From: an uncultured Gemmatimonadota bacterium
GTDB lineage: Bacteria > GCA-2686955
DNA: 38,414 nucleotides
NCBI GenBank assembly: GCA_964490075.1
Contig: CAZBBK010000060.1
Location: forward strand, 1 to 38,414
Reading direction: 5' to 3'
In this document: piece after piece, positions 1-38,414 of the stretch
How positions within the stretch are numbered: the first letter of the stretch is position 1
How the letters are laid out: each line of letters starts with the position of its first letter
Program-made: the position numbers and the translations under genes
Notes under the pieces: generated by a model
What the model was told of the DNA's origin: nothing
Seen by the model: only the letters and a program-made list of their open reading frames with translations
Databases searched by the model: none

Positions 1-11
1 CCGCGAAGGGC

Positions 12-38
12 CAGCCTTTCCCCCACGGGGAAAGGCTG
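12..38. other. perfect 12-bp-stem / 3-nt-loop hairpin (CAGCCTTTCCCC cac GGGGAAAGGCTG)
   Basis: Read directly: 12-23 is the exact reverse complement of 27-38. No U-run on either strand, so not a classical intrinsic terminator. Lies ~360 bp downstream of the intI stop. Confidence 0.4.
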
Positions 39-396
39 CCCGAAGTCGGCCGAACAACTCTTAGACTGACCTCCATACAAACTTGGGCGACTTTGGAACG
101 TCAGTGTAGCACGCATCGCGGGTCCCGACGCCGAGCGCCAGCGAATCCTCCGTGTCGCTGCTGCCTCGGCGCCGTGAACGGACGAAGCCGAGCCTGGTGC
201 CAAGGGCTGGGTGCACGACGATCGTGGGCCGGCTCTGACTGCGTCGGGTTCCGGTCCCCCAGCGGATCTGATCGAAGGGAATTCCGGCTCGAATTCGCGG
301 CGATGGGCTGCGGGGTTCTGCAGTGTACAGCGATCTGCTGGGGGCCGCCTGGACCGATGTGCTGATGGACGGGAAAATCGCCGCGGCCGCAGCCAC

Positions 397-2109
397 TCAC
401 TGGTCTCGGTCGCTCGAAACGTCGAATCTCCGCTCCCATTGGTGCTCACATTCCGCGCTGTGATCGAGAGTCCATACAACACTCTGCTCCATGAAGTACG
501 AGCGATCGTTCGCGCCGCCGACCGGCCAGGTCCTCCGAAAACGCCAAATGGGCCGAGTGCCCTCACCTTGAGCGTCGGCGCCTGGTCCGATCGTCGCAGA
601 CCGGGCGCCACGGCCTTCCCCGCCCGGCGGCGAATTCGAGATTGCCGACTCCGTCGACCCTGCCCCTCGGTGGGGCGGACTCGGAGCGGACGGAGATCGT
701 GGCGCAGGGATGGGGTCTGCTCGCACATCGGATCCAGCGTCTGGCGCGCGGTCCCCGGAGCGTTGCGGCCTTGGGCCATCGATCGGTTCCCGTCGTTCTC
801 GCGGCGCGGCGGAAGGGTGGAACTGGGTGTCGCCCACGATCTCCGTTGCGCCTGGCTCCTCGTCCTCATGACGTGGCCACCCCGCTCGCGATCTCTGCCC
901 CTCCACTCCGCGCCGCCCGATCGCCGGCTCCCTCTGGGGGAAGACCGATGGCGGTGCAGCTGCCCCGGGCAAAGACCCCACTCCGGGCGACAGACTACCG
1001 GGAAGAAGCGCTCGCGTATCAATCGCAATCGCGCCAGGAGGCAACACCGGCATGCCGTCCGCCGGGCTGCGCACCGCGAGGGGCCCCCGGCCGAGCACAT
1101 GCGTGTAGACCATGGTCGTGCGCAGATCGGCGTGCCCAAGCAACTCTTGAACCGTGCGGATGTCGTAGCCGTCCTCGAGCAGATGCGTCGCGAAGCTGTG
1201 ACGAAGGGTGTGGCAGCTCGCCTTCTTCTGCAGATCCGCCGCTCGCACCGCGTGCGCCATCGCGCGCTGCACGACGGTCTCGTGCAGATGATGTCGGCGC
1301 AGCTCCCCCGTCTGCCGATGATGGTAACGGCGCGTCGCCGGGAACACCCATTGCCACTTCCAGGAGCGACCGATGTCTGGGAACTTACGGGCCAATGCGT
1401 CGGGAATCTCGACCCAGCCCGCGCCCTGCTCGAGATCTCGCTCATGCTGAGCACGAACCGCCTCCATGTGCTGTGCCAGAGGGATCTGCGCCGCGCCGGC
1501 AAGCAGTGTGACTCGGTCTTTGTTGCCCTTGCCTCCACGAACCGTGAGCTGTCGCGCGGCGATGTCTACGTCCTTGATCCGCAGGCGGAGGCCTTCGAGC
1601 AGACGCAAGCCTCCGCCATAGAGGAGCAAAGCGACCAGGCGCACCGACCCCTCGAGCCGCATGATCACCGTCGCAACCTCCTCGCGTGAGAGCACCACCG
1701 GGAGGTGCTGGGCGCGCTTGGCCCGCACCAGATCCTCGAAGTCCTCCAGCTCGATCTCCAGTACGTTCCGGCACAGGAAGAGCAGCGCCGCGAGCGCCTG
1801 ATTCTGAGTCGAGGCTGAGACCTGTGCCTCGACTGCCAGTGCCGAGATGAACTGTGTCACCTCCTCGGCGTCGATCCGGTCTAGGTCCGACCACCCGCGA
1901 AAGTGGAGGAATCGCCGAACCCACTGCCAGTACGCCTTCTCGGTCTTCCGGCTGTAGTGGCGGATGCGGATCGCCGCGCGAAAGGCCTCTCGAAGCCCGG
2001 GCTCGCCGCCTGCGCTCCCGGTGCTGCCCGGTTCCATCGGCACCCGCCGCGGATTCCTGCGATCCGCGCCTTCCACCCACCGCTTGCGACTCTGCGACTC
2101 GGGCCTCAT
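397..2109 (-). CDS. intI: integron-type tyrosine recombinase (IntI family) with a ~215-aa low-complexity C-terminal extension
   Basis: Translation contains [22 protein letters not shown], the catalytic R (GLRLLEG), K (RGGKGNKDR), [12 protein letters not shown] and [16 protein letters not shown], plus the IntI-specific extra segment [22 protein letters not shown]...RRHHLHE. Strong SD (GGAGAGGAAACCAGAG ATG) at 2109. Alternative start at 2037. No stop where IntI proteins normally end (~1045), so the frame continues to 397. Confidence 0.8.
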
Positions 2110-2146
2110 CTCTGGTTTCCTCTCCGCCCGCCAAGGGTCCGAAACC

Positions 2147-2161
2147 GACCCACGGTGGGTC
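2147..2161 (-). terminator. 15-bp palindrome GACCCACgGTGGGTC followed by GGTTTC on the minus strand; weak terminator of the 131-aa gene
   Basis: Perfect 7-bp arms. Lies 20 bp downstream of the stop at 2181. A short T-containing tail follows on the minus strand. Confidence 0.3.
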
Positions 2162-2180
2162 GCGTTCCGACACCCCGGGA

Positions 2181-2576
2181 TTACGGAATAGACGATGCAT
2201 CGGATGCCTCTCGGCGGCTCCGTGGTCCCCTAGCCTCGGGCTCTCCGAATGCGTCCAGGCGGAGCTGTGCGCGTCGCGCGGCCAACGCCTCGGTCAGCGA
2301 CTCGATGTTCTCTCGCGGTTCGACGCCGTGGCGCCCCGCAGCGAGCAACAACGCGCGAAGCGTGATGGCCGGCCGCGCCGTCTGGCGCTCCCCACACCTG
2401 CGGCAGCGGAGCTCGGGTCCGTGCAGTCCGCGCCCTTCGCGCTCTACGTGAAGTCGCTCTTCGAGGCGCCGGCGCAGTGTCACGAGATCTTCCCAGCGCA
2501 TCGGGGAGCGCCACTGATCACGCAAGATGTCGACGAGCGCGGCGTACCAGATCCGCGTCACCGCCATGCCGCTCAT
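2181..2576 (-). CDS. hypothetical 131-aa protein with a C-x2-C pair (LRCRRCGE)
   Basis: Good SD (GCGAGGAGAAccgacATG). Charged, non-low-complexity composition, unlike neighbouring spurious frames. Own hairpin downstream. No family recognised. Confidence 0.55.
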
Positions 2577-2690
2577 GTCGGTTCTCCTCGCGATCTCCTG
2601 CTCCTTGTTCCCATCGGAGTCGGTTCATGATCCCTCGTCTGCAAGGAGCACGCCAGGCGAACTCCCGGCTCGGGTCTCCAGAAGGTGGAC

Positions 2691-3029
2691 TCAGATCTGG
2701 TGACGCGTCTCCGCACCTCCAATGGTCCTCCCAAGCTCCGTCAACGGTGCACCCAACGTCAGCAAGGTGCGAAACACGAGATCCAAAGAGACCGTTGGGT
2801 CAGCGGCCTCCATCTTGGCTACCTGCGACCGGCTTGACCTCACCAGCCGCGCGACCTCTGTCTGCGTCATGCTCCGCGAGGCTCGCCAATCCCTGACCGC
2901 TGCGGCCGGGGCGATCTTCACGTTCAAGAAGGCCCGTTCCTCTGCCGTCAGATCGAGGAAGTCCTCTGCGCTACCGATCTTCCATCCAGCCTTCTCCAGT
3001 CTCCTCTTCTTGTCTTCTTCTATGCCCAT
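2691..3029 (-). CDS. higA: HigA-like XRE-family HTH antitoxin (112 aa)
   Basis: MGIEEDKKRRLEKAGWKIGSAEDFLDLTAEERAFLNVK...MTQTEVARLVRSSRSQVAKMEAADPTVSLDLVFRTLLTLGAPL is the typical HigA layout: N-terminal extension followed by an XRE helix-turn-helix. ATG at 3029..3027. GC clearly lower than surrounding genes. Confidence 0.6.
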   Translation of the reverse strand: MGIEEDKKRRLEKAGWKIGSAEDFLDLTAEERAFLNVKIAPAAAVRDWRASRSMTQTEVARLVRSSRSQVAKMEAADPTVSLDLVFRTLLTLGAPLTELGRTIGGAETRHQI

Positions 3030-3230
3030 GCTCGCTCGTTGTAGATCCGCGTCATGGGCGCGCAGCCGCTGTCTGCTTGAATCGAGTACAGCTTTCGGGG
3101 TCTTGCCGGTCTTCCTGCTGAACACCGCCGCAATGACGATGGCGTCTTCGTCCATTCGATAGATGATCCTCCGACTCTGGTCGCCATCCTGAATTCGCAA
3201 CTCGCGGCAGCGCGGCGCCTGCGCTGACAT
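3030..3230 (-). pseudogene. remnant of a RelE/ParE-fold HigB toxin (C-terminal ~50 aa only), fused in frame to higA
   Basis: ELRIQDGDQSRRIIYRMDEDAIVIAAVFSRKTGKTPKAVLDSSRQRLRAH matches the ELR...YR...F.KKTQKTP core of Gp49/HigB toxins. The ~55-aa N-terminal half is absent: upstream residues are unrelated and overlap a DNA repeat. No stop codon lies between this segment and the higA ATG (LQRAS-MGIEE). Confidence 0.45.
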
Positions 3231-3282
3231 GAGACGAGAATGCGGCAGGCCCGGCACAGCGATCCTCCACGCAGGAAGCGCG

Positions 3283-3428
3283 GCCGGCACGCGAAGAAGA
3301 GCTGTCGAGACCACCTTCCTACCGCGCCTGGAACCCGGAGGCCCGCGGGCTCCCGCTGGGTCCGCGGTTCTTCGCGGAGTGCGTCGCTCGAGAGGCGCTC
3401 TGTCGAAACCCCTGATCCGGTCCAATCA
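3283..3428. repeat. copy 1 of a ~130-bp repeated element (inverted copy at 37958..38088)
   Basis: The reverse complement of 3283-3408 aligns with 37958-38088 at roughly 85% identity, e.g. CGACGCACTCCGCGA(A/G)GAACCGCGG(A/G)CCCAGCGGGAG(C/T)CCGCGGGCC. Conservation is equal in all reading frames, so it is non-coding. About 17-bp imperfect direct repeats (TCGACAG.GC.CT.TTCG-like) flank an ~80-bp core. Confidence 0.55.
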
Positions 3429-3430
3429 CC

Positions 3431-3446
3431 TTTGCCCGCGGGCAAA
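3431..3446. other. perfect 16-bp palindrome TTTGCCCGCGGGCAAA, 15 bp after the DUF1016 stop
   Basis: Self-complementary as read. No U-run follows on either strand. Confidence 0.4.
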
Positions 3447-3460
3447 CATCTCCCGCTCCG

Positions 3461-4216
3461 CTACTCGGCCCGCCTCTCCAGCAGCCTCCGAACGATCTCC
3501 GCCGGATCCGCCCCCTCTTCGAGCACGAAGGCGACCACGTGCCCGGAGCCGCCCGCCAGCGGCTCGATCAGCCCCTCGAAGGGCGCCTCGTCCGCCGCCC
3601 GTTTCAGGGCGTTGAAGTGGTGGCGCGCCCGCACCGCCACGGGCTGGTTCGGCTTGCGCCCGCGGCGCGAAAGCGGCCGGCCGAGCAGCTCCAGGTGCTG
3701 GTCGGCCAGCCATTGGTCGAACTGCGGCCGCGACATCTCGACGAGATCGTCGGCCTGCTCGGCCACAGCGGCGCGGGCAGCCGGTTCGCGCAGCAGCGGC
3801 GTGAGCTGGCGGGCGCGGCTCCAGGGCAGGCGCTCGATCTGGGGCAGCAGCTCCGCGTCGGGGTCGGCGCCGTGGAACTCGTGGGCCCGGTAGAGGGTGG
3901 AGGCGTCGATGCCGGTGTCCTCCGCCAGGCTCCTGAAGATCCGTCCGCCGTAGCGCCGGCGGCGATCGCCCTGCGCCAGGAAGCGGTCGATGCGCTTGCC
4001 GATCTCCCAGTAGATCTTCACCATCGCGGCAAAGCGGCTCCGGCAATGGCTCGCCAGCTCGACGTAGCCCTTTTCCGCCTGCAGCTCCGGGTCGGCGTTG
4101 CCGCGCGCCTGGTGGACGATGCTGCGATCCAACGAGCGACCGTTTCCGGCGACCTCCCTCGAGCCGGAAACGGGCTCCGCGACTGCGTCAGCGTTGCGGT
4201 CCGTGACGTCTGCCAT
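3461..4216 (-). CDS. DUF1016 (YhcG-family) N-terminal-domain protein lacking the PD-(D/E)xK nuclease half
   Basis: KIYWEIGKRIDRFL...RRRYGGRIFRSLAEDTGIDASTLYRAHEFH and LPWSRARQLTPLL match the YWxIG...RAxYG...LSxxL...NLxxMRxFY and LSWSHY..LL motifs of the DUF1016 N domain. Only 251 aa, and the C-terminal 80 aa are unrelated to PD-(D/E)xK. SD with A6 tract (CGAAAAAAGGGGCGAACAATG) at 4216. Confidence 0.6.
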   Translation of the reverse strand: MADVTDRNADAVAEPVSGSREVAGNGRSLDRSIVHQARGNADPELQAEKGYVELASHCRSRFAAMVKIYWEIGKRIDRFLAQGDRRRRYGGRIFRSLAEDTGIDASTLYRAHEFHGADPDAELLPQIERLPWSRARQLTPLLREPAARAAVAEQADDLVEMSRPQFDQWLADQHLELLGRPLSRRGRKPNQPVAVRARHHFNALKRAADEAPFEGLIEPLAGGSGHVVAFVLEEGADPAEIVRRLLERRAE

Positions 4217-4499
4217 GTTCGCCCCTTTTTTCGTGCGGCCGCGGGCGCACCCCCCGCTGGACGTGGTCCCAATGGGCCGCGCGTAGAGAAGAATAACAAC
4301 GCCCCACCCCGTGCTGTTGCTTCACCGACAAGAAAAGGTCCGTCCCTGAGAAGAAGTGACGACATTTCGTCGGAACAGGGCGCCAAAATCGTGGGCGCGG
4401 CCCGTCCGTCCATTTTCCTCGACGGCGCTACACTATTTCGCGCTGCCGGCGCAGCCCAAAGGGACAGGCTCTCCCGGTCCGGGCTTTTCCCGACTCCCG

Positions 4500-6125
4500 T
4501 TACCCCTTCGTCCGAAACGCCCGCGCCCCTCCCAGGCCCAGCTTCTGCATCCGGCTGCGCAGAGTGCTCGGGTTGATCCCGAGCAGCTCGGCCGAGCCGC
4601 CGGCCCCGTACAGCTTGCCGCCGGTCCGCTCCAGCGCCCGCTCGATGTGTTGTCGCTCCGCGTCGCGCAGAGTCGGGAAGGGCTGCTCGTCTTCGAGCAA
4701 AGCGCTGGGTGTCCGGCCCGGCCCCCGCATCACCCCTGCCGCGTCCGCTTCCGCGCCCCCTTCACCGCCCCGGTCGCTCGGCCGGTCCCCATCCAACCCC
4801 AGCTCCAACTCCGGTCCGGAGCTCAAGATCGTCGCCCGCTCCAGCAGGTTGATCAGCTCGCGCACGTTGCCGGGCCAGTCACGCGCCCGCAGCCGCGCCC
4901 CAACCCCCGCGCCGAGCCGCCAGGGACCGCGTCCGGTGCGCCGCGCCAGCTGCTCCAAGAACCCCTCGGCGATCGCCTCGATGTCATCGGGACGCTCGCG
5001 GAGCGCCGGCATCTCGATCGGGAAGACCGCCAGGCGATAATAGAGGTCCTGCCGAAAGCGCTGCTCCGCCACCGCTCGCGGCAGATCGATGTTGGTGGCG
5101 GCGATCACCCGCACGTCGACGCGCAGGCTGCGGTCGCTGCCGACCGGCTCGAAGCAGCCCTCTTGCAGGGCGCGCAGCAGCTTGGGCTGCAGCTCGACCG
5201 GCATCTCCCCGATCTCGTCCAGGAAGAGGGTGCCGCCGTTGGCCGCCTGGAAGCGGCCGATGCGCGCCTTGGTGGCGCCCGAGAAGGCGCCTTTGACGTG
5301 GCCGAAGAGCTCGCTCTCGATCAGGTTGGCCGGCAGGGCGGCGCAGTTGATGCCGATCAGCGGACGGGCGGCGCGCGGGCTCCAGCCGTGGATGGCGCTG
5401 GCCAGCACCTCTTTGCCGGTGCCGGTCTCGCCGGTGATCAGCACCGGGGTGTCGGCGGCGGCCACGGCGCGCGCGGTGCGCACGATCAGGGTCATGGCGG
5501 GGCTGCGGTTGGCCTCCATCATGGCGCAGGCGTCGCGGCGCTCCTCGACCCGCTCCCCCAGGAGCCGGTTCTGCTCCTTGAGCTGCTGGCTCAACCGGCT
5601 CAGCAGCGCCGACTGCTCGCCGTAGCTCATCGCCATCGCCAGGAGCTTGCCGAACACGTCGGCCAGGTCCACCACCTGGGCGGGATACACAGCGCAGACA
5701 CGCCGGTCGAAGGTCATGATCCCGAGGGGACCGGAATGCGCCCGCAGGGGAACCACCATGCAGGAATGCCCGTGCGGCAGGTCGAGCACGCCGTCGAAAG
5801 CGTCGCCATCGCCGTCGCGATGATCGTGCTCGGTGAATGGCCGCGCATGATCCTGCTCCAGGAGCGCGCGAATGCTGGGGAAGCGCTCCAGCTCCAGCAG
5901 GTGGCGCCGCACCGCCGGACCGGCCAGCGACCCGCGCGCCACCCGTACGTGCAGCGCGTCGCCGCGCAGCTCCATGATGGTCGCCAGGTCGTAGGGGACC
6001 AACCGGCCCAGAGTCTCCATCGCCTGGCCCAGCAATTCGTTCACCTGCTCGACCGACGTGGCCAGCCCGGCCGCCTGACGCAGATCGCGGGTCAGATCGA
6101 GAATCGTCTTCGAGGATGGAACCAT
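4500..6125 (-). CDS. sigma54-dependent transcriptional activator, GAF-AAA+-Fis-HTH architecture, no receiver domain
   Basis: [15 protein letters not shown] (Walker A), [15 protein letters not shown] (GAFTGA-type sigma54 contact loop), C-terminal [21 protein letters not shown] (Fis-type HTH), N-terminal ~170-aa GAF-like domain. SD GGGAGGGAGAC ATG at 6125. Alternative ATG at 6140. Confidence 0.85.
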
Positions 6126-6169
6126 GTCTCCCTCCCGCATCCGGTGGTCGGGCGGATGAGCTACCCCTC

Positions 6170-6529
6170 TCAGCGCTCGGACCACACCGCCAGCTCGTTG
6201 CCGCTCGGATCTTCGAAGTGAAAGCGGCGGCCTCCGGGAAAGTCGAAGGGCTCCCGCACGATCCGTCCTCCGGACGCCCGGACCTTCGCCAGCGTTGCGG
6301 GAAGATCGTCGGAGAACACCACGACCAGAGGTCCCCCGGCCGACAATTCGGCGTCCACCCGAAATCCCCCGATCTCCCGATCTCGTCCCTGGATGCCGGC
6401 GTACTCGGGTCCGTAGTCGTTGAACGTCCATCCCAACGCCACTTCGTAGAAGCGTTTCGATTCGGCCATGTCGGTGACCGCGAACTCGATGTAGTCGATG
6501 TCGTGGTGAATGGGGCGGACGGGCTCCAT
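6170..6529 (-). CDS. VOC / glyoxalase-bleomycin-resistance-dioxygenase superfamily protein
   Basis: 119 aa: [26 protein letters not shown]...[15 protein letters not shown]. Lies 44 bp upstream of the sigma54 activator on the same strand. Confidence 0.75.
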
Positions 6530-6563
6530 CTCTGGCCTCCGTGATGAGGACTCGGATTCGACC

Positions 6564-6629
6564 GCGCGATTTCGCGGCCGCCCGAGCGTAGCGCGATATT
6601 TCGAGATCGGCGAGCGTCAAATGTCGCGG
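6564..6629. promoter_or_regulatory. three spaced copies of a CGCGA(t/c)ATTTcG(a/c)-like motif; candidate activator (UAS) sites and/or VOC promoter elements
   Basis: GCGCGATTTCGCGG (6564-6577), GCGCGATATTTCGAG (6591-6605), and inverted CCGCGACATTTGACG (6615-6629), spaced ~26 bp apart. They lie 70-140 bp upstream of the sigma54 -24/-12 element and 35-100 bp upstream of the VOC ATG. Confidence 0.35.
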
Positions 6630-6700
6630 GATCTGCCGCCGGTTCCCACCGCCACATCCCAACTCATTGTCTCCCAATCACTTCCACCACATTACCCGAC

Positions 6701-6717
6701 TGGCACGGCGCCTGCAA
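6701..6717 (+). promoter_or_regulatory. sigma54 (-24/-12) promoter reading into ahpC-sodB
   Basis: TGGCACGgcgcCTGCAA against consensus TGGCACG-N4-TTGCW. GG and GC are exactly 12 nt apart, with one mismatch (C for T at the -12 region). Sits ~90 nt upstream of the ahpC ATG. A sigma54 activator gene is divergent. Confidence 0.5.
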
Positions 6718-6806
6718 TCAGTCCATCCGCGACCGGCGCCACCGACCTGAATCGCCCCCCCCCCGGCGACGCGCCATCCACCCACCCCCCACCGAAAGAG
6801 CGACCC

Positions 6807-7403
6807 ATGAACAACCTGATCGGCAAGCAAGCCCCCGTCTTTTCCGCCCCGGCGGTCCTTCCCAACAACACGATCGAGGACAGCTACAGTCTGAACGATC
6901 TGCAGGGCAAATACGTGGTCCTGTTCTTCTACCCGCTCGACTTCACCTTCGTCTGCCCGACCGAGATCATCGAGTTCAATCGCAAGCTCGACGCCTTCAA
7001 GGAGCTGGGCGCCGAGGTGGTCGGGGTGTCGGTCGACAGCCAGTTCAGCCACCTGGCGTGGAAGAACACCGCCGTCAACGAGGGCGGGATCGGCAACATC
7101 CAGTATCCGCTGGTGGCCGACCTGACCAAGCAGATCAGCCGCGACTACGGGGTGCTCTTCGAGGACGCCGGCATCGCCTTCCGCGGCACCTTCCTGATCG
7201 ACCGCGACGGCATCGTCAAGCACGCGGTGGTCAACGACCTCGGCCTCGGCCGCAATGTCGACGAGACCCTGCGCATGCTCCAGGCCCTGCGCCACCACGA
7301 GCAGCACGGCGAGGTCTGCCCGGCCAACTGGAACGAGGGCGACGAGGCGATGACCCCGAGCCCGGCCGGCGTCGCCGACTATCTCAGCAAGCACGGATCG
7401 TGA
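6807..7403 (+). CDS. ahpC: typical 2-Cys peroxiredoxin, alkyl hydroperoxide reductase subunit C
   Basis: [12 protein letters not shown] (peroxidatic Cys) and GEVCPANW (resolving Cys). 198 aa. No ahpF follows. Confidence 0.9.
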
Positions 7404-7417
7404 CGAGGAGACAGACA

Positions 7418-8020
7418 ATGGCCTTCCAACTTCCCGCCCTGCCCTGGTCCTCGGACGCCCTGGAGCCGTACATCTCAGCCCAGACGATGAGCTTTCACTA
7501 CGGCAAGCACCACGCCGCCTACGTCAACAAGCTCAACGCCGCCATCGAGGGCACGCCCTACGCCGAGATGAGCCTGGAAGAGATCGTGCGGGCCACCGCC
7601 GGCGACTCCACCAAGGCCGGCATCTTCAACAACGCCGCCCAGACCTGGAACCACACCTTCTTCTGGAGCTCGATGAGGCCGGATGGCGGCGGCGCTCCGA
7701 CTGGCGACCTGGCCGCCAAGATCGACGCCGCCTTCGGCAGCTTCGAGGCCTTCAAGGATCAGTTCGCCGCCAAGGCCGCGACCCTCTTCGGCAGCGGCTG
7801 GACCTGGCTGGTCCTGAACAAGGGCGAGCTCGAGATCGTCCAGACCACCGGCGCCGGCAACCCGATGACCGAGGGCGCGACCCCGCTCCTGACCCTCGAC
7901 GTCTGGGAGCACGCCTACTACCTCGACTACCAGAACCGCCGCCCCGACTTCATCGGCGCCTTCCTCGACAACCTGGTGAGCTGGGACTTCGCGGCCCAGA
8001 ACCTGGCGTACGCCGGCTGA
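7418..8020 (+). CDS. sodB: Fe/Mn-family superoxide dismutase
   Basis: HYGKHHAAYVNKLN, FGSGWTWL and DVWEHAYYLDYQNRRPDFI motifs. SD GAGGAG 7 nt upstream of the ATG. Lies 14 bp after the ahpC stop. Confidence 0.9.
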   Translation: MAFQLPALPWSSDALEPYISAQTMSFHYGKHHAAYVNKLNAAIEGTPYAEMSLEEIVRATAGDSTKAGIFNNAAQTWNHTFFWSSMRPDGGGAPTGDLAAKIDAAFGSFEAFKDQFAAKAATLFGSGWTWLVLNKGELEIVQTTGAGNPMTEGATPLLTLDVWEHAYYLDYQNRRPDFIGAFLDNLVSWDFAAQNLAYAG

Positions 8021-8052
8021 TCGGCCGCCGCCGCCATCCCCCCCAACGCGAA

Positions 8053-8102
8053 GCGCCCCCGCGCGGCTCCGTGACGGAGCGCGGCGCGGGGGCGCTTTCT
8101 TT
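8053..8102. terminator. intrinsic terminator between convergent sodB and pckG
   Basis: GCGCCCCCGCGC-GGCTCCGtgaCGGAGC-GCGCGGGGGCGC, a nested perfect hairpin, followed by TTTCTTT on the plus strand. Confidence 0.6.
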
Positions 8103-8140
8103 GGGTGTGGGAGGCCGGCGGGGCGAGCCTCGCCAGCAGG

Positions 8141-10102
8141 CTAGAGCTCGCGGAGCTGCTGCGGCGTGACGATCGAGCCGTACATCTCCTTCAGCGCGAT
8201 CAGCCCGGCCTTCTGCTCGCTGAGCACATCGAAGAGCCGCTCCGGAACCCGGTCCTCCTTGCGGTAGGCCTCTTCCTGCAGGTCGATGCGGGCGACGATC
8301 TTGTCGATGTAGAGCGAGAACTGCTTGGTGTAGAGCGCCTCGCCGTACTCCTTGTCGATGATCGACTCGAAGAGGTTGCGCAGGTCCTCGTACTGCGGCA
8401 GGTTGCCGACCGGCGAGTCGATCGCGCCCACCTCGCCGTGGGCGTAGCGCTCCAGCCAGGCCAGCCAGACCTTCACGTCGCGCTTCTCGCCGAGCAGCTT
8501 CTTGGAGCTTCCGCCACGCGCCTCTTCGGTGAGGAAGTAGTTCAACCCGGCCATCACCGGACGCTTGTCGGCGGCGATCTTGTCGGAGTTGAAGAACTGG
8601 AACTGCACGTCCATGTAGTCGCCCAGGGCGCCGGGGATGAAGGGGGCGTTGGCCCAGGGGGCGCGCTTCACGCCGCTCGCTCCGACCTCGGTGGCGGTGG
8701 CGGCCGACACGATGCAGGCGCCGATCGTCACGCCGGCGTCGGCGTTGGCGGCCACCCAGACCGGCGGCATGGTGTCGGCGTCGCGGCCCGAGTAGGTCAC
8801 CATCCGGGTCTCGACCCCGGCCGGATCCTCGGCGGCCTCGCAGTAGTTGGCGAGCGCGGTCGACGGCACGGTGCAGCGGGCGTTGGGATGCGAGATCGGC
8901 ACCTCTTTGCCCTTCGCGTCGACCATGCCCTGGGTCCACTCACCCTGGAAGTTGCGGCCGGAGCTGGGATGCACCTCGCCATTGCCGGTCCAGTGCGGCT
9001 TGCCCTGGTCGTCGATCAGGACGTTCGACCAGATCACCTCGGTGGCCGGCTCGCGCAAGAGCTTCATCAGGTGCGGGTCGCCTTCCCAATTGACGTCCTC
9101 GACGATGCCGAAGATGCCGCATTCGGGATTGATCGAGCGCACGCCGCCGTCGTCGGCGATCCACATCTGGGCCAGGTCGTCGCCCACGAAGAGATCACCG
9201 GCCATCGCCGTGGTGGTCTTGCCGCAGCCGCTGGGGGCGGCGCCGACGCACCAGGTGACGCGCCCGCCGGGGCCCTGGATGCCGGTGATGAACATGTGCT
9301 CGGAGAGCTCCTCGCCGCCGCCCTTGTAGATCGCCTTGTCGACGGCGAAGCGGTGGTTGCCCTTCTTCATGAGCAGGGTGTTGCCGGCGTAGGTGCAGTT
9401 GAAGCTGTAGGTGGTCCACAGCTTGCGGTCCATGAAGACGCGCGCGTTGGGCAGGTCCTCGGGACGGTTCAGGCCTTCGGAGTGGATGTTGGCGAAACAA
9501 TGGCCGAGGCGCTCCACCTCGCCGTCGAACTCGGCGTAGATGTTGCGGTAGAGGATCTCGGCGCTGTGGCAGACGTAGGCCGAGCTGGAGATCTCGAGCG
9601 CCGGGTTGGAGACCGGCGCGCCGGCGGGACCGCGCGAGTAGAAGCCGATCACCATCGTCTTGCCGCGCATGATGCCGCTCATGTGGGTGCGCACTTCGTC
9701 GAGCGCCACGCCGCGCAGCTTCTTCTTGGCCAGTGAGCTGAGCGCCTCGCCTTCGTCGACGATGTAGAAGGTGCGGTCGACGATCCGCCCCTGCTCCCCG
9801 GACAGGTCGTAGTGGATGGTGTGCTCGGCCATCGGCAGGGGCGCTTCCTCGCCCTTGTCGAGCGCCATCTGGCGGATGAAGGCCAGGTCCTCGGCGGAGC
9901 CGGTGTTGACGTAGATCTCGTCGGGCTCGCACATCAGAATCGCGTTGGCGATCTTGAGGAGGACGTCGGGGTTCTTGATCACGCCGAGCCGTGCCAGGTG
10001 CTCGGGGCTCATCTTGCTCTCGAACACACGGGTCGCCTCGGCGGCGGTCTTGATCCCCCCGATCTCTTGAACGATATCCAAGCCTGCGGCTGTCTCCGAC
10101 AT
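8141..10102 (-). CDS. pckG: GTP-dependent phosphoenolpyruvate carboxykinase
   Basis: Full-length similarity to GTP-PEPCK: kinase-1a loop GAAPSGCGKTT, WIADDG, FNCTYAGN. SD AGGAGA 6 nt before the ATG at 10102. Confidence 0.9.
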   Translation of the reverse strand: MSETAAGLDIVQEIGGIKTAAEATRVFESKMSPEHLARLGVIKNPDVLLKIANAILMCEPDEIYVNTGSAEDLAFIRQMALDKGEEAPLPMAEHTIHYDLSGEQGRIVDRTFYIVDEGEALSSLAKKKLRGVALDEVRTHMSGIMRGKTMVIGFYSRGPAGAPVSNPALEISSSAYVCHSAEILYRNIYAEFDGEVERLGHCFANIHSEGLNRPEDLPNARVFMDRKLWTTYSFNCTYAGNTLLMKKGNHRFAVDKAIYKGGGEELSEHMFITGIQGPGGRVTWCVGAAPSGCGKTTTAMAGDLFVGDDLAQMWIADDGGVRSINPECGIFGIVEDVNWEGDPHLMKLLREPATEVIWSNVLIDDQGKPHWTGNGEVHPSSGRNFQGEWTQGMVDAKGKEVPISHPNARCTVPSTALANYCEAAEDPAGVETRMVTYSGRDADTMPPVWVAANADAGVTIGACIVSAATATEVGASGVKRAPWANAPFIPGALGDYMDVQFQFFNSDKIAADKRPVMAGLNYFLTEEARGGSSKKLLGEKRDVKVWLAWLERYAHGEVGAIDSPVGNLPQYEDLRNLFESIIDKEYGEALYTKQFSLYIDKIVARIDLQEEAYRKEDRVPERLFDVLSEQKAGLIALKEMYGSIVTPQQLREL

Positions 10103-10287
10103 CTCGAGTCTCCTGATTCGTTTCGTTGGGGGTTCTCGTGAGGGGTGGCTCACGAGGGAATGGGAAGGGTCTGGTGGGAATGGCCCACGGAGCCAATCGC
10201 GCATCGTATCGCGCCCGCGCGCGTGAGACCAGCTACGGGTTGGGGGATGTGCCGCGATAAAGGAATTGGATCAAAGGGGCAGGGCGC

Positions 10288-12705
10288 TCAGCGGTAGCGC
10301 ACCTCGATCGCATCGAGGCGGAAGATGGCGCCCGTCGACTCCGGGCGCTGCTCGCCGCGGACGCGGATATCGAGCAGGTGGAAGCCGTCCACCAGACTGT
10401 CGGCGGCGGCGATGGTGCGTTGCAGCTCGAGGCTGTCGGCGTAGGTGTCGACGGATGCCAGAAGGGCGTGGTCGAGGTAGATGTCGACCAGGCCCTGGTC
10501 GGGGCCGCGCAGGCCGATCACGCGCACGCCGATGCCGTCGAAATGCATCCGCGCGCGGGCGTCGGGTTGGTCGGAGAAGGCGTAGCCGCGCTTGATGCAG
10601 CCGGGCTGGACCGCGCGGCCCCAGCTGCCGCTGGGGACGATCGGCTCGTCGCGGGCGTCGTCGTAGATCTCGTGGGTGCTGACCACCGACCAGTCGGCGC
10701 CGCCGTCGGTGGAGCGCAGGAGCCCTTCGAAGCCGCCGAGGAAGAGGGTCGAGTCGGATGGGAAGGCCGGGCTGAGCTCCAGCCAGCTGGAGCTGACGGC
10801 GTCGTCGCAGGGGCTCGAGACGCGTCCCCAGCTCTCGCCGGCGCCGGTCGAGCGGTAGACCCCGTGCGACATGGTGGTGGCCAGGATCGTGCGGTCGGTG
10901 GCGAAGCCGGGTGAGAGGGCGAGGTGGGTGGGGCGCGCCGGGTCGAGACCGGCGCCGCGCCGGCTCCAGGTCTGGCCGTGGTCGGTCGACTTCTGGAAGC
11001 CGAGGGTGTCGGTGAGGGCGAAAGCCAGGCCGGAGACGGAGAAGTCGGGGGCGAGGGCGAGCTGCAGGTAGGCGTCGACCGGGCTGGCGGTGACGCTCCA
11101 GCTGCGGCCGCCGTCGGTGGAGCGGTGCACGGCGGAGGTGGAATCGGGTCCGGCGATGAAGAGGGTAGAGTCGACCGGGAAGTCGGGCGAGAGCGCCAGC
11201 TCCCAGAAGCGCCCGGGCGGGGGGTCGGGCAGCCGCGGCCAGGTGGCGCCGCCGTCGGTGGAGCGGTGCAGCTTGGTGATCTCATGCACGCTGAAGGCGT
11301 AGATGGTGCGGTCGGTCGCGTAGCCGGGTGAGAACTGGATGCCGCGGATCGCGTTGCGCTCGATCAGCGAATCGGGCGGTGGGATGGCGACGTGGGTCCA
11401 GGTGAGGCCGCGGTCGACGCTGCGCTGGATTCCGCCGCTGGTGCCGCTCAGGATCAACGAGTCGGCGGCGAACTCGGGCGAGAAGACCAGGGCGTTGGAC
11501 GACATGCCGGCGTAGTCGGTGATGCGCACGTCCCAGCTCGAGCCGCCGTCCTGCGAAATGCTGAAGGGCATGCCGTAGCCGGTGTAGGCGACCACGGAAT
11601 CGCTCTCGAAGGCGGGCGAGAGGGCGATGCGGTGGCCGAAGCGGGTCGGGTTGATGTTGGCCTGGTGCCAGCTATCGCCACCGTCGAAAGAGCCGTAGAG
11701 ACCCTCCATGGTGCCGCACAGGACCAGGGGCGGATCGGGGTAGGCGCGGGCGAGCTCGACGTCGAGGTAGTGGACGCTGACGCGGTCCCAGAGCTTGACC
11801 GCCAGCGGCGTGTGCTGCCAGCTTTCGCCGCCGTCGCGCGAGCGGTAGAGCCCGGCCTCCTTGGTGGTGACGAAGAGCTCGGGCGGATCGGGGAAGGCGG
11901 GGGCGGCGGCGATGTCGGTGCAGTAGAGCTCGGCGAGACCGACGTTGATCGGCAGGAAGGAGGCGCCGGCGTCGGTGGAGCGCAGCACGCCCTGGTCGAG
12001 GGTGGCCAGCCACAGGGTGGGGTTGGTGGCGTAGTCGGGGGCGATCTCGAGCGCCGCCACGACGGCAGCCGGCAGACGGGTGATCCAGGTGGCGCCGCCG
12101 TCGCCGCTGATCCGCAGGGTCGAGTCGGAGAGGGCGAGGGCGACCGTGGAGTCGGCATCGAAGCGGTCGGAGACCTCGAGCACCTCGATCTCGGGCGCGA
12201 GAGGATCGAGGGGATCGCCGCTCTCGAAGACCGAAAGAGTCGACAGGCCGCCGTCCGCGGAGCGGTGAAGGGCGTGGGAGGAGGCCGCGAAGAGGCCGCG
12301 TCCGCCGCCGGCGAAGCGCGGCACCGCGAGGTGCTCCAGGCGCTCGGGACCGATCGGCGGCAGCCAGTGCTGGCCGCGATCGAGCGAGGGCTGCAGCCGC
12401 CCCGATCCGGTCAGGATCCAGGCCACCCCGGAGGTGTCCCAGTCCGAGGCCGCGACGATTCCGTCGGCCCGATCGGAGAGGGCGCCGCAGCGCGACTGGC
12501 GCCAGGTCTTGCCGGCATCCTGGCTGCGCAGCAGCACGTTGCTGGTGCCGGCCGACCCGACCAGCAGGGTGCGGTCGAAGGCGAACTGGGGGCTGATCGC
12601 GTAGCCGTCGATGATGTCGTGGGGGTGGTGGGCGTGCGCCGGGCGCGGCGCGGCGGCGGCCAGCAGCGCGGCACAGACGGCGAGAAGCGACGGCGAGCGA
12701 GACAA
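10288..12705 (-). CDS. secreted BNR/Asp-box repeat protein, probable double beta-propeller
   Basis: About 13 S-x-D-x-G-x-(T/S)-W repeats (STDGGATW, SRDGGESW, SQDGGSSW, STDHGQTW and others). TTG start with SD GGGGGA gives the signal peptide MSRSPSLLAVCAALLAAAAPRPAHA. Confidence 0.75.
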   Translation of the reverse strand: MSRSPSLLAVCAALLAAAAPRPAHAHHPHDIIDGYAISPQFAFDRTLLVGSAGTSNVLLRSQDAGKTWRQSRCGALSDRADGIVAASDWDTSGVAWILTGSGRLQPSLDRGQHWLPPIGPERLEHLAVPRFAGGGRGLFAASSHALHRSADGGLSTLSVFESGDPLDPLAPEIEVLEVSDRFDADSTVALALSDSTLRISGDGGATWITRLPAAVVAALEIAPDYATNPTLWLATLDQGVLRSTDAGASFLPINVGLAELYCTDIAAAPAFPDPPELFVTTKEAGLYRSRDGGESWQHTPLAVKLWDRVSVHYLDVELARAYPDPPLVLCGTMEGLYGSFDGGDSWHQANINPTRFGHRIALSPAFESDSVVAYTGYGMPFSISQDGGSSWDVRITDYAGMSSNALVFSPEFAADSLILSGTSGGIQRSVDRGLTWTHVAIPPPDSLIERNAIRGIQFSPGYATDRTIYAFSVHEITKLHRSTDGGATWPRLPDPPPGRFWELALSPDFPVDSTLFIAGPDSTSAVHRSTDGGRSWSVTASPVDAYLQLALAPDFSVSGLAFALTDTLGFQKSTDHGQTWSRRGAGLDPARPTHLALSPGFATDRTILATTMSHGVYRSTGAGESWGRVSSPCDDAVSSSWLELSPAFPSDSTLFLGGFEGLLRSTDGGADWSVVSTHEIYDDARDEPIVPSGSWGRAVQPGCIKRGYAFSDQPDARARMHFDGIGVRVIGLRGPDQGLVDIYLDHALLASVDTYADSLELQRTIAAADSLVDGFHLLDIRVRGEQRPESTGAIFRLDAIEVRYR

Positions 12706-12778
12706 TTCGGTCCCCCATGTGGGCCGGCGGCGGACAGTGCCAGCCTCTACAACATCTAACCGCCGTCGCGCCCGCGCG

Positions 12779-13510
12779 TCAAACCGAACGCCGGCCACAG
12801 AGGTAGTACTGCCCCCCCGCCGGCAGGCGGTGCAGGCGCGGCTCGAGCGACCGCAGCCGGCCCAGCATCCGCGGCAGAAAGACTATGTAGCGCACCGCGA
12901 GCTGGTCCAGTGGAGCTCCGGCGCAGACCCGGCGCAGGCTGCCCGCCCTGTGCAGTTCGACCCCGGCGTCGAGCGGACAGCGCGAGACCACCCAGCGGGT
13001 GAGCGGGTTGAGGGGATTGTGCTCGAAGAGGAAGAAGAGGCCGCCGGGACGCAGCACGCGGCACATCTCGCGCACCATCGCCGGGTGCAGATCCGCGTCG
13101 GCGTGGTGGAAGATGCAGGACGAGAGCACCAGATCGAACGCTGCGTCGCCGAAAGGCAGCTGCTGCGCGGTGCCGGCCGCGAAGCTGTCCGGCGGTAGAT
13201 CGAGCGCGGCCGCGCGCGCGCGCATTCCGGCCGAGGGCTCCACGCCCCGAACCCGGCGCAGGCTGCCGCTCAGGAGCTGCACCATGCGCCCGGTCCCGGA
13301 GCCCACATCGAGCGCCGCGGCTCCGGCCGGGTCGAAGCCCATACGCCGGCACTGGTCGACCAGCTCGCGCGCCTTCAGCCGCAGATAGTAGTCCGATTCC
13401 TCGCCGCCCAGCAGCAGCTTCAGCTTCTCGTCGACCACTCCCTCGTAGTCTTCGCTGACCGCGTCGAAGCCCGCTTCCGCTCCTTCCCCCGAAACGTAGC
13501 CCGCGCTCAA
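12779..13510 (-). CDS. class I SAM-dependent methyltransferase
   Basis: Motif I LDVGSGTGRM, LVLSSCIFHH, LRPGGLFFLFEHN. TTG start overlapping the GT2 stop (TTGA). Confidence 0.7.
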   Translation of the reverse strand: MSAGYVSGEGAEAGFDAVSEDYEGVVDEKLKLLLGGEESDYYLRLKARELVDQCRRMGFDPAGAAALDVGSGTGRMVQLLSGSLRRVRGVEPSAGMRARAAALDLPPDSFAAGTAQQLPFGDAAFDLVLSSCIFHHADADLHPAMVREMCRVLRPGGLFFLFEHNPLNPLTRWVVSRCPLDAGVELHRAGSLRRVCAGAPLDQLAVRYIVFLPRMLGRLRSLEPRLHRLPAGGQYYLCGRRSV

Positions 13511-14439
13511 CGCAGCACCTCGTCCACGAAGTAGAGCGGCCGCGCCTTGGCCTCGTTGTAGATGCGCCCCAGGTACTCGCCGATGACGCCGAGGCTGAGC
13601 AGCTGCACGCCCCCCAGGAAGGCCACCACGATCACCATCGAGGTCCAGCCGGAGACCACCCGGCCGGTGAAGAGCCTGGCCCAGACGGCGAAAGCCGCGT
13701 AGGAGAAGGCCGCCAGCGAGGAGAAGAGGCCGAGCGCGGTGGCGACCCGCAGCGGCGCGCTGGAGAACGACACGATGGCGTCGAAGGCGAAGATCACCAT
13801 CTTGCGCAAGGGGTACTTGGTGGTTCCGGCGCTGCGCGGCTCGCGCACGTAGTCGATGCCGGTCTGGCGGAAACCGATCCAGGTCACCAGCCCGCGCACG
13901 AAGCGGTGGCGCTCCTCGATCTGCTGCAGAGCGTCGACCGCGCGCCGGCTCATGAGCCGGAAATCGCCCGCGTCACGCGGGATGTCGACCGCCGCGAGAG
14001 CGTGGATCAGACGATAGAAGAGCGACGCGGTGGTGGTCTTGAAGACGCTCTCTCCTTCGCGCCGCGCACGCACTCCGTAGACCACGTCGAAACCCTCGCG
14101 CCAGCGCTCCACCATCTTTCCCAGCACCTCCGGCGGATCCTGGAGATCGGCGTCCATCACCACCACCGCCGCCCCGCGGGCATGATCGAGGCCGGCGGTG
14201 ATGGCGATCTGGTGGCCGAAGTTGCGCGAGAGCAGCACCACTCCCACCCGCCGATCGCGCTCGGCGAAGGCGCGCAGGATCTCGACCGACGAATCGCTGC
14301 TGCCGTCGTTCACGAAGACGATCTCGTAGACCAGGTCGAGCGCCTCCAGCGCCGCCTTCACCCGCTGGTGGCACTCCGGCAGCACCTCTTCTTCGTTGTA
14401 GACCGGAATGACGACGCTCAGCTCGATCTCGGCGCTCAT
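13507..14439 (-). CDS. GT2 polyprenyl-phosphate glycosyltransferase (ArnC/DPM1/GtrB-like)
   Basis: LSVVIPVYNEEEVLPE, VNDGSSDSS, VMDADLQDPPE (DxD), C-terminal two-TM anchor. SD AGGGGGAA. ATGA overlap with the upstream gene stop. Confidence 0.85.
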   Translation of the reverse strand: MSAEIELSVVIPVYNEEEVLPECHQRVKAALEALDLVYEIVFVNDGSSDSSVEILRAFAERDRRVGVVLLSRNFGHQIAITAGLDHARGAAVVVMDADLQDPPEVLGKMVERWREGFDVVYGVRARREGESVFKTTTASLFYRLIHALAAVDIPRDAGDFRLMSRRAVDALQQIEERHRFVRGLVTWIGFRQTGIDYVREPRSAGTTKYPLRKMVIFAFDAIVSFSSAPLRVATALGLFSSLAAFSYAAFAVWARLFTGRVVSGWTSMVIVVAFLGGVQLLSLGVIGEYLGRIYNEAKARPLYFVDEVLR

Positions 14440-16400
14440 CGCTGCGTTCCCCCTGGGGAATGGAGTGGATCGGGCGGCGGGCAGGGCCACGCGCCGGCGA
14501 ACACCATGATCCGCGGATCGCTGTAGCAAGGCGGACCCAGCAGCTCCGCCACCAGGTCGAGGGTCGGCTGGTAGAGCTCTCGGGAGACGCCGTGGAAGGG
14601 CTGGTCCGGGTCGCCGGCCGGCAGATAGCGGTCGCGATGCAGCACCACCGCGCCGATCTCGAGCCGCTCCAGGTCGGCGCGCACCCGCGCCGAGTCCAGC
14701 GGCGGGGCGCCGGCCGGATCGCGCAGCGCGGCCAGCAAGGGCTCCTCCTCGAAGAGCCGCCGCGCATGCTCCGGGTTGCGACTGATATACCCCGAGAAGA
14801 TCGGACGCCGGTGGCCGATCTGCTCGTACATGTAGCGCCCCACCATGGAGCTGGCGGGAGCGCCCCGGGGGGCGATCGGCAGGTTCAACAGGGCCGTGCC
14901 GGACGGGTCCTGCGCCAGTCGCTCGAAGTAGGGGCTCATGCTCGGGTCGATCTTCTCGTAGGGTGCGATCAGCGCCTCGAAAGGGATCAGGAAGGCCAGG
15001 CCGGCGGTGCAGACGCGCGCCGCGCCGCGCCCACGGCGGCGCTCGATCCACGCCAGGAGCGCCTGGCAGCCGATCGCGGCCAGTGGCGCCAGCGCCAGCA
15101 TGGTGCCGATGATCATACGCGAGGGGGCGCGCGCCGCGCTCAGTCCGGGCAGCCGCCCGAACACCCAGTAGGGCAGCGGAATTCCCACCACCGGCGCGTC
15201 GTAGCCCAGCCGCCGCAGCACACCGCCCAGCCCGGTCCTGGCGAGCAGCGCGCCCTCGGTGCCGACGAACACCGCGCCGGCGACGTGCAAGAAGGCGCCC
15301 AGACTGAGCACCCAGAAGGCGAAGGCCATGAAGCGCAGAAAGCGCGCGCCGGGGTCGTGGCGGCGGCCGCGGAAGCCGAGCCAGGCCAGGGCCAGCGCCG
15401 TATAGCCGACGAAGGTGAGCTGCTCCAGCGGCGAGGGGCGGCTGACGTAGCCCTCGTGGTAGCGCGACAGCCAGTGGTAGAGGGGCCGGACCGCGTCCCC
15501 CCAGAGGGGATGGAAGGGACCGGGGACGAATGCGCCGAAGAGATCGCCCACCGCGGCGTTGATTCCCGGCTGGACGCCGCCGGCGCCGGCGACCTGGCCG
15601 TGGCTGAACCAGGGCAGCAGGAAGGGCGCCAGCAGCGCGGTCGCCAGCGCCCCGGCGAGCGCCGCGCCGCGCCAGAATCGCGCCGCCAGCAGGCGCCGGT
15701 CGCGCACCAGCGCGCCGTGCCCGAGCTGCAGGGCGAGCCAGACGAAGGCGGTCAGCAGCAGGTACCAGGAGCAGATACCGGTCAGGGCCAGGGCCGCTCC
15801 CGCCGCCAGAGCGTGACGCGGCCGGGCGCTGTCGCGAAAGCGCAGCACGAAGAGCGCCGCCAGCGGCAAGAACTGGGCCGCCGCCAGGTTGGGATGGACG
15901 CAGAAACGCGAGGTCAGGAAGGGCGAGAAGCCGTAGACCAGTCCACCGATGAAGGCGGCGCGGCGCTCATCCACGAAGTAGCGCGCGAAGTGGTAGCCGC
16001 CGAAGCCGCAGAGCGCCCAGTTGCCGAGCTGGATCAGGTTGTAGCCGAGCGGATCGCCGAACAGGGCGTGCGCCGGAAAGCTCAGGAGCGCGTTGAAGTA
16101 GGAGAGATCGATGCGCACCAGGTCGACGCCCAGCGGATGGAAGATCATCTCGGTATGGTTGAACGCGCCCTGTAGCCAGGCGCGGCGGAAGAACCAGTTG
16201 AACCAGACGTAGACGTACGAGTCCCCCGCCCCGATGTAGGCGGCACGCGCCGCGATCGGCAAGGGGTAGGAGCACAAGGTCGCGATCAGGAGGTAGCCGG
16301 CCAGCACGTCCAGGTGCAAGCGCCGCCACCACGGCGCAGGGCGTGCCCTGGGGGCCGGATTCGCTGCCTCGGATCTCGTTGACTGGTGGTCGTCCCGCAT
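14436..16400 (-). CDS. polytopic membrane protein, putative GT-C-fold glycosyltransferase (ArnT/PMT-like partner of the GT2)
   Basis: 654 aa with more than 10 predicted TM helices, an Asp-containing first periplasmic loop (AYIGAGDSYVYVWFNWFF) and a C-terminal soluble domain. Stop overlaps the GT2 ATG. No clear SD, so the start is uncertain. Confidence 0.55.
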   Translation of the reverse strand: MRDDHQSTRSEAANPAPRARPAPWWRRLHLDVLAGYLLIATLCSYPLPIAARAAYIGAGDSYVYVWFNWFFRRAWLQGAFNHTEMIFHPLGVDLVRIDLSYFNALLSFPAHALFGDPLGYNLIQLGNWALCGFGGYHFARYFVDERRAAFIGGLVYGFSPFLTSRFCVHPNLAAAQFLPLAALFVLRFRDSARPRHALAAGAALALTGICSWYLLLTAFVWLALQLGHGALVRDRRLLAARFWRGAALAGALATALLAPFLLPWFSHGQVAGAGGVQPGINAAVGDLFGAFVPGPFHPLWGDAVRPLYHWLSRYHEGYVSRPSPLEQLTFVGYTALALAWLGFRGRRHDPGARFLRFMAFAFWVLSLGAFLHVAGAVFVGTEGALLARTGLGGVLRRLGYDAPVVGIPLPYWVFGRLPGLSAARAPSRMIIGTMLALAPLAAIGCQALLAWIERRRGRGAARVCTAGLAFLIPFEALIAPYEKIDPSMSPYFERLAQDPSGTALLNLPIAPRGAPASSMVGRYMYEQIGHRRPIFSGYISRNPEHARRLFEEEPLLAALRDPAGAPPLDSARVRADLERLEIGAVVLHRDRYLPAGDPDQPFHGVSRELYQPTLDLVAELLGPPCYSDPRIMVFAGAWPCPPPDPLHSPGGTQR

Positions 16401-16436
16401 CGCTCGGGGCAGGATCGCACAGGCGCCGCGGGGGTG

Positions 16437-17933
16437 CTACTCAACGTAGCCGAGGGCCTCCAGATTGGCCTGGACCTGGGTGCTCAAGGGGGCGCCGCGC
16501 AGCTCGCAGATCTCGATCTCGGGAGAGCCGATGCCGAAAGCGCCGGCGAGCATCCGATCGCTGAGCTCCTCGACCAGCGCCACGACCCGCGCGGGCTGCT
16601 CGGCCGCCAGGTTCAGGCAGTGTTCGGGGTCGATCCGCGAGTCGTAGAGCTCGATGACGTCGCCGGGATGGCCGTCGCAGCCGGGCGGCGGCAGCAACGC
16701 CAGCTCTCCGCGATGCCGATCGAAGCCCCAGGGCGCCGAGTAGCCGCCGTAGATGCTGTAGCGGCCGGCGTGGTAAGCGAAGCGCGCGCGGCCGTGCTCG
16801 GTGTGGGCCACCGGTCGCTGTCCCGGCTCGTCGTGCATCCAGGGCATCAGGTCGACCCCGTGGATCGATGCCGGCGCCGCGACGCCGGCGACCGCCAGCA
16901 GCGTGGCGAAGATGTCGACCGTGGTCGCCCGCACTCCCACTCGCCCGCCGGGCTCCAGGAGCGGCGGGTAGCGGAAGATGGCCGGCACCCGGGTCACCTC
17001 GGGGTAGAGCGAGTGGGAATGGCCGATGGCGCCGCGGTCCATCAGCTCCTCGCCGTGGTCGGCCGTCAGCACCACCACGGTCTGGTCGAAGGACCGGGAC
17101 GAGGCCCGGTAGAGGGCGAGGATCTCGCCCAGCAGCCGGTCGGCCGCCCAGATACCGGTGTCGTAGAGGCCCTCCACGTAGACCATGCTGTCGGGGGCGC
17201 TGAGCCAGGCACCGCTCGAGGGGCCGAGTCCGTTGCAGTCGCGCGCCGCGGCCGGATCCAGCGCCGGCGCCTCGCGGTTGACCCGGCGGATCGCCAGCTC
17301 GGCCCGCTCCACGCCGTCGAGCCCGCGCGGCAGGAAGGCGGCCTCGTTGGCCCGGGCGGGACCGTAGGGCGCGTGGGCGAGGTTGATGTGGACGAAGGTG
17401 AAGAGCGGACCGGAGGACTCGAGGTGGATGCGCAGCAGCATCTGGATCGGCGTGCTCAACTCCTCCCGCTGCCCAATGTGGGTCAAGCGCTCGAAGCCGA
17501 GGTCGAAGCCGAACTCCGGTCCCACGTAATCGTTCTGGTAGAGGCCAAAGGTGGAGTAGCCGTGCCGCTGCAGCAGCACCGGCAGCAGATCGAAGCTCTC
17601 GCAAAGCGCGGCGCGGTTGTCGATGATGCCGTGGGTGGTGGGGTAGAGCCCGGTGAAGAGCGAGGCGTGGGTCGGCAGGGTCCAGTCGGAGCTGGAGAAG
17701 AAGTGGTCGAAGGCCACCCCCTGGGCCGCCAGGGCGTCGATGTTGGGGCTGGTGGCGCGCGGGGCGCCGTAGCAGCCGAGGTGGTCGGCGCGCACCGTAT
17801 CGAGCGAGATCAGCAGGATGTCGGGCGGAGCGGGCGGCGCGGAGAAGCCGCAGGCCGCGAGCTGCAGGCAGCACGCGAGCAGACCGAGCGGGCGGCCCGG
17901 CCGGCGCATCCGGGGGGGGGTCGGAGTGCTCAT
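16437..17933 (-). CDS. sulfatase-domain (alkaline-phosphatase superfamily) lipoprotein with Thr at the nucleophile position
   Basis: ISLDTVRADHLGCYGAPRATSPNIDALAAQGV, DHGEEL. Lipobox LQLAAC. At the C-x-P-x-R position the sequence is T-L-P-T-H-A-S-L-F-T-G. Start is either ATG 17933 (MSTPTPPRMRRPG) or ATG 17909 (MRRPG). Confidence 0.75.
   Translation of the reverse strand: MSTPTPPRMRRPGRPLGLLACCLQLAACGFSAPPAPPDILLISLDTVRADHLGCYGAPRATSPNIDALAAQGVAFDHFFSSSDWTLPTHASLFTGLYPTTHGIIDNRAALCESFDLLPVLLQRHGYSTFGLYQNDYVGPEFGFDLGFERLTHIGQREELSTPIQMLLRIHLESSGPLFTFVHINLAHAPYGPARANEAAFLPRGLDGVERAELAIRRVNREAPALDPAAARDCNGLGPSSGAWLSAPDSMVYVEGLYDTGIWAADRLLGEILALYRASSRSFDQTVVVLTADHGEELMDRGAIGHSHSLYPEVTRVPAIFRYPPLLEPGGRVGVRATTVDIFATLLAVAGVAAPASIHGVDLMPWMHDEPGQRPVAHTEHGRARFAYHAGRYSIYGGYSAPWGFDRHRGELALLPPPGCDGHPGDVIELYDSRIDPEHCLNLAAEQPARVVALVEELSDRMLAGAFGIGSPEIEICELRGAPLSTQVQANLEALGYVE
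17912..17920. repeat. G9/C9 homopolymer between the two candidate start codons of the lipoprotein gene
   Basis: cGGGGGGGGGt read directly. On the minus strand it encodes T-P-P-R if the start is 17933, or abuts the ATG at 17909. Confidence 0.5.
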
Positions 17934-18029
17934 CGCGGGTGGGTCGAGGGCGCATCCGGGGCGCGCCCGGGGGGCGCCGACTCCGCTATGATCGCGGCGC
18001 CTGCCCGTCAGTTTAACCTTGGAGCTGTC

Positions 18030-20531
18030 ATGGCCGCGCCTCCCTCCAGCAAGACCTTCGACTTCCTGGCCTCCGCCCCCCACCAGCGGGCCAAGCTCAA
18101 CGACGAGTCGATCAAGCGCGACTTCGCCGCCCACCTGCGCTACTCGCTGGCCAAGGATCGCTTCACCGCCACCAAGCGCGACCAGTACTACGCCCTGGCG
18201 CTGGCGGTTCGCGACCGGGTGGTGGAGCGCTGGATCAAGACCCAGCAGACCCACCACGCGCGCGACGCCAAGCGCATCTACTACCTCTCGCTCGAGTACC
18301 TGATCGGCCGCGCCCTGCACAACAACGTCCTCAACCTCGGCTTCGAGGATGTGCTCCGCGACGCCCTCGACGAGCTCGGCATCGTCTTCGAGGACCTCCT
18401 CGATCACGGGGTCGACGCCGGGCTCGGCAACGGCGGTCTGGGCCGGCTGGCGGCCTGTTTCCTCGACTCGATGGCGACCATGGAGCTGCCGGCCTTCGGC
18501 TATGGGCTCTGCTACGACTACGGGATCTTCACCCAGACCATCCAGGACGGGCACCAGTTCGAGCGCCCCGACGACTGGCTCCGGCGCGGCAACCCCTGGC
18601 TGATGGCACGCCCGGAGTACATCGCCGAGGTCCATTTCGGCGGCCGGGTGGAAGCGGTCCACGACCACACCACCACCGGCTTCCGCTGGGTCGACACCGA
18701 CACCGTGATCGGCCTGCCCCACGACATGCCGATCGTCGGCTACGGCTGCAACACCGTCAACAACCTGCGCCTGTGGTCGGCGAAGGCGCGCGAGGAGTTC
18801 GATTTTCACGATTTCAACCGTGGTGACTACTTCGGAGCCGTGGAGCAGAAGAACCTGGCTGAGCGTATCACCAAGGTGCTCTACCCCAACGACAACAACT
18901 ATGAAGGCAGGGCGTTGCGCTTCCGCCAGCAGTACTTCTTCGTCTCCTGCTCACTGCAAGACATCTTGCGCCGCTACCTCTCCGAGCACCAGGGCTTCGA
19001 CTCCTTCCCCGACAAGGCCGCCATCCAGCTCAACGACACCCATCCCGCGCTCGCCGTGCCGGAGCTGATGCACCTGTTGATCGATCGCCAGGGACTCGAC
19101 TGGGACCGCGCCTGGCGCATCACCCAGGCGGCCACCGGCTACACCAACCACACCCTGATGCCAGAGGCCCTGGAACGCTGGCCGCTGGAGTTCTTCGAGA
19201 CCTTCCTACCGCGCCACCTGCAGATCATCTACGAGGTCAACCGTCGCTTCCTGCGCCGAGTGCAGACACGTTTTCCCTTCGACGAGGCGCGCTTGCGGCG
19301 CATGAGCCTGATCGACGAGACCCCGCCGCGCTCGGTGCGCATGGCCAATCTCGCCATCGTCGGTTCCAAGTCGATCAACGGCGTGGCGGCGCTCCACACC
19401 CACCTGCTCGAAACCCACCTGTTTCGCGACTTCTACCAGCTCGACCCGGAGCGCTTCAACAACAAGACCAACGGCATCACTCCGCGGCGCTGGCTGCTGC
19501 TGGCCAATCCCGGACTGTCGACCCTGATCAGTGACCTGATCGGCCCGGACTGGGTCACCGACCTGGAGCGCCTGCGCGAGCTCCAGAGCGCCGCCGACGA
19601 CGCGGAGTTCCGCCGCGCGTTCCGGCGCGTCAAGGCCGACAACAAGTCGCGCCTGGCCGAGCTGTTGCGCCAAGCGGCCGGTGTGCGGGTGCCGCCCGAC
19701 GCGATCTTCGATGCCCAGGTCAAGCGTTTTCACGAGTACAAGCGCCAGCTTTTGAACGTGCTGCACATCGTGATGCTCTACATGCGCCTGAAAGACGATC
19801 CCACGCTGGAGATGCCCCCCCGCGTCTTCATCTTCGCCGGCAAGGCGGCGCCCGGCTATGCCATGGCCAAGCTGATCATCAAGCTGATCCACTGCCTGGC
19901 CGAGGTCATCAATCGCGACGATTCGATCGACGACCGCTTGCGGGTGGTCTTCGTGCCGAACTACGGAGTCACCCTGGCGCAGCGCATCATCCCCGCGTCC
20001 GAGGTCAGCCAGCAGATCTCCACCGCCGGCATGGAGGCCTCGGGCACCGGCAACATGAAATTCGCGCTGAACGGCGCGCTGACGGTCGGCACGCTGGACG
20101 GCGCCAACATCGAGATTCGCCAGGAGGTCGGTGACGACAACATTTTCGTGTTCGGTCATACGGCCGAGCAGGTGGAAGATCTGCGCGACGATCCGGCGGC
20201 CCATCCGCGGCTCTTCTACGAGAGCGACGACGAGATCAGAAGAGTCTGCGATCTGCTCTTCGGCGACTTCTTCAACCGCGACGAGCCGGGGATCTTCCAG
20301 CCGCTTCGCACACGCATCCTGGAGAGCCCCGATCCCTATATGCACCTGGCCGATCTGCGGAGCTATGCCGACGCGATGCAGTGCTCGGCGCAGCGCTACC
20401 TGGATCCGGAGGACTGGGACCGCGCCGCGATCCTGAACGTGGCGCGGATGGGGAAGTTCAGCTCCGACCGCACCATTGGCGAGTACAACGAAGAGATCTG
20501 GCGCGTGGAGCCTATCGGCATCGAGGACTGA
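18030..20531 (+). CDS. glgP: glycogen/maltodextrin phosphorylase
   Basis: 833 aa. Phosphorylase signature region EASGTGNMKFALNGALTVGTLDGANIE (PLP lysine), LAACFLDS, NDTHPAL. SD GGAG 5 nt before the ATG. Confidence 0.9.
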   Translation: MAAPPSSKTFDFLASAPHQRAKLNDESIKRDFAAHLRYSLAKDRFTATKRDQYYALALAVRDRVVERWIKTQQTHHARDAKRIYYLSLEYLIGRALHNNVLNLGFEDVLRDALDELGIVFEDLLDHGVDAGLGNGGLGRLAACFLDSMATMELPAFGYGLCYDYGIFTQTIQDGHQFERPDDWLRRGNPWLMARPEYIAEVHFGGRVEAVHDHTTTGFRWVDTDTVIGLPHDMPIVGYGCNTVNNLRLWSAKAREEFDFHDFNRGDYFGAVEQKNLAERITKVLYPNDNNYEGRALRFRQQYFFVSCSLQDILRRYLSEHQGFDSFPDKAAIQLNDTHPALAVPELMHLLIDRQGLDWDRAWRITQAATGYTNHTLMPEALERWPLEFFETFLPRHLQIIYEVNRRFLRRVQTRFPFDEARLRRMSLIDETPPRSVRMANLAIVGSKSINGVAALHTHLLETHLFRDFYQLDPERFNNKTNGITPRRWLLLANPGLSTLISDLIGPDWVTDLERLRELQSAADDAEFRRAFRRVKADNKSRLAELLRQAAGVRVPPDAIFDAQVKRFHEYKRQLLNVLHIVMLYMRLKDDPTLEMPPRVFIFAGKAAPGYAMAKLIIKLIHCLAEVINRDDSIDDRLRVVFVPNYGVTLAQRIIPASEVSQQISTAGMEASGTGNMKFALNGALTVGTLDGANIEIRQEVGDDNIFVFGHTAEQVEDLRDDPAAHPRLFYESDDEIRRVCDLLFGDFFNRDEPGIFQPLRTRILESPDPYMHLADLRSYADAMQCSAQRYLDPEDWDRAAILNVARMGKFSSDRTIGEYNEEIWRVEPIGIED

Positions 20532-20536
20532 GGGGC

Positions 20537-21694
20537 GTGCTGACGGTGGCGCTGGTGCTGCTGGGGTGGCTGGTTCTCGGCTACCCGGCTGCGGTCCTGG
20601 CCGCCGCCCGACTGCGCCGCCGGCGCATTCGCCGCGATCCGCGCCACCGGCCGCCGGTGGTGGTCGTGGTGCCGGCCTGCAACGAGGCGCGCGCGCTGCC
20701 GGGGCGGCTGGCGAATCTGCTCGATCAGTCGCACCCGCCGCGGGCGATCGTGGTGGTCACCGACGGCTCATCCGACGACACCCACGCGGCGGCTCGAGCG
20801 GCGGCGGCGGACGATCGGCGCATCGTGGTCCTGGAGCCGGGGCCGCGGCGCGGCAAGCTGGCGGCGATCGGTCGCGCCCTCGAGGCCTGCCCCGGCGAGG
20901 ATCTCGGCGGCGCCGCGTTGGTGGTGCTGACCGATGCCAACACATATTTCGAGCAGGACGCACTCGGCCGTCTCTGCGCCCACTTCGCCGATCCCGAGGT
21001 CGGCTCGGTGAGCGGCGCGCGGCGGGTCGCTCCGGAGGGCGCGCTGGCGGCGGGCCTGGCTAGCTACGAGCGTCGCTTGCTGCGGGCCGAGTCGGATCTG
21101 GGCTGCGCCATCGGCGCCGCCGGCGAGCTGCTGGCGCTGCGCCTCGACCTGGCGCGGAGAATCATCCCGGCCCTCGACGCCGCCACCGTCAATGACGATT
21201 TCGCGCTGGCGATGGGCGTGGTCAGAGCCCGCAAGCGACACCTTTTCGATGGCGCGCTACGGGCCACTGAAGCACCACCGGCGCGGCGCCGCGAGGAGCT
21301 GGGGCGGCGCACGCGGATCAGCGCCGGGCGCGCCCGCGACCTGGCGCGCCTGGTGCAGGGCCCCTGGCTGCTCGCGCGCCCCTGGATCGCTTTCGCCATC
21401 TTCTCGCACAAGGGGCTGCGCCTGCTGGCGCCGGTCCTGGTGCTGGCGCCCCTCGCGGCGGCGCTGAGCGCCGCTGGAGCGATCGGGAACGCGGCGCGAG
21501 CGACGGCGCTCCTGGCGCTGGCTACGCCCGCTGCGGCGCGGCTGATTCCCGCCGGCGCCGGCGGGCGGACCGGCACGCTGCTGCGCACCGGAGCCGACCT
21601 GCTGACCGACGCGGCGCTCTACTGGGCGGGCGGGCTGCTGGGGCTGGGATTTGCGGCGCTCGGCCGCGCCCCCTGGCCGCGGGAGCCGCGCTAG
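20537..21694 (+). CDS. membrane-anchored GT2 family glycosyltransferase
   Basis: VVVVPACNEARAL, VVVTDGSSDDT, VLTDANT (DxD-like). N-terminal TM helix and C-terminal TM region. GTG start 5 bp after the glgP stop, so exact start uncertain. Confidence 0.6.
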   Translation: MLTVALVLLGWLVLGYPAAVLAAARLRRRRIRRDPRHRPPVVVVVPACNEARALPGRLANLLDQSHPPRAIVVVTDGSSDDTHAAARAAAADDRRIVVLEPGPRRGKLAAIGRALEACPGEDLGGAALVVLTDANTYFEQDALGRLCAHFADPEVGSVSGARRVAPEGALAAGLASYERRLLRAESDLGCAIGAAGELLALRLDLARRIIPALDAATVNDDFALAMGVVRARKRHLFDGALRATEAPPARRREELGRRTRISAGRARDLARLVQGPWLLARPWIAFAIFSHKGLRLLAPVLVLAPLAAALSAAGAIGNAARATALLALATPAAARLIPAGAGGRTGTLLRTGADLLTDAALYWAGGLLGLGFAALGRAPWPREPR

Positions 21695-22155
21695 TCCTGT
21701 CTCGTTCCCCTGCGCACCGGCCGAAACAGCGCCTCTTCGGCGCTCAGCAGGCCGTTGCCGTCGATGTCGGTCTTCATGAACGCCTTGCGCGTTCCCGCGA
21801 ACTCCGCCTTGTCGAGAAAGCCGTCGCCGTCGGCGTCGAAGGACTCGATGAAACGGCTGCCGCGCTGCACCGGCGGCAGCCCGTCGCTGGAGTCGGGCAG
21901 AAGATCCGCCGCGCTGAGATTCCCGTCCCGGTCGGCGTCGAGGCGGAGAAAACGCAGATCTCCGCCGGGGAACTCCTCCTTGGGGATCATCCCGTCGCCG
22001 TCGCCGTCGTAGTGCGCGAAGACCGCGGCGACCGCGGCATCGATCGGCAGCGCCGCCGGGTCGTCGTGCAGCGCGCGGAGCACCAGAAGGGCGCCCAACG
22101 CCACGCCCAGAACCAGCATCGCGAGGTCCGGTCCTTTGGACCGCTCACCACTCAT
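21691..22155 (-). CDS. secreted/membrane-anchored EF-hand calcium-binding protein with four DxDxDG loops
   Basis: DGDGDGMIPKEEF, DADRDGNLSAADL, DADGDGFLDKAEF, DIDGNGLLSAEEA. Strong SD GGAGGA. Hydrophobic N-terminus. Confidence 0.75.
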   Translation of the reverse strand: MSGERSKGPDLAMLVLGVALGALLVLRALHDDPAALPIDAAVAAVFAHYDGDGDGMIPKEEFPGGDLRFLRLDADRDGNLSAADLLPDSSDGLPPVQRGSRFIESFDADGDGFLDKAEFAGTRKAFMKTDIDGNGLLSAEEALFRPVRRGTRQD

Positions 22156-22238
22156 TCGGATCCTCCGCTATAGTCGCGGAACAGACGGTCGAGACGAGCA
22201 TAGCCAAATCCGGACCGCATCGCGCCGCCTCCGACACC

Positions 22239-23501
22239 ATGAACCGACTCGGCACCACCATCGGGCTTTCGCTCGAGCTCCTCTCCGCCTGGTTCGCCGT
22301 GACCGCGCTGACCGCCCTGGTGAGCGCAGTGCTGCCGGAGAGGTTCCGGCGCATCGTGCTCCTGGCATCGAGCGGCACCTTTCTCTTCTACGCCCTCGAT
22401 CCGGAGATCGCCGGCTTCTGTGTCGCCTTCGCAACCGTCTTCCACGCACTGACCTCGACCGACCTGCTCCCCGCCAAGGCACGAGTCCCCGCCGGCGCGG
22501 CGCTGATCGCCGGGGTGCTGGTCCCCGTGGGGCTCTCGGAACTCTTCCTGGAGCGCCCCGGCGGCGAGCTCCCCATGGTCCTCAAGATCGACGCCTTCTT
22601 CCTGGTCATCTTCGCCAAGAAGCTGGTGTCGGTGCTGATGGAGATCGTCGCCCGCAAGCGGCCGCCGAGCCGCTTCGAGATCTTCCTCTACCTCTTCTCC
22701 CTGCCCTTCCTGCTGGGCAAGGCGGCGGTCTTCTCACCGAGCCACATGGCGGACCGGGAAGGGCGCGAGTCGAGGGCGCGGGCGCTGGCCAGCGGTCTCG
22801 TCACACTGCTGAAGGCGGCGGCGCATCTCACCGTCCTGGCGCTCCTGGCATGGATGCCGGTGCGGGTGCTGGTGACCGGCGAGCTGGCCGGGACCTTGGA
22901 GTCGCTCTCCTGGTGGGCGATCTACGGCGCGGTGCTGGCGAACTACCTGCTCCTCTACCTGTTCCGATACGGCACCGAGCAGCTCAGCGTCGGGGCGGCG
23001 CGGATGCTCGGATACGCGGTCGACGACAACTACCAGCGGCCCCTGCTGGCGCGCGACTACGCCGACTTCTGGCGCCGTTGGAACGTCCATTTCCGCGAGC
23101 TGGTGGTGCGGATCTTCTACTTCCCCACCCTCCTCGCGCTGCATCGCCGAGGCTGGTCGAAGGCGGCGACGGTGACGATGGCCTGCACCGTCACTTTCGC
23201 CGGCCACGGGCTGTTCATGCTCTGGGCCCGGGGGATCCTGATCTCGACCCTCGACCTCGGAACATGGACGCAGATGATCATCGCCCTGGGGATTTACGAG
23301 GTGTTCGAGACGGTGCTGGTCAGCGTCACGCTCCTCACCCAGAACCTGGAGCGGCGACGGCGCTGGGGGCGCCCCTACCTCTGGTTCGGAATCGCCCTCA
23401 CCTACCACCTGCGGGCCGCCATGGTGGTGCTCATCTTGCGGAACGAGATGACCCTCGGCGATGTAGGCGCGCTCTTCGGGCGCCTCTTCGGGGTCTCCTG
23501 A
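22239..23501 (+). CDS. MBOAT-family membrane O-acyltransferase (AlgI/DltB-like)
   Basis: Multi-TM protein. YADFWRRWNVHFRELVVRIFYFP corresponds to the MBOAT FWRRWH region, with the His shifted by two positions. Confidence 0.75.
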   Translation: MNRLGTTIGLSLELLSAWFAVTALTALVSAVLPERFRRIVLLASSGTFLFYALDPEIAGFCVAFATVFHALTSTDLLPAKARVPAGAALIAGVLVPVGLSELFLERPGGELPMVLKIDAFFLVIFAKKLVSVLMEIVARKRPPSRFEIFLYLFSLPFLLGKAAVFSPSHMADREGRESRARALASGLVTLLKAAAHLTVLALLAWMPVRVLVTGELAGTLESLSWWAIYGAVLANYLLLYLFRYGTEQLSVGAARMLGYAVDDNYQRPLLARDYADFWRRWNVHFRELVVRIFYFPTLLALHRRGWSKAATVTMACTVTFAGHGLFMLWARGILISTLDLGTWTQMIIALGIYEVFETVLVSVTLLTQNLERRRRWGRPYLWFGIALTYHLRAAMVVLILRNEMTLGDVGALFGRLFGVS

Positions 23502-23508
23502 TGGTCGC

Positions 23509-24897
23509 TCAGAGCCCCCGCACCGCCTCTTCGTAAGGCGTGAAGCCGCGCACCCCGCCGTGCAGCGAACGGTCGGGACGGTGGAAGGCGTGGCTCTCGT
23601 ATATCACCCGCAGAAGCTGGTCGCGCTGCTCGGGCTCGGCCAGGCGGGCTATCCCCGCCGCCCGCTCGCCGAGACTCAGACCGCGCGGATCGAAGGCCCC
23701 GTACTCCGACACCACGATCACCTGGTCGGCGGCGATCGCGGTGGTGGTGATCCCCTCCGGGCAGCGGTCGACCACCTTCGGCACCCCCGCCGGGGTGGTC
23801 GACTTGAGGGCGATGATCGCCACGCCGCCGCGGGAGTACTGCGCCCCGCGGATGAAGTCGGCCTGGCCGCCGACGCCCGAGTAGATCTTGCGCGCTTGCA
23901 GGGAGTCGGCCCAGATGTTGCCGTGCAGGTCGACCCCGATGGCGCCGTTGATGGCCACCATGCGCGGCTGGTCGGCGATCCGGAACACACTGTTGGTGTA
24001 GTCGCAGGGGCGGGCCTGCACCGCGCTGTTGAAGTGCAGCCAGTCGTAGCCGGCCTGGTCCTCGGCCAGGAAAATCGACGAGATCGAGCAGTTGATCGCC
24101 GGCTTCCAGCGGTTCGACACCACGCCGCTCTGGATCAGCCGCATCATGGCACCGGCGAAGAGCTCGGTGTGAATCGCCAGATCCCGCACCCCCTTGCGCA
24201 GAATCGCCGAAGTCACCGCCTCGGGCACCTCGCCGATCCCGTACTGCAGGGTCGATCCCGGGGTCTTCTGCGAGCCGTCGCGCACGTAGAGCGCGGCGAT
24301 GATCTCGCCGATCCTGATCGCCCGCTGGTCGGGCCGGCGCACCGGGCTGGCCGGCAGCGGCCGGTCGCTCTCGACCAGGTAGTCGATATGCGACTCCGGG
24401 ATCGTGGTGCCGAGCACGAAGGGCATCGATGCATTGCGCTCGGCGATCACCTTGCCGCCCTTGGCGCGGGCGCTCTCGATGGCGGCCAGCACCGACTCGA
24501 CGGTGGTGCCGAGGCTGTAGTTGCCGCCGGGGTCGGGACCGCTGACCGAGAGCAGCACCACGTCGGCGCCCCCCACCCGGCGCAGCTGGCGCGGCACCTC
24601 GGAGAGGTGCAGGGGGTGGTACTTGGCGCGGCCGCTGTTCACCGCTTCCTTGGAGAGGGCGCCGTTGAAGATGATCCGGTGGGTGAGGCTGCCGCAGCGC
24701 TCCTCGCCGAAGAGCTCCTCCAGCCCCTCGCCAAGCAGCAGCACGCTGTAGAGATCGACGTCGCGGATCGTCAGGTCGCTCGCCAGCTGGCGCAGCAGGG
24801 CGCTGGGGGTGGCGGCGTTGCCCGACGCGTAGAGCACGCTGCCGGGCGGGATCAAGGTGGAGTTCACGGCTTGCGAGACGTCCGTTATGATTTTCAT
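23509..24897 (-). CDS. acetyl-CoA hydrolase/transferase family protein (4-hydroxybutyrate CoA-transferase-like)
   Basis: GSVLYASGNAATPSALL..., LHTELFAGAMMRL, GVGGQADFIRGA, AIIALKSTT. ATG at 24897 (MKIITDVSQAV). Low-GC start region. Confidence 0.8.
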   Translation of the reverse strand: MKIITDVSQAVNSTLIPPGSVLYASGNAATPSALLRQLASDLTIRDVDLYSVLLLGEGLEELFGEERCGSLTHRIIFNGALSKEAVNSGRAKYHPLHLSEVPRQLRRVGGADVVLLSVSGPDPGGNYSLGTTVESVLAAIESARAKGGKVIAERNASMPFVLGTTIPESHIDYLVESDRPLPASPVRRPDQRAIRIGEIIAALYVRDGSQKTPGSTLQYGIGEVPEAVTSAILRKGVRDLAIHTELFAGAMMRLIQSGVVSNRWKPAINCSISSIFLAEDQAGYDWLHFNSAVQARPCDYTNSVFRIADQPRMVAINGAIGVDLHGNIWADSLQARKIYSGVGGQADFIRGAQYSRGGVAIIALKSTTPAGVPKVVDRCPEGITTTAIAADQVIVVSEYGAFDPRGLSLGERAAGIARLAEPEQRDQLLRVIYESHAFHRPDRSLHGGVRGFTPYEEAVRGL

Positions 24898-25783
24898 GAT
24901 GCGCGCAAGTCTACCGAGAGCGGTCTTTTCGTCCAACGTCGCGGTGGCGGTGGGGGCACTGGGGGCGGCGGCGCTGCTGCCGGCCGGCTGCGAGGTGGCG
25001 ACCGAGCTCGGCGCTGAGCCGATCCCGCTGCCGGAGATGGTGGCGATCGCGGCGGGCGCCTTCGACGCCGGAAGCCCGCTCGGCGCATCGATCCGCGACG
25101 CCGACGAGACTCCGCACCGGGTCACCCTGACCCGTCCCTTCCTGATCGCCACCACCGAGGTCAGCCAGGCGCTCTGGGAGCGGGTGATGGGCGCCAATCC
25201 CAGCCTGCGGTGGAGCTGCGGCGAGACCTGCCCGGTCGACGACCTGAGCTGGTTCCAGGCGGTGGATTTCTGCAACGAGCTTTCGCGGCTGACCGGCCTC
25301 GAGCCGGCCTACCAGGTCGAGGGCGACCAGGTCTCGTGGGACGAAACCAGCCCCGGCTACCGGCTGCCGACCGAGGCCGAGTGGGAGTACGCCTGCCGGG
25401 GAGGCAGCGGCGACGACTTCTTCAACGGCGCGATCACCGAGCCCCACGGCTGCACCACCCTCGACCCCCTGCTCGACCAGATCGCCTGGTACTGCCCCAA
25501 CGGCGGCTCCACCACCCACCCCGCGGCGCGCAAGGCGCCCAACGCCTGGGGACTCTACGACACCGCCGGCAACGTCTCGGAATGGTGCTGGGACCGCTAC
25601 GGCGACTACCCCGCCGGCCCCGTGATCGATCCCACCGGCCCCCCGACCGGCGCCCAGCGGGTGCGCCGCGGCGGCTCCTGGTCGGAGGCGGCGCGCGACT
25701 GCCGCAGCGCCGACCGCGCCATGGTCGACCCGACGACCCGCAGCTACAACCTGGGGCTACGGCTGGCTCGATTCGGCTCCTGA
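24896..25783 (+). CDS. formylglycine-generating-enzyme (SUMF1/FGE-sulfatase) family lipoprotein
   Basis: RLPTEAEWEYACRGG, NAWGLYDTAGNVSEWCWD, RVRRGGSW. Signal/lipobox MMRASLP...AALLPAGC. In-frame ATGs at 24887, 24896 and 24899. Confidence 0.75.
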   Translation: MMRASLPRAVFSSNVAVAVGALGAAALLPAGCEVATELGAEPIPLPEMVAIAAGAFDAGSPLGASIRDADETPHRVTLTRPFLIATTEVSQALWERVMGANPSLRWSCGETCPVDDLSWFQAVDFCNELSRLTGLEPAYQVEGDQVSWDETSPGYRLPTEAEWEYACRGGSGDDFFNGAITEPHGCTTLDPLLDQIAWYCPNGGSTTHPAARKAPNAWGLYDTAGNVSEWCWDRYGDYPAGPVIDPTGPPTGAQRVRRGGSWSEAARDCRSADRAMVDPTTRSYNLGLRLARFGS

Positions 25784-26913
25784 TCGGTCGCCGTCCCCCC
25801 CTCCCCCTCCTCACCGGCCGCACCGGCCGCACCGGCCGAGGCCGCCTGCCCGAAGGCGGTGAGCCCACCCAGCGCCCCCAGTCCCATGGTCTCCACCGCC
25901 GACGAAGGAACGATGATCATCGACCCCTTCTGGCGCAGCCCCTCGTAGACCATGTTCATGGCGCGCAGGTGCAGCGCCACCGGATTGTCGCGGTACTGCT
26001 CCGACGCGGCGGCGAACTTCTCGGCGATCTCGGTCTCGGCGGTGCCGAGGATGATCCGGCTCTGGCGCTCGCGCTCCGCCTGGGCCTGGCGCGACATCGC
26101 GTCCTCGAGTCCCTTGGGGATGATGATGTCGCGGATCTCGACCGCCTGGGTGGTGATGCCCCAGGCCGCGGTCTTCTCGTCGAGCAGGCGCTGGATCTCC
26201 TCGCCCAGCCGGTCGCGCTCCGAGAGCAGCACCGCCAGGTCGTTCTTGCCGATGGCGTTGCGCAGCGCGGTCTGGGCCGAGAGGATCACCGCGTTGGCGA
26301 AACGTTCCACCTCCAGCACCGCCTTCTCGGCGTCCCAGACCATCCAGAAGGCGATCGCGTCGACGTTGACCGGCACGGTGTCGGCGGTCAGCGTGGTCTC
26401 GGCGCTGAAGTCGCTGACCCGGATCCGCTGGTCGACGAACTGCGCCACCTTGTCGACCACCGGCAGCAGCAGAAAGAGCCCCGGCTTGCGCAGCCCGCGG
26501 AAGGTGCCGAAGCGCAGCACCACGGCGCGCTCCCACTGGTAGGCGATCTGGATCGCGGGGGCGACCAGCATTGCGAGGGCGATGGTCACCAGCAGGATCT
26601 CACTGTCGGGACGCAGCTCGAGATAGGTGACCAGCCCGTCGGCGGCGCCCAGAATCACCACCGACTCCCAGACCTGGGAGAGGCGCAGCAGCAGCGCCAG
26701 ACAGACCGCCGACCCGAGGGCCAGCGTCACCGCCTCGACCGTGAAGGGGTGCACCGCCAGGTGCACCATCAACCCGATCACGAAGATCGCCACCATCAGG
26801 AGGGCGTTGAGCGGCGCGAAGCGGAAGTCGGCGCGCAGACTGGTGGCGAACTTCTCGAGGGAGAGCGCGGCGAGCGCCTTGCCGAACGAAGTTGACTTCT
26901 CCGAGGAGCTCAT
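25744..26913 (-). CDS. SPFH/band-7 (stomatin-prohibitin-like) protein with an extra N-terminal multi-TM region
   Basis: Band-7 core (AVVLRFGTF...LLLPVVDKV...IAFWMVWDAEKAVLEVERF...), Gly/Ala-rich tail. SD AAGGAGGA. ATGA overlap with the GntR stop. Confidence 0.8.
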   Translation of the reverse strand: MSSSEKSTSFGKALAALSLEKFATSLRADFRFAPLNALLMVAIFVIGLMVHLAVHPFTVEAVTLALGSAVCLALLLRLSQVWESVVILGAADGLVTYLELRPDSEILLVTIALAMLVAPAIQIAYQWERAVVLRFGTFRGLRKPGLFLLLPVVDKVAQFVDQRIRVSDFSAETTLTADTVPVNVDAIAFWMVWDAEKAVLEVERFANAVILSAQTALRNAIGKNDLAVLLSERDRLGEEIQRLLDEKTAAWGITTQAVEIRDIIIPKGLEDAMSRQAQAERERQSRIILGTAETEIAEKFAAASEQYRDNPVALHLRAMNMVYEGLRQKGSMIIVPSSAVETMGLGALGGLTAFGQAASAGAAGAAGEEGEGGTATDQEPNRASRSPRL

Positions 26914-27287
26914 CGGGAATCCTCCTTGCGATCCTCGAGCCCTTGCAGCACATCGTCGAGCGAAAACCCGTACGAGGCCGCGCGGGCCAGGAGATCGGTG
27001 GTGATCTGGTCGAGCATGCGGGCCCTCTCTAGCTGGTCGACGGCGGGGCGCTGCCGCCCCACGAAAGTGCCCGAGCCCTGCTGGGTCTCGAGCACGCCGC
27101 CGATCTCGAGCTCCCGGTAGGCCCGCACCACGGTGTTCGGGTTGATCGAGAGATCGACCGCCAGCCGGCGCACGGTCGGAAGCTGCCGCCCCGGCTCCAG
27201 ATCACCGCGAGCGATGGCGAACTTCACCTGCTCGATGATCTGGCGGTAGAGCGGCACACCGCTCTTGGAGTCGATGTGGAAGGTCAT
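26910..27287 (-). CDS. short GntR-family (YtrA-like) transcriptional regulator
   Basis: 125 aa. PLYRQIIEQVKFAIARGDLEPGRQLPTVRRLAVDLSINPNTVVRAYRELE is a GntR winged-HTH. Palindromic operator immediately upstream. Confidence 0.8.
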   Translation of the reverse strand: MTFHIDSKSGVPLYRQIIEQVKFAIARGDLEPGRQLPTVRRLAVDLSINPNTVVRAYRELEIGGVLETQQGSGTFVGRQRPAVDQLERARMLDQITTDLLARAASYGFSLDDVLQGLEDRKEDSR

Positions 27288-27313
27288 CGGTGGGGGCCGG
27301 GGATGGGTTGTTG

Positions 27314-27329
27314 AGTGTTATATAACACT
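27314..27329. promoter_or_regulatory. perfect 16-bp palindrome AGTGTTATATAACACT; candidate GntR operator
   Basis: Self-complementary as read. AT-rich island in GC-rich DNA. Followed by two more ACACT half-sites (27334, 27342). Lies 27-42 bp upstream of the GntR ATG. Confidence 0.5.
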
Positions 27330-27356
27330 AGTACACTCGAACACTGGAAAGGTCAA
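27328..27356 (-). promoter_or_regulatory. sigma70-like promoter for GntR-SPFH: -35 TTGACC, 17-bp spacer, -10 TACTAG
   Basis: Minus-strand reading ...TTGACCtttccagtgttcgagtgTACTAG.... The operator palindrome overlaps the -10 and the predicted transcription start. Confidence 0.35.
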
Positions 27357-27610
27357 TAGGGAAAACAGACCTTGGCCGGTTCCCGTTGAAAAGCGCGGCA
27401 TCGCCCCCGGCCTCGGGGAAGATCGCGCGGCAGGGCGCTCGGGCCGCCGCCGGTCCCTCCGCCTCTTGGATGCGCGCCCGGTGCCGGTCACCGGCCGCGA
27501 CCGGATCACCAGGCCCGGGCGTCCGTCGATCTCGCCGGCGCGCGGCGTTGCGGCGCTTGCGCGGTCAGCACCGGAAGAGCCTCGCGCGAGGGAGCCACGA
27601 CCGCGCAAGT

Positions 27611-27830
27611 GTCACAACTCGGCACTCTCGGGGAAGAACGCCGAGCTACGACCGTATTTCCGTCATGACTCGCCACTCTCGATCGAGAATCGCTGGTTAC
27701 GACGCGAATACGGTCGTGGCTCCGGTTTCATCGCGATGAGTAGCGAGTTGTGACGGATATACGGTCGTAGATCCGCACTCTCGATCGAGAGTGGCGAGTT
27801 GTGTCGCGAAAAGGCGTCATGACTCGCGGT
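27611..27830. repeat. mosaic of nested inverted and direct repeats: a ~145-bp imperfect palindrome centred on TCGATCGA at 27680-27687, plus a second partial unit centred on CACTCTCGATCGAGAGTG (27776-27793)
   Basis: GTCACAACTCG (27611) pairs with CGAGTTGTGAC (27745), with a third copy CGAGTTGTGtC (27795). TACGACCGTAT (27648) pairs with ATACGGTCGTg (27708) and ATACGGTCGTA (27759). GTCATGACTCGC occurs at 27662 and 27817. Central 18-bp palindromes lie at 27674-27691 (16/18) and 27776-27793 (perfect). Confidence 0.55.
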
Positions 27831-27999
27831 TCCGGGCGCGGAGCTGGGCTTTGTGTCGGGGCAGCGCGCGGGGATCGTGGAGCCTCGCGTGGGCTGGGCA
27901 GAGGGCCGCGAGCAATGCGGGCGGTCGATGCATGGTCATCGTGGTCTCCCGGTCTTTCGGTCCCGAGTCGATGGGCGCGAGATCCGGCGCGAGCAAACC

Positions 28000-28776
28000 T
28001 CAGCGCCGCCGCATGCAGGTCAACTGGCCGTCGCAGTAGAAGGTCTCGAAGCGCTCGGAGAGAAAGGGGCGCAGGCAGTCGGCGATGCTGAACACCACCG
28101 GCGCGCGCGCGCGCTGCTCCAGGTGGCGGGCCAGGCGCCGGTAGAAGGGGCGGCCGGGCCCGGCGGGGCGGACCGGGCGGTAGAGGTAGACCAAGTCGGC
28201 CACGGCGGGCAGCTCGGCGTCGAGCAGATCGGCGTGCACCCAGTCGACCCGCTCGGAGGCGATGCCGAGCCAGCGCTGCAGGGCGCGGCCCGACTCGATC
28301 ATGCGGGCCGAGATCTCGATCTGGATGGTCTTGGCATGGGGGCGAAGGTGCTGCATCAACAGCCCCTGCAGACCGTTGCCGGCGCCGAGATCGACCACGA
28401 TCGAGTCGGGTCCGAGATGGGCGGGCGCTTTGAGAATCGGCGACAGGCCGCCGGCGTGGCACCAGTAGCCGCCGCTCTCGTCGACGCGCGCGCGCTCGGC
28501 GCCGGTGTAGGGAGCTTCATGGCCGTGCAGGTGCGCGTAGAAGAAGAGAAAGGCCTCTTCGAGCGCCTCGCCGTCGGTGCCGGAAAGGGTGTCTCGAAGG
28601 GCGTCGCGCAGACGCGCGATCTCGGGGTAGAGGCCGATCGGATCGGGGGGGAGGGGAAGCGCCAGGAAGAGCTCGATCAAGCGCACCAGGCGCGCGGTCT
28701 CGGCACGATCACGCTCCGGATCGGCCAGCAGCTCTTCGAACCTGGCGCGCTCGCTGGCGTCGAAATATGTCAGCAT
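28000..28776 (-). CDS. putative class I SAM-dependent methyltransferase
   Basis: Gly-rich motif I IVVDLGAGNGLQG preceded by an ~110-aa helical N-terminal region. Lies 17 bp downstream of the topoisomerase B-subunit stop. Function unknown. Confidence 0.6.
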   Translation of the reverse strand: MLTYFDASERARFEELLADPERDRAETARLVRLIELFLALPLPPDPIGLYPEIARLRDALRDTLSGTDGEALEEAFLFFYAHLHGHEAPYTGAERARVDESGGYWCHAGGLSPILKAPAHLGPDSIVVDLGAGNGLQGLLMQHLRPHAKTIQIEISARMIESGRALQRWLGIASERVDWVHADLLDAELPAVADLVYLYRPVRPAGPGRPFYRRLARHLEQRARAPVVFSIADCLRPFLSERFETFYCDGQLTCMRRR

Positions 28777-28793
28777 CGATCGGGGTCGCCGCC

Positions 28794-30719
28794 CTAGAGA
28801 TCGAGCTCGCCGGCGGCAGCGGCGTTGGCCATGATCAGATCGAAGCGGATCCGCGCGTCGCGCCCCATCAGCCCCGACATGGTCGACTCGGTGACCAGGC
28901 GATCGTCGCCGTCGATGCCGACCCGTAGCAAGCGCCGCCGCTCGGGATCGAGCGTGGTCTGGAAGAGAACGTCCGGATCCATCTCACCCAGGCCCTTGAA
29001 GCGGCTGATCTGCGGCTTCACGTTGGCCGGGGCGGCCTCCAGGACGGCGTCGAGCTCGGCGTCGGTGAGCGCCCACTCGGTCTCCTTGGCGAGCTTGACA
29101 CGATAGAGCGGCGGCTGGGCCAGACACACATGACCGCGGTCGATCAAGGGCCGCAGGTAACGATAGAAGAATACCAGCAGCAAGGTCGAGATGTGGTGGC
29201 CGTCGGAATCGGCGTCCATCAAGAGGATGATGCGATGATAACGCAGCCGCGAAACGTCGCAGTGCTCGCCCAGACCGCAGCCCAGAGCCAGCAACACATC
29301 ACCCAGCTCCTTGTTGGCCATCACCTTGGCGCGGGTGGCTTGCTCGGTGTTGAGGACTTTGCCGCGCAGCGGCAGGATCGCCTGGGTGCGGCGGTCTCGG
29401 CCCTGCTTGGCGCTGCCGCCGGCCGAGTCGCCCTCGACGATGAAGAGCTCGCATTCGGTGGGATCGGTGGAGGAGCAGTCGGCCAGCTTGCCGGGCAGGT
29501 TGAGGCGGTGGCTGACGGTCGGCTTTTTGCGCGCGCTCTGCGCCGCGGCACGGCTGGCGACCCGCGCCCGGGCGGCATAGATGGCGCGTGTGGCCAACGC
29601 CTCGCCCATCGAGGGGTGATGGTGCAAGTGCTGCTCGAGCTGGCGCGCCAGGGCGCCGGAGAGCAGCCCGCGCAGCTCGGGGTTGTTCAGCTTCTCCTTG
29701 GTCTGGCCCTGGAACTGCGGCTCCAGGAGGAACACACTCACCACGCCGACCAGCCCCTCGCGGAAATCGTCGGCCACCAGGCTCAGGCCGCGCGGAATCA
29801 GCTCGTGGGTCTCCATGTAGGTGCGCGAGGCGCGCGCCACCCCCTCCAACAGACCGCGCTCGTGGGTACCGCCGTCGACCGTCGGGATGCCGTTGACATA
29901 GCTGCGCACGTCGGGGCGCACCTCCTCGGTCCAGGAGAGCGCGACCTCGATCCGGCTGACGCCCTGGTCACCGTTGCCGAGGCCCGCGCTTTCCCAGACG
30001 AAGGGCTCGGGATGAACCGGCCGGGCGCCGCCGTTGCCCACCAGGGTGCCGACCAGCTCGGCGACGCCCTCGTCGTGGCGGTACTCGTGGGTGAGGCCAC
30101 TGCAACAGTCCTTGAAGACGATTCTGAGTCCCTTGTTGAGGTAGGTCTTGATCTCCAGGTGGTCGGCGATCAGCTCGGCGTCGAAGGCGCAGCTCGGAAA
30201 GATCTCGGAGTCGGGACGGAAAAAGAAAAGGGTGCCGCTGCCGCGCACCGCACCGGCCGGTTTGACCGGTCCGCGCGGTTCGCCGCGACGATATTCCTGG
30301 CGGAAGCGCCGCCCCTCGCGCCGCACCTCGACCCGGAGCTCGACGCTGAGCGCGTTCACCACCGACGCACCGACGCCGTGCAGGCCGCCCGATGTGAGGT
30401 AGTTGCTGCGATCGAACTTGCCGCCCGCGTGCAGAGTGGTGAGGATCACTTCGAGCGCGCTCTTGCCCTCCTTCTTGTGGCGGTCGACCGGGATGCCGCG
30501 GCCGTTGTCCTCGACAGAGCAACTCTGACCGTCCTCGTGCAGGGTGACGACGATCGACGACGCGAAACCGTTCATCGCCTCGTCGACGGCGTTGTCGACC
30601 ACTTCCCAGAGCAGGTGGTGCAGACCGCCCGCGCCGGTGCCTCCGATGTACATGCCGGGCCGGCGGCGCACCGGATCGAGGCCTTCGAGAACGGTGATGT
30701 CCTTGGCGCTGTAGGCCAT
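28794..30719 (-). CDS. type IIA topoisomerase ATPase subunit (GyrB/ParE family, 641 aa, no GyrB insertion; ParE-like)
   Basis: GHKL ATPase motifs (LHHLLWEVVDNAVDEAMNG, DNGRGIP, GLHGVGASVVNALS), Toprim EGDSAGGSAK, LMDADSDGHHI, PLYR. SD AGGAG. Follows the A subunit after a 22-bp gap. Confidence 0.85.
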   Translation of the reverse strand: MAYSAKDITVLEGLDPVRRRPGMYIGGTGAGGLHHLLWEVVDNAVDEAMNGFASSIVVTLHEDGQSCSVEDNGRGIPVDRHKKEGKSALEVILTTLHAGGKFDRSNYLTSGGLHGVGASVVNALSVELRVEVRREGRRFRQEYRRGEPRGPVKPAGAVRGSGTLFFFRPDSEIFPSCAFDAELIADHLEIKTYLNKGLRIVFKDCCSGLTHEYRHDEGVAELVGTLVGNGGARPVHPEPFVWESAGLGNGDQGVSRIEVALSWTEEVRPDVRSYVNGIPTVDGGTHERGLLEGVARASRTYMETHELIPRGLSLVADDFREGLVGVVSVFLLEPQFQGQTKEKLNNPELRGLLSGALARQLEQHLHHHPSMGEALATRAIYAARARVASRAAAQSARKKPTVSHRLNLPGKLADCSSTDPTECELFIVEGDSAGGSAKQGRDRRTQAILPLRGKVLNTEQATRAKVMANKELGDVLLALGCGLGEHCDVSRLRYHRIILLMDADSDGHHISTLLLVFFYRYLRPLIDRGHVCLAQPPLYRVKLAKETEWALTDAELDAVLEAAPANVKPQISRFKGLGEMDPDVLFQTTLDPERRRLLRVGIDGDDRLVTESTMSGLMGRDARIRFDLIMANAAAAGELDL

Positions 30720-30741
30720 CTTGGGCTCCTGTGCGGATCGG

Positions 30742-33168
30742 TCAGAATTCGAGCCTGGTCTGCTCCGCGTCGTCGAGCGGATCCGGCGGGGCCGGCGGCT
30801 CGGGCTCCGGCCGCGGCTCGTCCTCCGGCTCGGCGGCCGCCGGGTCGAGACGGATCTCCACGGCATCGAAGCGACACGATACCAGCTTGCCGCGTTTGAG
30901 GATCTCCCGCCCTTTGCCGCCGCGGCGGGTGGGACGGTACTTGGTGGTGCGTACGATCTCGGTGCGGCCGCGCGAGGTCTGCACCTCCAGTCCGTCGCGC
31001 GCCCGGGTCGAGAGGCTGAAGCCCAGCACCCGGTCGTAGTCGTCGAGCTTGACTGCACGCACGCCGCGCCCGGGCCCCTTCAGCACGTTGATCTCGTCGA
31101 CGTAGAACACCAGAGCGCGCCCCCAGACCGTCGCCAGCGAGATCGTCTCGTCGTCGCTCTCCTCGGAGACCATTGCTCGCACCACGCCGTCGTCCGGCAC
31201 CGCCGGATCGAGGCGCACGAAGACCCGCCCCTTGCGGGTCGAGGGCTCGACGAAAGCTCTCGGAGAGAAGCGCAGGCAGGAGCCGCCGCGGGTCACCGCC
31301 ACCAGGTAGGGCGGCGGCGGCAGCTCGGCCTCGCGCGCCTTGTCGATCTCCTCGGGAGTGATCTCCGGCCAGGCCCGCGCATCGCTCACCGCCACGCCGA
31401 CCACCCGCTCGCGATCGGCCAGATCGAATCGGCGATGCACCGGTTCGCCGTGTCCGGAGGTCTGCGACAGATCGGAGACTCGCGCGCTGTAGGCCTTGCC
31501 GCGATCGGTGAAGAGCACCACCGACTCCTTGGTGCGCGCCGGCAGCACCCACATCACCTCGTCGCCCTCGCGGACGCGGATCGCGCTCAGCTCGGTGTAG
31601 CTCTTCTGACGCTTGATCCAGCCGTCGCGGGTGACGATCACGCGAGCGTCCTCGTCGACCAGGTAGTCTTGCTCGGAGTAGCTGTCTTCAGGGGCTCCGG
31701 CGTCGGTGATCAGGCTGCGACGCTCATCGCGGTAAAGGCGATCGAGCTCGGCCAGCTCCATGCGGATCAGCTCCCAGCGCGGGCGTTTTCCCGTCAGCCG
31801 GCGGCGAATCCGCTCGGCACGGCGACGCTTGTCGTCGAGCTCTTCGCGGATCGCCTCGATCTCCAGCTTCGACAGTCGGTAGAGACGGATCTCCAGCACC
31901 GCCTCGGCCTGCGGGTCGGAGATGCCGAAGCGCTCCCGCAGCTTGGCGTGGGCGTCGCGACGGTCTTCAGCGGCGCGGATCAGCCGCACCGCCTCGTCGA
32001 GCGCATCGAAAACTGTCGCGAAGCCCTCCAGGATGTGGATCCGCTCCTCGAGCTTGCGCAGGTCGAACTCCAGGCGCCGGGTCACGACCTGGAAGCGGAA
32101 ATCCAGAAAGGCCCTGAGCGCCCCCTTCAGATCGACCTTGCGCGGCACCGGCTGGCCGCCCTCGCCTTCCGGCACCAGGCAGGTGAGGTTGACGTGGAAA
32201 CGCGAACGGAGCTGGGTGTGCTTGAAGAGATAGGCGGCCCCGGCCGCGGAATCGGTACCCCTCTTCAGCTCGCAGATGATGCGCACCTGGTCGGTCGACT
32301 CGTCGCGCACGTCGACCAGCTGCGGGACCTTCTCGTCGATGATGTGCTGGGCGATCCCCTCGACCAGCGACGATTTGTTGACGTTGTAGGGGATCGAGGT
32401 GATCACCAGGGCGCGCTTGCCTTCCACTCTCTCGACTTCGACGTGGCCGCGCATCTCGATCGTGCCCTCACCCTTCCGGTAGATCTCCGCCAGCTCGTCG
32501 GGGGAGGTGGTGATGCGTCCTCCGGTGGGGAAGTCGGGCCCGGGCACGTGCTGCATCAGCTCGGCGTTGCCGAGCTCGCCGTCCTCGATCAGTGCCACCA
32601 GCGCGTCGATCAGCTCGCCGAGGTTGTGCGGGGGGATGCTGGTCGCCATGCCGACCGCGATCCCCTGGGCGCCGTTGACCAGCAGGTGTGGGATCTGCGC
32701 CGGCAGCACCTCCGGCTCCCGGTAGGTCCCCTCGAAATTGTCGCGGTAGTCGACCGTCTCCTTCTTGAGCTCGTCGAGCAGCTCGGCCGAGAGCCGCTGG
32801 AGGCGCGCTTCGGTGTAACGCATGGCGGCGGCGTTGTCGCCGTCCAGGCTGCCGAAGTTGCCCTGGCCGGCCACCAGCGGGTAGCGCATCGCCCAGGGCT
32901 GCGCCAGGCGCACCATGGCGTCGTAGATCGCCTGATCGCCGTGCGGGTGGTACTTGCCCATCACCTCGCCGACCACCGCCGCGCATTTGCGAAAACGCGA
33001 CTCGGCCGACAGCTTCAGGTCGTTGAACATCGCGTAGAGGATGCGCCGCTGGACCGGCTTCAGGCCGTCGCGCACGTCGGGCAGAGCGCGGCTGGTGATG
33101 ACGCTCAGGGCGTAGTTGAGGTAGCGCTCGCGGGTGGTTTCGTGCAGCGCCACGGTCTGGATCGCCAT
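30742..33168 (-). CDS. type IIA topoisomerase subunit A (GyrA/ParC family; CTD looks ParC-like)
   Basis: [21 protein letters not shown], catalytic-Tyr region [11 protein letters not shown]. The first CTD blade lacks a GyrA box. RRGGKG appears only near the C-terminus. Acidic tail. A-then-B gene order. Confidence 0.85.
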
Positions 33169-33203
33169 GGGGTCTCCGTCAGTGCAAGAAGGTCGCCGGC
33201 AGT

Positions 33204-33998
33204 CTAGCGCGGATCGCCCAGCTCCCGTACCAGCTCCTCGGCGATCTGCTCGGGGTCGCGCGCCGCGGTCTCGACCACCCGGCTGGCCTGGCGGTAGAGC
33301 GGCTCGCGCTCGGCCAGGAGCATCCGCAGGCGGGCCATGGCGTCGGGGTGGTCGGCCATCGGCCGGGTGTCGCCCTGGGCCAGGACGCGGCTCCAGAGCT
33401 CGGCCGCCGCGGCCCGCAGCCACAGGGTATGGGTGCGGGCGCGCAGCAGGTCGAAGGTGGTGGGATCGGTGACGATCGAGCCGCCGGTGGCGAGCACCAG
33501 GCGGCCCGGGCGCTCCAGAACCGCCTCCAGGCAGCGGCGCTCCAGAACCCGGTACTGGGCGCCCTCGGTCAGCTCGAAGAGCGCGCCGAGCGACATGCCG
33601 GCGGCCGCCTCGATCTCGCGATCCAGCTCGACCAGGGGTACGCCGAGGAGCTCCGCCAGACGGCCTCCGACCGCACTCTTGCCGGCGCCGCGCATGCCGA
33701 GCAAGGCGATCTTGCGCTCGGCCGGCACCGCAGGCGGCAGCGCGGCGGCGAATAGACGCGGCGGGGAAAGCTCCAGGGCCTGGCAGAGCTTGAGCAGCCG
33801 GGCCACCGAGATGTTGGCGCCGCCGCTCTCGACCTGCGCCAGGAAACGCACGCTGATCTCGGCGCGCTCCGCCAGCATCTTCTGGGTCAGGCCGCCCGCG
33901 CGGCGCGCCTTGCGCAGCTCGCGGCCGAGGCCGGCGAGGGCGTCGGCGAGCGGATCGGGGGGCGGGTCGGCGCCGCGCTGCTGGTTGCCGGGGGTCAA
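33204..33998 (-). CDS. aroK: XRE-family HTH domain fused to shikimate kinase
   Basis: N-terminal [39 protein letters not shown] (HTH_XRE), then [30 protein letters not shown] (shikimate kinase P-loop) and the LID region. TTG start with SD GGAGGA. First gene of the topoisomerase operon. Confidence 0.75.
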
Positions 33999-34225
33999 GG
34001 GGTGGTCCTCCGGGCGGAACTATATCGCATCATGGCGGAGGGGCCGGGCGGTGGCGAGGAGCTGGGCACCAATCGATCATCGTGCCTGCTTGGTGCCCGC
34101 GCCTGGAGCTTCGAGATGGGCACGAAACCGCGGGCGCCCACCAACTCGGCCGGCCAATCCCCCCGGCGCCGCGGCGTTAGACTCAGAGGGAAGCACCCCG
34201 ACTCCACCCGATCCCGAACACACCC

Positions 34226-35893
34226 ATGTCCCCTCTTCTCCCAATCCTCGCCCTCGGCTTCGCGCTCGATGCCGCCCCCCTTCCCGACCGACCGCGCGCC
34301 GCCAAAGAGACCCACATGGTCCCCATGTCGGACGGTGTTCGTCTGGCTACCGATGTCTACTTCCCGCTCTTCGGGCAAGGCCCCTGGCCGACCCTGCTGG
34401 TGCGCACCCCCTACAACAAGAACACCGAGATCCTGGCGCCCTTGTGGCGCTTCTCGGGCTACGCGGTGGTGGTGCAGGATCTGCGCGGCCGCTTCGCCTC
34501 CGGCGGCCTCGACCGGGTCTTCATCGACGACGGTTGGGGGCTGCCGATCGACGACTGGCCGCTCCCGCGGCGGCTGCCGGGGCGAGACGGACTCGAGACA
34601 TGTCAGTGGATCGAGGCGCAGAGCTGGTGCGACGGCCATCTCGGCACCATGGGCGCGTCGGCGCTCGGCGTCGCCCAGAACTACATCGCCGGCACGCCCG
34701 ACAACGGTGTCGAATGTCAGTGGATCGCGGTCGCGTTCAGCGATCCTTACAGCCAGAACACTTACCAGGGCGGCGCCTTCCGCGAGTCGCTGGTGGAGGG
34801 TTGGCTGGAGTACCAGAACTCGATGCACATGCTGCCCCTCTACGAGAGGCATCCCCGATACGACCCGCTGTGGAGATGGACCAGCCCGGAGCAACGCGTC
34901 GAGAAGATGGAGCAACCGGCGGTGCACGTGGGCGGTTGGTACGATATTTTCTCCAAGGGCACGCTGAACGGATTCGTGACCCGTCAGGAGCGAGGCGGAG
35001 TGGGGGCACGAGCCAAGCAGAAGCTGATCATCGGTCCCTGGGCACACTATATCGGCAACCACCACGTGGGAGAGCTGACCTACCCCGGCGCCGGATTCAC
35101 GACACCTTTCGAGCTGGTCGGCAGCGACGCCGACTGGTTCGCCTACTGGCTCAAAGAAGAGCCCAACGATATCTTCGAAAAGCCGCCGATCGCCTACTAC
35201 CAGATGGGACCGACCGATCTCGCAGGCCCCTGGAACGAGTGGCGGACTCTGGAGGGCTGGCCGCCCCCTTCCGAGCCGCATGAGCTCTATCTACAGGCCA
35301 GCGGACTGCTGGCCGACACCCCACAGCCGAGCGGCCCCGCCTCGACCAGCTACCTCTTCGATCCGAACGATCCGGTGCCGACCATCGGCGGCGCCAATCT
35401 GAACATCGACATGGGACCGATGGACCAGTCGGCGGTGGAAGACCGCGACGATGTGCTGGTGTTTCGCACCGAACCCCTGGTCGAGGCGCTCGAGACGGCG
35501 GGCGAAGTATTGGTCGATCTGTGGATCTCCTCCGATGCACGCGACACCGATTTCACCGTCAAGCTGATCGACGAGTACCCCGACGGCCGCTCGATGCTGG
35601 TCTGCGACGGAGTTCTACGAGCCCGCTACAGAGATGGCTTCGCGCAAGAGAAGCTGCTGGTTCCGGGAGAGGTGGTGCCGATCACCGTCGATCTGTGGTC
35701 GACGGCGATCACCTTCGGCCCCGGCCACCGAATCGGCGTCGACGTCTCCAGCTCCAACTACCCGCGTTTCGACGTCAATCCGAACACCGGGGAGAAGATC
35801 CACCGCCACACCCACATGGTGCCGGCGACCAATGCTCTTTATCACGATGAGGCGCGGGCTTCGCGGATCGTTCTGCGCGCGACGGACCCTTAG
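34226..35893 (+). CDS. CocE/NonD-family alpha/beta hydrolase (X-Pro dipeptidyl-peptidase S15-like)
   Basis: MVPMSDGVRLATDVYFP...GPWPTLLVRTPYNK, C-terminal beta-sandwich domain. The start may instead be ATG 34316 (MVPMSDG, weak SD). The 30 aa upstream are hydrophobic but lack a positive n-region. Confidence 0.7.
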   Translation: MSPLLPILALGFALDAAPLPDRPRAAKETHMVPMSDGVRLATDVYFPLFGQGPWPTLLVRTPYNKNTEILAPLWRFSGYAVVVQDLRGRFASGGLDRVFIDDGWGLPIDDWPLPRRLPGRDGLETCQWIEAQSWCDGHLGTMGASALGVAQNYIAGTPDNGVECQWIAVAFSDPYSQNTYQGGAFRESLVEGWLEYQNSMHMLPLYERHPRYDPLWRWTSPEQRVEKMEQPAVHVGGWYDIFSKGTLNGFVTRQERGGVGARAKQKLIIGPWAHYIGNHHVGELTYPGAGFTTPFELVGSDADWFAYWLKEEPNDIFEKPPIAYYQMGPTDLAGPWNEWRTLEGWPPPSEPHELYLQASGLLADTPQPSGPASTSYLFDPNDPVPTIGGANLNIDMGPMDQSAVEDRDDVLVFRTEPLVEALETAGEVLVDLWISSDARDTDFTVKLIDEYPDGRSMLVCDGVLRARYRDGFAQEKLLVPGEVVPITVDLWSTAITFGPGHRIGVDVSSSNYPRFDVNPNTGEKIHRHTHMVPATNALYHDEARASRIVLRATDP

Positions 35894-35908
35894 CACGTGG
35901 AGGTGGCA

Positions 35909-37834
35909 TCAAACCTCCGCTCCAACCTCGCTCCGCACGCCCCCCGGAACCCCCTTCGCCGCGGCCACCGCCTCGTCCCGCAGGTCGGGATAGTCGACCA
36001 GCGCCCGCTCCATCCAGGTCAGGTCGCCGCCCATCACCTGCTGACCCAGTCGATAGGCGCGCCGATCGTTGCTGAGCCACATGCCGCGAAAGGCCGCGTT
36101 GATGCGGCGCCGGGCCGAGCCGACGAAGGTGTGAACCAACTGGACCGCCGACTCCGCGTTGGGTTGGCCGCTGACCGCCAGGCGTTGGGCCCGCGCCACC
36201 GCGGCAGCGATGGCGAAGAGCTCCATGCCGACGTCGACGGCGCGGAACAGGAATCCCTGTCGGTACTGCAGCTTGCCCTGGTGCACCAGCATTCCGTAGA
36301 AGGTCTGGCGCGCCAGGCGCCGCGAGATGCGCTCGACGTAGCGCAGGTGCTTGGCCATCGAGCCGAACTCGTGGTAGCCGTCGCCGCGCAAATTCTGTAG
36401 CCCGCGCAACCACAGTCGCGGGTACCAGCGGGCGTAGAACCTGAGCACATCGGGCAGGGCGTCGAGCTTGTCCCGATTCGACTTCTTGGGATCGATCAGG
36501 TCGCCCGCCACCTTCAGGTGGGTGTCGACCGCCTCGCGGGCGATGAACAGGTGCATCACTTCGCTGGAGCCTTCGAAGATCCGATTGATGCGGGAATCGC
36601 GCATGGTGCGCTCGCAAGGCACCGGCGCCAGCCCACGCGCCGCGAGCGACACCTCGGTCTCGTATCCGCGCCCGCCCAGGATCTGCATCGCATCGTCGGC
36701 GATGCTCCAGGCGCGCACCGCGTTCCACTCCTTGGCGCAGGCCGCCTCGAGGCGGATGTCGTAGTTGCCGCGGTCGCTCATCTCGGCCGCCAGGTCGGAG
36801 AGCGCCTCCATGGCGAAGATGGTCGCCGCCATCTCGCCGAGGCGGATGCCGATCGCTTCGTGCTCACCGATCGGCCGACCCCACTGCACGCGGCTGCCGG
36901 CCCACTGGCGACAGCCTTGCAGGGCGCGCTTGCCGGCTCCCACGCAACCTGCCGGCAGTGACAGACGCCCGGTGTTGAGGGTAGTGAGCGCGATGCGCAG
37001 CCCGGCGCCCTCCTTGCCGATGCGGTTCTCGACCGGCACCCGCACCTGGTCGAAGGAGAGCACGGCGTTGGCGAGGGCCGTCAAGCCCATGAAGCGGCAA
37101 CGATGCTCCACCTTGACACCGGGTGAGTCGGCCTCGATGACGAAAGCGCTGATCTTGTTGTCGCTGGGATGGCGCGCCATCACCACCAGGAGTTCGGCGA
37201 TGGTGCCGTTGGTGCACCACAGCTTGGTTCCGGAAACGATGTAGGCATCACCTTCTTCGCTCAGCTCGGCGGTGGTGCCGAGGCTGGCCGGGTCGGAGCC
37301 GACGTTCTGCTCGGTCAGGGCGAAGGCGGAGATCGCGCCGGCGGCACAGCGCGGCAAGAAGCGCTCTTTCTGATCTTCGGTGCCGAAGAGCTTGATCGGC
37401 TGCGGCACACCGATCGACTGGTGTGCCGAGAGCAGCGCGGCGATGTTGCCGTCCGCGCCGCCCAAGAGCTCCATGATGCGGCCGTACTCGAGCTGCGAGA
37501 GGCCATGGCCGCCGTACTCGGCGGGGATCTTGAGCCCGAAGGCGCCCAGCTCCTTCAAGCCCTCGATCACCTCGGCCGGGTACTCGCCGCTGCGGTCGAT
37601 CTCGACCGAATCGACCTGCTCGCGCATGAAGCGTTCGAAGCGAGCCTGGAGCTCTTCGAACTCCGGCCGCTCGCGCTGCTCATCGACCGGGTAGGGATGA
37701 ACCAGGTCGAGGCGCAACGAGCCCAGGAAGAGTTCCTTCAAGAAGCTCGGCTGCTTCCACTCTTTCTCGCGAGCTTCCTCGGCGACCTGCCGGGACTGCT
37801 CCTCTCCCGTGAGCTGGGCTGGACGGTCGGACAC
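35909..37834 (-). CDS. long-form acyl-CoA dehydrogenase (FadE-like, with C-terminal helical extension)
   Basis: ACAD N, middle and C domains (AFALTEQNVGSDPAS, GTKLWCTNG, RINRIFEGSSEV). GTG start with strong SD GAGGAG. Confidence 0.85.
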   Translation of the reverse strand: MSDRPAQLTGEEQSRQVAEEAREKEWKQPSFLKELFLGSLRLDLVHPYPVDEQRERPEFEELQARFERFMREQVDSVEIDRSGEYPAEVIEGLKELGAFGLKIPAEYGGHGLSQLEYGRIMELLGGADGNIAALLSAHQSIGVPQPIKLFGTEDQKERFLPRCAAGAISAFALTEQNVGSDPASLGTTAELSEEGDAYIVSGTKLWCTNGTIAELLVVMARHPSDNKISAFVIEADSPGVKVEHRCRFMGLTALANAVLSFDQVRVPVENRIGKEGAGLRIALTTLNTGRLSLPAGCVGAGKRALQGCRQWAGSRVQWGRPIGEHEAIGIRLGEMAATIFAMEALSDLAAEMSDRGNYDIRLEAACAKEWNAVRAWSIADDAMQILGGRGYETEVSLAARGLAPVPCERTMRDSRINRIFEGSSEVMHLFIAREAVDTHLKVAGDLIDPKKSNRDKLDALPDVLRFYARWYPRLWLRGLQNLRGDGYHEFGSMAKHLRYVERISRRLARQTFYGMLVHQGKLQYRQGFLFRAVDVGMELFAIAAAVARAQRLAVSGQPNAESAVQLVHTFVGSARRRINAAFRGMWLSNDRRAYRLGQQVMGGDLTWMERALVDYPDLRDEAVAAAKGVPGGVRSEVGAEV

Positions 37835-37957
37835 GGTGTACTCCTCGGTGGTTCGATTCGGCGGCTCGAGAGCCTGGGACGTCGCGTTCCGAGGTGGGTG
37901 GCGAGTCGCGCTTGCTGGGAGCGAGCCATCCTACAACACCGGGGAAGCCGCTAGTTC

Positions 37958-38088
37958 GGGCGTTTCGATATGGCGCTTCTCGGGCGACGCACTCCGCGAG
38001 GAACCGCGGGCCCAGCGGGAGTCCGCGGGCCTTCGGGGCTCCATGCGCGGTTGGGGGGATGTTCTCGACAGCGCTTCTTCGCGTGCCG
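37958..38088. repeat. copy 2 (inverted) of the ~130-bp repeated element seen at 3283..3428
   Basis: About 85% identity to the reverse complement of copy 1. Flanking 17-bp direct repeats TCGATATGGCGCTTCTCG and TCGACAGCGCTTCTTCG. A short direct-orientation fragment (CCCCTGATC...CCAATC) recurs at 38127-38166. Confidence 0.55.
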
Positions 38089-38296
38089 CTGCCTCTGCCC
38101 TGTAGCGTTTCTCCCAGCCTGGCTGGAGCCCCTGATCAGGGATGATCCAGTCAGGCCAGGCCAATCCGCCGGGAGCCACCTTTCATGCTCAGCGCTTCGA
38201 GCGCCGGTACAGGGGTGACCCGACCATCGCGGCGGCCTTGTCTGTGCGTTGCAGCAAGGAGTTGGGTATGGAAGAGACGAATGTGTCGCGGAGCCG

Positions 38297-38414
38297 ATGG
38301 TGGTCGAGCTTCGGGAGTGGTCGCGGATGACCGAGCAGCTGCGGCGCTACTACCCGCAGACCCTGCGCTTCGATCCCGATCTCGGGACGGACTGGTTCCC
38401 ACGCCGGAGCGCGT
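38297..38414 (+). CDS. 5' end of an unidentified gene running off the window (MVVELREWSRMTEQLRRYYPQTLRFDPDLGTDWF...)
   Basis: Strong G/C third-position bias. Preceded by a 20-codon mini-ORF that has its own AAGGAG SD. Confidence 0.35.
   Translation, partial: MVVELREWSRMTEQLRRYYPQTLRFDPDLGTDWFPRRSA

Follow-up and report, generated by a model that had tools for sequence, protein, structure and literature searches.

The window, a 38,414-nt stretch of DNA analysed over its whole length, very probably opens within an inverted-integrase (Treponema denticola-type) integron, chromosomal and sedentary. According to the proposed organisation, the integrase gene intI (397-2109, minus strand) would be transcribed toward its own attI at 53-66(-), and cassettes would enter at G|TT and pile up on the strand of intI, downstream of the gene, which would place the array to the left of position 53, mostly past the contig end. 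The apparent lack of an array is best explained by the ending of the contig 54 nt after attI. Among the three explanations that a preliminary description of the locus had offered for its gene order, that of a reversed integrase as in Treponema, its array lying past the window start, is the best supported, by the downstream co-oriented arrays of relatives, by the attI core and by the polymorphism at 52/53. The features of the region are listed in Table 1.

Table 1. Features of the intI region, in window coordinates
Feature	Position	Strand	Remarks
Variant A, first 54 nt past the crossover	1-54	(-)	presumed first-cassette start or native attI flank
Hairpin in variant A	9-41		12-15-bp stem; z=-2.93
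attI core (candidate)	53-66	(-)	L box GTCTAAG (66-60), spacer AGTT (59-56), crossover G(55)|TT(54-53)
Possible Pc -10-like hexamer TACACT	103-108	(-)	56 nt upstream of the crossover
Rest of intI-attI spacer	67-396	(-)	no ORF with a family match
Read-through tail of the intI ORF, 216 codons	397-1050	(-)	non-coding-like spacer between IntI core and attI
intI ORF	397-2109	(-)	570 aa from ATG at 2109
intI, alternative start	ATG at 2037	(-)	546 aa; JGI callers
IntI-homologous core	1051-1986	(-)
Palindrome between the 131-aa ORF and the intI start	2137-2171	.	17-nt arms, 82 % complementary
131-aa orphan ORF	2181-2576	(-)	no family match; sole database match is itself; no attC behind; identical in all contigs
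In-frame fusion of a degenerate higB with higA	2691-3257	(-)	Gp49 matched only at profile positions 38-89 of 90, HTH_3 also matched; GC 0.61
251-aa ORF, weak DUF1016_N match	3461-4216	(-)	PF17761, 30.2 bits, below gathering threshold (32.8); GC3 0.91, host-gene-like

Integron integrase

Judged from its sequence, the ORF at 397-2109(-) encodes a real integron integrase. Its product scored 413.4 bits against the integron integrase profile TIGR02249 (cut-off 265) over aa 42-353, and only 141 and 135 bits against XerC and XerD, both far under their own cut-offs, so that its earlier assignment to the integron type is confirmed. The Pfam domains Phage_int_SAM_4 and Phage_integrase were identified, and VchIntIA (PDB 2A3V) could be aligned over aa 44-350 (E=7e-70). 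In this alignment all catalytic residues (R, K, H, R, H and Y) are conserved, the motifs GLRL, GKGNKDR, HTLRHS, GHADL and VYTHV corresponding to R135, K160, H267/R270, H293 and Y302, and the insertion ending in RRHHLHE aligns without gaps to the IntI-specific segment of VchIntIA (ALKEKYPNAPYEFRWHYLFPS...RRHHMNE). Both the insertion distinguishing the protein from XerCD and the intact active site had been proposed from the letters alone. The IntI-specific segment, located between patches II and III, contacts the extrahelical bases of attC. The ORF has GC1/2/3 values of 0.73/0.46/0.81. IntI is at most 65-67 % identical to any other protein in the database, and a homologue search for closer relatives showing an array returned none above 67 % identity.

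Cassette arrays of related loci

A covariance model of attC (R1) was built from 31 sites found among the 80 closest IntI relatives; 93 % of its cells pair, and its covariation score is 0.384 vs 0.134 in shuffles. On the 80 relative loci and L001, a further contig of the window's own locus, the model gave 185 matches and told the strands apart (about 70 vs 24 bits). No attC was found by it in the 38-kb window, where the best match (12.8 bits, E=0.18) lies inside higA; the reported absence of attC thus holds for the window, and canonically oriented sites elsewhere in the 38 kb were not found either. The one window match of a scan combining a regular expression with folding (2751-2800, in higA) was rejected as a bare 7-bp inverted repeat, and a search of the entire window with Rfam at gathering thresholds returned nothing.

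Of the 80 relatives, 33 carry an attC array on the strand of intI, downstream of the gene, and six have the divergent upstream layout. The distance from intI to the first attC is 289-5234 nt in relatives, and in one relative (L092) three co-oriented genes are each followed by an attC. In a neighbour-joining tree of 81 IntI sequences, calculated without support values, the window groups with L069, L031, L004 and L009, and all loci of known geometry in this clade are of the same-strand type (L069 with seven and L031 with four same-strand attC), while most of the loci with divergent arrays cluster elsewhere. Another point is that the contig ends within 300 nt of intI in 19 of the 80 relatives on the downstream side vs 7 on the upstream side.

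attI site and population variation

In the reaction catalysed by IntI, attI is double-stranded and recombines with the attC of a circular cassette, of which the bottom strand takes part in folded form, and the incoming cassette enters right after the G of the crossover. The motif RYYYAA-N5-GTT occurs only once in the window on either strand, at 53-66(-), that is downstream of intI, which ends at 397, and on the same minus strand. It was found at +100 to +350 after intI in eight same-strand relatives out of 33 (expectation 0.04, P~2e-16), for example as ACTTAAG-AGTT-G|TTAGCC in L077 and GCCTAAA-TCAT-G|TTCGGC in L076. The variant A R box of the window, GTTCGGC, is one position off GTTRRRY, and the same box is present in L076 and L031. 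This stretch is recognisable by its sequence as a candidate attI core. The statement that the locus has no recognisable attI was therefore wrong, given that the motif is unique in the window and enriched in relatives and that alleles diverge right after its GTT. For the clade as a whole, a RYYYAA-N5-G|TT core 130-320 nt after intI may serve as a usable attI marker.

The last of these points comes from a comparison of 13 independent contigs of the locus, which are essentially identical: seven, recovered in five samples of JGI and two of ENA, match the window at 100.000 %, and another three at 99.2-100 %. Eleven contigs (the window and ten others) reach the crossover. Directly after G|TT the contigs split into two unrelated sequences, the window's own in eight and another in two of ten contigs: variant A in the window, L002, L003, L084-L087 and L089, and variant B (TTGAACGGAACCCCC...) in L001 and L088. 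The contigs are identical up to position 53 and divergent immediately past GTT. They end 27-193 nt past the switch, every crossover-reaching contig breaking within 193 nt, and the sequence available past the crossover, 193 nt for variant A and 118 nt for variant B, yielded no attC. Exact-match scans with a junction 22-mer and with the distal end of variant A gave no match each in a JGI metagenome collection, which evidently lacks the source metagenomes. The two-allele split fits the presence of different first cassettes in one population, and a switch at G|TT within a 100 % identical backbone represents population evidence for environmental cassette turnover at this site. In the source organism a cassette array would be expected to follow attI.

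Region between intI and attI

One might suppose that the locus is an In0-like or decaying platform, consisting of intI and attI with no array and perhaps with a crippled integrase, and that the polymorphism at 52/53 is a single old indel or other rearrangement. This is unlikely, although several observations agree with it. No attC was found in any available sequence of the organism. The usual stop of intI has been lost, leaving a tail of 216 codons that is absent both from the 80 relatives, where the stop lies 0-51 codons past the homology end in all 80, and from the best 120 IntI homologues, which are 314-406 aa long; this tail could impair the integrase. Two relatives, L011 and L021, have no attC at all despite 10 kb of sequence on either side, and the terminator-like 63-nt hairpin opening variant A (GTTCGGCC...GGCCGAAC) could be native flank. 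However, two alleles that switch exactly at the G|TT of the sole attI-type motif are the product to be expected from IntI-mediated insertion or excision, all 11 crossover-reaching contigs break no more than 193 nt past the crossover, as happens at variable arrays, and In0-like loci account for only two of about 41 relatives with classifiable geometry. The reading as an inverted-integrase integron is preferred, with an integrase that is probably still active in spite of its read-through tail.

The attI core is located 992 nt past the end of IntI homology vs 130-317 nt in relatives, and much of this stretch of about 1 kb is translated as a tail of 216 aa because the normal stop is missing. The codon-position GC of the tail is flat (GC1/2/3 of 0.72/0.65/0.67). 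No Pfam match was obtained for any long ORF in all frames of 53-1050, and a database search with the 216-aa tail as query found no homologue. Folded as RNA, 67-1050 has no excess structure (z=+0.77), and a perfect 13-nt inverted repeat (690-702/834-846) folded as DNA is likewise unstructured (z=-0.43). Comparison of 1-1060 with the 80 relative loci by blastn and tblastx gave noise only. It is very unlikely that the stretch represents a functional C-terminal extension of IntI or an unrecognised regulatory element, or that the variant A hairpin is an ORF-less structured cassette or a substrate for recombination of reversed polarity instead of a simple terminator.

The expression of cassettes is driven by a promoter upstream of attI or results from transcription running on out of intI. 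In the integron proposed here, a promoter would sit in the intI-attI spacer. A hexamer of the form TAnACn is found 55-59 nt upstream of the crossover in the window and several relatives, a recurrence that was not significant in a k-mer test, and the TACACT at 103-108(-) might be a Pc -10-like element. A scan of 1-4600 for sigma-70 promoters and terminators gave nothing above chance.

It is highly improbable that the 52/53 switch arose as an artefact of assembly or marks where an unrelated mobile element (an IS, for instance) ends, with the integrase being a lone gene picked up by an accessory island. Both alleles are known from contig ends only, the window and L001 each running 52 nt past the switch, and a hairpin stands at the end of many contigs; but both alleles recur in independent assemblies from different pipelines (JGI, ENA and Logan), ending 27-193 nt past the switch, the tails past the crossover have no other match in the window or among the loci, and the chance of a random breakpoint falling on the sole attI-type motif is roughly 1e-5.

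Upstream neighbour genes

The three adjacent ORFs (2181-2576, 2691-3257/3425 and 3461-4216) lie on the same strand as intI and read toward it, as had been described. The second is indeed a remnant of higB, with an N-terminally degenerate HigB in frame with HigA. For the third, labelled a DUF1016 fragment, a match to DUF1016_N is present, although below the Pfam threshold. These genes had been regarded as a small-gene island resembling a cassette array, with structured spacers and lower GC. In the spacers 2110-2180, 2577-2690, 3231-3460 and 4217-4499 no attC match was obtained even at E<=10 with filters off, and R''/R' cores were absent from all upstream spacers. Folding z-scores against shuffles were -0.95 (around 2137-2171), -1.96 and +0.62 for the three spacers first pointed out and -0.15 for 4217-4360. 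The spacers thus fold like shuffles, and only the palindrome at 2137-2171, with its 17-nt arms, is a real feature; it may be a putative terminator or operator. A LexA-type reading of this palindrome was dropped, its half-site spacing being unlike that of known LexA boxes. The lower GC is marginal for the island (0.670 vs 0.686 for the whole window; 17 % of equal-sized stretches are as low) and clear for higBA alone (0.61).

An intact higBA homologue pair is found inside a cassette of L029, the one relative with same-strand attC sites upstream of intI, and homologues also occur in L040 and L045, inside their array regions. With the low GC of higBA, this could suggest that the genes of 2110-4499 form a cassette array that was rearranged or inverted, with attC sites no longer recognisable. 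However, the similarity to the L029 cassette ends at the coding sequence, the flanks being unlike, the GC3 of the DUF1016_N gene is host-like, the GC of the island is within normal spread, and the region is invariant in the 13 contigs, the opposite side of intI being the polymorphic one; together with the absent attC and the unstructured spacers, this largely refutes a rearranged array, which is extremely improbable. The upstream genes (131-aa orphan, higB'-higA and DUF1016_N) are flanking chromosomal or accessory neighbours, not cassettes, higB'-higA at least not demonstrably one.

Comparison with known integrons

In Treponema, integrons have an intI whose transcription runs in the direction of attI, and in T. 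brennaborense the R box of attI is found about 215 nt past intI (PMC3607928). The literature recognises the 'inverted integrase integron' as a type (PMC13323075, PMC3575428), and PMC3575428 cites Boucher et al. 2007 for an 'inverted integrase group'. The geometry that had been called non-canonical is normal for a known group (PMC3607928, PMC13323075), and the apparent anomaly of neighbours reading the wrong way becomes known biology, the usual inverted-integrase layout.

The locus resembles these integrons in that intI is transcribed toward attI with the R box downstream, that IntI belongs to the same-strand clade, that relatives carry downstream same-strand arrays, and that it is chromosomal, beside housekeeping genes (PEPCK, SodB and AhpC). 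It differs from them in the distance of attI from the end of IntI (about 1 kb vs about 130-320 nt), in an intI ORF that is 216 codons longer and in an array lying outside the available sequence. The inverted-integrase clade is large and dominates environmental phyla, including Gemmatimonadota, Acidobacteriota, Actinomycetota and the former Deltaproteobacteria. The IntI of the window and VchIntIA (PDB 2A3V), which is IntI4 from the superintegron of Vibrio cholerae, belong to the same family and share the catalytic residues and the attC-recognising insertion, but the Vibrio integron has the canonical divergent arrangement of intI, attI and array, whereas the present locus is co-directional.

Contigs of such organisms routinely break at attI, as do 19 of the 80 relatives and all contigs of this locus that reach attI, and therefore many metagenomic calls of an integrase without attC are truncation artefacts. 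In the classification of IntegronFinder, In0 is an integron integrase without attC (PMC4889954), and from the window contig alone a tool would make this call. Unlike In0 elements, the locus has a missing attC that is best explained by the contig end 54 nt after attI, and its attI junction is polymorphic in the population.

Integron integrase and its extended reading frame

The product of intI scores 413.4 bits against the NCBIfam model TIGR02249 'integron integrase' (curated cut-off 265; aa 42-353 matched), while the XerC and XerD models reach 141 and 135 bits on the same ORF, both far under their own cut-offs. Pfam matches correspond to SAM-like and catalytic integrase domains, and aa 44-350 align with the Vibrio cholerae integrase VchIntIA (PDB 2A3V; E=7e-70), with the catalytic R, K, H, R, H and Y kept, the IntI-specific segment (...RRHHLHE) matched gap-free and the core complete up to the C-terminal VRSP motif. 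Thus, the preliminary description was correct in naming this enzyme an integron-type recombinase, rather than a generic or Xer one. Its best database homologue shares at most 65-67% identity. The integron is adjoined by genes of PEPCK, SodB, AhpC and a sigma-54 activator in a high-GC chromosome.

In all 80 of the closest IntI relatives a stop codon is found 0-51 codons past the end of homology, and the best 120 database homologues are 314-406 aa long. In the window the usual stop is missing, and the frame stays open for another 216 codons. This tail has no coding signature, its GC1/2/3 being flat (0.72/0.65/0.67). No match was found by Pfam in any of its frames, by Rfam on the window with the tail included, or by a homologue search with the 216 aa, and folding gave no structure beyond expectation. 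The tail is real sequence and not an assembly error, since independent assemblies carry it identically.

Features of the integron locus and candidate attI cores of four relatives (coordinates refer to the window unless a locus is named)
Feature	Position	Strand	Remarks
Variant A hairpin	1-54 plus 11 nt beyond; L087:6762-6824 (approx.)		GTTCGGCC-GACTTCG-GGCAGCCTTTCCCC-GTG-GGGGAAAGGCTGGCC-CTTCGC-GGCCGAAC
TACACT	103-108	-	56 nt upstream of the crossover
intI ORF	397-2109	-	570 aa
Read-through tail of intI	397-1050	-	
Palindrome	2137-2171		core CGACCCAC-G-GTGGGTCG; 28 nt upstream of the intI ATG
131-aa ORF	2181-2576	-	same strand as intI
higB'-higA	2691-3257	-	same strand as intI
DUF1016_N gene	3461-4216	-	same strand as intI
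Candidate attI core	L077		ACTTAAG-AGTT-G|TTAGCC
Candidate attI core	L076		GCCTAAA-TCAT-G|TTCGGC
Candidate attI core	L069		ATTCAAT-GTAC-G|TTATGC
Candidate attI core	L065		GCCTAAT-CCTT-G|TTAGGT

Array layout in related loci

The relatives are the 80 loci with the most similar IntI (48-63% identity), each GTDB species being represented by one genome, and belong to Gemmatimonadota, Acidobacteriota, 'Deltaproteobacteria', Actinomycetota, Treponema, Chlorobaculum and other groups. A covariance model, R1, was built from 31 attC sites of arrays of these relatives. In its alignment 93.3% of cells pair, and covariation is 0.384 versus 0.134 in shuffles, dropping to 0.05-0.07 when pairing partners are slid. 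R1 proved sensitive and able to discriminate between strands: on the 80 loci and L001, another contig of the window's own locus, it gave 185 matches, scoring about 70 bits on the top strand versus about 24 on the bottom one.

According to R1, attC arrays lie downstream of intI and on its strand in 33 loci, while canonical divergent arrays upstream were found in six (Beta-/Gammaproteobacteria, Nitrospinota, Verrucomicrobia, Cyanobacteria). Two loci (L011 and L021) have no attC despite 10 kb on either side, and one (L029) has same-strand attC upstream of intI. A further relative with 63% identical IntI (L092) carries three co-oriented genes after intI, with a same-strand attC behind each. In a neighbour-joining tree without bootstrap, the window IntI groups with those of L069, L031, L004 and L009; all loci of known geometry in this clade are same-strand, and most divergent-array loci cluster elsewhere.

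L029 (Acidobacteria; 209-1636, 3130-4065) has three such same-strand attC upstream of intI, including a reversed higBA cassette, which is the arrangement imagined for the window in the preliminary description. These sites could form the tail of another array, or the locus could hold tandem integrons.

Candidate attI and two alleles

In an inverted integron attI is expected downstream of intI, here toward window position 1. Exact-protein look-ups yielded ten other contigs of the locus, from JGI (five metagenomes), ENA (several assemblies) and Logan (one assembly). Their source samples are JGI 3300009128, 3300013118, 3300013119, 3300009008 and 3300009378, SRR8062346, and the SAMN102318xx/102319xx set. 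Seven of the contigs match the window at 100.000% identity over as much as 12.6 kb, and the remaining three at 99.2-100%. On the intI strand, all contigs reaching the crossover match the window through ...GGTCAGTCTAAGAGTTGTT (position 53). Past this point the window and eight contigs continue with CGGCCGACTTCGGGCAGCC... (variant A), and L001 and L088 with the unrelated GAACGGAACCCCCTTTGGGG... (variant B); neither tail had a match elsewhere in the analysed data.

The switch lies exactly behind a GTT that follows GTCTAAG-AGTT (whole core at 53-66), so that the L box is separated from G|TT by a spacer of 4 nt. Across the two strands of the 38-kb window, RYYYAA-N5-GTT has a single occurrence, at the switch point. 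The candidate attI cores of relatives, such as L077, L076, L069 and L065, are built in the same way. The exact motif was found at +100..+350 after intI in eight of the 33 same-strand loci, where the background rate would give 0.04 (P about 2e-16). Variant A has an unusual R box, GTTCGGC, which L031 attC sites use as R'/R'' and which is also present in the L076 attI. Due to the long tail of intI, the candidate attI is 992 nt past the IntI end, compared with 130-317 nt for the candidate cores of relatives.

Integron recombination crosses over at G|TT. Two cassettes at one attI are thus expected to be identical through ...GTT and to diverge at the base behind it, as observed, and the switch within near-identical contigs of one locus fits the insertion of two different cassettes. 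An empty attI flank could account for one of the alleles.

Directly past the crossover, variant A starts with a 63-nt hairpin, whose base, GTTCGGCC/GGCCGAAC, forms an R-box-like duplex of polarity GTT...AAC, opposite to that of attC; R1 did not match it. A terminator is one possible role, an ORF-less element another. The TACACT hexamer could act as the -10 element of a cassette promoter Pc. It recurs at -55 to -59 in several relatives, and the window shares a TAnACn, 55-65 nt before the crossover, with L008, L015, L027, L055, L065 and L012; a k-mer test was not significant.

All contigs reaching the crossover stop 27-193 nt past it, which is expected assembler behaviour at a strain-variable array. 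Among the 80 relatives, the contig breaks off within 300 nt of intI on its downstream side in 19 cases and on its upstream side in seven, so that truncation at attI probably explains many metagenomic calls of an 'integrase without attC'. R1 detected no attC in the 193 nt of variant A or the 118 nt of variant B that reach farthest past the crossover, as would be expected if the first cassette of the array that we infer holds a gene.

Genes upstream of intI

The three same-strand genes upstream of intI had been proposed as a possible cassette island of lower GC with structured spacers. With filters off, the best R1 match in the whole 38-kb window had 12.8 bits (E=0.18) and was a bare 7-bp inverted repeat within higA, not attC; no well-formed attC, canonical or otherwise, was found anywhere in the window, and at E<=10 nothing was found in any of the spacers. 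Their folding shows no excess over dinucleotide shuffles (z = -0.95, -1.96, +0.62 and -0.15). The island GC is 0.670 versus 0.686 overall, 17% of equal-sized windows being equally low; only higBA (0.61) is clearly lower, and the DUF1016_N gene is host-like (GC3 0.91). A cassette array in this island is thereby made very unlikely. The preliminary description is partly confirmed: it was right on the recombinase, on the direction of the genes and on the lack of attC, and its claims of structured spacers, of a distinct GC and of no recognisable attI were not borne out.

In the higBA gene, an N-terminally degenerate HigB has lost its stop and continues in frame into an intact HigA, which looks like a decayed toxin-antitoxin module retaining the antitoxin/regulator alone. 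An intact homologous pair is located within an L029 cassette, where nucleotide similarity ends at the coding sequence, and homologues occur in the L040 and L045 array regions. Among 5.8 billion proteins the 131-aa ORF, which holds one CxxC, has itself as its only match; its coding signal is weak (GC1/2/3 0.73/0.56/0.77), and it may not be a real gene. The near-perfect palindrome between it and intI could be an intI operator, or a terminator belonging to the ORF before intI.

Comparison with known integrons

Same-strand arrays in relatives, together with the attI-type core and allele switch toward the window start, favour the Treponema-like reversed integrase, one of the explanations offered earlier. 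The locus is very likely a reversed, Treponema-like integron with its array beyond the window start. The relatives with same-strand arrays are the known 'inverted integrase' group, in whose Treponema members intI is read toward attI (PMC3607928), and which is recognised in reviews (PMC3575428) and as a type in current IntegronFinder-based surveys (PMC13323075). The window locus is a further example of this already well-known kind of integron, with the long intI-attI spacer and the read-through tail as a minor peculiarity.

What the first reader, a model, noticed from the sequence alone, without database searches (positions are those of the whole stretch)
2691..3230. Decayed higB toxin fused in frame to an intact higA antitoxin
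Only the C-terminal ~50 residues of a RelE/ParE-fold HigB toxin survive (ELRIQ...YRMDEDAIVIAAVFSRKTGKTPK...). They run without a stop codon into the ATG of a complete XRE-type HigA. I read the junction directly: ...CTG CAA CGA GCG AGC ATG GGC..., with no stop. The toxin's N-terminal half is replaced by sequence belonging to the ~130-bp repeat. This looks like a snapshot of toxin inactivation with antitoxin retention, which is typical of orphan antitoxins that neutralise incoming addiction modules. The lower GC suggests horizontal origin.
Basis: partly seen in the sequence, partly recalled or inferred. Interest (0 to 1): 0.5.

Follow-up and report, generated by a model that had tools for sequence, protein, structure and literature searches.

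The report
Broken higB toxin, surviving higA antitoxin
This is the wreck of an ordinary two-gene toxin-antitoxin module: the toxin gene has lost its first 40 codons and its stop codon, so its remains read straight into a still-open antitoxin gene, which is a common and well-documented way for these modules to decay.

Summary
One ORF (2691..3425) carries 70 residues of a Gp49/HigB-type toxin (nt 3254..3045; family-profile positions 41-110 of 112, E 7e-29). With no stop codon, it runs into a complete 112-aa XRE-type HigA (3029..2691).

The first ~40 toxin residues (strand 1 and the only N-terminal helix of the predicted HigB fold) are absent from all six frames. Two other assemblies are 100% identical, so a sequencing indel does not rescue the toxin. 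A 131-bp interspersed repeat (3285-3415) lies where the toxin's 5' end should be.

The remnant differs at 5 of 29 invariant family positions; each full-length relative differs at one at most. In the closest intact pair (Gemmatimonadetes MAG), toxin and antitoxin share a reading frame and are separated by TGA plus 12 nt. The window has CGA or CAA there.

"Intact" needs qualifying. HigA has L41P, plus Q67R and R69Q at the start of its recognition helix, and ATA at the ancestral start codon.

Dozens of independent toxin-disrupted fused ORFs exist in this family. The locus sits beside a degenerate integron integrase, in the lowest-GC DNA of the window. Verdict: an ordinary decayed higBA. Low interest.

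The parts
2691..3029 (-). higA: complete 112-aa XRE/HTH antitoxin ORF (ATG 3029, TGA 2693..2691)
   Evidence: Pfam HTH_3 5.7e-6, plus HTH_31 and HTH_37. Aligns end to end with 38 homologues of 102-132 aa, 70-73% identical to P0002. AF2 model has pLDDT 87 with an XRE fold. Differs from the family at L41P, Q67R, R69Q and I3 (ancestral start ATG is ATA here).
3030..3044 (-). Junction, five sense codons CTA CAA CGA GCG AGC (L Q R A S), where relatives have the toxin stop codon
   Evidence: In the intact pair L001 the toxin ends in TGA, followed by 12 nt and then the antitoxin ATG in the same frame. That TGA aligns with CGA (3038..3036) or CAA (3041..3039), depending on where a one-codon indel is placed.
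3045..3254 (-). higB remnant: 70 codons matching positions 41-110 of the 112-position toxin family profile. Start codon, strand 1 and helix 1 are missing.
   Evidence: Family HMM E 6.6e-29. Pfam Gp49 is above its gathering score. Differs at 5 of 29 invariant columns (P->L, P->S, W->R, K->R, Y->H), against at most 1 in each of 12 full-length relatives.
3255..3284 (-). 30-nt spacer of uncertain origin. It holds GTG 3257 preceded by GGAGGA (the start of the 188-aa gene call P0001).
   Evidence: Removing 5 nt at 3252-3257 extends the toxin match by only 3 profile positions (+5 bits), which is not significant after 521 variants tried.
3285..3415 (.). Copy A of a ~131-bp interspersed repeat, occupying the place of the toxin's 5' end and promoter
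   Evidence: 85% identical to 38088..37956 with 1-nt indels. No folding signal, z 0.17 and 0.39. No Rfam family. No attC-type boxes.
37956..38088 (.). Copy B of the same repeat, in inverted orientation, upstream of an acyl-CoA dehydrogenase-like gene
397..2109 (-). Context: integron integrase ORF (core about 1051..1986) with an anomalous ~214-aa C-terminal extension
   Evidence: TIGR02249 413 bits against a cutoff of 265. 47 of 60 homologues end at ORF residue 356. Differs at 26 of 180 conserved columns.

Best explanation
This is a decaying type II toxin-antitoxin locus of the HigB(Gp49, PF05973)/HigA(XRE-HTH) kind. It was acquired horizontally and lies two genes from a degenerate integron integrase.

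Shown: the toxin gene has lost about 120 nt at its 5' end. That removes the start codon, the first ~40 residues (strand 1 and the only N-terminal helix of the RelE/HigB fold) and, with them, the usual promoter/operator region. The loss ends next to a 131-bp interspersed repeat.

Inferred: the fragment cannot fold into an active mRNA interferase and is drifting. It has replacements at five otherwise invariant positions. Its stop codon has also been lost.

In the closest intact relative the two genes share a reading frame and are separated only by TGA plus 12 nt. One T-to-C change (TGA to CGA) would therefore be enough to merge the two ORFs. On this reading the 'fusion' is a by-product of decay, not a designed protein.

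higA is still an open, full-length reading frame. I think it most likely still yields an XRE-type DNA-binding protein if the region is transcribed, either alone from ATG 3029 or carrying the 76-residue toxin stub from the Shine-Dalgarno-preceded GTG at 3257. However, changes at the first and third residues of its recognition helix, a proline inside a long helix, and the loss of its ancestral ATG suggest it is either retuned or beginning to decay too.
For: - Domain content and open frame.
- Family HMM match to positions 41-110 only, E 6.6e-29, with no other hit in the window.
- N-terminal profile absent from all six frames.
- Indel scanning gives no significant rescue.
- Two other assemblies (Logan SRR8062346, ENA ERZ23498983) are 100% identical over 5094 and 2330 nt.
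- Intact reference pair L001, with a 120-aa toxin, TGA plus 12 nt, and the antitoxin in the same frame.
- Full-length homologue P0045 models as a HigB fold (pLDDT 83; top PDB hits S. pneumoniae HigB 6AF4 and M. tuberculosis HigB1 7AWK/7NBU, TM 0.6-0.68). The missing segment is E8-10 plus H22-36.
- The remnant differs at 5 of 29 invariant columns, against at most 1 in each relative.
- Independent decayed or fused relatives exist. L011 is 5'-truncated at profile position 68 and in frame with its antitoxin. L007 has a 1-nt frameshift. P0342-P0353 and P0389 arose by frameshift, stop loss or internal deletion.
- Atypical composition.
- Literature: most orphan antitoxins are remnants of degraded TA pairs, and toxin genes are seen as pseudogenes beside retained antitoxins (PMC7354431, section 4.2). 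Decay of chromosomal ccd is discussed in PMC2654758.
Against: - The remnant is still 63% identical to the L001 toxin, against 71% for the antitoxin. dS is saturated, so relaxed selection cannot be shown by dN/dS. It rests on 12 homologues only.
- A good Shine-Dalgarno site (GGAGGA, 5-6 nt) precedes GTG 3257, and the genome does use such sites. higA's own ATG has only a weak one. A fused 188-aa product is therefore plausible and could be more than a by-product.
- Conserved full-length HigB-HigA fusions exist elsewhere in the family.
- No promoter was detected on either strand, so expression of anything here is unproven.
- The closest intact relative is only about 70% identical, so the exact mutation that removed the stop codon cannot be reconstructed.
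Confidence: 0.82

Rival explanations
1. The whole module is dead. higA is also non-functional or silent, having lost its promoter and operator with the toxin's 5' end, and merely has not yet acquired a stop codon or frameshift in GC-rich DNA where open frames persist by chance.
For: HigA has the most deviations from >=90%-conserved columns in its set of 40 (5 of 32), and three are radical: L41P inside predicted helix 29-51, and Q67R and R69Q at the start of recognition helix 67-74. The ancestral start ATG is ATA. No sigma-70-like promoter lies in 2000-4600. The neighbouring intI also looks degenerate.
Against: Other family members reach 4 deviations, so 5 is not a clear outlier. The 112-codon frame is intact, with an in-frame ATG two codons upstream of the old start. 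The Q67R/R69Q swap could mean changed operator specificity. The promoter scan is a poor test in a 69%-GC organism.
Confidence: 0.3
2. The 188-aa (GTG 3257) or 179-aa (ATG 3230) product is a functional chimeric protein. The retained sheet and C-terminal helix of HigB serve as an extra domain on HigA, for example for oligomerisation or to compete for incoming toxin partners. This would be analogous to single-chain TA fusions.
For: A canonical GGAGGA with 5-6-nt spacing precedes GTG 3257, in a genome whose bona fide genes use such sites. The weak SD before higA's ATG suggests HigA translation normally depends on upstream translation. Gene callers predict the fused protein (P0001). A conserved 201-210-aa clade of full-length HigB-HigA fusions exists (P0117, P0321-P0337, P0340; also P0058/P0339).
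Against: No relative shares this particular truncated architecture and junction. The similar cases (L011, P0353, P0054, P0003) have different breakpoints, frameshifts and junctions, which points to independent accidents. The stub lacks strand 1 and helix 1 of the fold and has lost five invariant residues, including the family's invariant Trp. The GGAGGA may simply be left over from the toxin's own R-G-E codons.
Confidence: 0.1
3. It is an assembly or sequencing artefact: the real locus is an ordinary intact higBA, and one or two indels or a chimeric join created the apparent truncation and fusion.
For: The source is a metagenome contig (P0201 lies on a 38,667-nt JGI contig). Repeats are classic sites of misassembly, and a repeat sits at the breakpoint.
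Against: Two other assemblies made with other pipelines are 100% identical across the locus and both flanks, covering 26-5119 and 1949-4278. No trace of the N-terminal 40 residues appears in any frame anywhere in the 38 kb. No single indel restores more than 3-6 profile positions. The excess substitutions at invariant sites are not explained by indel errors. The three assemblies may share reads, so they are not fully independent.
Confidence: 0.03
4. The module is an integron gene cassette, and the 131-bp repeat is an attC site. Integrase-mediated recombination at attC clipped the toxin's 5' end.
For: A bona fide integron integrase lies 600 nt away. TA modules, including higBA, are classic cassettes of chromosomal integrons and carry their own promoters (PMC2654758). 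attC families of chromosomal integrons are 120-130-bp repeats.
Against: The repeat has no RYYYAAC...GTTRRRY boxes. The only such pair in 1900-4700 lies inside the higA coding sequence. Neither strand of the repeat folds better than shuffled sequence, z 0.17 and 0.39. The only other copy is 34.5 kb away, inverted, among core metabolic genes. All three ORFs next to intI are on intI's own strand. The intI itself looks degenerate. No attC covariance model could be run here.
Confidence: 0.04

Closest known systems
HigBA type II toxin-antitoxin modules of the Gp49 (PF05973) toxin / XRE-HTH (HTH_37/HTH_3) antitoxin class, e.g. S. pneumoniae HigBA (PDB 6AF3/6AF4) and M. tuberculosis HigB1 (7AWK, 7NBU)
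   Same: Toxin-first gene order with tightly spaced genes. The toxin part matches Pfam Gp49 above threshold. A full-length family member models onto the HigB fold (TM 0.6-0.68). The antitoxin is an XRE helix-turn-helix protein.
   Different: The toxin lacks its first ~40 residues, its start codon and its stop codon, and has lost five invariant residues. Sequence similarity to the solved HigB proteins is marginal (E 0.08-0.9). No toxicity, neutralisation or operator binding was tested.
Orphan antitoxins and degraded TA loci (e.g. the parE pseudogene beside parD in Caulobacter, decayed ccdO157 in E. coli, thousands of orphan antitoxins in Klebsiella; reviewed in PMC7354431 and PMC2654758)
   Same: The toxin is inactivated while the antitoxin reading frame is retained. 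The locus is on horizontally acquired DNA. Many independent parallel cases occur within the same family.
   Different: Here the toxin remnant has also lost its stop codon, so the two ORFs merge, and the antitoxin's recognition helix is altered. An anti-addiction role is only conjecture.
Single-polypeptide (fused) toxin-antitoxin proteins such as EzeT and CapRel (PMC4826407, PMC9712102), and the full-length HigB-HigA fusions found here (P0117 clade, P0058/P0339)
   Same: Toxin-derived and antitoxin-derived sequence lie in one open reading frame.
   Different: Those fusions keep a complete toxin domain and are conserved across many lineages with a shared junction. The window's ORF keeps only a truncated, mutated toxin stub plus the antitoxin's own start codon, and shares its junction with no conserved clade.
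TA cassettes of sedentary chromosomal integrons (e.g. higBA-1/-2 of the Vibrio cholerae superintegron)
   Same: A higBA-type module lies next to an integron integrase.
   Different: No attC sites were detected and there is no cassette array. The ORFs are co-oriented with intI, intI looks degenerate, and core genes begin 2.4 kb from intI.

Membership tests
HigB / Gp49-like toxin (PF05973; RelE/ParE superfamily) | Sequence match to the family profile above the curated threshold | tested here: met
   Pfam Gp49 25.6 bits against a cutoff of 23.9, but only profile positions 38-89 of 90. Subfamily HMM positions 41-110 of 112, E 6.6e-29.
HigB / Gp49-like toxin (PF05973; RelE/ParE superfamily) | Complete RelE-type fold (N-terminal strand and helix packed on a 3-4-stranded sheet, plus a C-terminal helix) | tested here: not met
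   The full-length relative P0045 models as E8-10, H22-36, E46-48, E56-63, E66-74, E79-87, H94-111 and hits HigB structures. The window copy starts at about position 41, so E8-10 and H22-36 are absent, and they are not found in any frame. It is a gene fragment, not a member in working order.
HigB / Gp49-like toxin (PF05973; RelE/ParE superfamily) | Own start and stop codons; conservation of family-invariant residues | tested here: not met
   No native start codon. No stop before higA. 5 of 29 invariant columns are changed, against at most 1 in each relative.
HigB / Gp49-like toxin (PF05973; RelE/ParE superfamily) | Ribosome-dependent mRNA cleavage / growth arrest on expression | not testable with these tools
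   Needs expression in a host with and without HigA.
HigA-type XRE antitoxin | XRE helix-turn-helix domain | tested here: met
   HTH_3 5.7e-6, above its cutoff. AF2 model pLDDT 87, with five-helix XRE-fold hits (ClgR, C proteins, HipB; TM 0.5-0.8 to target).
HigA-type XRE antitoxin | Encoded immediately downstream of, and co-oriented with, a HigB-type toxin gene | tested here: met
   It directly follows the toxin remnant in the window. The intact arrangement is seen in L001-L006 for the closest homologue P0002.
HigA-type XRE antitoxin | Conservation of the family's recognition-helix motif SSQSRVAKME | tested here: not met
   The window has SSRSQVAKME. Q67 and R69 are at least 90% conserved in 38 homologues and are swapped here. 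L41P is also present.
HigA-type XRE antitoxin | Neutralises the cognate toxin and represses the operon | not testable with these tools
   Needs co-expression and DNA-binding assays.
Integron gene cassette | Bounded by an attC site (R''/L''...L'/R' imperfect palindrome with RYYYAAC / GTTRRRY boxes) next to intI/attI | tested here: not met
   intI is present. There is no box pair in intergenic DNA 1900-4700, and the 131-bp repeat shows no hairpin signal. This is a consensus and folding test only; no attC covariance model was available.
Conserved single-chain HigB-HigA fusion clade (P0117-like, 201-210 aa) | Full-length toxin domain joined to the antitoxin at the shared junction ...YD(x5)ANGW..., without the antitoxin's first ~10 residues | tested here: not met
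   The window keeps the antitoxin's own N-terminus and ATG, lacks the toxin's N-terminus, and its junction (DADLQRAS-MGIEEDKKRRLEKAGW) is of the read-through type.

The most novel reading that the evidence does not exclude
The SD-led 188-aa ORF (GTG 3257) is a selected product: a HigA that carries a catalytically dead HigB sheet-and-helix stub as a built-in decoy or oligomerisation domain. That would be a step on the path by which this family repeatedly generates stable single-chain HigB-HigA proteins such as the conserved 201-210-aa clade seen.
Probability: 0.06. Interest if true: 0.5.

Novelty: new member of a known kind. Interest (0 to 1): 0.15.

Why it matters
It matters little on its own. 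It is one more documented case of the standard decay path of type II TA modules: the toxin dies first and the antitoxin lingers. Here that sits beside an equally worn-out integron integrase.

Its practical value is for annotation. The 179-244-aa 'Gp49 + HTH' protein that gene callers predict here should be read as a higB pseudogene plus higA, not as a two-domain protein.

A side result may be more useful than the locus itself. This HigBA subfamily throws up many merged ORFs, and at least one clade of full-length fusions is conserved. That clade would be a better place to ask whether single-chain HigBA proteins are functional.

Tried and rejected
(1) Frameshift rescue of a full-length toxin. 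A six-frame search with a profile of toxin positions 1-42 gave only negative-score hits elsewhere. Systematic deletion or insertion of 1-8 nt across 3235-3300 gained at most 5 bits over 521 variants. Rejected.

(2) A MAFFT alignment seemed to align the repeat-encoded residues (DRAPL, GPPGS, ALLR) with the toxin N-terminus. I rejected this as a forced alignment. HMMER does not extend into that region. The second repeat copy differs by 1-nt indels, so the repeat is not conserved as coding sequence.

(3) The repeat as attC, a structured RNA or a known element. There are no boxes, no folding signal and no Rfam family anywhere in the window. The core 26-mer gave 0 hits in 185k genomes. A 22-mer gave 5 metagenome hits that are only pattern-length matches, plus one weak 71% match. 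Its nature stays unknown.

(4) Inversion between the two inverted repeat copies carrying the toxin's 5' half to the far copy. No toxin N-terminus lies near 37.8-38.4 kb.

(5) dN/dS between the window and L001. dS is saturated (2.5-3.6), so this is uninformative.

(6) Direct sequence search of the PDB with HigA gave no hit. With the toxin profile it gave only marginal HigB hits. Fold searches were needed instead.

(7) The sigma-70 promoter scan of 2000-4600 found nothing.

(8) The PADLOC and PHROG scans added only generic HTH and Gp49-like hits.

Full report
WHAT IS THERE

The feature is on the minus strand. ORF 2691..3425(-) is open for 244 codons. Pfam finds two domains in it:
- Gp49/HigB-like toxin (PF05973): residues 71-121, profile positions 38-89 of 90, 25.6 bits against a gathering score of 23.9.
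- XRE helix-turn-helix (HTH_3): residues 177-231.

The junction reads GAC GCG GAT CTA CAA CGA GCG AGC ATG GGC ATA GAA = D A D L Q R A S M G I E, with no stop codon.

higA runs from ATG 3029 to TGA 2693..2691 (112 aa).

HOW MUCH TOXIN IS LEFT

A database search with the 179-aa product returned three kinds of hit:
- an identical 188-aa gene call (P0001);
- about 40 stand-alone antitoxins of 102-132 aa, the best being P0002 from a Gemmatimonadetes MAG at 73% identity;
- eleven stand-alone toxins of 109-140 aa.

I built a profile from 12 full-length toxins. It matches the window at positions 41-110 of 112 (nt 3254..3045, PGLPHSRLMSAQAPRCRELRIQ...RLRAHDAD, E 6.6e-29) and nowhere else in six frames of the 38 kb. 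About 70 residues therefore survive, not about 50. The ATG at 3230 is the conserved internal Met of the family motif RPMP, not a start codon.

A profile of positions 1-42 alone finds nothing in any frame. A MAFFT alignment seemed to pair upstream residues with the toxin N-terminus, but I reject this:
- HMMER does not extend into that region.
- That DNA belongs to a repeat whose second copy differs by 1-nt indels.
- Scanning 521 artificial indel corrections gains at most 5 bits.

Two other public assemblies (Logan SRR8062346 and ENA ERZ23498983) are 100% identical over 5094 and 2330 nt spanning the locus.

WHAT THE MISSING PIECE WAS

An AlphaFold model of the full-length homologue P0045 (pLDDT 83) has the elements E8-10, H22-36, E46-48, E56-63, E66-74, E79-87 and H94-111. 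Its best PDB matches are HigB toxins:
- S. pneumoniae HigB, 6AF4;
- M. tuberculosis HigB1, 7AWK and 7NBU (TM 0.6-0.68 across these two proteins);
- V. cholerae HigB2.

The window copy lacks the first strand and the only N-terminal helix. I infer that it cannot fold into an active toxin.

It also differs at 5 of the 29 columns that are invariant in the 12 relatives (P->L, P->S, W->R, K->R, Y->H). Each relative differs at one at most. This points to relaxed selection, with the caveat that only 12 sequences were used. Pairwise dN/dS is useless here because dS is saturated.

THE BREAKPOINT AND THE REPEAT

A 131-bp sequence at 3285..3415 recurs at 38088..37956 in inverted orientation, at 85% identity. 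It begins 30 nt upstream of the last clearly toxin-derived codon. Only 45 nt, which include a perfect 16-nt palindrome (3431-3446), separate it from the stop codon of the upstream DUF1016_N gene. So there is no room for the lost toxin half on its far side.

What the repeat is not:
- It does not fold better than shuffled sequence (z 0.17 and 0.39).
- It matches no Rfam family.
- It has no attC-type boxes.
- Its conserved core is absent from 185k reference genomes.
- It gave only pattern-length hits in metagenomes.

It marks the deletion's edge. Whether it caused the deletion is unknown.

HOW THE FRAMES MERGED

In the closest intact pair (L001, a marine Gemmatimonadetes MAG) the layout is a 120-aa toxin, then TGA, then 12 nt, then the antitoxin ATG, all in one reading frame. 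Codon-by-codon alignment gives the following:
- L001's TGA falls opposite the window's CGA or CAA, depending on where a one-codon indel is placed. Each is one T-to-C transition away from a stop codon.
- L001's start ATG falls opposite the window's ATA.
- The window's ATG lies two codons upstream of that ATA.

A single substitution in a no-longer-selected stop codon is thus enough to create the 'fusion'. This is an inference, because the relatives are only about 70% identical.

IS higA INTACT?

At ORF level, yes. It aligns end to end with its homologues, and an AF2 model (pLDDT 87) has the XRE fold.

However, it deviates at 5 of 32 columns that are at least 90% conserved, the most in a set of 40 (others reach at most 4). 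Three of these changes are radical:
- L41P, in the middle of predicted helix 29-51.
- Q67R and R69Q, at the first and third residues of recognition helix 67-74 (family motif SSQSRVAKME; here SSRSQVAKME).

From general knowledge of XRE/434-type repressors, these positions contact bases. Operator specificity is therefore either changed or lost.

No sigma-70-like promoter was found, though that is a weak test at 69% GC.

A canonical GGAGGA lies 5-6 nt before GTG 3257, the start of the 188-aa gene call. Bona fide genes in this window use such sites. higA's own ATG has only GAGCGAGC upstream. If the region is transcribed, a stub-HigA fusion protein is therefore a realistic product.

IS THE FUSION SPECIAL?

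A full scan of 1.8 billion cluster representatives and a profile search show many merged toxin-antitoxin ORFs in this family. They arose in different ways:
- frameshifts (L007/P0003, P0054, P0343, P0345, P0347-P0349);
- stop loss (P0055, P0342, P0346);
- 5' truncation at a different point (L011/P0057, profile positions 68-108 only);
- internal deletions (P0351, P0389).

These junctions are heterogeneous, which fits independent accidents in a tightly packed operon.

Separately, there is a conserved clade of full-length fusions of 201-210 aa: P0117, P0321-P0337 and P0340, plus the related pair P0058/P0339. They share a gapless junction. The window does not belong to that clade. It keeps the antitoxin's own N-terminus and lacks the toxin's.

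CONTEXT

An integron integrase lies at 397..2109(-) (TIGR02249, 413 bits). It looks degenerate:
- Its ORF runs about 214 aa past the point where 47 of 60 homologues end.
- It deviates at 26 of 180 conserved columns.
- No attC-like sites were detected.
- The three small ORFs beside it are on its own strand.

Core genes follow from 4.5 kb onward: a sigma-54 activator (recognised from its sequence), then peroxiredoxin, SOD, PEPCK and glycogen phosphorylase.

The higB'-higA segment has the lowest GC in the window: 60.6% against 68.6%, with GC3 72% against 88-91% in core genes. That is consistent with foreign origin. No second toxin of this family lies in the window.

VERDICT

This is an ordinary, well-understood situation. 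Reviews describe orphan antitoxins as mostly remnants of degraded TA pairs, and describe toxin pseudogenes beside retained antitoxins (PMC7354431, section 4.2; PMC2654758).

It needs these corrections:
- About 70 residues survive, not about 50.
- The repeat is adjacent to the breakpoint, not shown to have replaced the toxin's 5' end.
- 'Intact' holds only at ORF level.
- The anti-addiction role is untested.

Interest is low. The locus is a new, decayed member of a known kind.

Noticed in passing
window 397..2109 (-): Integron integrase (TIGR02249, 413 bits). Its ORF continues about 214 aa beyond where 47 of 60 homologues end (ORF residue 356), and it differs at 26 of 180 >=95%-conserved columns (next worst 17, 10, 7). 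No attC-like box pairs lie in the adjacent intergenic DNA, and the adjacent ORFs are on intI's own strand. It looks like a decayed or empty chromosomal integron.
   Followed up: partly
window 3285..3415 and 37956..38088: A ~131-bp interspersed repeat: two inverted copies 34.5 kb apart, 85% identical with 1-nt indels. It shows no hairpin signal, no Rfam match and no attC boxes. It is absent from 185k reference genomes and effectively absent from the metagenome collection. Its nature is unknown.
   Followed up: partly
proteins P0117, P0321-P0337, P0340; P0058/P0339 (locus L010 3001-3630): A conserved clade of full-length HigB-HigA single-ORF fusions (201-221 aa). They share a gapless junction (...YDPQNLEANGWKIG... 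/ ...YDAAAAGANGWRTGS...). In the P0117 group the HTH is eroded, and Pfam detects only Gp49. These may be genuine single-chain TA proteins.
   Followed up: partly
L011 288-779; L007 2857-3534; P0342-P0353, P0389: Many independent merged or decayed toxin-antitoxin ORFs in the same family. L011 has a 5' truncation at profile position 68. L007 has a 1-nt frameshift. Others arose by stop loss or internal deletions.
   Followed up: partly
window 3257..3270 (-): GGAGGA lies 5-6 nt upstream of GTG 3257, exactly at the edge of toxin homology. It gives the fused 188-aa ORF a canonical ribosome-binding site. It may be left over from the toxin's own R-G-E-S codons.
   Followed up: partly
window 3431..3446: A perfect 16-nt palindrome, TTTGCCCGCGGGCAAA, lies 15 nt after the stop codon of the DUF1016_N gene (3461..4216, minus strand), between that gene and the repeat. 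It has no U-tract.
   Followed up: no
window 3461..4216 (-): A 251-aa protein with only a sub-threshold DUF1016_N match (30.2 bits against a cutoff of 32.8) and hits to PADLOC candidate-defence family PDC-S02. It lacks the C-terminal nuclease domain usual in YhcG-like proteins.
   Followed up: no
window 2751..2800: ACCCAAC...(36 nt)...GTTGGGT is the only RYYYAAC/GTTRRRY pair near the integrase, and it lies inside the higA coding sequence. Probably chance.
   Followed up: no
window 2181..2576 (-): A 131-aa ORF between intI and higA, with a good Shine-Dalgarno site (GAGGAGA) and no match in Pfam, NCBIfam, PADLOC or PHROGs.
   Followed up: no
window 10288..12798 (-): The short direct-repeat families at 10.7-12.3 kb fall inside a BNR/Asp-box (Sortilin-Vps10-like) repeat protein gene. 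They are coding repeats, not a DNA element.
   Followed up: no

Follow-up and report, generated by a model that had tools for sequence, protein, structure and literature searches.

A previously undescribed G+C-rich interspersed repeat family, probably of the MITE/REPIN type, in an uncultured marine bacterium

Two ~130-bp sequences that lie in inverted orientation, 34.6 kb apart, in the DNA of an uncultured bacterium belong to a previously undescribed, G+C-rich interspersed repeat family of an already known kind. The stretch analysed, hereafter the window, is a contig of 38,414 nucleotides, and both of its copies probably belong, as core-only members, to a non-coding, lineage-specific family of MITE/REPIN type. 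That the pair is inverted and spaced by 34.6 kb is incidental and without functional meaning, and the effect of the repeat copies on neighbouring genes, if any, would be incidental as well. The window sequence corresponds to JGI 3300009128 Ga0118727_1003486, and was also assembled in several samples of one study and in a Logan run. The two window copies are the following.

3285..3415, plus strand: copy 1, a core-only (5'-truncated) member (nhmmer against a three-copy profile, E 1.8e-39)
37956..38088, minus strand: copy 2, core of the repeat family (nhmmer E 2.2e-39)

Copies 1 and 2 align with 85-87% identity over 133 columns (BLAST E 2e-37 to ~1e-37), and the gapped alignment contains two 1-nt indels. 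This bears out the original prediction, which had described an inverted pair of ~130 bp at ~85% identity. A repeat search of the window returned the match as two arm pairs, 3334-3415 / 37956-38037 (82 nt, 87% complementary) and 3285-3313 / 38060-38088 (29 nt, 93% complementary). Because the next-best long-range repeats of the window reach at most 47 nt at ~74%, the match is far above chance; longer pairs come from palindromes clustered locally at 27591-27803. Conservation between the two copies is the same in all six frames, and every reading frame is broken by 1-2-nt indels among the copies, which shift the frame. The repeat is therefore non-coding, and the pair was rightly taken for a DNA or RNA element rather than a gene. 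A six-frame translation of both window copies, concatenated into one query meant to catch spurious ORFs called over other copies, had no match at E <= 1 among 5.8 billion proteins.

Copy 1 covers only profile positions 149-278 of the long form described below. It is flanked by the stop of a DUF1016-like gene (3461, minus) and by a truncated higB-higA fusion (start 3257/3155, minus), with 28 nt between the start of the copy and that of the higB-remnant ORF (3257), and 130 nt to the HTH/higA start (3155). Copy 2 lies in a divergent intergenic region, between the acyl-CoA dehydrogenase gene (start 37834, minus), which starts 122 nt downstream of the end of the copy, and a doubtful ORF (start 38297, plus), which is arginine-rich and probably spurious. 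The distances to genes given in the original prediction thus hold. Beyond its core, copy 2 comprises ~10 nt more (GGGCAGAGGCAG), reaching ~38100, and its BLAST alignment to copy 4 begins 11 nt upstream of the core. The alignment suggested that copy 2 might reach further into the 5' part, yet this stretch had an E-value of 4.1 on its own and is not claimed.

The higB-higA fusion is worth a separate remark. In 2691-3257, the C-terminal part of a Gp49/HigB toxin is in frame with a higA-type HTH antitoxin, and the N-terminal half of the toxin is absent. The truncation point abuts the truncated copy 1.

Additional copies were found further along the same chromosome. A walk to the right began from near-identical variants of window proteins, which led to contigs L097 and L104 past the right end of the window, and continued by exact protein look-ups through contigs L103, L111 and L119. 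It extended ~33 kb past the right end in the same organism, and, counted in window-equivalent coordinates, covered ~71.6 kb in total. A profile search of the walked contigs retrieved two extra copies, 12 and 19 kb past the window, and none in the last 10 kb of the walk.

L103 11032-11299, minus strand: copy 3, long form, between the urocanase start and a divergent 84-aa gene
L111 16337-16601, minus strand: copy 4, long form, between a TPR gene and a divergent DUF433/PIN-like toxin-antitoxin pair

The four copies, with nhmmer E-values of 1e-33 to 1e-41, are all intergenic, and three of them lie in divergent intergenic regions; copy number is an extrapolation from these 71.6 kb. Core identity is 82-89% in all six copy pairs. 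Among the core substitutions, 22 are private to one copy and eight are shared, a star-like divergence of the sort expected from dispersal from a common source and not from local duplication. The presence of two copies outside the pair supports the idea, already raised in the original prediction, of a repeat family of the small, non-autonomous mobile-element type. It also runs against the refuting condition set there, of only two copies genome-wide. The apparent bracketing of the core region of the window by the pair is a coincidence.

Two toxin-antitoxin pairs are located at most 3 kb from copy 4, one of DUF433 with a PIN-like DUF5615 protein and the other of PhdYeFM with PIN (L111 16642-17192 and 18730-19367). 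Counting the higBA remnant beside copy 1, two of the four repeat copies adjoin toxin-antitoxin modules. The walked DNA also includes a glycoside hydrolase family 92 gene of 209 aa (L103 1518-2147), vs 761 aa in the related MAG GCA_002686955.1 (L116 7688-9973), and the gene is therefore truncated in this organism.

The unit of ~130 bp is not the whole element but the core of a longer form. Copies 3 and 4 are ~265 nt long (profile matches of 265-268 nt) and consist of a ~135-nt 5' part and the 131-nt core; they share ~110-135 nt more 5' of the core, with 78% identity across 240 nt, a part missing from both window copies. At its outer end, the 5' part repeats the 3' end of the core in reverse complement (14/14 nt exact, ~24 nt imperfect), and the long form therefore has terminal inverted repeats, with GGGGTTTCGAYATGGCG-type ends. 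In the window, the right terminal repeats were located by end alignment.

3389..3412, plus strand: right terminal repeat of copy 1 (CGAGAGGCGCTCTGTCGAAACCCC)
37959..37982, minus strand: right terminal repeat of copy 2 (plus strand GGCGTTTCGATATGGCGCTTCTCG)

The reverse complement of the copy 1 repeat, GGGGTTTCGACAGAGCGCCTCTCG, resembles the left end of the long copies (copy 3: GAGCTTTCGACATCACGGGCCTCTACG). Likewise, the left end of copy 4 reads GAGGTTTCGATATGGCG... and the right end of copy 2, reverse-complemented, reads GGCGTTTCGATATGGCG...; the exact 14-nt run GTTTCGATATGGCG is common to both, and none of 2000 shuffles reached 14. Only the two long copies carry a left end; in both, it matches, imperfectly, the right ends of all four copies taken as reverse complements. 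When the ends were compared by gapped local alignment, significance was not reached (z <= 2.4). Within the 5' part, the middle has a weak match to the 5' end of the core in reverse complement (nhmmer E 0.017). Judged from these alignments, the long form amounts to an inverted doublet, imperfect and bounded by terminal inverted repeats. The best-conserved block of the core is a central G+C-rich hairpin, placed in the window copies as follows.

3340..3363, plus strand: central G+C-rich hairpin of copy 1 (GGCCCGCGG-GCTC-CCGC-T-GGGTC), from folds
38008..38031, minus strand: central G+C-rich hairpin of copy 2, from folds and alignment

The short direct repeats of ~17 bp noted in the original prediction (CTGTCGAGA.. 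/ CTGTCGAAAC) do exist. Their reading as target-site duplications was ruled out, since both are internal sequence conserved in all four copies, and one of them is the right terminal repeat. No target-site duplication was found by eye or by script at the full-length copies 3 and 4, whose termini are placed only to about +/-5 nt; the best 5-bp candidate was AGCAT/AGCAC at copy 3, with none at copy 4. In prokaryotic MITEs, target-site duplications wane with age (PMC10969869), and in copies that are 78-89% identical to each other, short ones may have been lost to decay.

Relatives and sequence collections yielded no further members. Among metagenomic sequences, the nearest relatives come from TARA samples (79% amino-acid identity); eight of their dehydrogenase loci were sampled, representing about three distinct regions and some 25-30 kb of non-redundant sequence, and none has a copy. 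These relatives have a short, element-free region upstream of the dehydrogenase in which a TGGTGTAGAAT -10-like motif is kept, and divergence and rearrangement of their intergenic DNA there prevent an empty site from being defined. Copies were also absent from 20.7 kb of the sister MAG GCA_002686955.1 (annotated as Gemmatimonadota), and from the surroundings of dehydrogenase homologues at 80 loci in representative genomes (1.3 Mb; best homologue 65% identical, so that none of these genomes is closely related). Plasmid and phage collections, searched by blastn with the full-length element, likewise lacked it. Exact and partly degenerate patterns found no member in GTDB representatives, JGI metagenome contigs and viral contigs, collections that do not hold the window's own contig; three pattern matches in the JGI contigs were A+T-rich chance matches. 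Were the family equally dense in the relatives, their sampled DNA should hold about three copies. With none found, the family looks, tentatively, lineage-specific. All contigs spanning a copy site carry the copy, and no empty site or insertion polymorphism was seen among the strain contigs compared, which are at least 99.9% identical.

The motif upstream of the dehydrogenase, which is extended -10-like (TGGTGTAGAAT / TTGGGTAGAAT / GTTGTAGGAT), occurs both here and in the 79%-identity relatives, as well as upstream of urocanase, and is probably a local promoter type.

Window ~37930-37942; L095 ~985-1000; L089 ~4800-4815; L103 ~10985-10995: extended -10-like motif

The position of some copies relative to genes raises the question of a regulatory role, which the original prediction had allowed for as a shared cis-regulatory module or structured RNA. 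A protein-binding platform, a leader or a small RNA upstream of catabolic-gene promoters would agree with the placement of copies 2 and 3, which have the same orientation to the downstream gene, with 3' ends 122 nt and ~100 nt upstream of the acyl-CoA dehydrogenase and urocanase start codons, and which are directly followed by TAGGAT/TAGAAT -10-like motifs. Divergent promoter regions, furthermore, hold three of the four copies. However, copy 1 is oriented the opposite way and faces a convergent gene at its 3' end, 450 nt separate copy 4 from the gene toward which it is directed, and the relatives keep the dehydrogenase -10 motif without the element. The folds point in the same direction. The consensus folds of two, three and four copies had no covariation in the core: with all four sequences, the covariation term was positive, several pairs were broken and none was compensatory; in the central hairpin, one substitution is wobble-compatible on the forward strand only and another on the reverse strand only. 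Compensatory changes occur only in one hairpin of the 5' part, between copy 2 and copies 3/4, though the copy 2 stretch is not significantly homologous there on its own (E 4.1). Rfam, searched with the whole window, gave no family match at the gathering score, and around copies 1 and 4 only sub-threshold noise at E <= 10. An ARAGORN search was negative, and scans of the window copies and their flanks for sigma-70-like promoters and intrinsic terminators came back empty. A sigma-54 promoter was also considered for the CGGCAC 5' end and ruled out by eye, as the GG-N10-GC spacing is absent there. Taken together, we consider a regulatory or RNA function unlikely as the explanation of the family.

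A further alternative, in place of a classical MITE with target duplications, is a REP/REPIN origin, in which palindromic units are multiplied by a RAYT (an IS200/IS605-like tyrosine transposase) and core-only copies are singlets derived from inverted doublets. As in REP/REPIN and BIME sequences, the repeats are G+C-rich, palindromic and intergenic, with an inverted-doublet layout, singlet remnants and no target duplication; the long form can be read as an inverted, partly deleted doublet, albeit on the weak internal match (E 0.017), and the genome has a separate, BIME-like palindrome cluster. Yet the typical REP unit measures 20-40 nt, far less than the 131 nt found here, and the 71.6 kb read showed no RAYT gene; this origin is rather improbable. 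Far more remote are two readings suggested by the layout of the window. Copy 1 is 1.2 kb from an integron integrase, beside a toxin-antitoxin remnant of a kind common in cassettes, and, like an integron attC, it is a ~130-nt imperfect palindromic repeat near the integrase gene. That the repeats are attC-like recombination sites of this integrase is nevertheless effectively refuted. RYYYAAC...GTTRRRY pairs 40-160 nt apart, scanned in the window plus 139 nt, are missing at and around both copies, and with them the R''/R' boxes and the attC geometry; the only attC-like motif pair of the window is a chance one inside higA. Single-strand DNA folds of the window copies are no more stable than shuffles (z 0.06 to 0.94), the attI-like junction is on the other side of intI from copy 1, and copies 2-4 lie 36-55 kb from the integrase, the family being dispersed over at least 55 kb. 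The attC reading is thus barely credible, and the link to an integrase island made in the original prediction is incidental: the integron integrase is present, but the repeat is not its attC. It is equally hard to believe that the pair arose by local duplication or marks where 34.6 kb between the two window copies was inverted, although these are mutually inverted and near both contig ends. Such an origin is refuted by copies 3 and 4, which lie outside the pair, and is at odds with the star-like divergence. Moreover, twelve distinct contigs from several samples cover copy 1 or 2 (five of them end in or beside a copy); all are colinear with the window in the overlap, and the inverted junction is in none, so that an invertible segment finds no support.

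The MITE/REPIN-type family that we favour agrees in most respects with described prokaryotic MITEs, such as the Correia elements of Neisseria and the QMITEs of Coxiella (PMC10969869, PMC3184786). Size range, inverted-repeat length and the occurrence of truncated members are as published (PMC10969869). MITEs are shorter than ~500 bp and have no coding capacity, and the copies here measure 131-268 nt; they occur as multiple dispersed, intergenic copies, here four in 71.6 kb of contiguous sequence; and their terminal inverted repeats span ~4-30 bp, here 14 of 14 nt exact and ~24 nt imperfect, at z <= 2.4 in the gapped test. Stem-loop potential and the coexistence of full-length and truncated members are shared as well. 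On the other hand, the repeat is ~70% G+C, whereas MITEs are A+T-rich, no target-site duplication was detected, mobility is putative, and no related insertion sequence was seen in the DNA read.

Other known repeats resemble the family less. ERIC (127 bp, enterobacteria) and BOX (boxA-B-C, pneumococcus; PMC3049150) are similar in size, in modularity (a 5' part plus core, or the core alone) and in their intergenic position, often near promoters, but they have no sequence similarity to it, come from another phylum and differ in module structure. The Tn3-derived TIMEs have ~40-bp inverted repeats like those of Tn3-family transposons and 5-bp direct repeats (PMC4133298). They share with our family a length of 200-300 nt, and two of the four right ends here begin with GGGG; by contrast, the inverted repeats here span ~24 nt, and no 5-bp duplication is common to both full-length copies. 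A comparison of the ends of copies 3 and 4 accordingly does not place the family among the TIMEs.

How such a family could have arisen can be sketched from its members. A transposase acting in trans would, at some time in the past, have spread copies into intergenic DNA, and no autonomous partner or transposase was seen within the ~71.6 kb read. The full unit could form a long imperfect hairpin through its imperfect terminal inverted repeats. Full-length copy 4 folds with z = -4.97, its two ends pairing into a long hairpin, and full-length copy 3 with z = -1.6. The copies would then have decayed independently, with some, including both window copies, losing the 5' part. At copy 1, a single deletion may have taken both the N-terminal half of the toxin and the 5' part of the element, which fits because copy 1 abuts the truncated higB toxin gene.

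The left end of the window deserves attention in its own right. Gene 397-2037 (minus) is the integron integrase (TIGR02249, 413 bits vs a cut-off of 265). To its right follow a 131-aa ORF, the higA-type HTH/HigB fusion, copy 1, the DUF1016-like gene, a sigma-54 activator and then housekeeping genes. The integrase ORF runs ~190 codons past the family model, whose match ends at residue 353 of 570; this tail (397-1020) is of low complexity, lacks the third-position G+C signal seen in 1020-2040, and may be untranslated or degenerate. About 340 nt downstream of the ORF, a strain-variable junction lies at 52|53 (minus strand ...TAAGAGTTGTT|...). In a comparison of L123 5335-5427 with L001-L005 and L102, six contigs continue beyond it with CGGCCGACTTCGGGCAGCC... 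and one (ENA ERZ23498639 scaffold_41482) with GAACGGAACCCCCTTTGGGG... The break is exactly after GTT, as in an integron attI/cassette junction, and a cassette array would, from this position, sit left of the window and be oriented like intI (an 'inverted' integron layout). All assemblies end 0-139 nt from this junction.

Right after the variable junction, positions 1-62 (continued at L004 6760-6822) form a strong 62-nt imperfect palindrome, GTTCGGCCG..GCCTTTCCCC GTG GGGGAAAGGC..CGGCCGAAC, with the outer ends GTT/AAC and not in attC geometry. Further out, at L004 6869-6889 (~57-77 nt left of window position 1), GATCAGGGGTTTCCACAAGAG matches the right end and flank of copy 1 (3397-3416), reverse-complemented, in 20 of 21 positions. 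Beyond it come more A+T-rich DNA and a possible ATG before the assemblies stop. This sequence could be another terminus related to the family, or even the end of an autonomous element. It is quite improbable, though, that the ends of the family match an undescribed transposable element at the left contig break, or that the family was taken over as a promoter-proximal module co-regulating catabolic genes (acyl-CoA dehydrogenase, urocanase). If true, the module would be a binding platform or an upstream structured transcript in an uncultured marine lineage, and the transposable element would lie beside an 'inverted-layout' integron.

A second, unrelated repeat family is represented by the palindrome cluster of the window. 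At 27591-27900, within the intergenic region 27288-27999, palindromes of about CACAACTCGCCACTCTCGATCGAGAGTGGCGAGTTGTG and TACGACCGTAT..ATACGGTCGTA alternate in a BIME-like manner. Another copy of the cluster (L097 3505-3740; 94.5% identity over 236 nt, direct orientation) is located ~500-730 nt past the right end of the window, and the cluster is the likely cause of the assembly breaks on the right side. GAGTTGT is common to the ends of these palindromes (ACAAC...GTTGT) and the attI-like junction, perhaps by chance. On a JGI contig (3300007511), the region right of copy 2 is joined to different DNA (L098 1-1208 vs L104, window-equivalent >38775), namely Chlam_PMP/beta-helix genes, beside the palindrome cluster; this junction reflects either structural variation or an assembly that became chimeric across the repeat. 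Logan contig L008, in turn, ends within copy 2, at 38013.

Beyond annotation, the importance of the family is little. Its profile could serve for binning or strain typing, and inverted repeats near contig ends should be checked for copy number before they are read as island boundaries or as an invertible segment. For the breaks at the ends of the contig analysed here, the palindrome cluster on the right and the strain-variable junction on the left are better candidates than the repeat. What the four copies add is a newly documented interspersed repeat in an uncultured marine bacterium, whose nearest named relative is a TARA Oceans Gemmatimonadota MAG, and repeats of such a kind may add to the fragmentation of this organism's metagenome assemblies.

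What the first reader, a model, noticed from the sequence alone, without database searches (positions are those of the whole stretch)
6530..6806. ahpC-sodB driven by a sigma54 promoter, with a divergent GAF-domain sigma54 activator and a triple-repeat candidate enhancer
TGGCACGgcgcCTGCAA at 6701-6717 has the invariant GG and GC exactly 12 nt apart. It reads into ahpC, whose ATG is ~90 nt downstream. The divergent operon encodes a VOC-fold protein and a receiver-less GAF-AAA+-HTH enhancer-binding protein. Three ~14-bp motifs (GCGCGATTTCGCGG, GCGCGATATTTCGAG and an inverted CCGCGACATTTGACG) sit 70-140 bp upstream of the promoter, which is classic UAS spacing. Peroxiredoxin and SOD genes are normally sigma70-dependent and OxyR/PerR-controlled. 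Placing both under a GAF-sensor sigma54 activator would be an unusual oxidative or nitrosative stress circuit. GAF activators such as NorR sense small ligands including NO.
Basis: partly seen in the sequence, partly recalled or inferred. Interest (0 to 1): 0.6.

Follow-up and report, generated by a model that had tools for sequence, protein, structure and literature searches.

The report
PexR-type sigma54 switch driving ahpC-sodB
The promoter, the three upstream repeats and the divergent activator are real and conserved, but they form a peroxide-stress switch (PexR) first described in Myxococcus in late 2025, so this is a new example of a known system, with a superoxide dismutase gene added to the controlled operon.

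Summary
TGGCACGgcgcCTGCAA (6701-6717, +) is the best sigma54 -24/-12 match in the window. It lies 90 nt upstream of ahpC (6807-7403), which is followed after 14 nt by Fe-sodB (7418-8020) and a strong terminator. Three 16-bp boxes of 5-n6-5 dyad form lie upstream (6562-6577, 6591-6606, 6614-6629; centres 29 and 23 bp apart). Divergently there is a VOC gene (6170-6529) followed by a GAF-AAA+-HTH activator (4500-6125).

The box spacing and distance to the promoter recur in register in five orthologous loci; the boxes and promoter also recur, at other spacings, in L003 and L089. In a metagenome sample, 41 of 72 loci carry a -24/-12 element on the target strand, against 1 of 72 on the other strand.

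The activator is a PexR homologue (Myxococcus xanthus MXAN_1565; NAR 2025, PMC12754779). It keeps H102, H120, C122 and D140, the Zn/Fe ligands of the peroxide-sensing GAF domain, at the same residue numbers. Its neighbours elsewhere are ahpC, rubrerythrin, katG and trxB-like genes.

What is lineage-specific: sodB in the operon (4 close relatives, 0 of 80 sampled loci), a VOC gene ahead of pexR, CGCG rather than CACCG half-sites, and GAFSGA instead of GAFTGA. New member of a known kind; modest interest.

The parts
4500..6125 (-). pexR homologue: 541-aa GAF-AAA+(sigma54 interaction)-HTH_8 enhancer-binding protein, ATG at 6125 preceded by GGGAGGGAG
   Evidence: Pfam; best NCBIfam hit is NorR but below its cut-off; 50-54% identical to the Pyxidicoccus PexR orthologue in locus L003; start region read
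5628..6044 (-). GAF sensor domain with PexR metal-pocket residues H102 (5820-5822), H120 (5766-5768), C122 (5760-5762), D140 (5706-5708); D108, D111 and C144 are also present
   Evidence: residue roles taken from PMC12754779
5013..5507 (-). AAA+ sigma54-interaction domain: Walker A GETGTGKE (5409-5432), GAFSGA loop (5274-5291), Walker B LFLDEIGE (5205-5228)
4539..4673 (-). C-terminal Fis-type HTH DNA-binding domain
6170..6529 (-). 119-aa VOC/glyoxalase-fold gene, first gene of the divergent transcript; its stop is 44 nt from the pexR ATG; GGAGG ribosome-binding site
   Evidence: absent from 80 of 80 other PexR loci
6562..6577 (.). UAS box S1, CCGCG-CGATTT-CGCGG, a perfect 5-n6-5 dyad centred at about -156
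6591..6606 (+). UAS box S2, GCGCGATATTTCGAGA (strong half-site on the left), centred at about -127
6614..6629 (-). UAS box S3, CCGCGACATTTGACGC read on the minus strand, centred at about -104
6701..6717 (+). sigma54 -24/-12 promoter TGGCACGgcgcCTGCAA; predicted start near 6726-6729 (inferred), giving a leader of about 80 nt
6807..7403 (+). ahpC, a typical 2-Cys peroxiredoxin of 198 aa
7418..8020 (+). sodB, an Fe-type superoxide dismutase of 200 aa; 14-nt gap after ahpC with a GAGGAG ribosome-binding site, so most likely co-transcribed
8050..8103 (+). intrinsic terminator: long G+C hairpin followed by TTTCTTT, ending the ahpC-sodB operon (convergent PEPCK gene beyond it)
   Evidence: -45.3 kcal/mol, z = -4.1

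Best explanation
This is a PexR-type peroxide-stress switch. The divergent gene at 4500-6125 encodes a PexR homologue.

Proposed mechanism:
1. Dimers of the activator sit on the three dyad boxes S1-S3, about 105-155 bp upstream of the start site.
2. In the resting state the N-terminal GAF domain, holding Zn2+ or Fe2+ through H102, H120, C122 and D140, inhibits the AAA+ ATPase.
3. Hydrogen peroxide, and probably organic hydroperoxides, oxidise the site and release the metal.
4. The AAA+ domain then assembles into an active oligomer, loops to sigma54-RNA polymerase bound at TGGCAC-N5-CTGCA (6701-6717), and uses ATP to open the promoter.
5. The transcript starts near 6727 and carries ahpC and sodB as one bicistronic message, ending at the hairpin at 8050-8103.

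What is shown here by sequence and comparison: the gene identities; the promoter and box positions; conservation of the box architecture and spacing across lineages; the ligand residues; and the tight ahpC-sodB linkage.

What is inferred from the M. xanthus work: the signal, metal release, autoinhibition and sigma54 dependence.

Also inferred: co-transcription of the VOC gene with pexR, and autoregulation through the boxes, which lie 32-100 nt upstream of the VOC start codon.
For: Genes and domains.

Promoter: the only perfect consensus match in the window and its top PWM hit.

Boxes: they are the three best positions in the window for a PWM built from other loci.

Conserved architecture: the same 29-bp and 23-bp centre spacing and the same distance to the promoter (-156/-127/-104) recur in L081, L093 and L094, and in register in L087 and L085. 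Only the boxes are conserved in the ungapped comparison.

Promoters in orthologous loci: sigma54-type promoters precede the divergent target gene in 8 other hand-checked loci, drawn from a Pyxidicoccus genome, MAGs labelled Planctomycetes/Planctomycetota or Nitrospirae, and unlabelled metagenome contigs. Among metagenomic loci they occur in 41 of 72 on the target strand against 1 of 72 on the other strand. Those promoters have triple 5-n6-5 dyads upstream.

Neighbouring genes in 80 metagenomic loci: ahpC in 34, rubrerythrin in 11, katG in 2. Other loci have trxB-like, katG or rbr-CCG neighbours.

Ligands: H102, H120, C122 and D140 are invariant and at the same numbering as in M. xanthus PexR.

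Experimental basis for the mechanism: PMC12754779.
Against: - No experiment exists for this organism. It is known only from marine metagenome contigs, and rpoN is not in the window.
- The box half-site is CGCG/TCGCG rather than the CACCG bound by M. xanthus PexR.
- The sigma54-contact loop is GAFSGA, not GAFTGA.
- No sigma70-type promoter was detected, so the repressor half of PexR's dual role cannot be shown.
- In M. xanthus the superoxide generator paraquat did not induce the regulon, which makes the presence of sodB in the operon slightly unexpected.
- M. xanthus PexR itself was not available. Homology was measured against a Pyxidicoccus orthologue that is truncated at the contig end.
Confidence: 0.8

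Rival explanations
1. It is a NorR-like nitrosative-stress circuit. The GAF iron centre binds NO, and the activator switches on ahpC (which has peroxynitrite reductase activity) and sodB to limit peroxynitrite formation.
For: NorR is the best NCBIfam hit over the whole length. NorR also uses three upstream sites and a metal-containing GAF domain. The PexR authors state that PexR might also sense NO.
Against: The score of 367 bits is below the NorR equivalog cut-off of 476. The pocket carries the PexR His/His/Cys/Asp ligand set. None of the three boxes contains the NorR GT-N7-AC motif (direct reading; the motif itself is from my own knowledge). No NorR target (norVW, hmp, norB) was noticed among the called genes and Pfam annotations next to the 11 distinct homologue loci examined; the tblastn panel used on the 80 metagenomic loci held no NO-detoxification query, so it says nothing on this point. 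The neighbours found there are peroxide and oxygen-defence genes.
Confidence: 0.06
2. It has PexR architecture but a shifted or broader signal in this GAFSGA, CGCG-box clade. The sensor could respond to oxygen exposure or superoxide in low-oxygen marine bacteria, and that would explain why sodB and, in relatives, rubredoxin and rubrerythrin are the targets.
For: sodB is in the operon in the window, L081, L094 and L087 but in 0 of 80 more distant loci. L087 and L093 have rubredoxin and rubrerythrin clusters behind the same promoter type. The contigs come from marine metagenomes that also hold other PexR-bearing organisms.
Against: All four metal ligands, and the other residues tested in M. xanthus, are unchanged. 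ahpC remains the first gene of the operon. SOD produces H2O2, so coupling SOD with AhpC under a peroxide sensor needs no new signal.
Confidence: 0.12
3. The -24/-12 match is fortuitous or vestigial. ahpC-sodB would be transcribed only from an unrecognised housekeeping promoter, and the activator would act elsewhere or only as a repressor.
For: 7 of 100 random 38-kb sequences contain an equally good PWM match somewhere. M. xanthus ahpC also has a sigmaA promoter that provides basal expression.
Against: The promoter and box architecture is conserved in position and strand across many lineages, while the surrounding intergenic sequence is not. No sigma70 consensus was found in 6100-8200.
Confidence: 0.02

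Closest known systems
PexR / sigma54 control of ahpCD and katB in Myxococcus xanthus (MXAN_1565; Bastida-Martinez et al., Nucleic Acids Res 2025, PMC12754779)
   Same: Both have the GAF-AAA+-HTH architecture without a receiver domain. H102, H120, C122 and D140 sit at identical residue numbers. The regulator gene is divergent from ahpC. There is a sigma54 -24/-12 promoter 40-110 nt upstream of the target gene. Three 5-n6-5 dyad boxes with an A/T-rich centre (CGAnATnTCG) lie about 100-160 bp upstream, the 5' arm being better conserved than the 3' arm. The paper already reports homologues outside Myxococcota beside ahpC, rbr and ccp.
   Different: The outer half-site bases are CGCG/TCGCG, not CACCG. 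The operon is ahpC-sodB rather than ahpC-ahpD(-dps); superoxide dismutase is not mentioned in the paper's main text and occurs in 0 of 80 sampled loci. A VOC gene precedes pexR in the divergent transcript. The loop is GAFSGA instead of GAFTGA. No sigmaA promoter overlapping the boxes could be recognised. The host is an uncultured marine bacterium that is not a myxobacterium.
NorR (E. coli norVW, Ralstonia norAB): NO-sensing GAF enhancer-binding protein
   Same: Same domain order, autoinhibition by a metal-containing GAF domain, three upstream sites at similar distances, and sigma54 dependence. NorR is the best curated-family hit.
   Different: The score is below the NorR equivalog cut-off. The ligand set, box sequence and target genes all differ. 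The PexR paper gives about 33% overall and about 19% GAF-domain identity between PexR and NorR.
OxyR- or PerR-controlled ahpC and sod genes (E. coli, B. subtilis)
   Same: The physiological output is the same: peroxide-induced peroxiredoxin expression.
   Different: Those are sigma70-type promoters with LysR- or Fur-family regulators that sense through a Cys thiol or Fe-His oxidation. Here an ATP-dependent sigma54 activator is used, and no oxyR or perR gene lies in the window.

Membership tests
PexR-type peroxide-responsive bEBP system | GAF - AAA+ sigma54-interaction - Fis-type HTH architecture with no receiver domain | tested here: met
   Pfam: GAF_3 at 28-165, Sigma54_activat at 206-370, AAA_lid_14, HTH_8 at 484-528
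PexR-type peroxide-responsive bEBP system | GAF metal-pocket residues H102, H120, C122 and D140 (required for metal binding and H2O2 sensing in M. xanthus) | tested here: met
   All four are present at the same numbering and are invariant across 19 and across 7 homologues, including the Pyxidicoccus orthologue.
PexR-type peroxide-responsive bEBP system | Full-length homology to myxobacterial PexR (the paper's criterion: at least 47% identity and at least 90% coverage) | tested here: inconclusive
   54% identity over residues 12-397 plus 409-434 to the Pyxidicoccus orthologue, which sits in ahpC-ahpD-dps synteny. That contig ends inside the gene, so coverage reaches only about 80%. The M. xanthus protein itself was not available.
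PexR-type peroxide-responsive bEBP system | Divergent peroxide-defence gene preceded by a sigma54 -24/-12 promoter | tested here: met
   TGGCACG-N4-CTGCA lies 90 nt upstream of ahpC. The same arrangement occurs in orthologous loci.
PexR-type peroxide-responsive bEBP system | Three dyad-symmetric 5-n6-5 UAS boxes upstream of the promoter | tested here: met
   S1-S3 at 6562-6629 have the same geometry. Their arms are CCGCG/CGCGG rather than CACCG/CGGTG, and the central CGAnATTTCG core is shared.
PexR-type peroxide-responsive bEBP system | SigmaA-type ahpC promoter overlapped by the boxes (repressor function in the resting state) | tested here: inconclusive
   A consensus scan of 6100-8200 found no sigma70-like promoter. 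The promoter consensus of this lineage is unknown.
PexR-type peroxide-responsive bEBP system | H2O2-triggered metal release that relieves GAF autoinhibition and gives sigma54-dependent induction | not testable with these tools
   Needs reporter assays, EMSA and metal analysis. Known only for M. xanthus.
Bacterial enhancer-binding proteins (sigma54 activators) | GAFTGA sigma54-contact loop plus Walker A and Walker B motifs | tested here: inconclusive
   Walker A (GETGTGKE) and Walker B (LFLDEIGE) are present. The loop is GAFSGA, a conservative T-to-S change shared by nearly the whole non-myxobacterial clade. From my own knowledge, the PspF T86S variant stays active. The conserved sigma54 promoters argue that the loop is functional.
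NorR (NO-responsive bEBP) | Score at or above the NCBIfam NorR equivalog cut-off | tested here: not met
   367.1 bits against a cut-off of 476
NorR (NO-responsive bEBP) | NorR boxes (GT-N7-AC) and NO-detoxification target genes (norVW, hmp, norB) | tested here: not met
   No GT-N7-AC motif in S1-S3 (direct reading; motif from my own knowledge). The targets are ahpC-sodB here and ahpC, rbr or katG elsewhere.

The most novel reading that the evidence does not exclude
In this uncultured marine lineage the PexR switch has been rewired. Fe-superoxide dismutase has joined ahpC under the sigma54 promoter, a VOC-fold gene has been placed at the head of the pexR transcript, and the DNA boxes and sigma54-contact loop have diverged (CGCG arms, GAFSGA). 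The most novel reading not excluded is that this clade's metal-GAF sensor responds to a broader or different cue than H2O2, such as superoxide or oxygen exposure in low-oxygen water, with the VOC protein acting as an accessory. That would make it a combined superoxide and peroxide sigma54 regulon. The narrower claim, that sodB is a genuine PexR/sigma54 regulon member here, I rate at about 0.7.
Probability: 0.15. Interest if true: 0.5.

Novelty: new member of a known kind. Interest (0 to 1): 0.3.

Why it matters
PexR is a very recent addition to the short list of bacterial peroxide sensors (OxyR, PerR, OhrR).

This locus, together with about 90 related loci collected here, shows that the full cis-architecture is kept well outside Myxococcota: a sigma54 promoter plus three dyad boxes, with 29-bp and 23-bp spacing in the window's subclade. 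The DNA half-site has drifted, which offers natural variants for studying PexR-DNA recognition.

The locus also gives the first indication that a superoxide dismutase can be part of a PexR-controlled operon.

For the genome scan, the main value is calibration. A tool-free reader correctly reconstructed a real and recently validated regulatory circuit, but the circuit is no longer new.

Tried and rejected
- The genome-contig scan with the full-length alignment used generic AAA+ peptides. It returned mostly unrelated enhancer-binding proteins; only L001-L003 were orthologues. A GAF-only alignment (A3) fixed this for the metagenome scan.
- The first four-term literature search found nothing. A different term set found the PexR paper. 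The paper's supplementary tables are not held, so I could not check whether its list of non-myxobacterial homologues includes sod neighbours.
- The sigma70 promoter scan found nothing. By eye, TTGACG-N16-TATCGC (minus strand, inside S3-S2) and TTGTCT-N17-CATTAC (plus strand, just upstream of -24) are weak candidates only, and I do not rely on them.
- Rfam and tRNA scans found nothing in the window, so there is no known RNA element in the roughly 80-nt C-rich ahpC leader.
- The PDB sequence search found only AAA+ domain relatives and no solved PexR or NorR GAF domain. Structure prediction was not run because the tool returns no coordinates from which to measure the metal pocket.
- NorR membership was considered and rejected.
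- Taxonomy stays unresolved. The nearest named relatives of the window's topoisomerase IV B subunit are Rhodothermales at about 63% identity. The nearest named PexR homologue is from a Gemmatimonadota MAG at 74%.
- No second cluster of PexR boxes and no second strong sigma54 site exists in the window.

Full report
**1. Observation**

The region was read directly. TGGCACGGCGCCTGCAA occupies 6701-6717 on the plus strand, with GG at 6702-6703 and GC at 6714-6715, the canonical sigma54 spacing. The ahpC ATG is at 6807.

It is the only zero-mismatch match to TGGCACN5YTGCW in the 38.4-kb window. A PWM built only from promoters of orthologous loci, with the window excluded, scores it 16.5 bits against 10.5 for the runner-up. 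Seven of 100 random sequences of the same size and first-order composition reach that score somewhere on either strand. A hit inside the correct 277-bp intergenic region and on the correct strand is therefore very unlikely to be chance.

The three repeats are real. The repeat finder reports them with start spacings of 29 and 52 bp. They are best described as 16-bp boxes of 5-n6-5 form:
- S1, 6562-6577, CCGCG-CGATTT-CGCGG, a perfect dyad.
- S2, 6591-6606, GCGCGATATTTCGAGA.
- S3, 6614-6629, which reads CCGCGACATTTGACGC on the minus strand.

A PWM from boxes of other loci ranks these as the three best positions in the whole window (20.5, 18.5 and 13.4 bits; best of 60 random windows 19.0).

**2. 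Anatomy**

Pfam and NCBIfam give the following genes:
- A 119-aa VOC/glyoxalase-fold protein at 6170-6529 (minus strand).
- A 541-aa GAF + Sigma54_activat + AAA_lid + HTH_8 protein at 4500-6125 (minus strand). Its ATG lies 44 nt after the VOC stop, behind a GGGAGGGAG ribosome-binding site.
- A typical 2-Cys AhpC at 6807-7403 (plus strand).
- An Fe-type SodB at 7418-8020 (plus strand).

The ahpC-sodB gap is 14 nt and contains GAGGAG. After sodB a long G+C hairpin followed by TTTCTTT forms a strong terminator (-45.3 kcal/mol, z = -4.1), facing a convergent GTP-dependent PEPCK gene. Thus ahpC-sodB is a two-gene operon, and VOC-activator is most likely a divergent two-gene operon. The rest of the window is ordinary chromosome: topoisomerase IV or gyrase subunits, glycogen phosphorylase, a sulfatase and a BNR-repeat protein. 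It has no rpoN, oxyR or perR.

**3. Comparative evidence**

The activator belongs to a well-conserved family. Homologues are 55-74% identical over the full length, and those carrying a source name are labelled Gemmatimonadota, Planctomycetota, Nitrospirae, Deltaproteobacteria or Myxococcota MAGs.

Contexts fetched for individual homologues:

| Locus | Source | Divergent neighbour |
|---|---|---|
| L081 | Tara contig, 74% identity | ahpC-sodB followed by PEPCK (the window's synteny, without VOC) |
| L094 | Planctomycetota MAG | ahpC-sodB |
| L087 | Planctomycetes MAG | unknown gene, rubrerythrin, rubredoxin, ahpC, sodB, ferritin |
| L093 | metagenome | unknown gene and rubrerythrin |
| L085 | metagenome | thioredoxin-reductase-like gene |
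| L089 | 6.87-Mb metagenome-assembled contig | rubrerythrin, CCG, DUF3501 |
| L002 | Haliangiales | katG |
| L003 | Pyxidicoccus | ahpC-ahpD-dps |

In eight of these loci a sigma54-type -24/-12 element precedes the divergent gene. In L081, L093 and L094 the three boxes have exactly the window's centre spacing (29 and 23 bp) and distance to the promoter (about -156, -127 and -104). L087 and L085 align in register. In an ungapped six-way comparison only the boxes are conserved, while the roughly 70-bp spacer is not.

A GAF-specific scan of metagenome contigs produced 80 further loci:
- 50 have peroxide-defence genes directly upstream and divergent: ahpC in 34, rubrerythrin in 11, katG in 2.
- 41 of 72 loci with enough upstream sequence carry a -24/-12 element on the target strand, against 1 of 72 on the other strand.
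- Triple 5-n6-5 dyads precede those promoters. They read CACCGAnATnTCGGTG in ahpCD-type loci, with CACGA or TCGCGA variants elsewhere.

**4. Identification**

A literature search found Bastida-Martinez et al., Nucleic Acids Res 2025;53(22):gkaf1408 (PMC12754779). Its main findings are as follows.
- PexR (M. xanthus MXAN_1565) is a GAF-AAA+-HTH enhancer-binding protein encoded divergently from ahpCD-dps.
- It binds three dyad repeats (CACCG-n6-CGGTG) upstream of sigma54 promoters of ahpC and katB. This was validated by 5'-RACE, -24/-12 mutations, ChIP-qPCR and EMSA.
- It is autoinhibited by a Zn2+/Fe2+-binding GAF domain whose ligands are H102, H120, C122 and D140.
- It is activated when H2O2 releases the metal.
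- It also represses a sigmaA ahpC promoter that overlaps the boxes.
- The paper reports about 60 homologues outside Myxococcota, near ahpC, rbr or ccp.

The window's protein has H102, D108, D111, H120, C122, D140 and C144 at the same residue numbers, and these are invariant across the family. It is 54% identical to the Pyxidicoccus orthologue, which sits in MXAN_1562-1565 synteny.

NorR is the best curated-family hit but falls below its cut-off (367 against 476 bits). The boxes lack the NorR GT-N7-AC motif. No NO-detoxification gene was noticed next to the homologue loci whose gene contexts were examined. I therefore file the locus as a PexR-type system and not as NorR.

**5. Mechanism**

The most likely mechanism is the PexR one. 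Activator dimers occupy S1-S3. The metal-loaded GAF domain blocks the ATPase. Peroxide removes the metal. The AAA+ ring then contacts sigma54 holoenzyme at 6701-6717 and opens the promoter, giving an ahpC-sodB transcript that starts near 6727.

Shown here: the parts, their positions and their conservation.

Inferred from M. xanthus: the signal, metal release and sigma54 dependence.

Inferred from layout: co-transcription of VOC with pexR, and autoregulation. The boxes lie 32-100 nt upstream of the VOC start codon. In L081 pexR itself starts at that same distance, which suggests that the VOC gene was inserted at the head of the pexR transcript.

**6. What differs from the published system**

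- sodB follows ahpC in the window, L081, L094 and L087 but in none of 80 more distant loci. The paper's main text never mentions superoxide dismutase, and it reports that paraquat did not induce the M. xanthus regulon.
- The VOC gene is unique to this contig lineage (0 of 80).
- The box arms are CGCG rather than CACCG, with the shared core CGAnATTTCG.
- The sigma54-contact loop is GAFSGA throughout most of the non-myxobacterial clade, while Pyxidicoccus has GAFTGA.
- No sigma70-type promoter could be recognised, so the repressor half of PexR's dual role is undetermined here.

**7. Rival explanations**

- A NorR-like NO sensor is unlikely (about 0.06).
- A PexR scaffold with a shifted or broader signal, such as superoxide or O2, is possible (about 0.12).
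- A chance or vestigial promoter is very unlikely (about 0.02), given the strand- and position-specific conservation.

**8. Verdict**

However, it is an instance of a system published on 31 December 2025, so I classify it as a new member of a known kind, with small lineage-specific twists (sodB, VOC, box sequence, GAFSGA). Interest is modest, at 0.3.

The host is an uncultured marine bacterium of unresolved phylum. Its contig is seen in ENA and JGI marine metagenomes. The nearest named ParE relatives are Rhodothermales at 63% identity.

Noticed in passing
window 397-4216 (minus strand): Directly downstream of pexR lie a DUF1016-like gene (3461-4216), an HTH_3 protein (2691-3425) and a tyrosine recombinase/phage integrase (397-2109). 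This may be a remnant of an integrated mobile element bordering the stress locus. The DUF1016 gene also follows pexR in the sister contig L091.
   Followed up: partly
window 6755-6764 and the whole 6727-6806 leader: The predicted ahpC 5' leader of about 80 nt is extremely C-rich, with a run of 10 C at 6755-6764 and repeated CCACC motifs. No Rfam family matches it, and it was not examined further.
   Followed up: no
L087 3221-3664 and L093 3265-3708 (also L101): A conserved 147-aa protein with no Pfam family above threshold (only a weak rubrerythrin-like signal, E about 0.01) is the first gene behind the PexR-type sigma54 promoter in two loci. The two copies are 69% identical. It is a candidate for an uncharacterised peroxide-stress protein.
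   Followed up: partly
window 5274-5291; alignment A1: The sigma54-contact loop reads GAFSGA in nearly all non-myxobacterial PexR homologues. One has GAYSGA, one deltaproteobacterial member has GAFTGA, and Pyxidicoccus has GAFTGA. This is a clade-wide natural T-to-S variant of the GAFTGA motif.
   Followed up: partly
L090 1821-3875: In one Planctomycetes MAG, two Transposase_31 genes sit immediately upstream of pexR where the target operon is expected, and no sigma54 promoter or boxes remain. A glyoxalase-fold gene lies just beyond them.
   Followed up: no
L088 2372-3799 (identical promoter sequence in L108-L110): In the homologue whose cluster is labelled Nitrospirae by NCBI (P0082, found on many contigs), the divergent gene behind a TGGCACGccccTTGAT element is a 475-aa protein with no Pfam family, only a faint cytochrome c signal. 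It may be an unrecognised peroxidase.
   Followed up: no
window 21691-22155 (minus strand): A 154-aa protein made of several EF-hand calcium-binding motifs. It is unrelated to the finding.
   Followed up: no
L083/L084 and L091: The same marine metagenome assembly (ENA ERZ23498668) contains both the window's contig (scaffold_4708) and a second, 70%-identical PexR homologue on another scaffold. That second copy has no adjacent ahpC, only a rubrerythrin gene 3 kb away. PexR-bearing organisms therefore co-occur in this habitat.
   Followed up: no

What the first reader, a model, noticed from the sequence alone, without database searches (positions are those of the whole stretch)
27611..27830. 220-bp mosaic of nested palindromes between the methyltransferase gene and the GntR promoter region
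A ~145-bp imperfect palindrome is centred exactly on TCGATCGA at 27680-27687. Its outer arms are GTCACAACTCG (27611) and CGAGTTGTGAC (27745). Its inner arms are TACGACCGTAT and ATACGGTCGTg. Immediately after it comes a second, rearranged unit: ATACGGTCGTA, the perfect 18-bp palindrome CACTCTCGATCGAGAGTG at 27776-27793, CGAGTTGTGtC and GTCATGACTCGC. No protein-coding potential is apparent, and the motifs are not seen elsewhere in the window. Candidates: a MITE or REP/BIME-like element, a long-hairpin structured RNA, a multi-site protein-binding array, or a recombination or replication-termination-type site.
Basis: seen in the sequence. Interest (0 to 1): 0.6.

Follow-up and report, generated by a model that had tools for sequence, protein, structure and literature searches.

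The report
Dispersed palindromic intergenic repeat array
The "mosaic of palindromes" is real and is one copy of a non-coding, hairpin-forming repeat array that recurs at two or more other places in what appears to be the same uncultured bacterium's genome, so it is a new family of a familiar kind of repetitive intergenic DNA, not a locus-specific regulatory site.

Summary
The anatomy is simpler than described. It is an array of 47-nt quasi-palindromic units at a strict 51-bp period. Each unit has a 5' box ACGGTCGTRG, a variable central palindrome and a 3' box GCGAGTYRTGAC. There are four good units (27611-27805) and two degenerate ones (27560-27606, 27816-27862). Two units on the - strand are followed by two on the + strand, giving a ~196-nt hairpin centred at 27708; further dyads recur every 25.5 nt.

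The region is non-coding and matches no Rfam family. It lies ~260 bp upstream of the conserved GntR promoter/operator, which relatives have without any such array.

The decisive result came from searching the six-frame translation as protein. This found spurious ORFs on two other contigs of the same metagenome. Those contigs carry the same array (95% and 86% identity, same unit order) next to unrelated genes, among other shuffled repeat modules.

So this is a dispersed, apparently lineage-restricted repeat, closest to REP/BIME clusters or a MITE. Copy number, boundaries and the mobilising enzyme could not be determined. Unit pairing showed no covariation above shuffled controls. It is a new member of a known kind and of modest interest.

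The parts
27560..27866 (-). Whole copy of the repeat array ('family A'), written in the orientation of the flanking genes. The left boundary (~27862-27866) is defined by where L035 diverges. The right boundary is uncertain.
   Evidence: blastn: window 27668-27897 matches L034 at 95.2% over 230 nt, and window 27662-27872 matches L035 at 85.8% over 211 nt. Three-way alignment A1.
27611..27657 (-). Unit R3: ATACGGTCGTAG-CTCGGCGTTCTTCCCCGAGAGTGCCGAG-TTGTGAC. The whole 42 nt can form one hairpin (13 Watson-Crick pairs plus 6 G:T of 21 positions).
27662..27708 (-). Unit R4 (head GTAA, central TCTCGATCGAGA).
27708..27754 (+). Unit R1 (head GTGG, central TCATCGCGATGA). It abuts R4 head to head and shares position 27708 with it, which is the centre of the long hairpin.
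27759..27805 (+). Unit R2 (head GTAG). It contains the perfect 18-bp palindrome at 27776-27793.
27560..27606 (-). Degenerate unit R0. It keeps the 5' box CGGTCGTGGCTCC and a central palindrome CTCGCGCGAG.
   Evidence: (D5)
27816..27862 (-). Degenerate unit R5. It keeps the 3' box GCGAGTCATGAC and is nearly invariant in all three genomic copies.
27613..27803 (.). Long imperfect palindrome. R3 plus the outer part of R4 pairs with the outer part of R1 plus R2: arms 27613-27678 and 27738-27803, 80% complementary. This is the minimum-free-energy hairpin on both strands.
   Evidence: (I2)
27862..27897 (-). Module m0 (CCAGCCCACGCGAGGCTCCACGATCCCCGCGCGCTG), a separate short repeat that abuts the array here and in L034. 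In L035 and L039 it is joined to a different module instead.

Best explanation
The region is one copy of a multi-copy, non-coding, dispersed repeat family.

Shown:
- It is an array of five to six 47-nt quasi-palindromic units at a 51-bp period. Each unit has a 5' box ACGGTCGTRG, a variable central palindrome and a 3' box GCGAGTYRTGAC.
- The same array, with the same unit order, occurs at two or more other loci with unrelated neighbouring genes.

Inferred from composition and sample co-occurrence: those loci belong to the same uncultured high-GC bacterium.

Inferred mechanism:
- It behaves like a REP/BIME cluster, that is, selfish or structural intergenic DNA. Each unit can extrude a ~20-bp hairpin in single-stranded DNA or RNA.
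- Inverted neighbouring units let the whole array form a cruciform or long hairpin.
- Copies would be spread or homogenised in trans by an enzyme that recognises the conserved boxes flanking the hairpins (a RAYT-like HUH transposase or another transposase), and by recombination or gene conversion between copies.
- At this locus the array lies 135-440 nt downstream of the parC-parE-methyltransferase genes on their strand. Its likely local effect is a hairpin barrier that insulates that transcript from the GntR-SPFH promoter or stabilises its 3' end. It is not a dedicated regulatory site.
For: - Dispersal. The six-frame translation of 27596-27832, searched as protein, hit only three spurious ORFs. 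They lie on contigs Ga0118727_1002339 (L034) and Ga0118727_1010991 (L035, with L036 and L038 as the same locus), from the window's own sample. At DNA level the array is 95.2% (230 nt) and 85.8% (211 nt) identical, with the unit order R5-R2-R1-R4-R3-like kept. The neighbouring genes are unrelated: a penicillin amidase and a beta-helix protein.
- Same organism. Tetranucleotide correlation with the window is 0.984 and 0.985, against 0.87-0.94 for other high-GC contigs. The loci co-occur in three samples.
- Non-coding. GC3 of the overlapping ORFs is 0.62-0.71 against 0.86-0.89 for real genes, and there is no Pfam hit.
- Unit anatomy. Four core units are 53-79% identical to each other. 79% of unit positions pair in register, against 33-48% when the register is slid. 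The 51-bp period is found independently by TRF.
- Repeat-rich, modular context, as in BIMEs. Modules B, m0, 'ins' and C are shuffled between loci, one MITE-like insertion has flanking duplications, and L035, the window's contig and especially L034 end in or within a few hundred bases of repeats.
- Not tied to the GntR gene. Relatives keep the GntR-SPFH pair and its promoter/operator, with 255-621-bp upstream regions and no units.
- Definitions of REP and BIME (GT(A/G)G head plus palindrome, regular spacing, clusters) come from PMC2817692. REP325, a six-repeat BIME between co-directional genes, comes from PMC4550694.
Against: - Only three loci were found. Genome-wide copy number is unknown, because the DNA collections that could be scanned did not return even the source contig.
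- No RAYT or other transposase is in the 38-kb window or the fetched flanks.
- No solitary units or doublets occur in ~62 kb of this organism's DNA. The whole array, not the unit, seems to be what is copied, which is unlike classic REPs.
- The GT(A/G)G head is present in only 6 of 11 units.
- Orientation is > < < > > >, not strictly alternating.
- Covariation in the unit hairpin is not above shuffled controls.
- The right-hand part of the array (R3, R0) differs strongly between the window and L034/L035, so the boundaries are undefined.
- That L034 and L035 come from the same genome is inferred, not proven.
Confidence: 0.55

Rival explanations
1. It is a MITE: a non-autonomous deletion derivative of a transposon whose ends each carry two phased transposase-binding units. 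The 2+2 inverted arrangement (R3, R4 | R1, R2) would be the two ends joined together.
For: - A ~196-nt imperfect palindrome with 66-nt arms at 80%.
- Several copies at unrelated loci.
- Non-coding and under 600 bp.
- The same genome holds another small element with 26-nt terminal inverted repeats and TGGAA flanks, absent from a homologous site. This suggests active MITE-type insertion there.
Against: - Homology between copies does not end at the palindrome's outer ends. It runs on through R5 to ~27862 on one side and decays inside R4/R3 on the other.
- No direct duplication flanks 27611/27805.
- No related autonomous element or transposase was found.
- In L034 and L035 the best hairpin is formed by different units (R4 with the R3-like unit), not the same 2+2 arms.
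Confidence: 0.18
2. It is a fragment of the non-coding end of a larger mobile element (transposon, integrative element or prophage) with multiple phased recombinase-binding sites. The copies would be remnants left in repeat islands.
For: - In L034 and L035 the array sits in 1-1.7-kb non-coding islands with other shared modules (B, a middle segment, m0), and the contigs end there.
- Ten to eleven half-sites GTCRYRRCTC lie in divergent pairs with 9-nt spacers every 51 bp.
Against: - No recombinase or transposase is adjacent to any copy.
- The window copy is flanked on both sides by ordinary chromosomal genes.
- My recalled resemblance of the neighbouring 'ins' and C modules to IS110 transposase gave no Pfam hit even at E<=10.
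Confidence: 0.1
3. It is a phased array of binding sites for a chromosomal architectural or segregation protein, or a cruciform/RNA-based nucleoid organiser like E. coli REP325/naRNA4. It would be dispersed because the protein acts at several loci.
For: - A strict 51-bp period, about five helical turns.
- Conserved asymmetric boxes around variable palindromes.
- The REP325 precedent (PMC4550694).
Against: - No candidate binding protein and no experimental data.
- The boxes are not better conserved than the rest between genomic copies.
- The same features are expected of selfish repeats.
Confidence: 0.08
4. It is a structured non-coding RNA (a multi-copy sRNA or 3'-UTR element) whose long hairpin is the functional product.
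For: - Fold z-scores of about -9.
- It lies between co-directional genes, so it is probably transcribed by read-through.
Against: - Both strands fold equally well, and the + strand, antisense to the flanking genes, is the more stable.
- No Rfam hit.
- No promoter-like site, and no intrinsic terminator on the strand of the flanking genes.
- Units occur in both orientations, so the G:T positions cannot all be wobble pairs in one transcript.
- No covariation above controls.
- The minimum-free-energy architecture differs between copies.
Confidence: 0.06
5. It is a locus-specific regulatory or terminator region of the methyltransferase or GntR operons, generated by local duplication only.
For: Its position between the two transcription units.
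Against: - The same array is found at unrelated loci.
- The GntR promoter/operator is ~260 bp away and is conserved in relatives without the array.
- No U-tract terminator on the strand of the flanking genes.
Confidence: 0.03

Closest known systems
E. coli BIME-2 clusters such as REP325 (Y-l-Z2 repeats); REP/BIME in general (PMC2817692, PMC3333891, PMC4550694)
   Same: - Extragenic, here between co-directional genes.
- An array of regularly spaced imperfect palindromic units in both orientations, with short constant-length linkers.
- A GT(A/G)G-type head before the palindrome in about half of the units.
- Potential to form cruciforms or hairpins.
- Embedded in a mosaic of other short repeat motifs.
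   Different: - Units are longer (47 nt, against ~20-40).
- The period is 51 bp, against 77-bp double units.
- Orientation is not strictly alternating.
- No solitary units were seen; the whole array is what recurs.
- Copy number and a cognate RAYT are unknown.
- No sequence similarity to any known REP.
REPINs (REP doublets forming hairpins; PMC3116915, PMC3337134)
   Same: Inverted palindromic units form a long hairpin. They are non-coding, multi-copy and thought to be mobilised in trans.
   Different: A REPIN is a doublet of ~25-nt REPs present in hundreds of copies with a single-copy RAYT. Here there are four to six 47-nt units, only three loci are known, and no RAYT was found.
Bacterial MITEs (Correia, ERIC-like elements) - from general knowledge
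   Same: A 100-400-bp, non-coding, highly palindromic element found at several intergenic sites.
   Different: No defined terminal inverted repeats at the limits of inter-copy homology, no target-site duplication, and an internal 51-bp periodicity.
Neisserial intergenic mosaic elements (RS units flanked by dRS3 inverted repeats) - from general knowledge, not checked in a paper here
   Same: Arrays in which short inverted-repeat sites (here GAGYYRYGAC-N9-GTCRYRRCTC) alternate with variable segments, combined as mosaics with other modules.
   Different: Much smaller unit size, no sequence relation, and no known link to an integrating phage or recombinase.

Membership tests
REP / BIME | The unit is a short imperfect palindrome able to form a stem-loop. 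| tested here: met
   17-20 of 21 positions pair (including G:T) in units R1-R4. 79% of cells pair in register, against 33-48% slid. The unit is longer (42-47 nt) than typical REPs.
REP / BIME | A GT(A/G)G head immediately 5' of the palindrome (PMC2817692). | tested here: inconclusive
   GTAG or GTGG in 6 of 11 aligned units. The others have GTAA, GTAC or GCAA.
REP / BIME | Extragenic location. | tested here: met
   All three loci are non-coding by GC3 and Pfam. The ORFs called over them are spurious.
REP / BIME | High copy number (usually more than 100 per genome). | not testable with these tools
   Only three loci were recovered. The scannable DNA collections did not return even the source contig. 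The protein-based detour sees only copies overlapped by a called ORF.
REP / BIME | In BIMEs, regularly spaced units in alternating orientation. | tested here: inconclusive
   Spacing is strictly regular at 51 bp, but the orientation is > < < > > >.
REP / BIME | Units also occur as singlets or doublets dispersed on their own. | tested here: not met
   An nhmmer unit profile found no unit outside the arrays in the 38-kb window or in the L034, L035 and L039 flanks, ~62 kb in all. The sample is small.
REP / BIME | A cognate RAYT gene flanked by inverted units. | not testable with these tools
   None in the window or the fetched flanks.
MITE | Small, non-coding and multi-copy at unrelated sites. 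| tested here: met
   About 300 bp, at three or more loci.
MITE | Terminal inverted repeats at the limits of the element. | tested here: inconclusive
   66-nt inverted arms exist, but inter-copy homology extends beyond one arm and decays inside the other. The right boundary is undefined.
MITE | Target-site duplication. | tested here: not met
   No direct duplication at 27610/27806 or at ~27862. No empty site is available for comparison.
Any Rfam RNA family | A covariance-model match. | tested here: not met
   Nothing at gathering score in the window. Only noise (E 0.13-0.78, eukaryotic miRNA models) with permissive settings.
Integron attC site | R'' RYYYAAC and R' GTTRRRY core sites at the two ends of an imperfect palindrome. 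| tested here: not met
   By inspection of the boxes, TCACAAC and GTTGTGA do not fit the RYYYAAC and GTTRRRY consensus. No integrase is adjacent.

The most novel reading that the evidence does not exclude
The array is not merely selfish DNA. It would be a dispersed, phased (51 bp, about five helical turns) set of inverted-repeat sites. These would nucleate cruciforms or bind an architectural protein or RNA at several chromosomal loci, as an analogue of REP325/naRNA4-type nucleoid organisation in an uncultured lineage. Alternatively, it is the multi-site end of a still unknown type of transposon. The evidence excludes neither, because copy number, binding partners and transcripts are all unknown.
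Probability: 0.12. Interest if true: 0.6.

Novelty: new member of a known kind. Interest (0 to 1): 0.3.

Why it matters
- It shows that a striking local palindrome mosaic is a genome-wide repeat and not a regulatory device of the neighbouring genes. This prevents over-interpretation of the GntR and topoisomerase IV context.
- It adds a new, apparently lineage-restricted family of palindromic intergenic repeats from an uncultured high-GC bacterium. REP/BIME/REPIN biology is known almost only from Proteobacteria.
- The repeat-rich mosaic (families A, B, m0 and C, a MITE, and a second 51-bp tandem array) explains why contigs of this organism break. It could serve as a strain marker.
- The method is also useful. 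Translating a non-coding repeat in six frames and searching protein collections recovered genomic copies that exact-pattern DNA scans missed.

Tried and rejected
- **Exact 20-mer scans.** The degenerate pattern GWCAYRACTCGSCACTCTCG returned only single matches of 18-24 nt, with no extension, in 185,579 reference genomes and in the JGI metagenome collection. They fell in unrelated taxa. The source contig itself was not returned, so these scans say nothing about copy number in the source genome.
- **Viral contigs.** Five patterns taken from families A, B and m0 gave nothing.
- **Plasmid and phage records.** blastn of 27560-27900 found no match.
- **Rfam.** Nothing at the gathering or permissive thresholds.
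- **Synteny through methyltransferase homologues.** They are at most 64% identical and not syntenic.
- **Synteny through GntR homologues.** The GntR-SPFH pair is conserved but the upstream neighbour differs each time, so no 'empty site' exists.
- **Strain polymorphism.** All five assemblies that cover the array are identical there. L037 differs from the window by one SNP in 12.8 kb.
- **IS110 idea.** I recalled a resemblance of the peptides in the 'ins' and C modules to IS110 transposase motifs. Pfam gives nothing at E<=10, so the idea is dropped.
- **Covariation.** The test on 11 units is not above shuffled controls.
- **Other rejected readings.** attC, dif/Xer, parS, CRISPR and retron were rejected on anatomy and on the absence of the partner genes.
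- **Small protein.** The 30-codon ORF starting in GTCATGAC changes only non-synonymously between copies and is frameshifted in L035.

Full report
**Context**

The window is almost the whole of a 38.7-kb contig from JGI metagenome 3300009128. It is 68% G+C and carries ordinary chromosomal genes.

Around the finding every gene is on the - strand:
- a parC-like gene (within ORF 30742-33423)
- a parE-like gene (28794-30719)
- a class I SAM methyltransferase (28000-28776)
- a 712-bp intergenic region (27288-27999)
- a 125-aa YtrA-type GntR regulator (26910-27287)
- an SPFH/Band-7 protein (25744-26913)

The GntR promoter and operator sit at 27314-27356: TTGACC, 17 nt, TACTAG, overlapping the perfect palindrome AGTGTTATATAACACT. 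They are recognisably conserved in relatives, for example TAGTGTTCTAGAACACTA in L031. The mosaic lies ~260-550 bp upstream of that promoter and 135-440 bp downstream of the methyltransferase stop.

**Observation**

The symmetry is far beyond chance.
- Ungapped dyad complementarity over +/-75 nt peaks at 27682.5 (71%), 27708 (63%), 27733.5 (61%) and 27657 (55%). The window background is 28 +/- 6%.
- The repeat finder reports arms of 92 nt at 71% and 66 nt at 80%.
- Single-strand folds give z = -9.2 (- strand RNA), -8.9 (+ strand RNA) and -8.6 (DNA).
- The motifs are enriched over shuffles and occur nowhere else in the window. All seven exact GTCRYRRCTC half-sites in the window lie in 27592-27825.

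**Anatomy**

The dyad centres are 25.5 nt apart because the sequence has a 51-bp period and each unit is itself quasi-palindromic. TRF finds the period at 27674-27810, and identity at lag 51 is 48% against ~23% at neighbouring lags.

The unit R is 47 nt: ATACGGTCGTRG, a variable central palindrome, then GCGAGTYRTGAC. Positions i and 53-i pair. Reading along the - strand, the array is:

| Unit | Coordinates | Orientation | Followed by |
|---|---|---|---|
| R5 (degenerate) | 27862-27816 | > | 10 nt |
| R2 | 27805-27759 | < | 4 nt |
| R1 | 27754-27708 | < | shares nt 27708 with R4 |
| R4 | 27708-27662 | > | 4 nt |
| R3 | 27657-27611 | > | 4 nt |
| R0 (degenerate) | 27606-27560 | > | - |

The four good units are 53-79% identical to one another. 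R3 plus the outer part of R4 pairs with the outer part of R1 plus R2, giving the ~196-nt hairpin centred at 27708 that is the minimum-free-energy fold on both strands.

A phase-shifted description is equivalent: five sites GAGYYRYGAC-N9/10-GTCRYRRCTC every 51 bp, separated by ~22-nt palindromes.

The region is non-coding. GC3 of the overlapping ORFs is ~0.70 against 0.86-0.94 for genes, there are no Pfam hits, and no gene is called in the JGI or ENA annotations. It matches no Rfam family.

**Is it unique?**

Exact-pattern scans were uninformative. A 20-nt degenerate pattern that hits three units here gave 4 single hits in reference genomes and 15 in metagenome contigs. All were 18-24-nt matches in unrelated taxa. 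The source contig itself was not returned, so the source sample is evidently not in that collection.

I therefore translated 27596-27832 in six frames and searched the concatenation as a protein against 5.8 billion predicted proteins. Only three proteins matched (E ~1e-6). All are Arg/Pro-rich ORFs without domains. They lie on two other contigs of the same sample, plus copies in other samples of the same series:
- L034: Ga0118727_1002339, 49 kb.
- L035: Ga0118727_1010991, 16.6 kb, with L036 and L038 as the same locus.

At DNA level:
- Window 27668-27897 matches L034 at 95.2% over 230 nt.
- Window 27662-27872 matches L035 at 85.8% over 211 nt.
- The three-way alignment shows the same order of units, each keeping its own central palindrome.
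- L035 has a 10-nt deletion in R1.
- The R3/R0 side is only weakly similar between the window and L034/L035.

The neighbouring genes are unrelated (penicillin amidase; a 1228-aa beta-helix protein). The ORFs over the arrays have GC3 of 0.62-0.64. Tetranucleotide correlation with the window is 0.984-0.985, against 0.87-0.94 for other high-GC contigs. The loci co-occur in three samples. So these are most likely other loci of the same genome, but that is an inference.

An exhaustive HMMER search of 1.84 billion cluster representatives with one of these ORFs found only four proteins, all from this set of samples. The family therefore looks lineage-restricted. Nothing similar is in plasmid, phage or viral collections.

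**Mosaic context**

The organism is rich in other short repeats, and they are combined differently at each locus.
- **Family B:** a ~135-nt structured element. It occurs at window 3285-3415 and 37956-38100, at L034 10164-10304 and at L035 10052-10188, at 81-85% identity.
- **Module m0:** a 36-nt module that abuts the array here and in L034. In L035 and L039 it is joined to a different ~170-270-nt module instead.
- **Module C:** window 38170-38315 matches L039 at 91%.
- **A MITE-like insertion in L039:** 178 bp, with 26-nt terminal inverted repeats and TGGAA flanks. It is absent from the homologous site in L035.
- **A tandem array in L035:** 4.9 copies of a 51-nt unit whose consensus starts with the same CGCGGTCGT box.

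L035 and the window's own contig end within a few hundred bases of such repeats, and L034 ends about 60 nt past its array.

**What it is not**

It is not part of the GntR regulatory region. Three sets of relatives, with GntR about 80% identical, keep the GntR-SPFH pair and the promoter/operator. They have 255-, 392- and 621-bp upstream regions, different upstream neighbours and no R units.

Methyltransferase homologues are at most 64% identical and not syntenic. All five assemblies that cover the array, from five samples, are identical there. So neither an empty site nor a polymorphism is available.

No RAYT, transposase or recombinase lies next to any copy. I recalled a resemblance of neighbouring modules to IS110 transposase, but Pfam did not support it, so I dropped it.

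**Structure versus selection**

The unit hairpin is real: 79% of cells pair, against 33-48% in slid registers. Covariation is no higher than in column shuffles. The best global fold also differs between copies. In L034 and L035 the main hairpin is R4 with the R3-like unit. Both strands fold about equally well, and units occur in both orientations. Nothing therefore singles out one RNA strand. DNA-level palindromy, or simple descent from a palindromic consensus, explains the data.

**Interpretation**

The best-supported reading (confidence ~0.55) is a new family of dispersed palindromic intergenic repeats that works like a REP/BIME cluster. In that kind of element, regularly spaced palindromic units with a partly conserved GT(A/G)G head sit in mosaics with other motifs (definitions: PMC2817692; the REP325 example: PMC4550694).

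Membership in REP/BIME proper is not established:
- The head motif holds in 6 of 11 units.
- Orientation is not strictly alternating.
- No solitary units were seen in ~62 kb.
- Copy number and a RAYT could not be tested.

The rivals are:
- a MITE (0.18). The homology limits do not coincide with the inverted arms and there is no target-site duplication.
- a remnant end of a larger mobile element (0.10)
- an architectural protein or cruciform array (0.08)
- an RNA gene family (0.06)
- a purely local regulatory or terminator region (0.03), which the dispersal contradicts

Locally, the most plausible effect is that of a hairpin barrier in the read-through transcript from the parC-parE-methyltransferase genes. 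This is inferred and not tested.

**Verdict**

This is a real feature and a new member of a known kind. Interest is modest (0.3). A complete genome of this organism would settle copy number, boundaries and the mobilising enzyme.

Noticed in passing
window 3285-3415 (-) and 37956-38100 (+); L034 10164-10304; L035 10052-10188: A second dispersed repeat ('family B'): ~135 nt, 81-85% identical between four copies, and intergenic. It has a conserved nested-hairpin fold (36 predicted pairs, only one with a compensatory change). No Rfam match. In L034 and L035 it lies ~350-650 bp from the palindromic array; in the window it occurs alone, twice.
   Followed up: partly
window 27862-27897; L034 ~10650-10686; L035 10512-10547; L039 1110-1141: A 36-nt module, 'm0' (CCAGCCCACGCGAGGCTCCACGATCCCCGCGCGCTG), is 97-100% conserved. 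It is joined either directly to the array (window, L034) or to a different ~170-270-nt module (L035, L039). This shows modular shuffling of repeats.
   Followed up: partly
window 38170-38315; L039 1335-1480: Another repeated segment ('C', 91% identical, opposite orientation), just after family B near the window's end. An open frame continues from it to the end of the window (…MVVELREWSRMTEQLRRYYPQTLRF…) with no Pfam hit.
   Followed up: partly
L039 913-1090: A 178-bp insertion with 26-nt terminal inverted repeats (92% complementary) and TGGAA on both flanks. It is absent from the homologous position in L035 (TGGAC), which is the signature of a MITE insertion in the same organism.
   Followed up: partly
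L035 11253-11502: A head-to-tail tandem array: 4.9 copies of a 51-nt unit at 82% matches. The consensus is CGCGGTCGTCCGCGGCGGCTGAGCCGGGTCAGCGGGCGGTTTTGGTCACTC. It has the same 51-nt period and the same CGGTCGT box as the palindromic units, but is otherwise dissimilar. It is bracketed by 59-nt direct repeats (11166-11224 and 11511-11569).
   Followed up: partly
window 27314-27356 (- strand): The likely GntR-SPFH promoter, TTGACC-17 nt-TACTAG, overlaps a perfect 16-bp palindrome, AGTGTTATATAACACT. Extra ACACT half-sites lie upstream. A matching palindrome sits at the same place in relatives (L031, L040), so this is probably the autoregulatory operator of the YtrA-type regulator.
   Followed up: partly
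window 397-4216 (- strand): A tyrosine integrase (397-2109), a Gp49/HigB-like plus HTH_3 ORF (2691-3425) and a DUF1016-like gene (3461-4216) lie at the start of the window, next to a family B copy. This may be the edge of an integrated element.
   Followed up: no
L035 10545-10812: A 268-nt segment is inserted between m0 and the array in L035 only, and is partly shared with L039. On its reverse strand is a 57-codon ORF (…AVVELLVERLREVNRQLR) with no Pfam hit. My recalled resemblance to IS110 transposases was not supported.
   Followed up: yes
window 33204-33998 (-) and 16386-20531 (+): Two ORFs look odd. One is an HTH_3 domain fused to shikimate kinase, just upstream of parC. The other is a 1381-aa ORF in which the glycogen phosphorylase domain fills only residues 661-1374. 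Its N-terminal 660 aa may be a mis-started ORF or an unknown domain.
   Followed up: no

Follow-up and report, generated by a model that had tools for sequence, protein, structure and literature searches.

Upstream of a gene for a 641-residue acyl-CoA dehydrogenase (FadE; positions 35909–37834, minus strand; Pfam Acyl-CoA_dh_N, Acyl-CoA_dh_M and Acyl-CoA_dh_1), and outside that gene, lies non-coding DNA that resembles a second stretch near the opposite end of the same sequence. The question raised by this locus is whether the DNA in front of the dehydrogenase gene is a regulatory region that belongs to it or a later arrival. The window, that is, the whole 38,414-nucleotide stretch that was analysed, is a complete metagenomic contig from a high-GC organism, and its sequence is shared by ENA, JGI, Logan and NCBI assemblies from one marine study. 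The analysis indicates with considerable confidence that the interval is mobile-element debris, a repeat arm joined to an IS110-family remnant, and both belong to known kinds of element. Specifically, two pieces lie side by side: a single arm of a lineage-specific, non-coding dispersed repeat, here named E and described in the orientation of the copy next to the dehydrogenase gene (37956–38100), and a dead IS110-family insertion sequence (IS) that extends from 38101 past the window end and is followed by a palindromic array with a 51-nt period.

Copies of repeat E in the window and elsewhere

A preliminary description of this DNA had reported a second, inverted copy of an element of about 130 nt, and this copy is real: window positions 37956–38088 (plus strand) match positions 3415–3285 (minus strand) with 85.0% identity over 133 nt (E about 5e-37). 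When a profile was built from three copies, nhmmer matched exactly two places in the 38-kb window, copy 2 with an E-value of 1e-43 and copy 1 with one of 1e-39. Copy 2 is a long form of the repeat arm that spans 37956–38100 on the plus strand, beginning with (G)GCGTTTCGATATGG and ending with ...CTTCTTCGCGTGCCGCTGCCTCTGCCC; these boundaries were taken from a four-way alignment that included contigs L035 and L038. Copy 1 (3283–3417, minus strand) is also a long form, with no IS beside it, and its left flank (3409–3417) is the 9-mer GATCAGGGG, which recurs at two other arm termini: at a short arm in L039, in the form GGTCAGGGG, and at a lone terminal motif beyond window position 1. That lone motif, GATCAGGGGTTTCCACAAGAG, lies on the minus strand of L031 (6870–6890), 60–80 nt past the first window position; it is near-identical to the left junction of copy 1 and stands just before the point where all assemblies break. 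Further long arms occur in L035 (11229–11374), L038 (5817–5959) and L043 (960–1090), and the five long arms, including both window copies, are 80–87% identical. Short arms are present in L039 and L043, and L035 has an inverted short arm. About ten repeat units are known, from six or seven loci in one organism.

Exact E cores found 19 loci among GTDB genomes, all chance matches; none and then a single chance match among JGI metagenome contigs, in a collection that evidently lacked the source samples, as the pattern is present in JGI contigs L029 and L031; and nothing in either of two scans of viral contigs. The third copy was reached by using the concatenated six-frame translations of both window copies as a protein query, whose one match was a spurious open reading frame (ORF) on L033; exact-cluster look-up placed this copy on the 26-kb contig L035 from the same sample. 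The same kind of look-up gave the longer contigs L036 and L037, which represent near-identical strains and run past the window end. In addition, position 1 of Logan contig L003 (window ~38013) is an end in the middle of E, implying at least one further copy in that run that shares a 31-mer with copy 2. The inverted repeat pair, together with the other repeat modules described below, accounts for the breaks at these points in all assemblies of this organism.

Two short direct repeats around copy 2 (37965–37982 and 38064–38080) had been read as flanks of the element. They lie inside the unit that is common to all copies and hence cannot be target-site duplications. Their similarity is also marginal in the window, where 50 of 1000 shuffles reach the score of copy 2 and 30 of 1000 that of copy 1, and it is not significant in copies 3 and 4 (436 and 387 of 1000, respectively).

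An IS110-family remnant adjoins the repeat

Directly after copy 2 begins a second module, S (38101–38267, plus strand, 167 nt), which its identity to other loci marks as the left non-coding end of a decayed IS110-family IS. Its sequence is 88–98% identical to that found immediately upstream of IS110 transposase remnants in L038, in L039–L042 and in L043–L044. Within it lie the tail at 38127–38166, the palindrome CCCTGATCAGGG and a Shine-Dalgarno sequence, AAGGAG (38255–38260), which together with the transposase ATG at 38268 occupies 38255–38270. The tail had been interpreted as a piece displaced by rearrangement after insertion; because S is conserved at 88–98% and is contiguous with the repeat elsewhere, it is not a product of rearrangement. 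The proposed homology of this tail, CCCCTGATC...CCAATC, to the flank of copy 1 is not significant, its score being reached in 31 of 200 shuffles, and the 9-mer found at the arm termini has only two occurrences in the window, two or more matches being seen in 14 of 100 shuffles.

The transposase gene remnant begins at 38268 on the plus strand, continues to the last window position, 38414, and, as seen in L036 and L037, reaches ~38830 in window-equivalent coordinates. It retains the ATG and some 13 nt of the 5′ end, after which come an internal deletion and frameshifts. A tblastn search with the frameshift-corrected fragment of the window matches almost exclusively annotated IS110 family transposases. 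In L039, the N-terminal sequence MEEASVWVFVGVDWA directly follows S, with an N-terminal VGVDWA sequence, and gives a weak match to PF01548 (profile positions 1–19, E 0.047), while PF02371 (Transposase_20) matches the homologous remnant P0131 above the cutoff (E 4e-10). The remnant family therefore combines the DEDD/RuvC-like N-terminus and the Transposase_20 C-terminus that identify the IS110 family, and it also has the long non-coding left end typical of IS110, with 167 nt (S) or 313 nt (E and S together) preceding the ATG at 38268. All transposase copies found are frameshifted fragments; a protein search with the reconstructed fragment returned only pieces of 98–230 residues and no intact IS110 copy.

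To the right of the remnant, L036 and L037 complete the layout, which in window-equivalent coordinates runs from E (37956–38100) through S (38101–38267), the AAGGAG and ATG (38255–38270) and the remnant (to ~38830) to a 71-nt module, M71 (38833–38903), and then to R2 (38912–39147), an array of nested palindromes with a period of 51 according to TRF. The window itself holds a lone R2 copy at 27662–27897 (plus strand), which is 94.5% identical to L036 3505–3740, some 500 nt past the window end; the R2 copies in L038, L039 and L045 are 96–99% identical. The array region in the window (27591–27897) sits in a gap of 710 nt that separates a GntR-type gene from a methyltransferase gene. Every IS110 remnant is followed by an R2-type copy (94–99% identical; L036, L038, L039 and L045), and an R2 copy also lies about 40 nt after an IS-free element in L035. 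Since this 51-nt array always accompanies the IS, it may form the right end of that element, or else it may represent a second family of repeats.

The same order of modules recurs at four loci

The order of arm, S, transposase remnant, M71 and R2 is the same at four loci, the one next to fadE and those on L038, L039 and L043; these three contigs stem from this organism but from different assemblies and samples. At L038 the arm is long (copy 4) and 84% identical to copy 2. In L039–L042 a short arm precedes S, and in L043–L044 a different short arm does so, with the fifth long arm 385 nt upstream. The modules to the right of the arm are similar between loci: 88–98% identity for S, 92–97% for the transposase remnants, 96–97% for M71 and 96–99% for R2. 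The start of S is likewise constant, immediately after the ...CTGCCC of the arm; at the same position, IS-free elements continue with GACT(C/T)CG.TGCCCGAATCGGGCA. In contrast, the arms that adjoin S fall into three subtypes; their likeness does not exceed about 85% and, between subtypes, is far lower by eye. A direct comparison of the fadE locus with L038 gives 84% identity for E and 93–99% for the other modules. The arm in L043 is by eye most like an arm of the stand-alone element in L039. This combination of diverged arms and near-identical IS modules fits the entry of one IS into older repeats that would already have diverged. At L039, an AbiEii-type toxin gene and a 98-residue partner (6774–7704) lie between the IS110 remnant and the stand-alone palindromic element, and these may be cargo or mere neighbours.

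IS-free palindromic forms, and genes cut at arm edges

In its complete form the repeat consists of an arm, a GC-rich central hairpin (the TGCCCGAATCGGGCA sequence) and an inverted arm, 170–245 nt in all. One such form, at L039 7750–7918, is a 170-nt arm, hairpin and inverted arm that folds as one long hairpin (z −2.6; only 2 of 200 shuffles fold as well). Another, at L035 11229–11475, comprises a (CCCCTG)3...(GGGCAT)3 hairpin between a long arm and an inverted short arm, and its inverted terminal match scores above all 500 shuffles. Both forms thus carry terminal inverted repeats of the kind that characterizes miniature inverted-repeat transposable elements (MITEs), with at most 1 of 500 shuffles reaching the score; copy 2 of the window is a single arm and has no such pair. 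At none of the junctions read was a target-site duplication seen, and no transposase other than the IS110-type remnant was seen in association with the arms. Copy 1 is possibly an element of this palindromic kind as well, about 170 nt long, if a weak match to the arm profile (3252–3297, plus strand, E 0.53) is a degenerate inverted short arm abutting it; by eye, TCCTCCACGCAGGAAGCGCGGCCGG there can be set against TTCTCCACGCGGAAAGCACCCGG of the L039 arm, a likeness that is not significant alone.

Genes are cut at the edges of the arms. In L043, an ORF for an NTP_transf_2 domain is cut exactly at the arm, at profile position 39 of 93; in L035, an ORF ends at the arm edge; and copy 1 of the window abuts a 5′-truncated Gp49-type toxin gene recognized by Pfam. 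The cut L035 ORF resembles the N-terminus of a tyrosine recombinase but has no Pfam or NCBIfam match. Its surroundings (L035 9380–10000 and 10001–11230) are a graveyard of mobile-element pieces, including a fragment of an IstB-like ORF (IS21 helper), a truncated XerD-like tyrosine recombinase, a second repeat-cut ORF, and a piece in which the last 51 nt of the R2 array run into the last 50 nt of E.

The repeat and the dehydrogenase promoter

A comparison with relatives shows what may be native in front of the dehydrogenase gene. The relatives, L023–L028, come from marine metagenomes and have a FadE that is 79% identical. A conserved −10-like box, GGTGTTGTAGGAT (37928–37940, minus strand), putatively part of the dehydrogenase promoter, is kept in L023, L027 and L028 as GGTGTAGAAT. 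The left edge of the repeat lies upstream of the box, 16–20 nt from it and 23–27 nt from its TAGGAT hexamer. The fadE upstream regions of L023–L028 show no trace of E; they hold 78–175 bp of short, unrelated sequence and have different neighbour genes. Because the relatives keep the core promoter block without E, E is a lineage-specific addition and not part of an ancient shared region. As synteny is not kept upstream either, the comparison does not define a simple empty site. E occupies the same place in every sample of this organism (L001, L002, L036 and L037). It replaces everything upstream of about −35 of the dehydrogenase promoter, with the −10-like box and leader native; any effect of the repeat on this promoter would be hypothetical.

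These observations bear on the model of the preliminary description, in which a simple miniature element of about 130 bp, with flanking direct repeats and a displaced tail, supplies or disrupts promoter or leader functions. Two of its features agree with the data, in that the element is a mobile-type, lineage-specific addition rather than an ancient regulatory region and its edge is close to the core promoter box. As an account of the whole locus it is nonetheless improbable and, given that E and S are contiguous at other loci, largely refuted: the direct repeats, which sit within the unit itself and score close to chance, do not serve as footprints of insertion, the tail is part of the conserved S of the adjoining IS and not a rearranged piece, its flank similarity is not significant, and a search of the region found no sigma-70-like promoter. 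The placement of each copy in the 5′ region of a gene on the minus strand holds only loosely; copy 1 has the stop of a DUF1016_N gene on one side and the 5′-truncated toxin pseudogene on the other, and the two copies have opposite orientations relative to the genes downstream of them. Within E, neither a sigma-70-like promoter nor a terminator was found, and the searches gave no evidence that the stretch upstream of the acyl-CoA dehydrogenase gene is a regulatory element. The interval is best annotated as a repeat with an IS110 pseudogene and not as regulatory DNA of the dehydrogenase gene.

Structured RNA and integron sites as alternatives

It is also worth considering that E, an intergenic and conserved unit of about 130 nt that is GC-rich and has many possible helices, might be a multi-copy structured small RNA gene or a cis-regulatory leader. 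This is very unlikely. Rfam 15 has no match in the window at gathering thresholds, and at permissive thresholds up to E 10 it gives only miRNA and hairpin models at chance level; no family matches E at either setting. Consensus folds of three copies on both strands are penalized for covariation, the compensatory pairs numbering 3 and 0 while many pairs are broken, and the fold z-scores are −0.7 and −1.3. Furthermore, the copies are flanked by unrelated genes and adjoin pseudogenes and IS debris. A tRNA search of E found nothing, and E shows no coding signal, its variable sites being distributed 7, 4 and 3 over the codon phases. A bridge RNA or seekRNA is marked by a conserved two-loop fold whose guide segments pair both with the target and with the ends of the IS. 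For module S, Rfam gives no match, the fold is unremarkable (z −1.3), and the differences between the S of the fadE locus and that of L039 break, by reading, the main predicted stem without compensation.

Copy 1 lies about 1.2 kb from an integron integrase gene (397–2109, minus strand; TIGR02249, 413 bits against a cutoff of 265), toxin–antitoxin remnants lie between the two, and a size of about 130 nt with 85% similarity recalls the attC sites of chromosomal arrays. That E is an attC or attI recombination site of this integrase is nonetheless the least credible of the readings weighed here. By reading and by a crude scan, E lacks RYYYAAC...GTTRRRY ends and its ends are not mutually complementary; the window copies are inverted and 34.5 kb apart, with genes for gyrase-type proteins, PEPCK and other housekeeping functions between them; and other copies sit on unrelated contigs beside IS110 remnants. 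The arrangement that defines attC sites, with R″/R′ ends, an L″/L′ stem and a direct-orientation array by intI, was not found, and the crude scan for R″/R′ and L boxes gave 0 sites in the window against ~0.7 per shuffle.

The integrase region has features of its own. The integrase has a low-complexity C-terminal extension of ~215 residues and, no canonical attC being found in the 38 kb by crude scan, looks array-less (In0-like), unless its array is located past the end of the contig. A palindrome of 41 nt, imperfect and with an AAC...GTT layout (GGGTCCGAAACCGACCCACGGTGGGTCGCGTTCCGACACCC, 2136–2176), lies 27–70 nt upstream of the integrase start; it might be an operator, or else a site of the attI or attC-like kind. 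Positions 2691–3230 (minus strand), which lie between the integrase gene and copy 1, hold a 5′-truncated Gp49/HigB-type toxin fused in frame to an HTH (HigA-like) antitoxin, a decayed toxin–antitoxin pair; a 9-mer match to the arm terminus in the HigB-like coding region (3153–3164) lies inside the Pfam Gp49 match and was dismissed as coincidental. Downstream of the integrase ORF, right where the contig begins, a 33-nt palindrome (9–41) has arms that are 85% complementary. Two other identities considered for the repeats were rejected. The copies are not the terminal inverted repeats of a 34.5-kb element, which is ruled out by the housekeeping genes inside (topoisomerase/gyrase-type, PEPCK and SOD), and the motifs of a Tn3-type GGGG terminal repeat, of parS, of a LexA box and of a sigma-54 promoter do not fit by eye.

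How the repeat and the IS may have come together

Members of the IS110 family insert site-specifically, and in the IS110 group the guide RNA is carried by a long left end that precedes the transposase gene (PMC11208160, PMC11187229); ISPpu9 and similar members insert into REP sequences (PMC12288879). Against this background we prefer a history in which a palindromic, MITE/REPIN-like repeat family would be the site-specific landing pad of an IS110-family element. The palindromic repeat would have spread first; the IS110-family element would then have inserted, with specificity for both site and orientation, at the arm/hairpin junction ...CTGCCC^GACTCC... of several copies; and all IS copies would later have decayed. 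We favour this history because S is joined to arms of three subtypes, which have diverged much more than the IS modules, because complete IS-free elements are arm/inverted-arm doublets, and because IS110-family members insert site-specifically by means of an RNA from the non-coding end, some of them into REP-type repeats (PMC11208160, PMC11187229, PMC12288879). On the full history our judgement is evenly balanced; the order of events and the RNA-guided targeting are what we infer from these patterns. Entry of the IS into the centre of an arm–hairpin–arm element would be expected to leave the hairpin and right arm immediately to its right, and neither was found there in L036, where the similarity was not significant, nor in L038 or L039. 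At the right end of the IS, a candidate degenerate inverted arm (CCGAAATCC, ~38799 in window-equivalent coordinates, by eye) was likewise not significant and was set aside, and no locus was found as an empty/occupied pair.

The main alternative is that E is the outermost part of the left end of the IS110 element itself, so that the ~313 nt of E and S would encode a bridge or seeker RNA, and that the IS-free copies are transposase-less derivatives and lone ends left by deletion; we regard this as possible but doubtful. The two readings differ in where the IS would start, at GCGTTTCGA if E belongs to it and at the beginning of S, TGTAGCGTT..., if the repeat was its target. At the fadE locus and in L038, E and S lie directly upstream of the transposase start and in the same orientation, as would befit the long left non-coding end that is a hallmark of the IS110 group (PMC11208160, PMC11187229), and a single insertion would explain both the gene-cutting edges of the arms, as in the NTP_transf_2 gene of L043, and the missing right half of the palindromic element beyond the IS. 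Against these points, near-identical S modules are joined to three arm subtypes, with arms much more diverged than the rest of the IS; complete IS-free elements are an arm and an inverted arm rather than a left end and a right end; and IS110-group elements lack long terminal inverted repeats (PMC11208160). In addition, covariation supports no structured RNA in E on either strand, single-sequence folds are unremarkable (z −0.7, −1.3 and −1.3), and Rfam has no match.

One short sequence speaks to both readings. The complement of the 9-mer GATCAGGGG is found inside S (38129–38137), conserved there at all loci, so that this 9-mer or its complement occurs both in S and as the left flank of three arm termini, as is expected of guide RNAs and their targets, a point in favour of the left-end reading. 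This 8–9-nt match of S to three arm flanks fits RNA guidance under either model and is suggestive, having been noticed post hoc; it could also be chance or part of the repeat terminus. It invites speculation that the repeats and the IS110 element form a coupled system, which we think rather unlikely, in either of two versions. In the first, the repeat would be a self-propagating, dedicated landing pad recognized by the guide RNA of the IS, and the GATCAGGGG/CCCCTGATC match would be a trace of guide–target pairing. In the second, the repeats would be miniature derivatives that keep the outer left end of the IS and were mobilized in trans by the IS110 recombinase; to our knowledge, a class of MITEs mobilized in this way is not clearly described for the IS110 family.

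Returning to the landing-pad history, its interest would lie in the junction. If that junction reflects RNA-guided targeting, it is a natural example of an IS110-family element specialized on a large palindromic repeat family, and the decayed copies would record several independent insertions, providing comparative material on the choice of targets by bridge RNAs and on their retention. With all copies dead and sampling thin, current understanding is unchanged.

Comparison with known systems

It is informative to examine the repeat and its IS in light of systems that have been described elsewhere. The likeness to integron attC sites is confined to a similar size range, the mutual similarity of the copies and the position of one copy near an integron integrase; unlike attC sites, the copies have neither core-site motifs nor end complementarity, and they are inverted, far apart and outside a cassette array. 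With bacterial MITEs such as Correia/NEMIS, ERIC, RUP and the Tn3-derived TIMEs the repeat has in common that its complete form is non-coding, measures 170–245 bp, has terminal inverted arms, is located in intergenic regions as well as inside other genes and can adjoin promoters. In contrast to MITEs, it has no detectable target-site duplication and no DDE transposase with the same termini, and many of its arms stand alone.

With REP, REPIN and BIME sequences the repeat shares a non-coding, intergenic and dispersed character, a replicative-looking unit that is an inverted doublet folding as a hairpin, and a mosaic arrangement with further short repeat modules, in this case the 51-nt array. As in the REP targets of ISPpu9, ISPpu10 and IS621, an IS110-family element lies alongside at a fixed position and in a fixed orientation. 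The arms differ from REP units in length (75–145 nt against ~20–40 nt), in that only about ten units are known here, and in that the family is confined to one uncultured marine lineage. The combination that marks REP/REPIN systems, namely units of 20–40 nt in high copy number with a REP-associated tyrosine transposase (RAYT), is not seen, and no RAYT gene occurs in the window or in the further loci analysed.

A further comparison is with the left ends of IS621 and ISEc21, from which the bridge RNA or seekRNA is made. Unlike in those elements, no copy found here has a live transposase, E forms inverted doublets and has diverged much more than the IS, and no RNA, promoter or two-loop structure could be demonstrated. 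Nonetheless, as in those elements, S and possibly E lie directly upstream of a gene for a DEDD-type transposase and in the same orientation, and a short sequence in S matches the flanks of several copies of the repeat.
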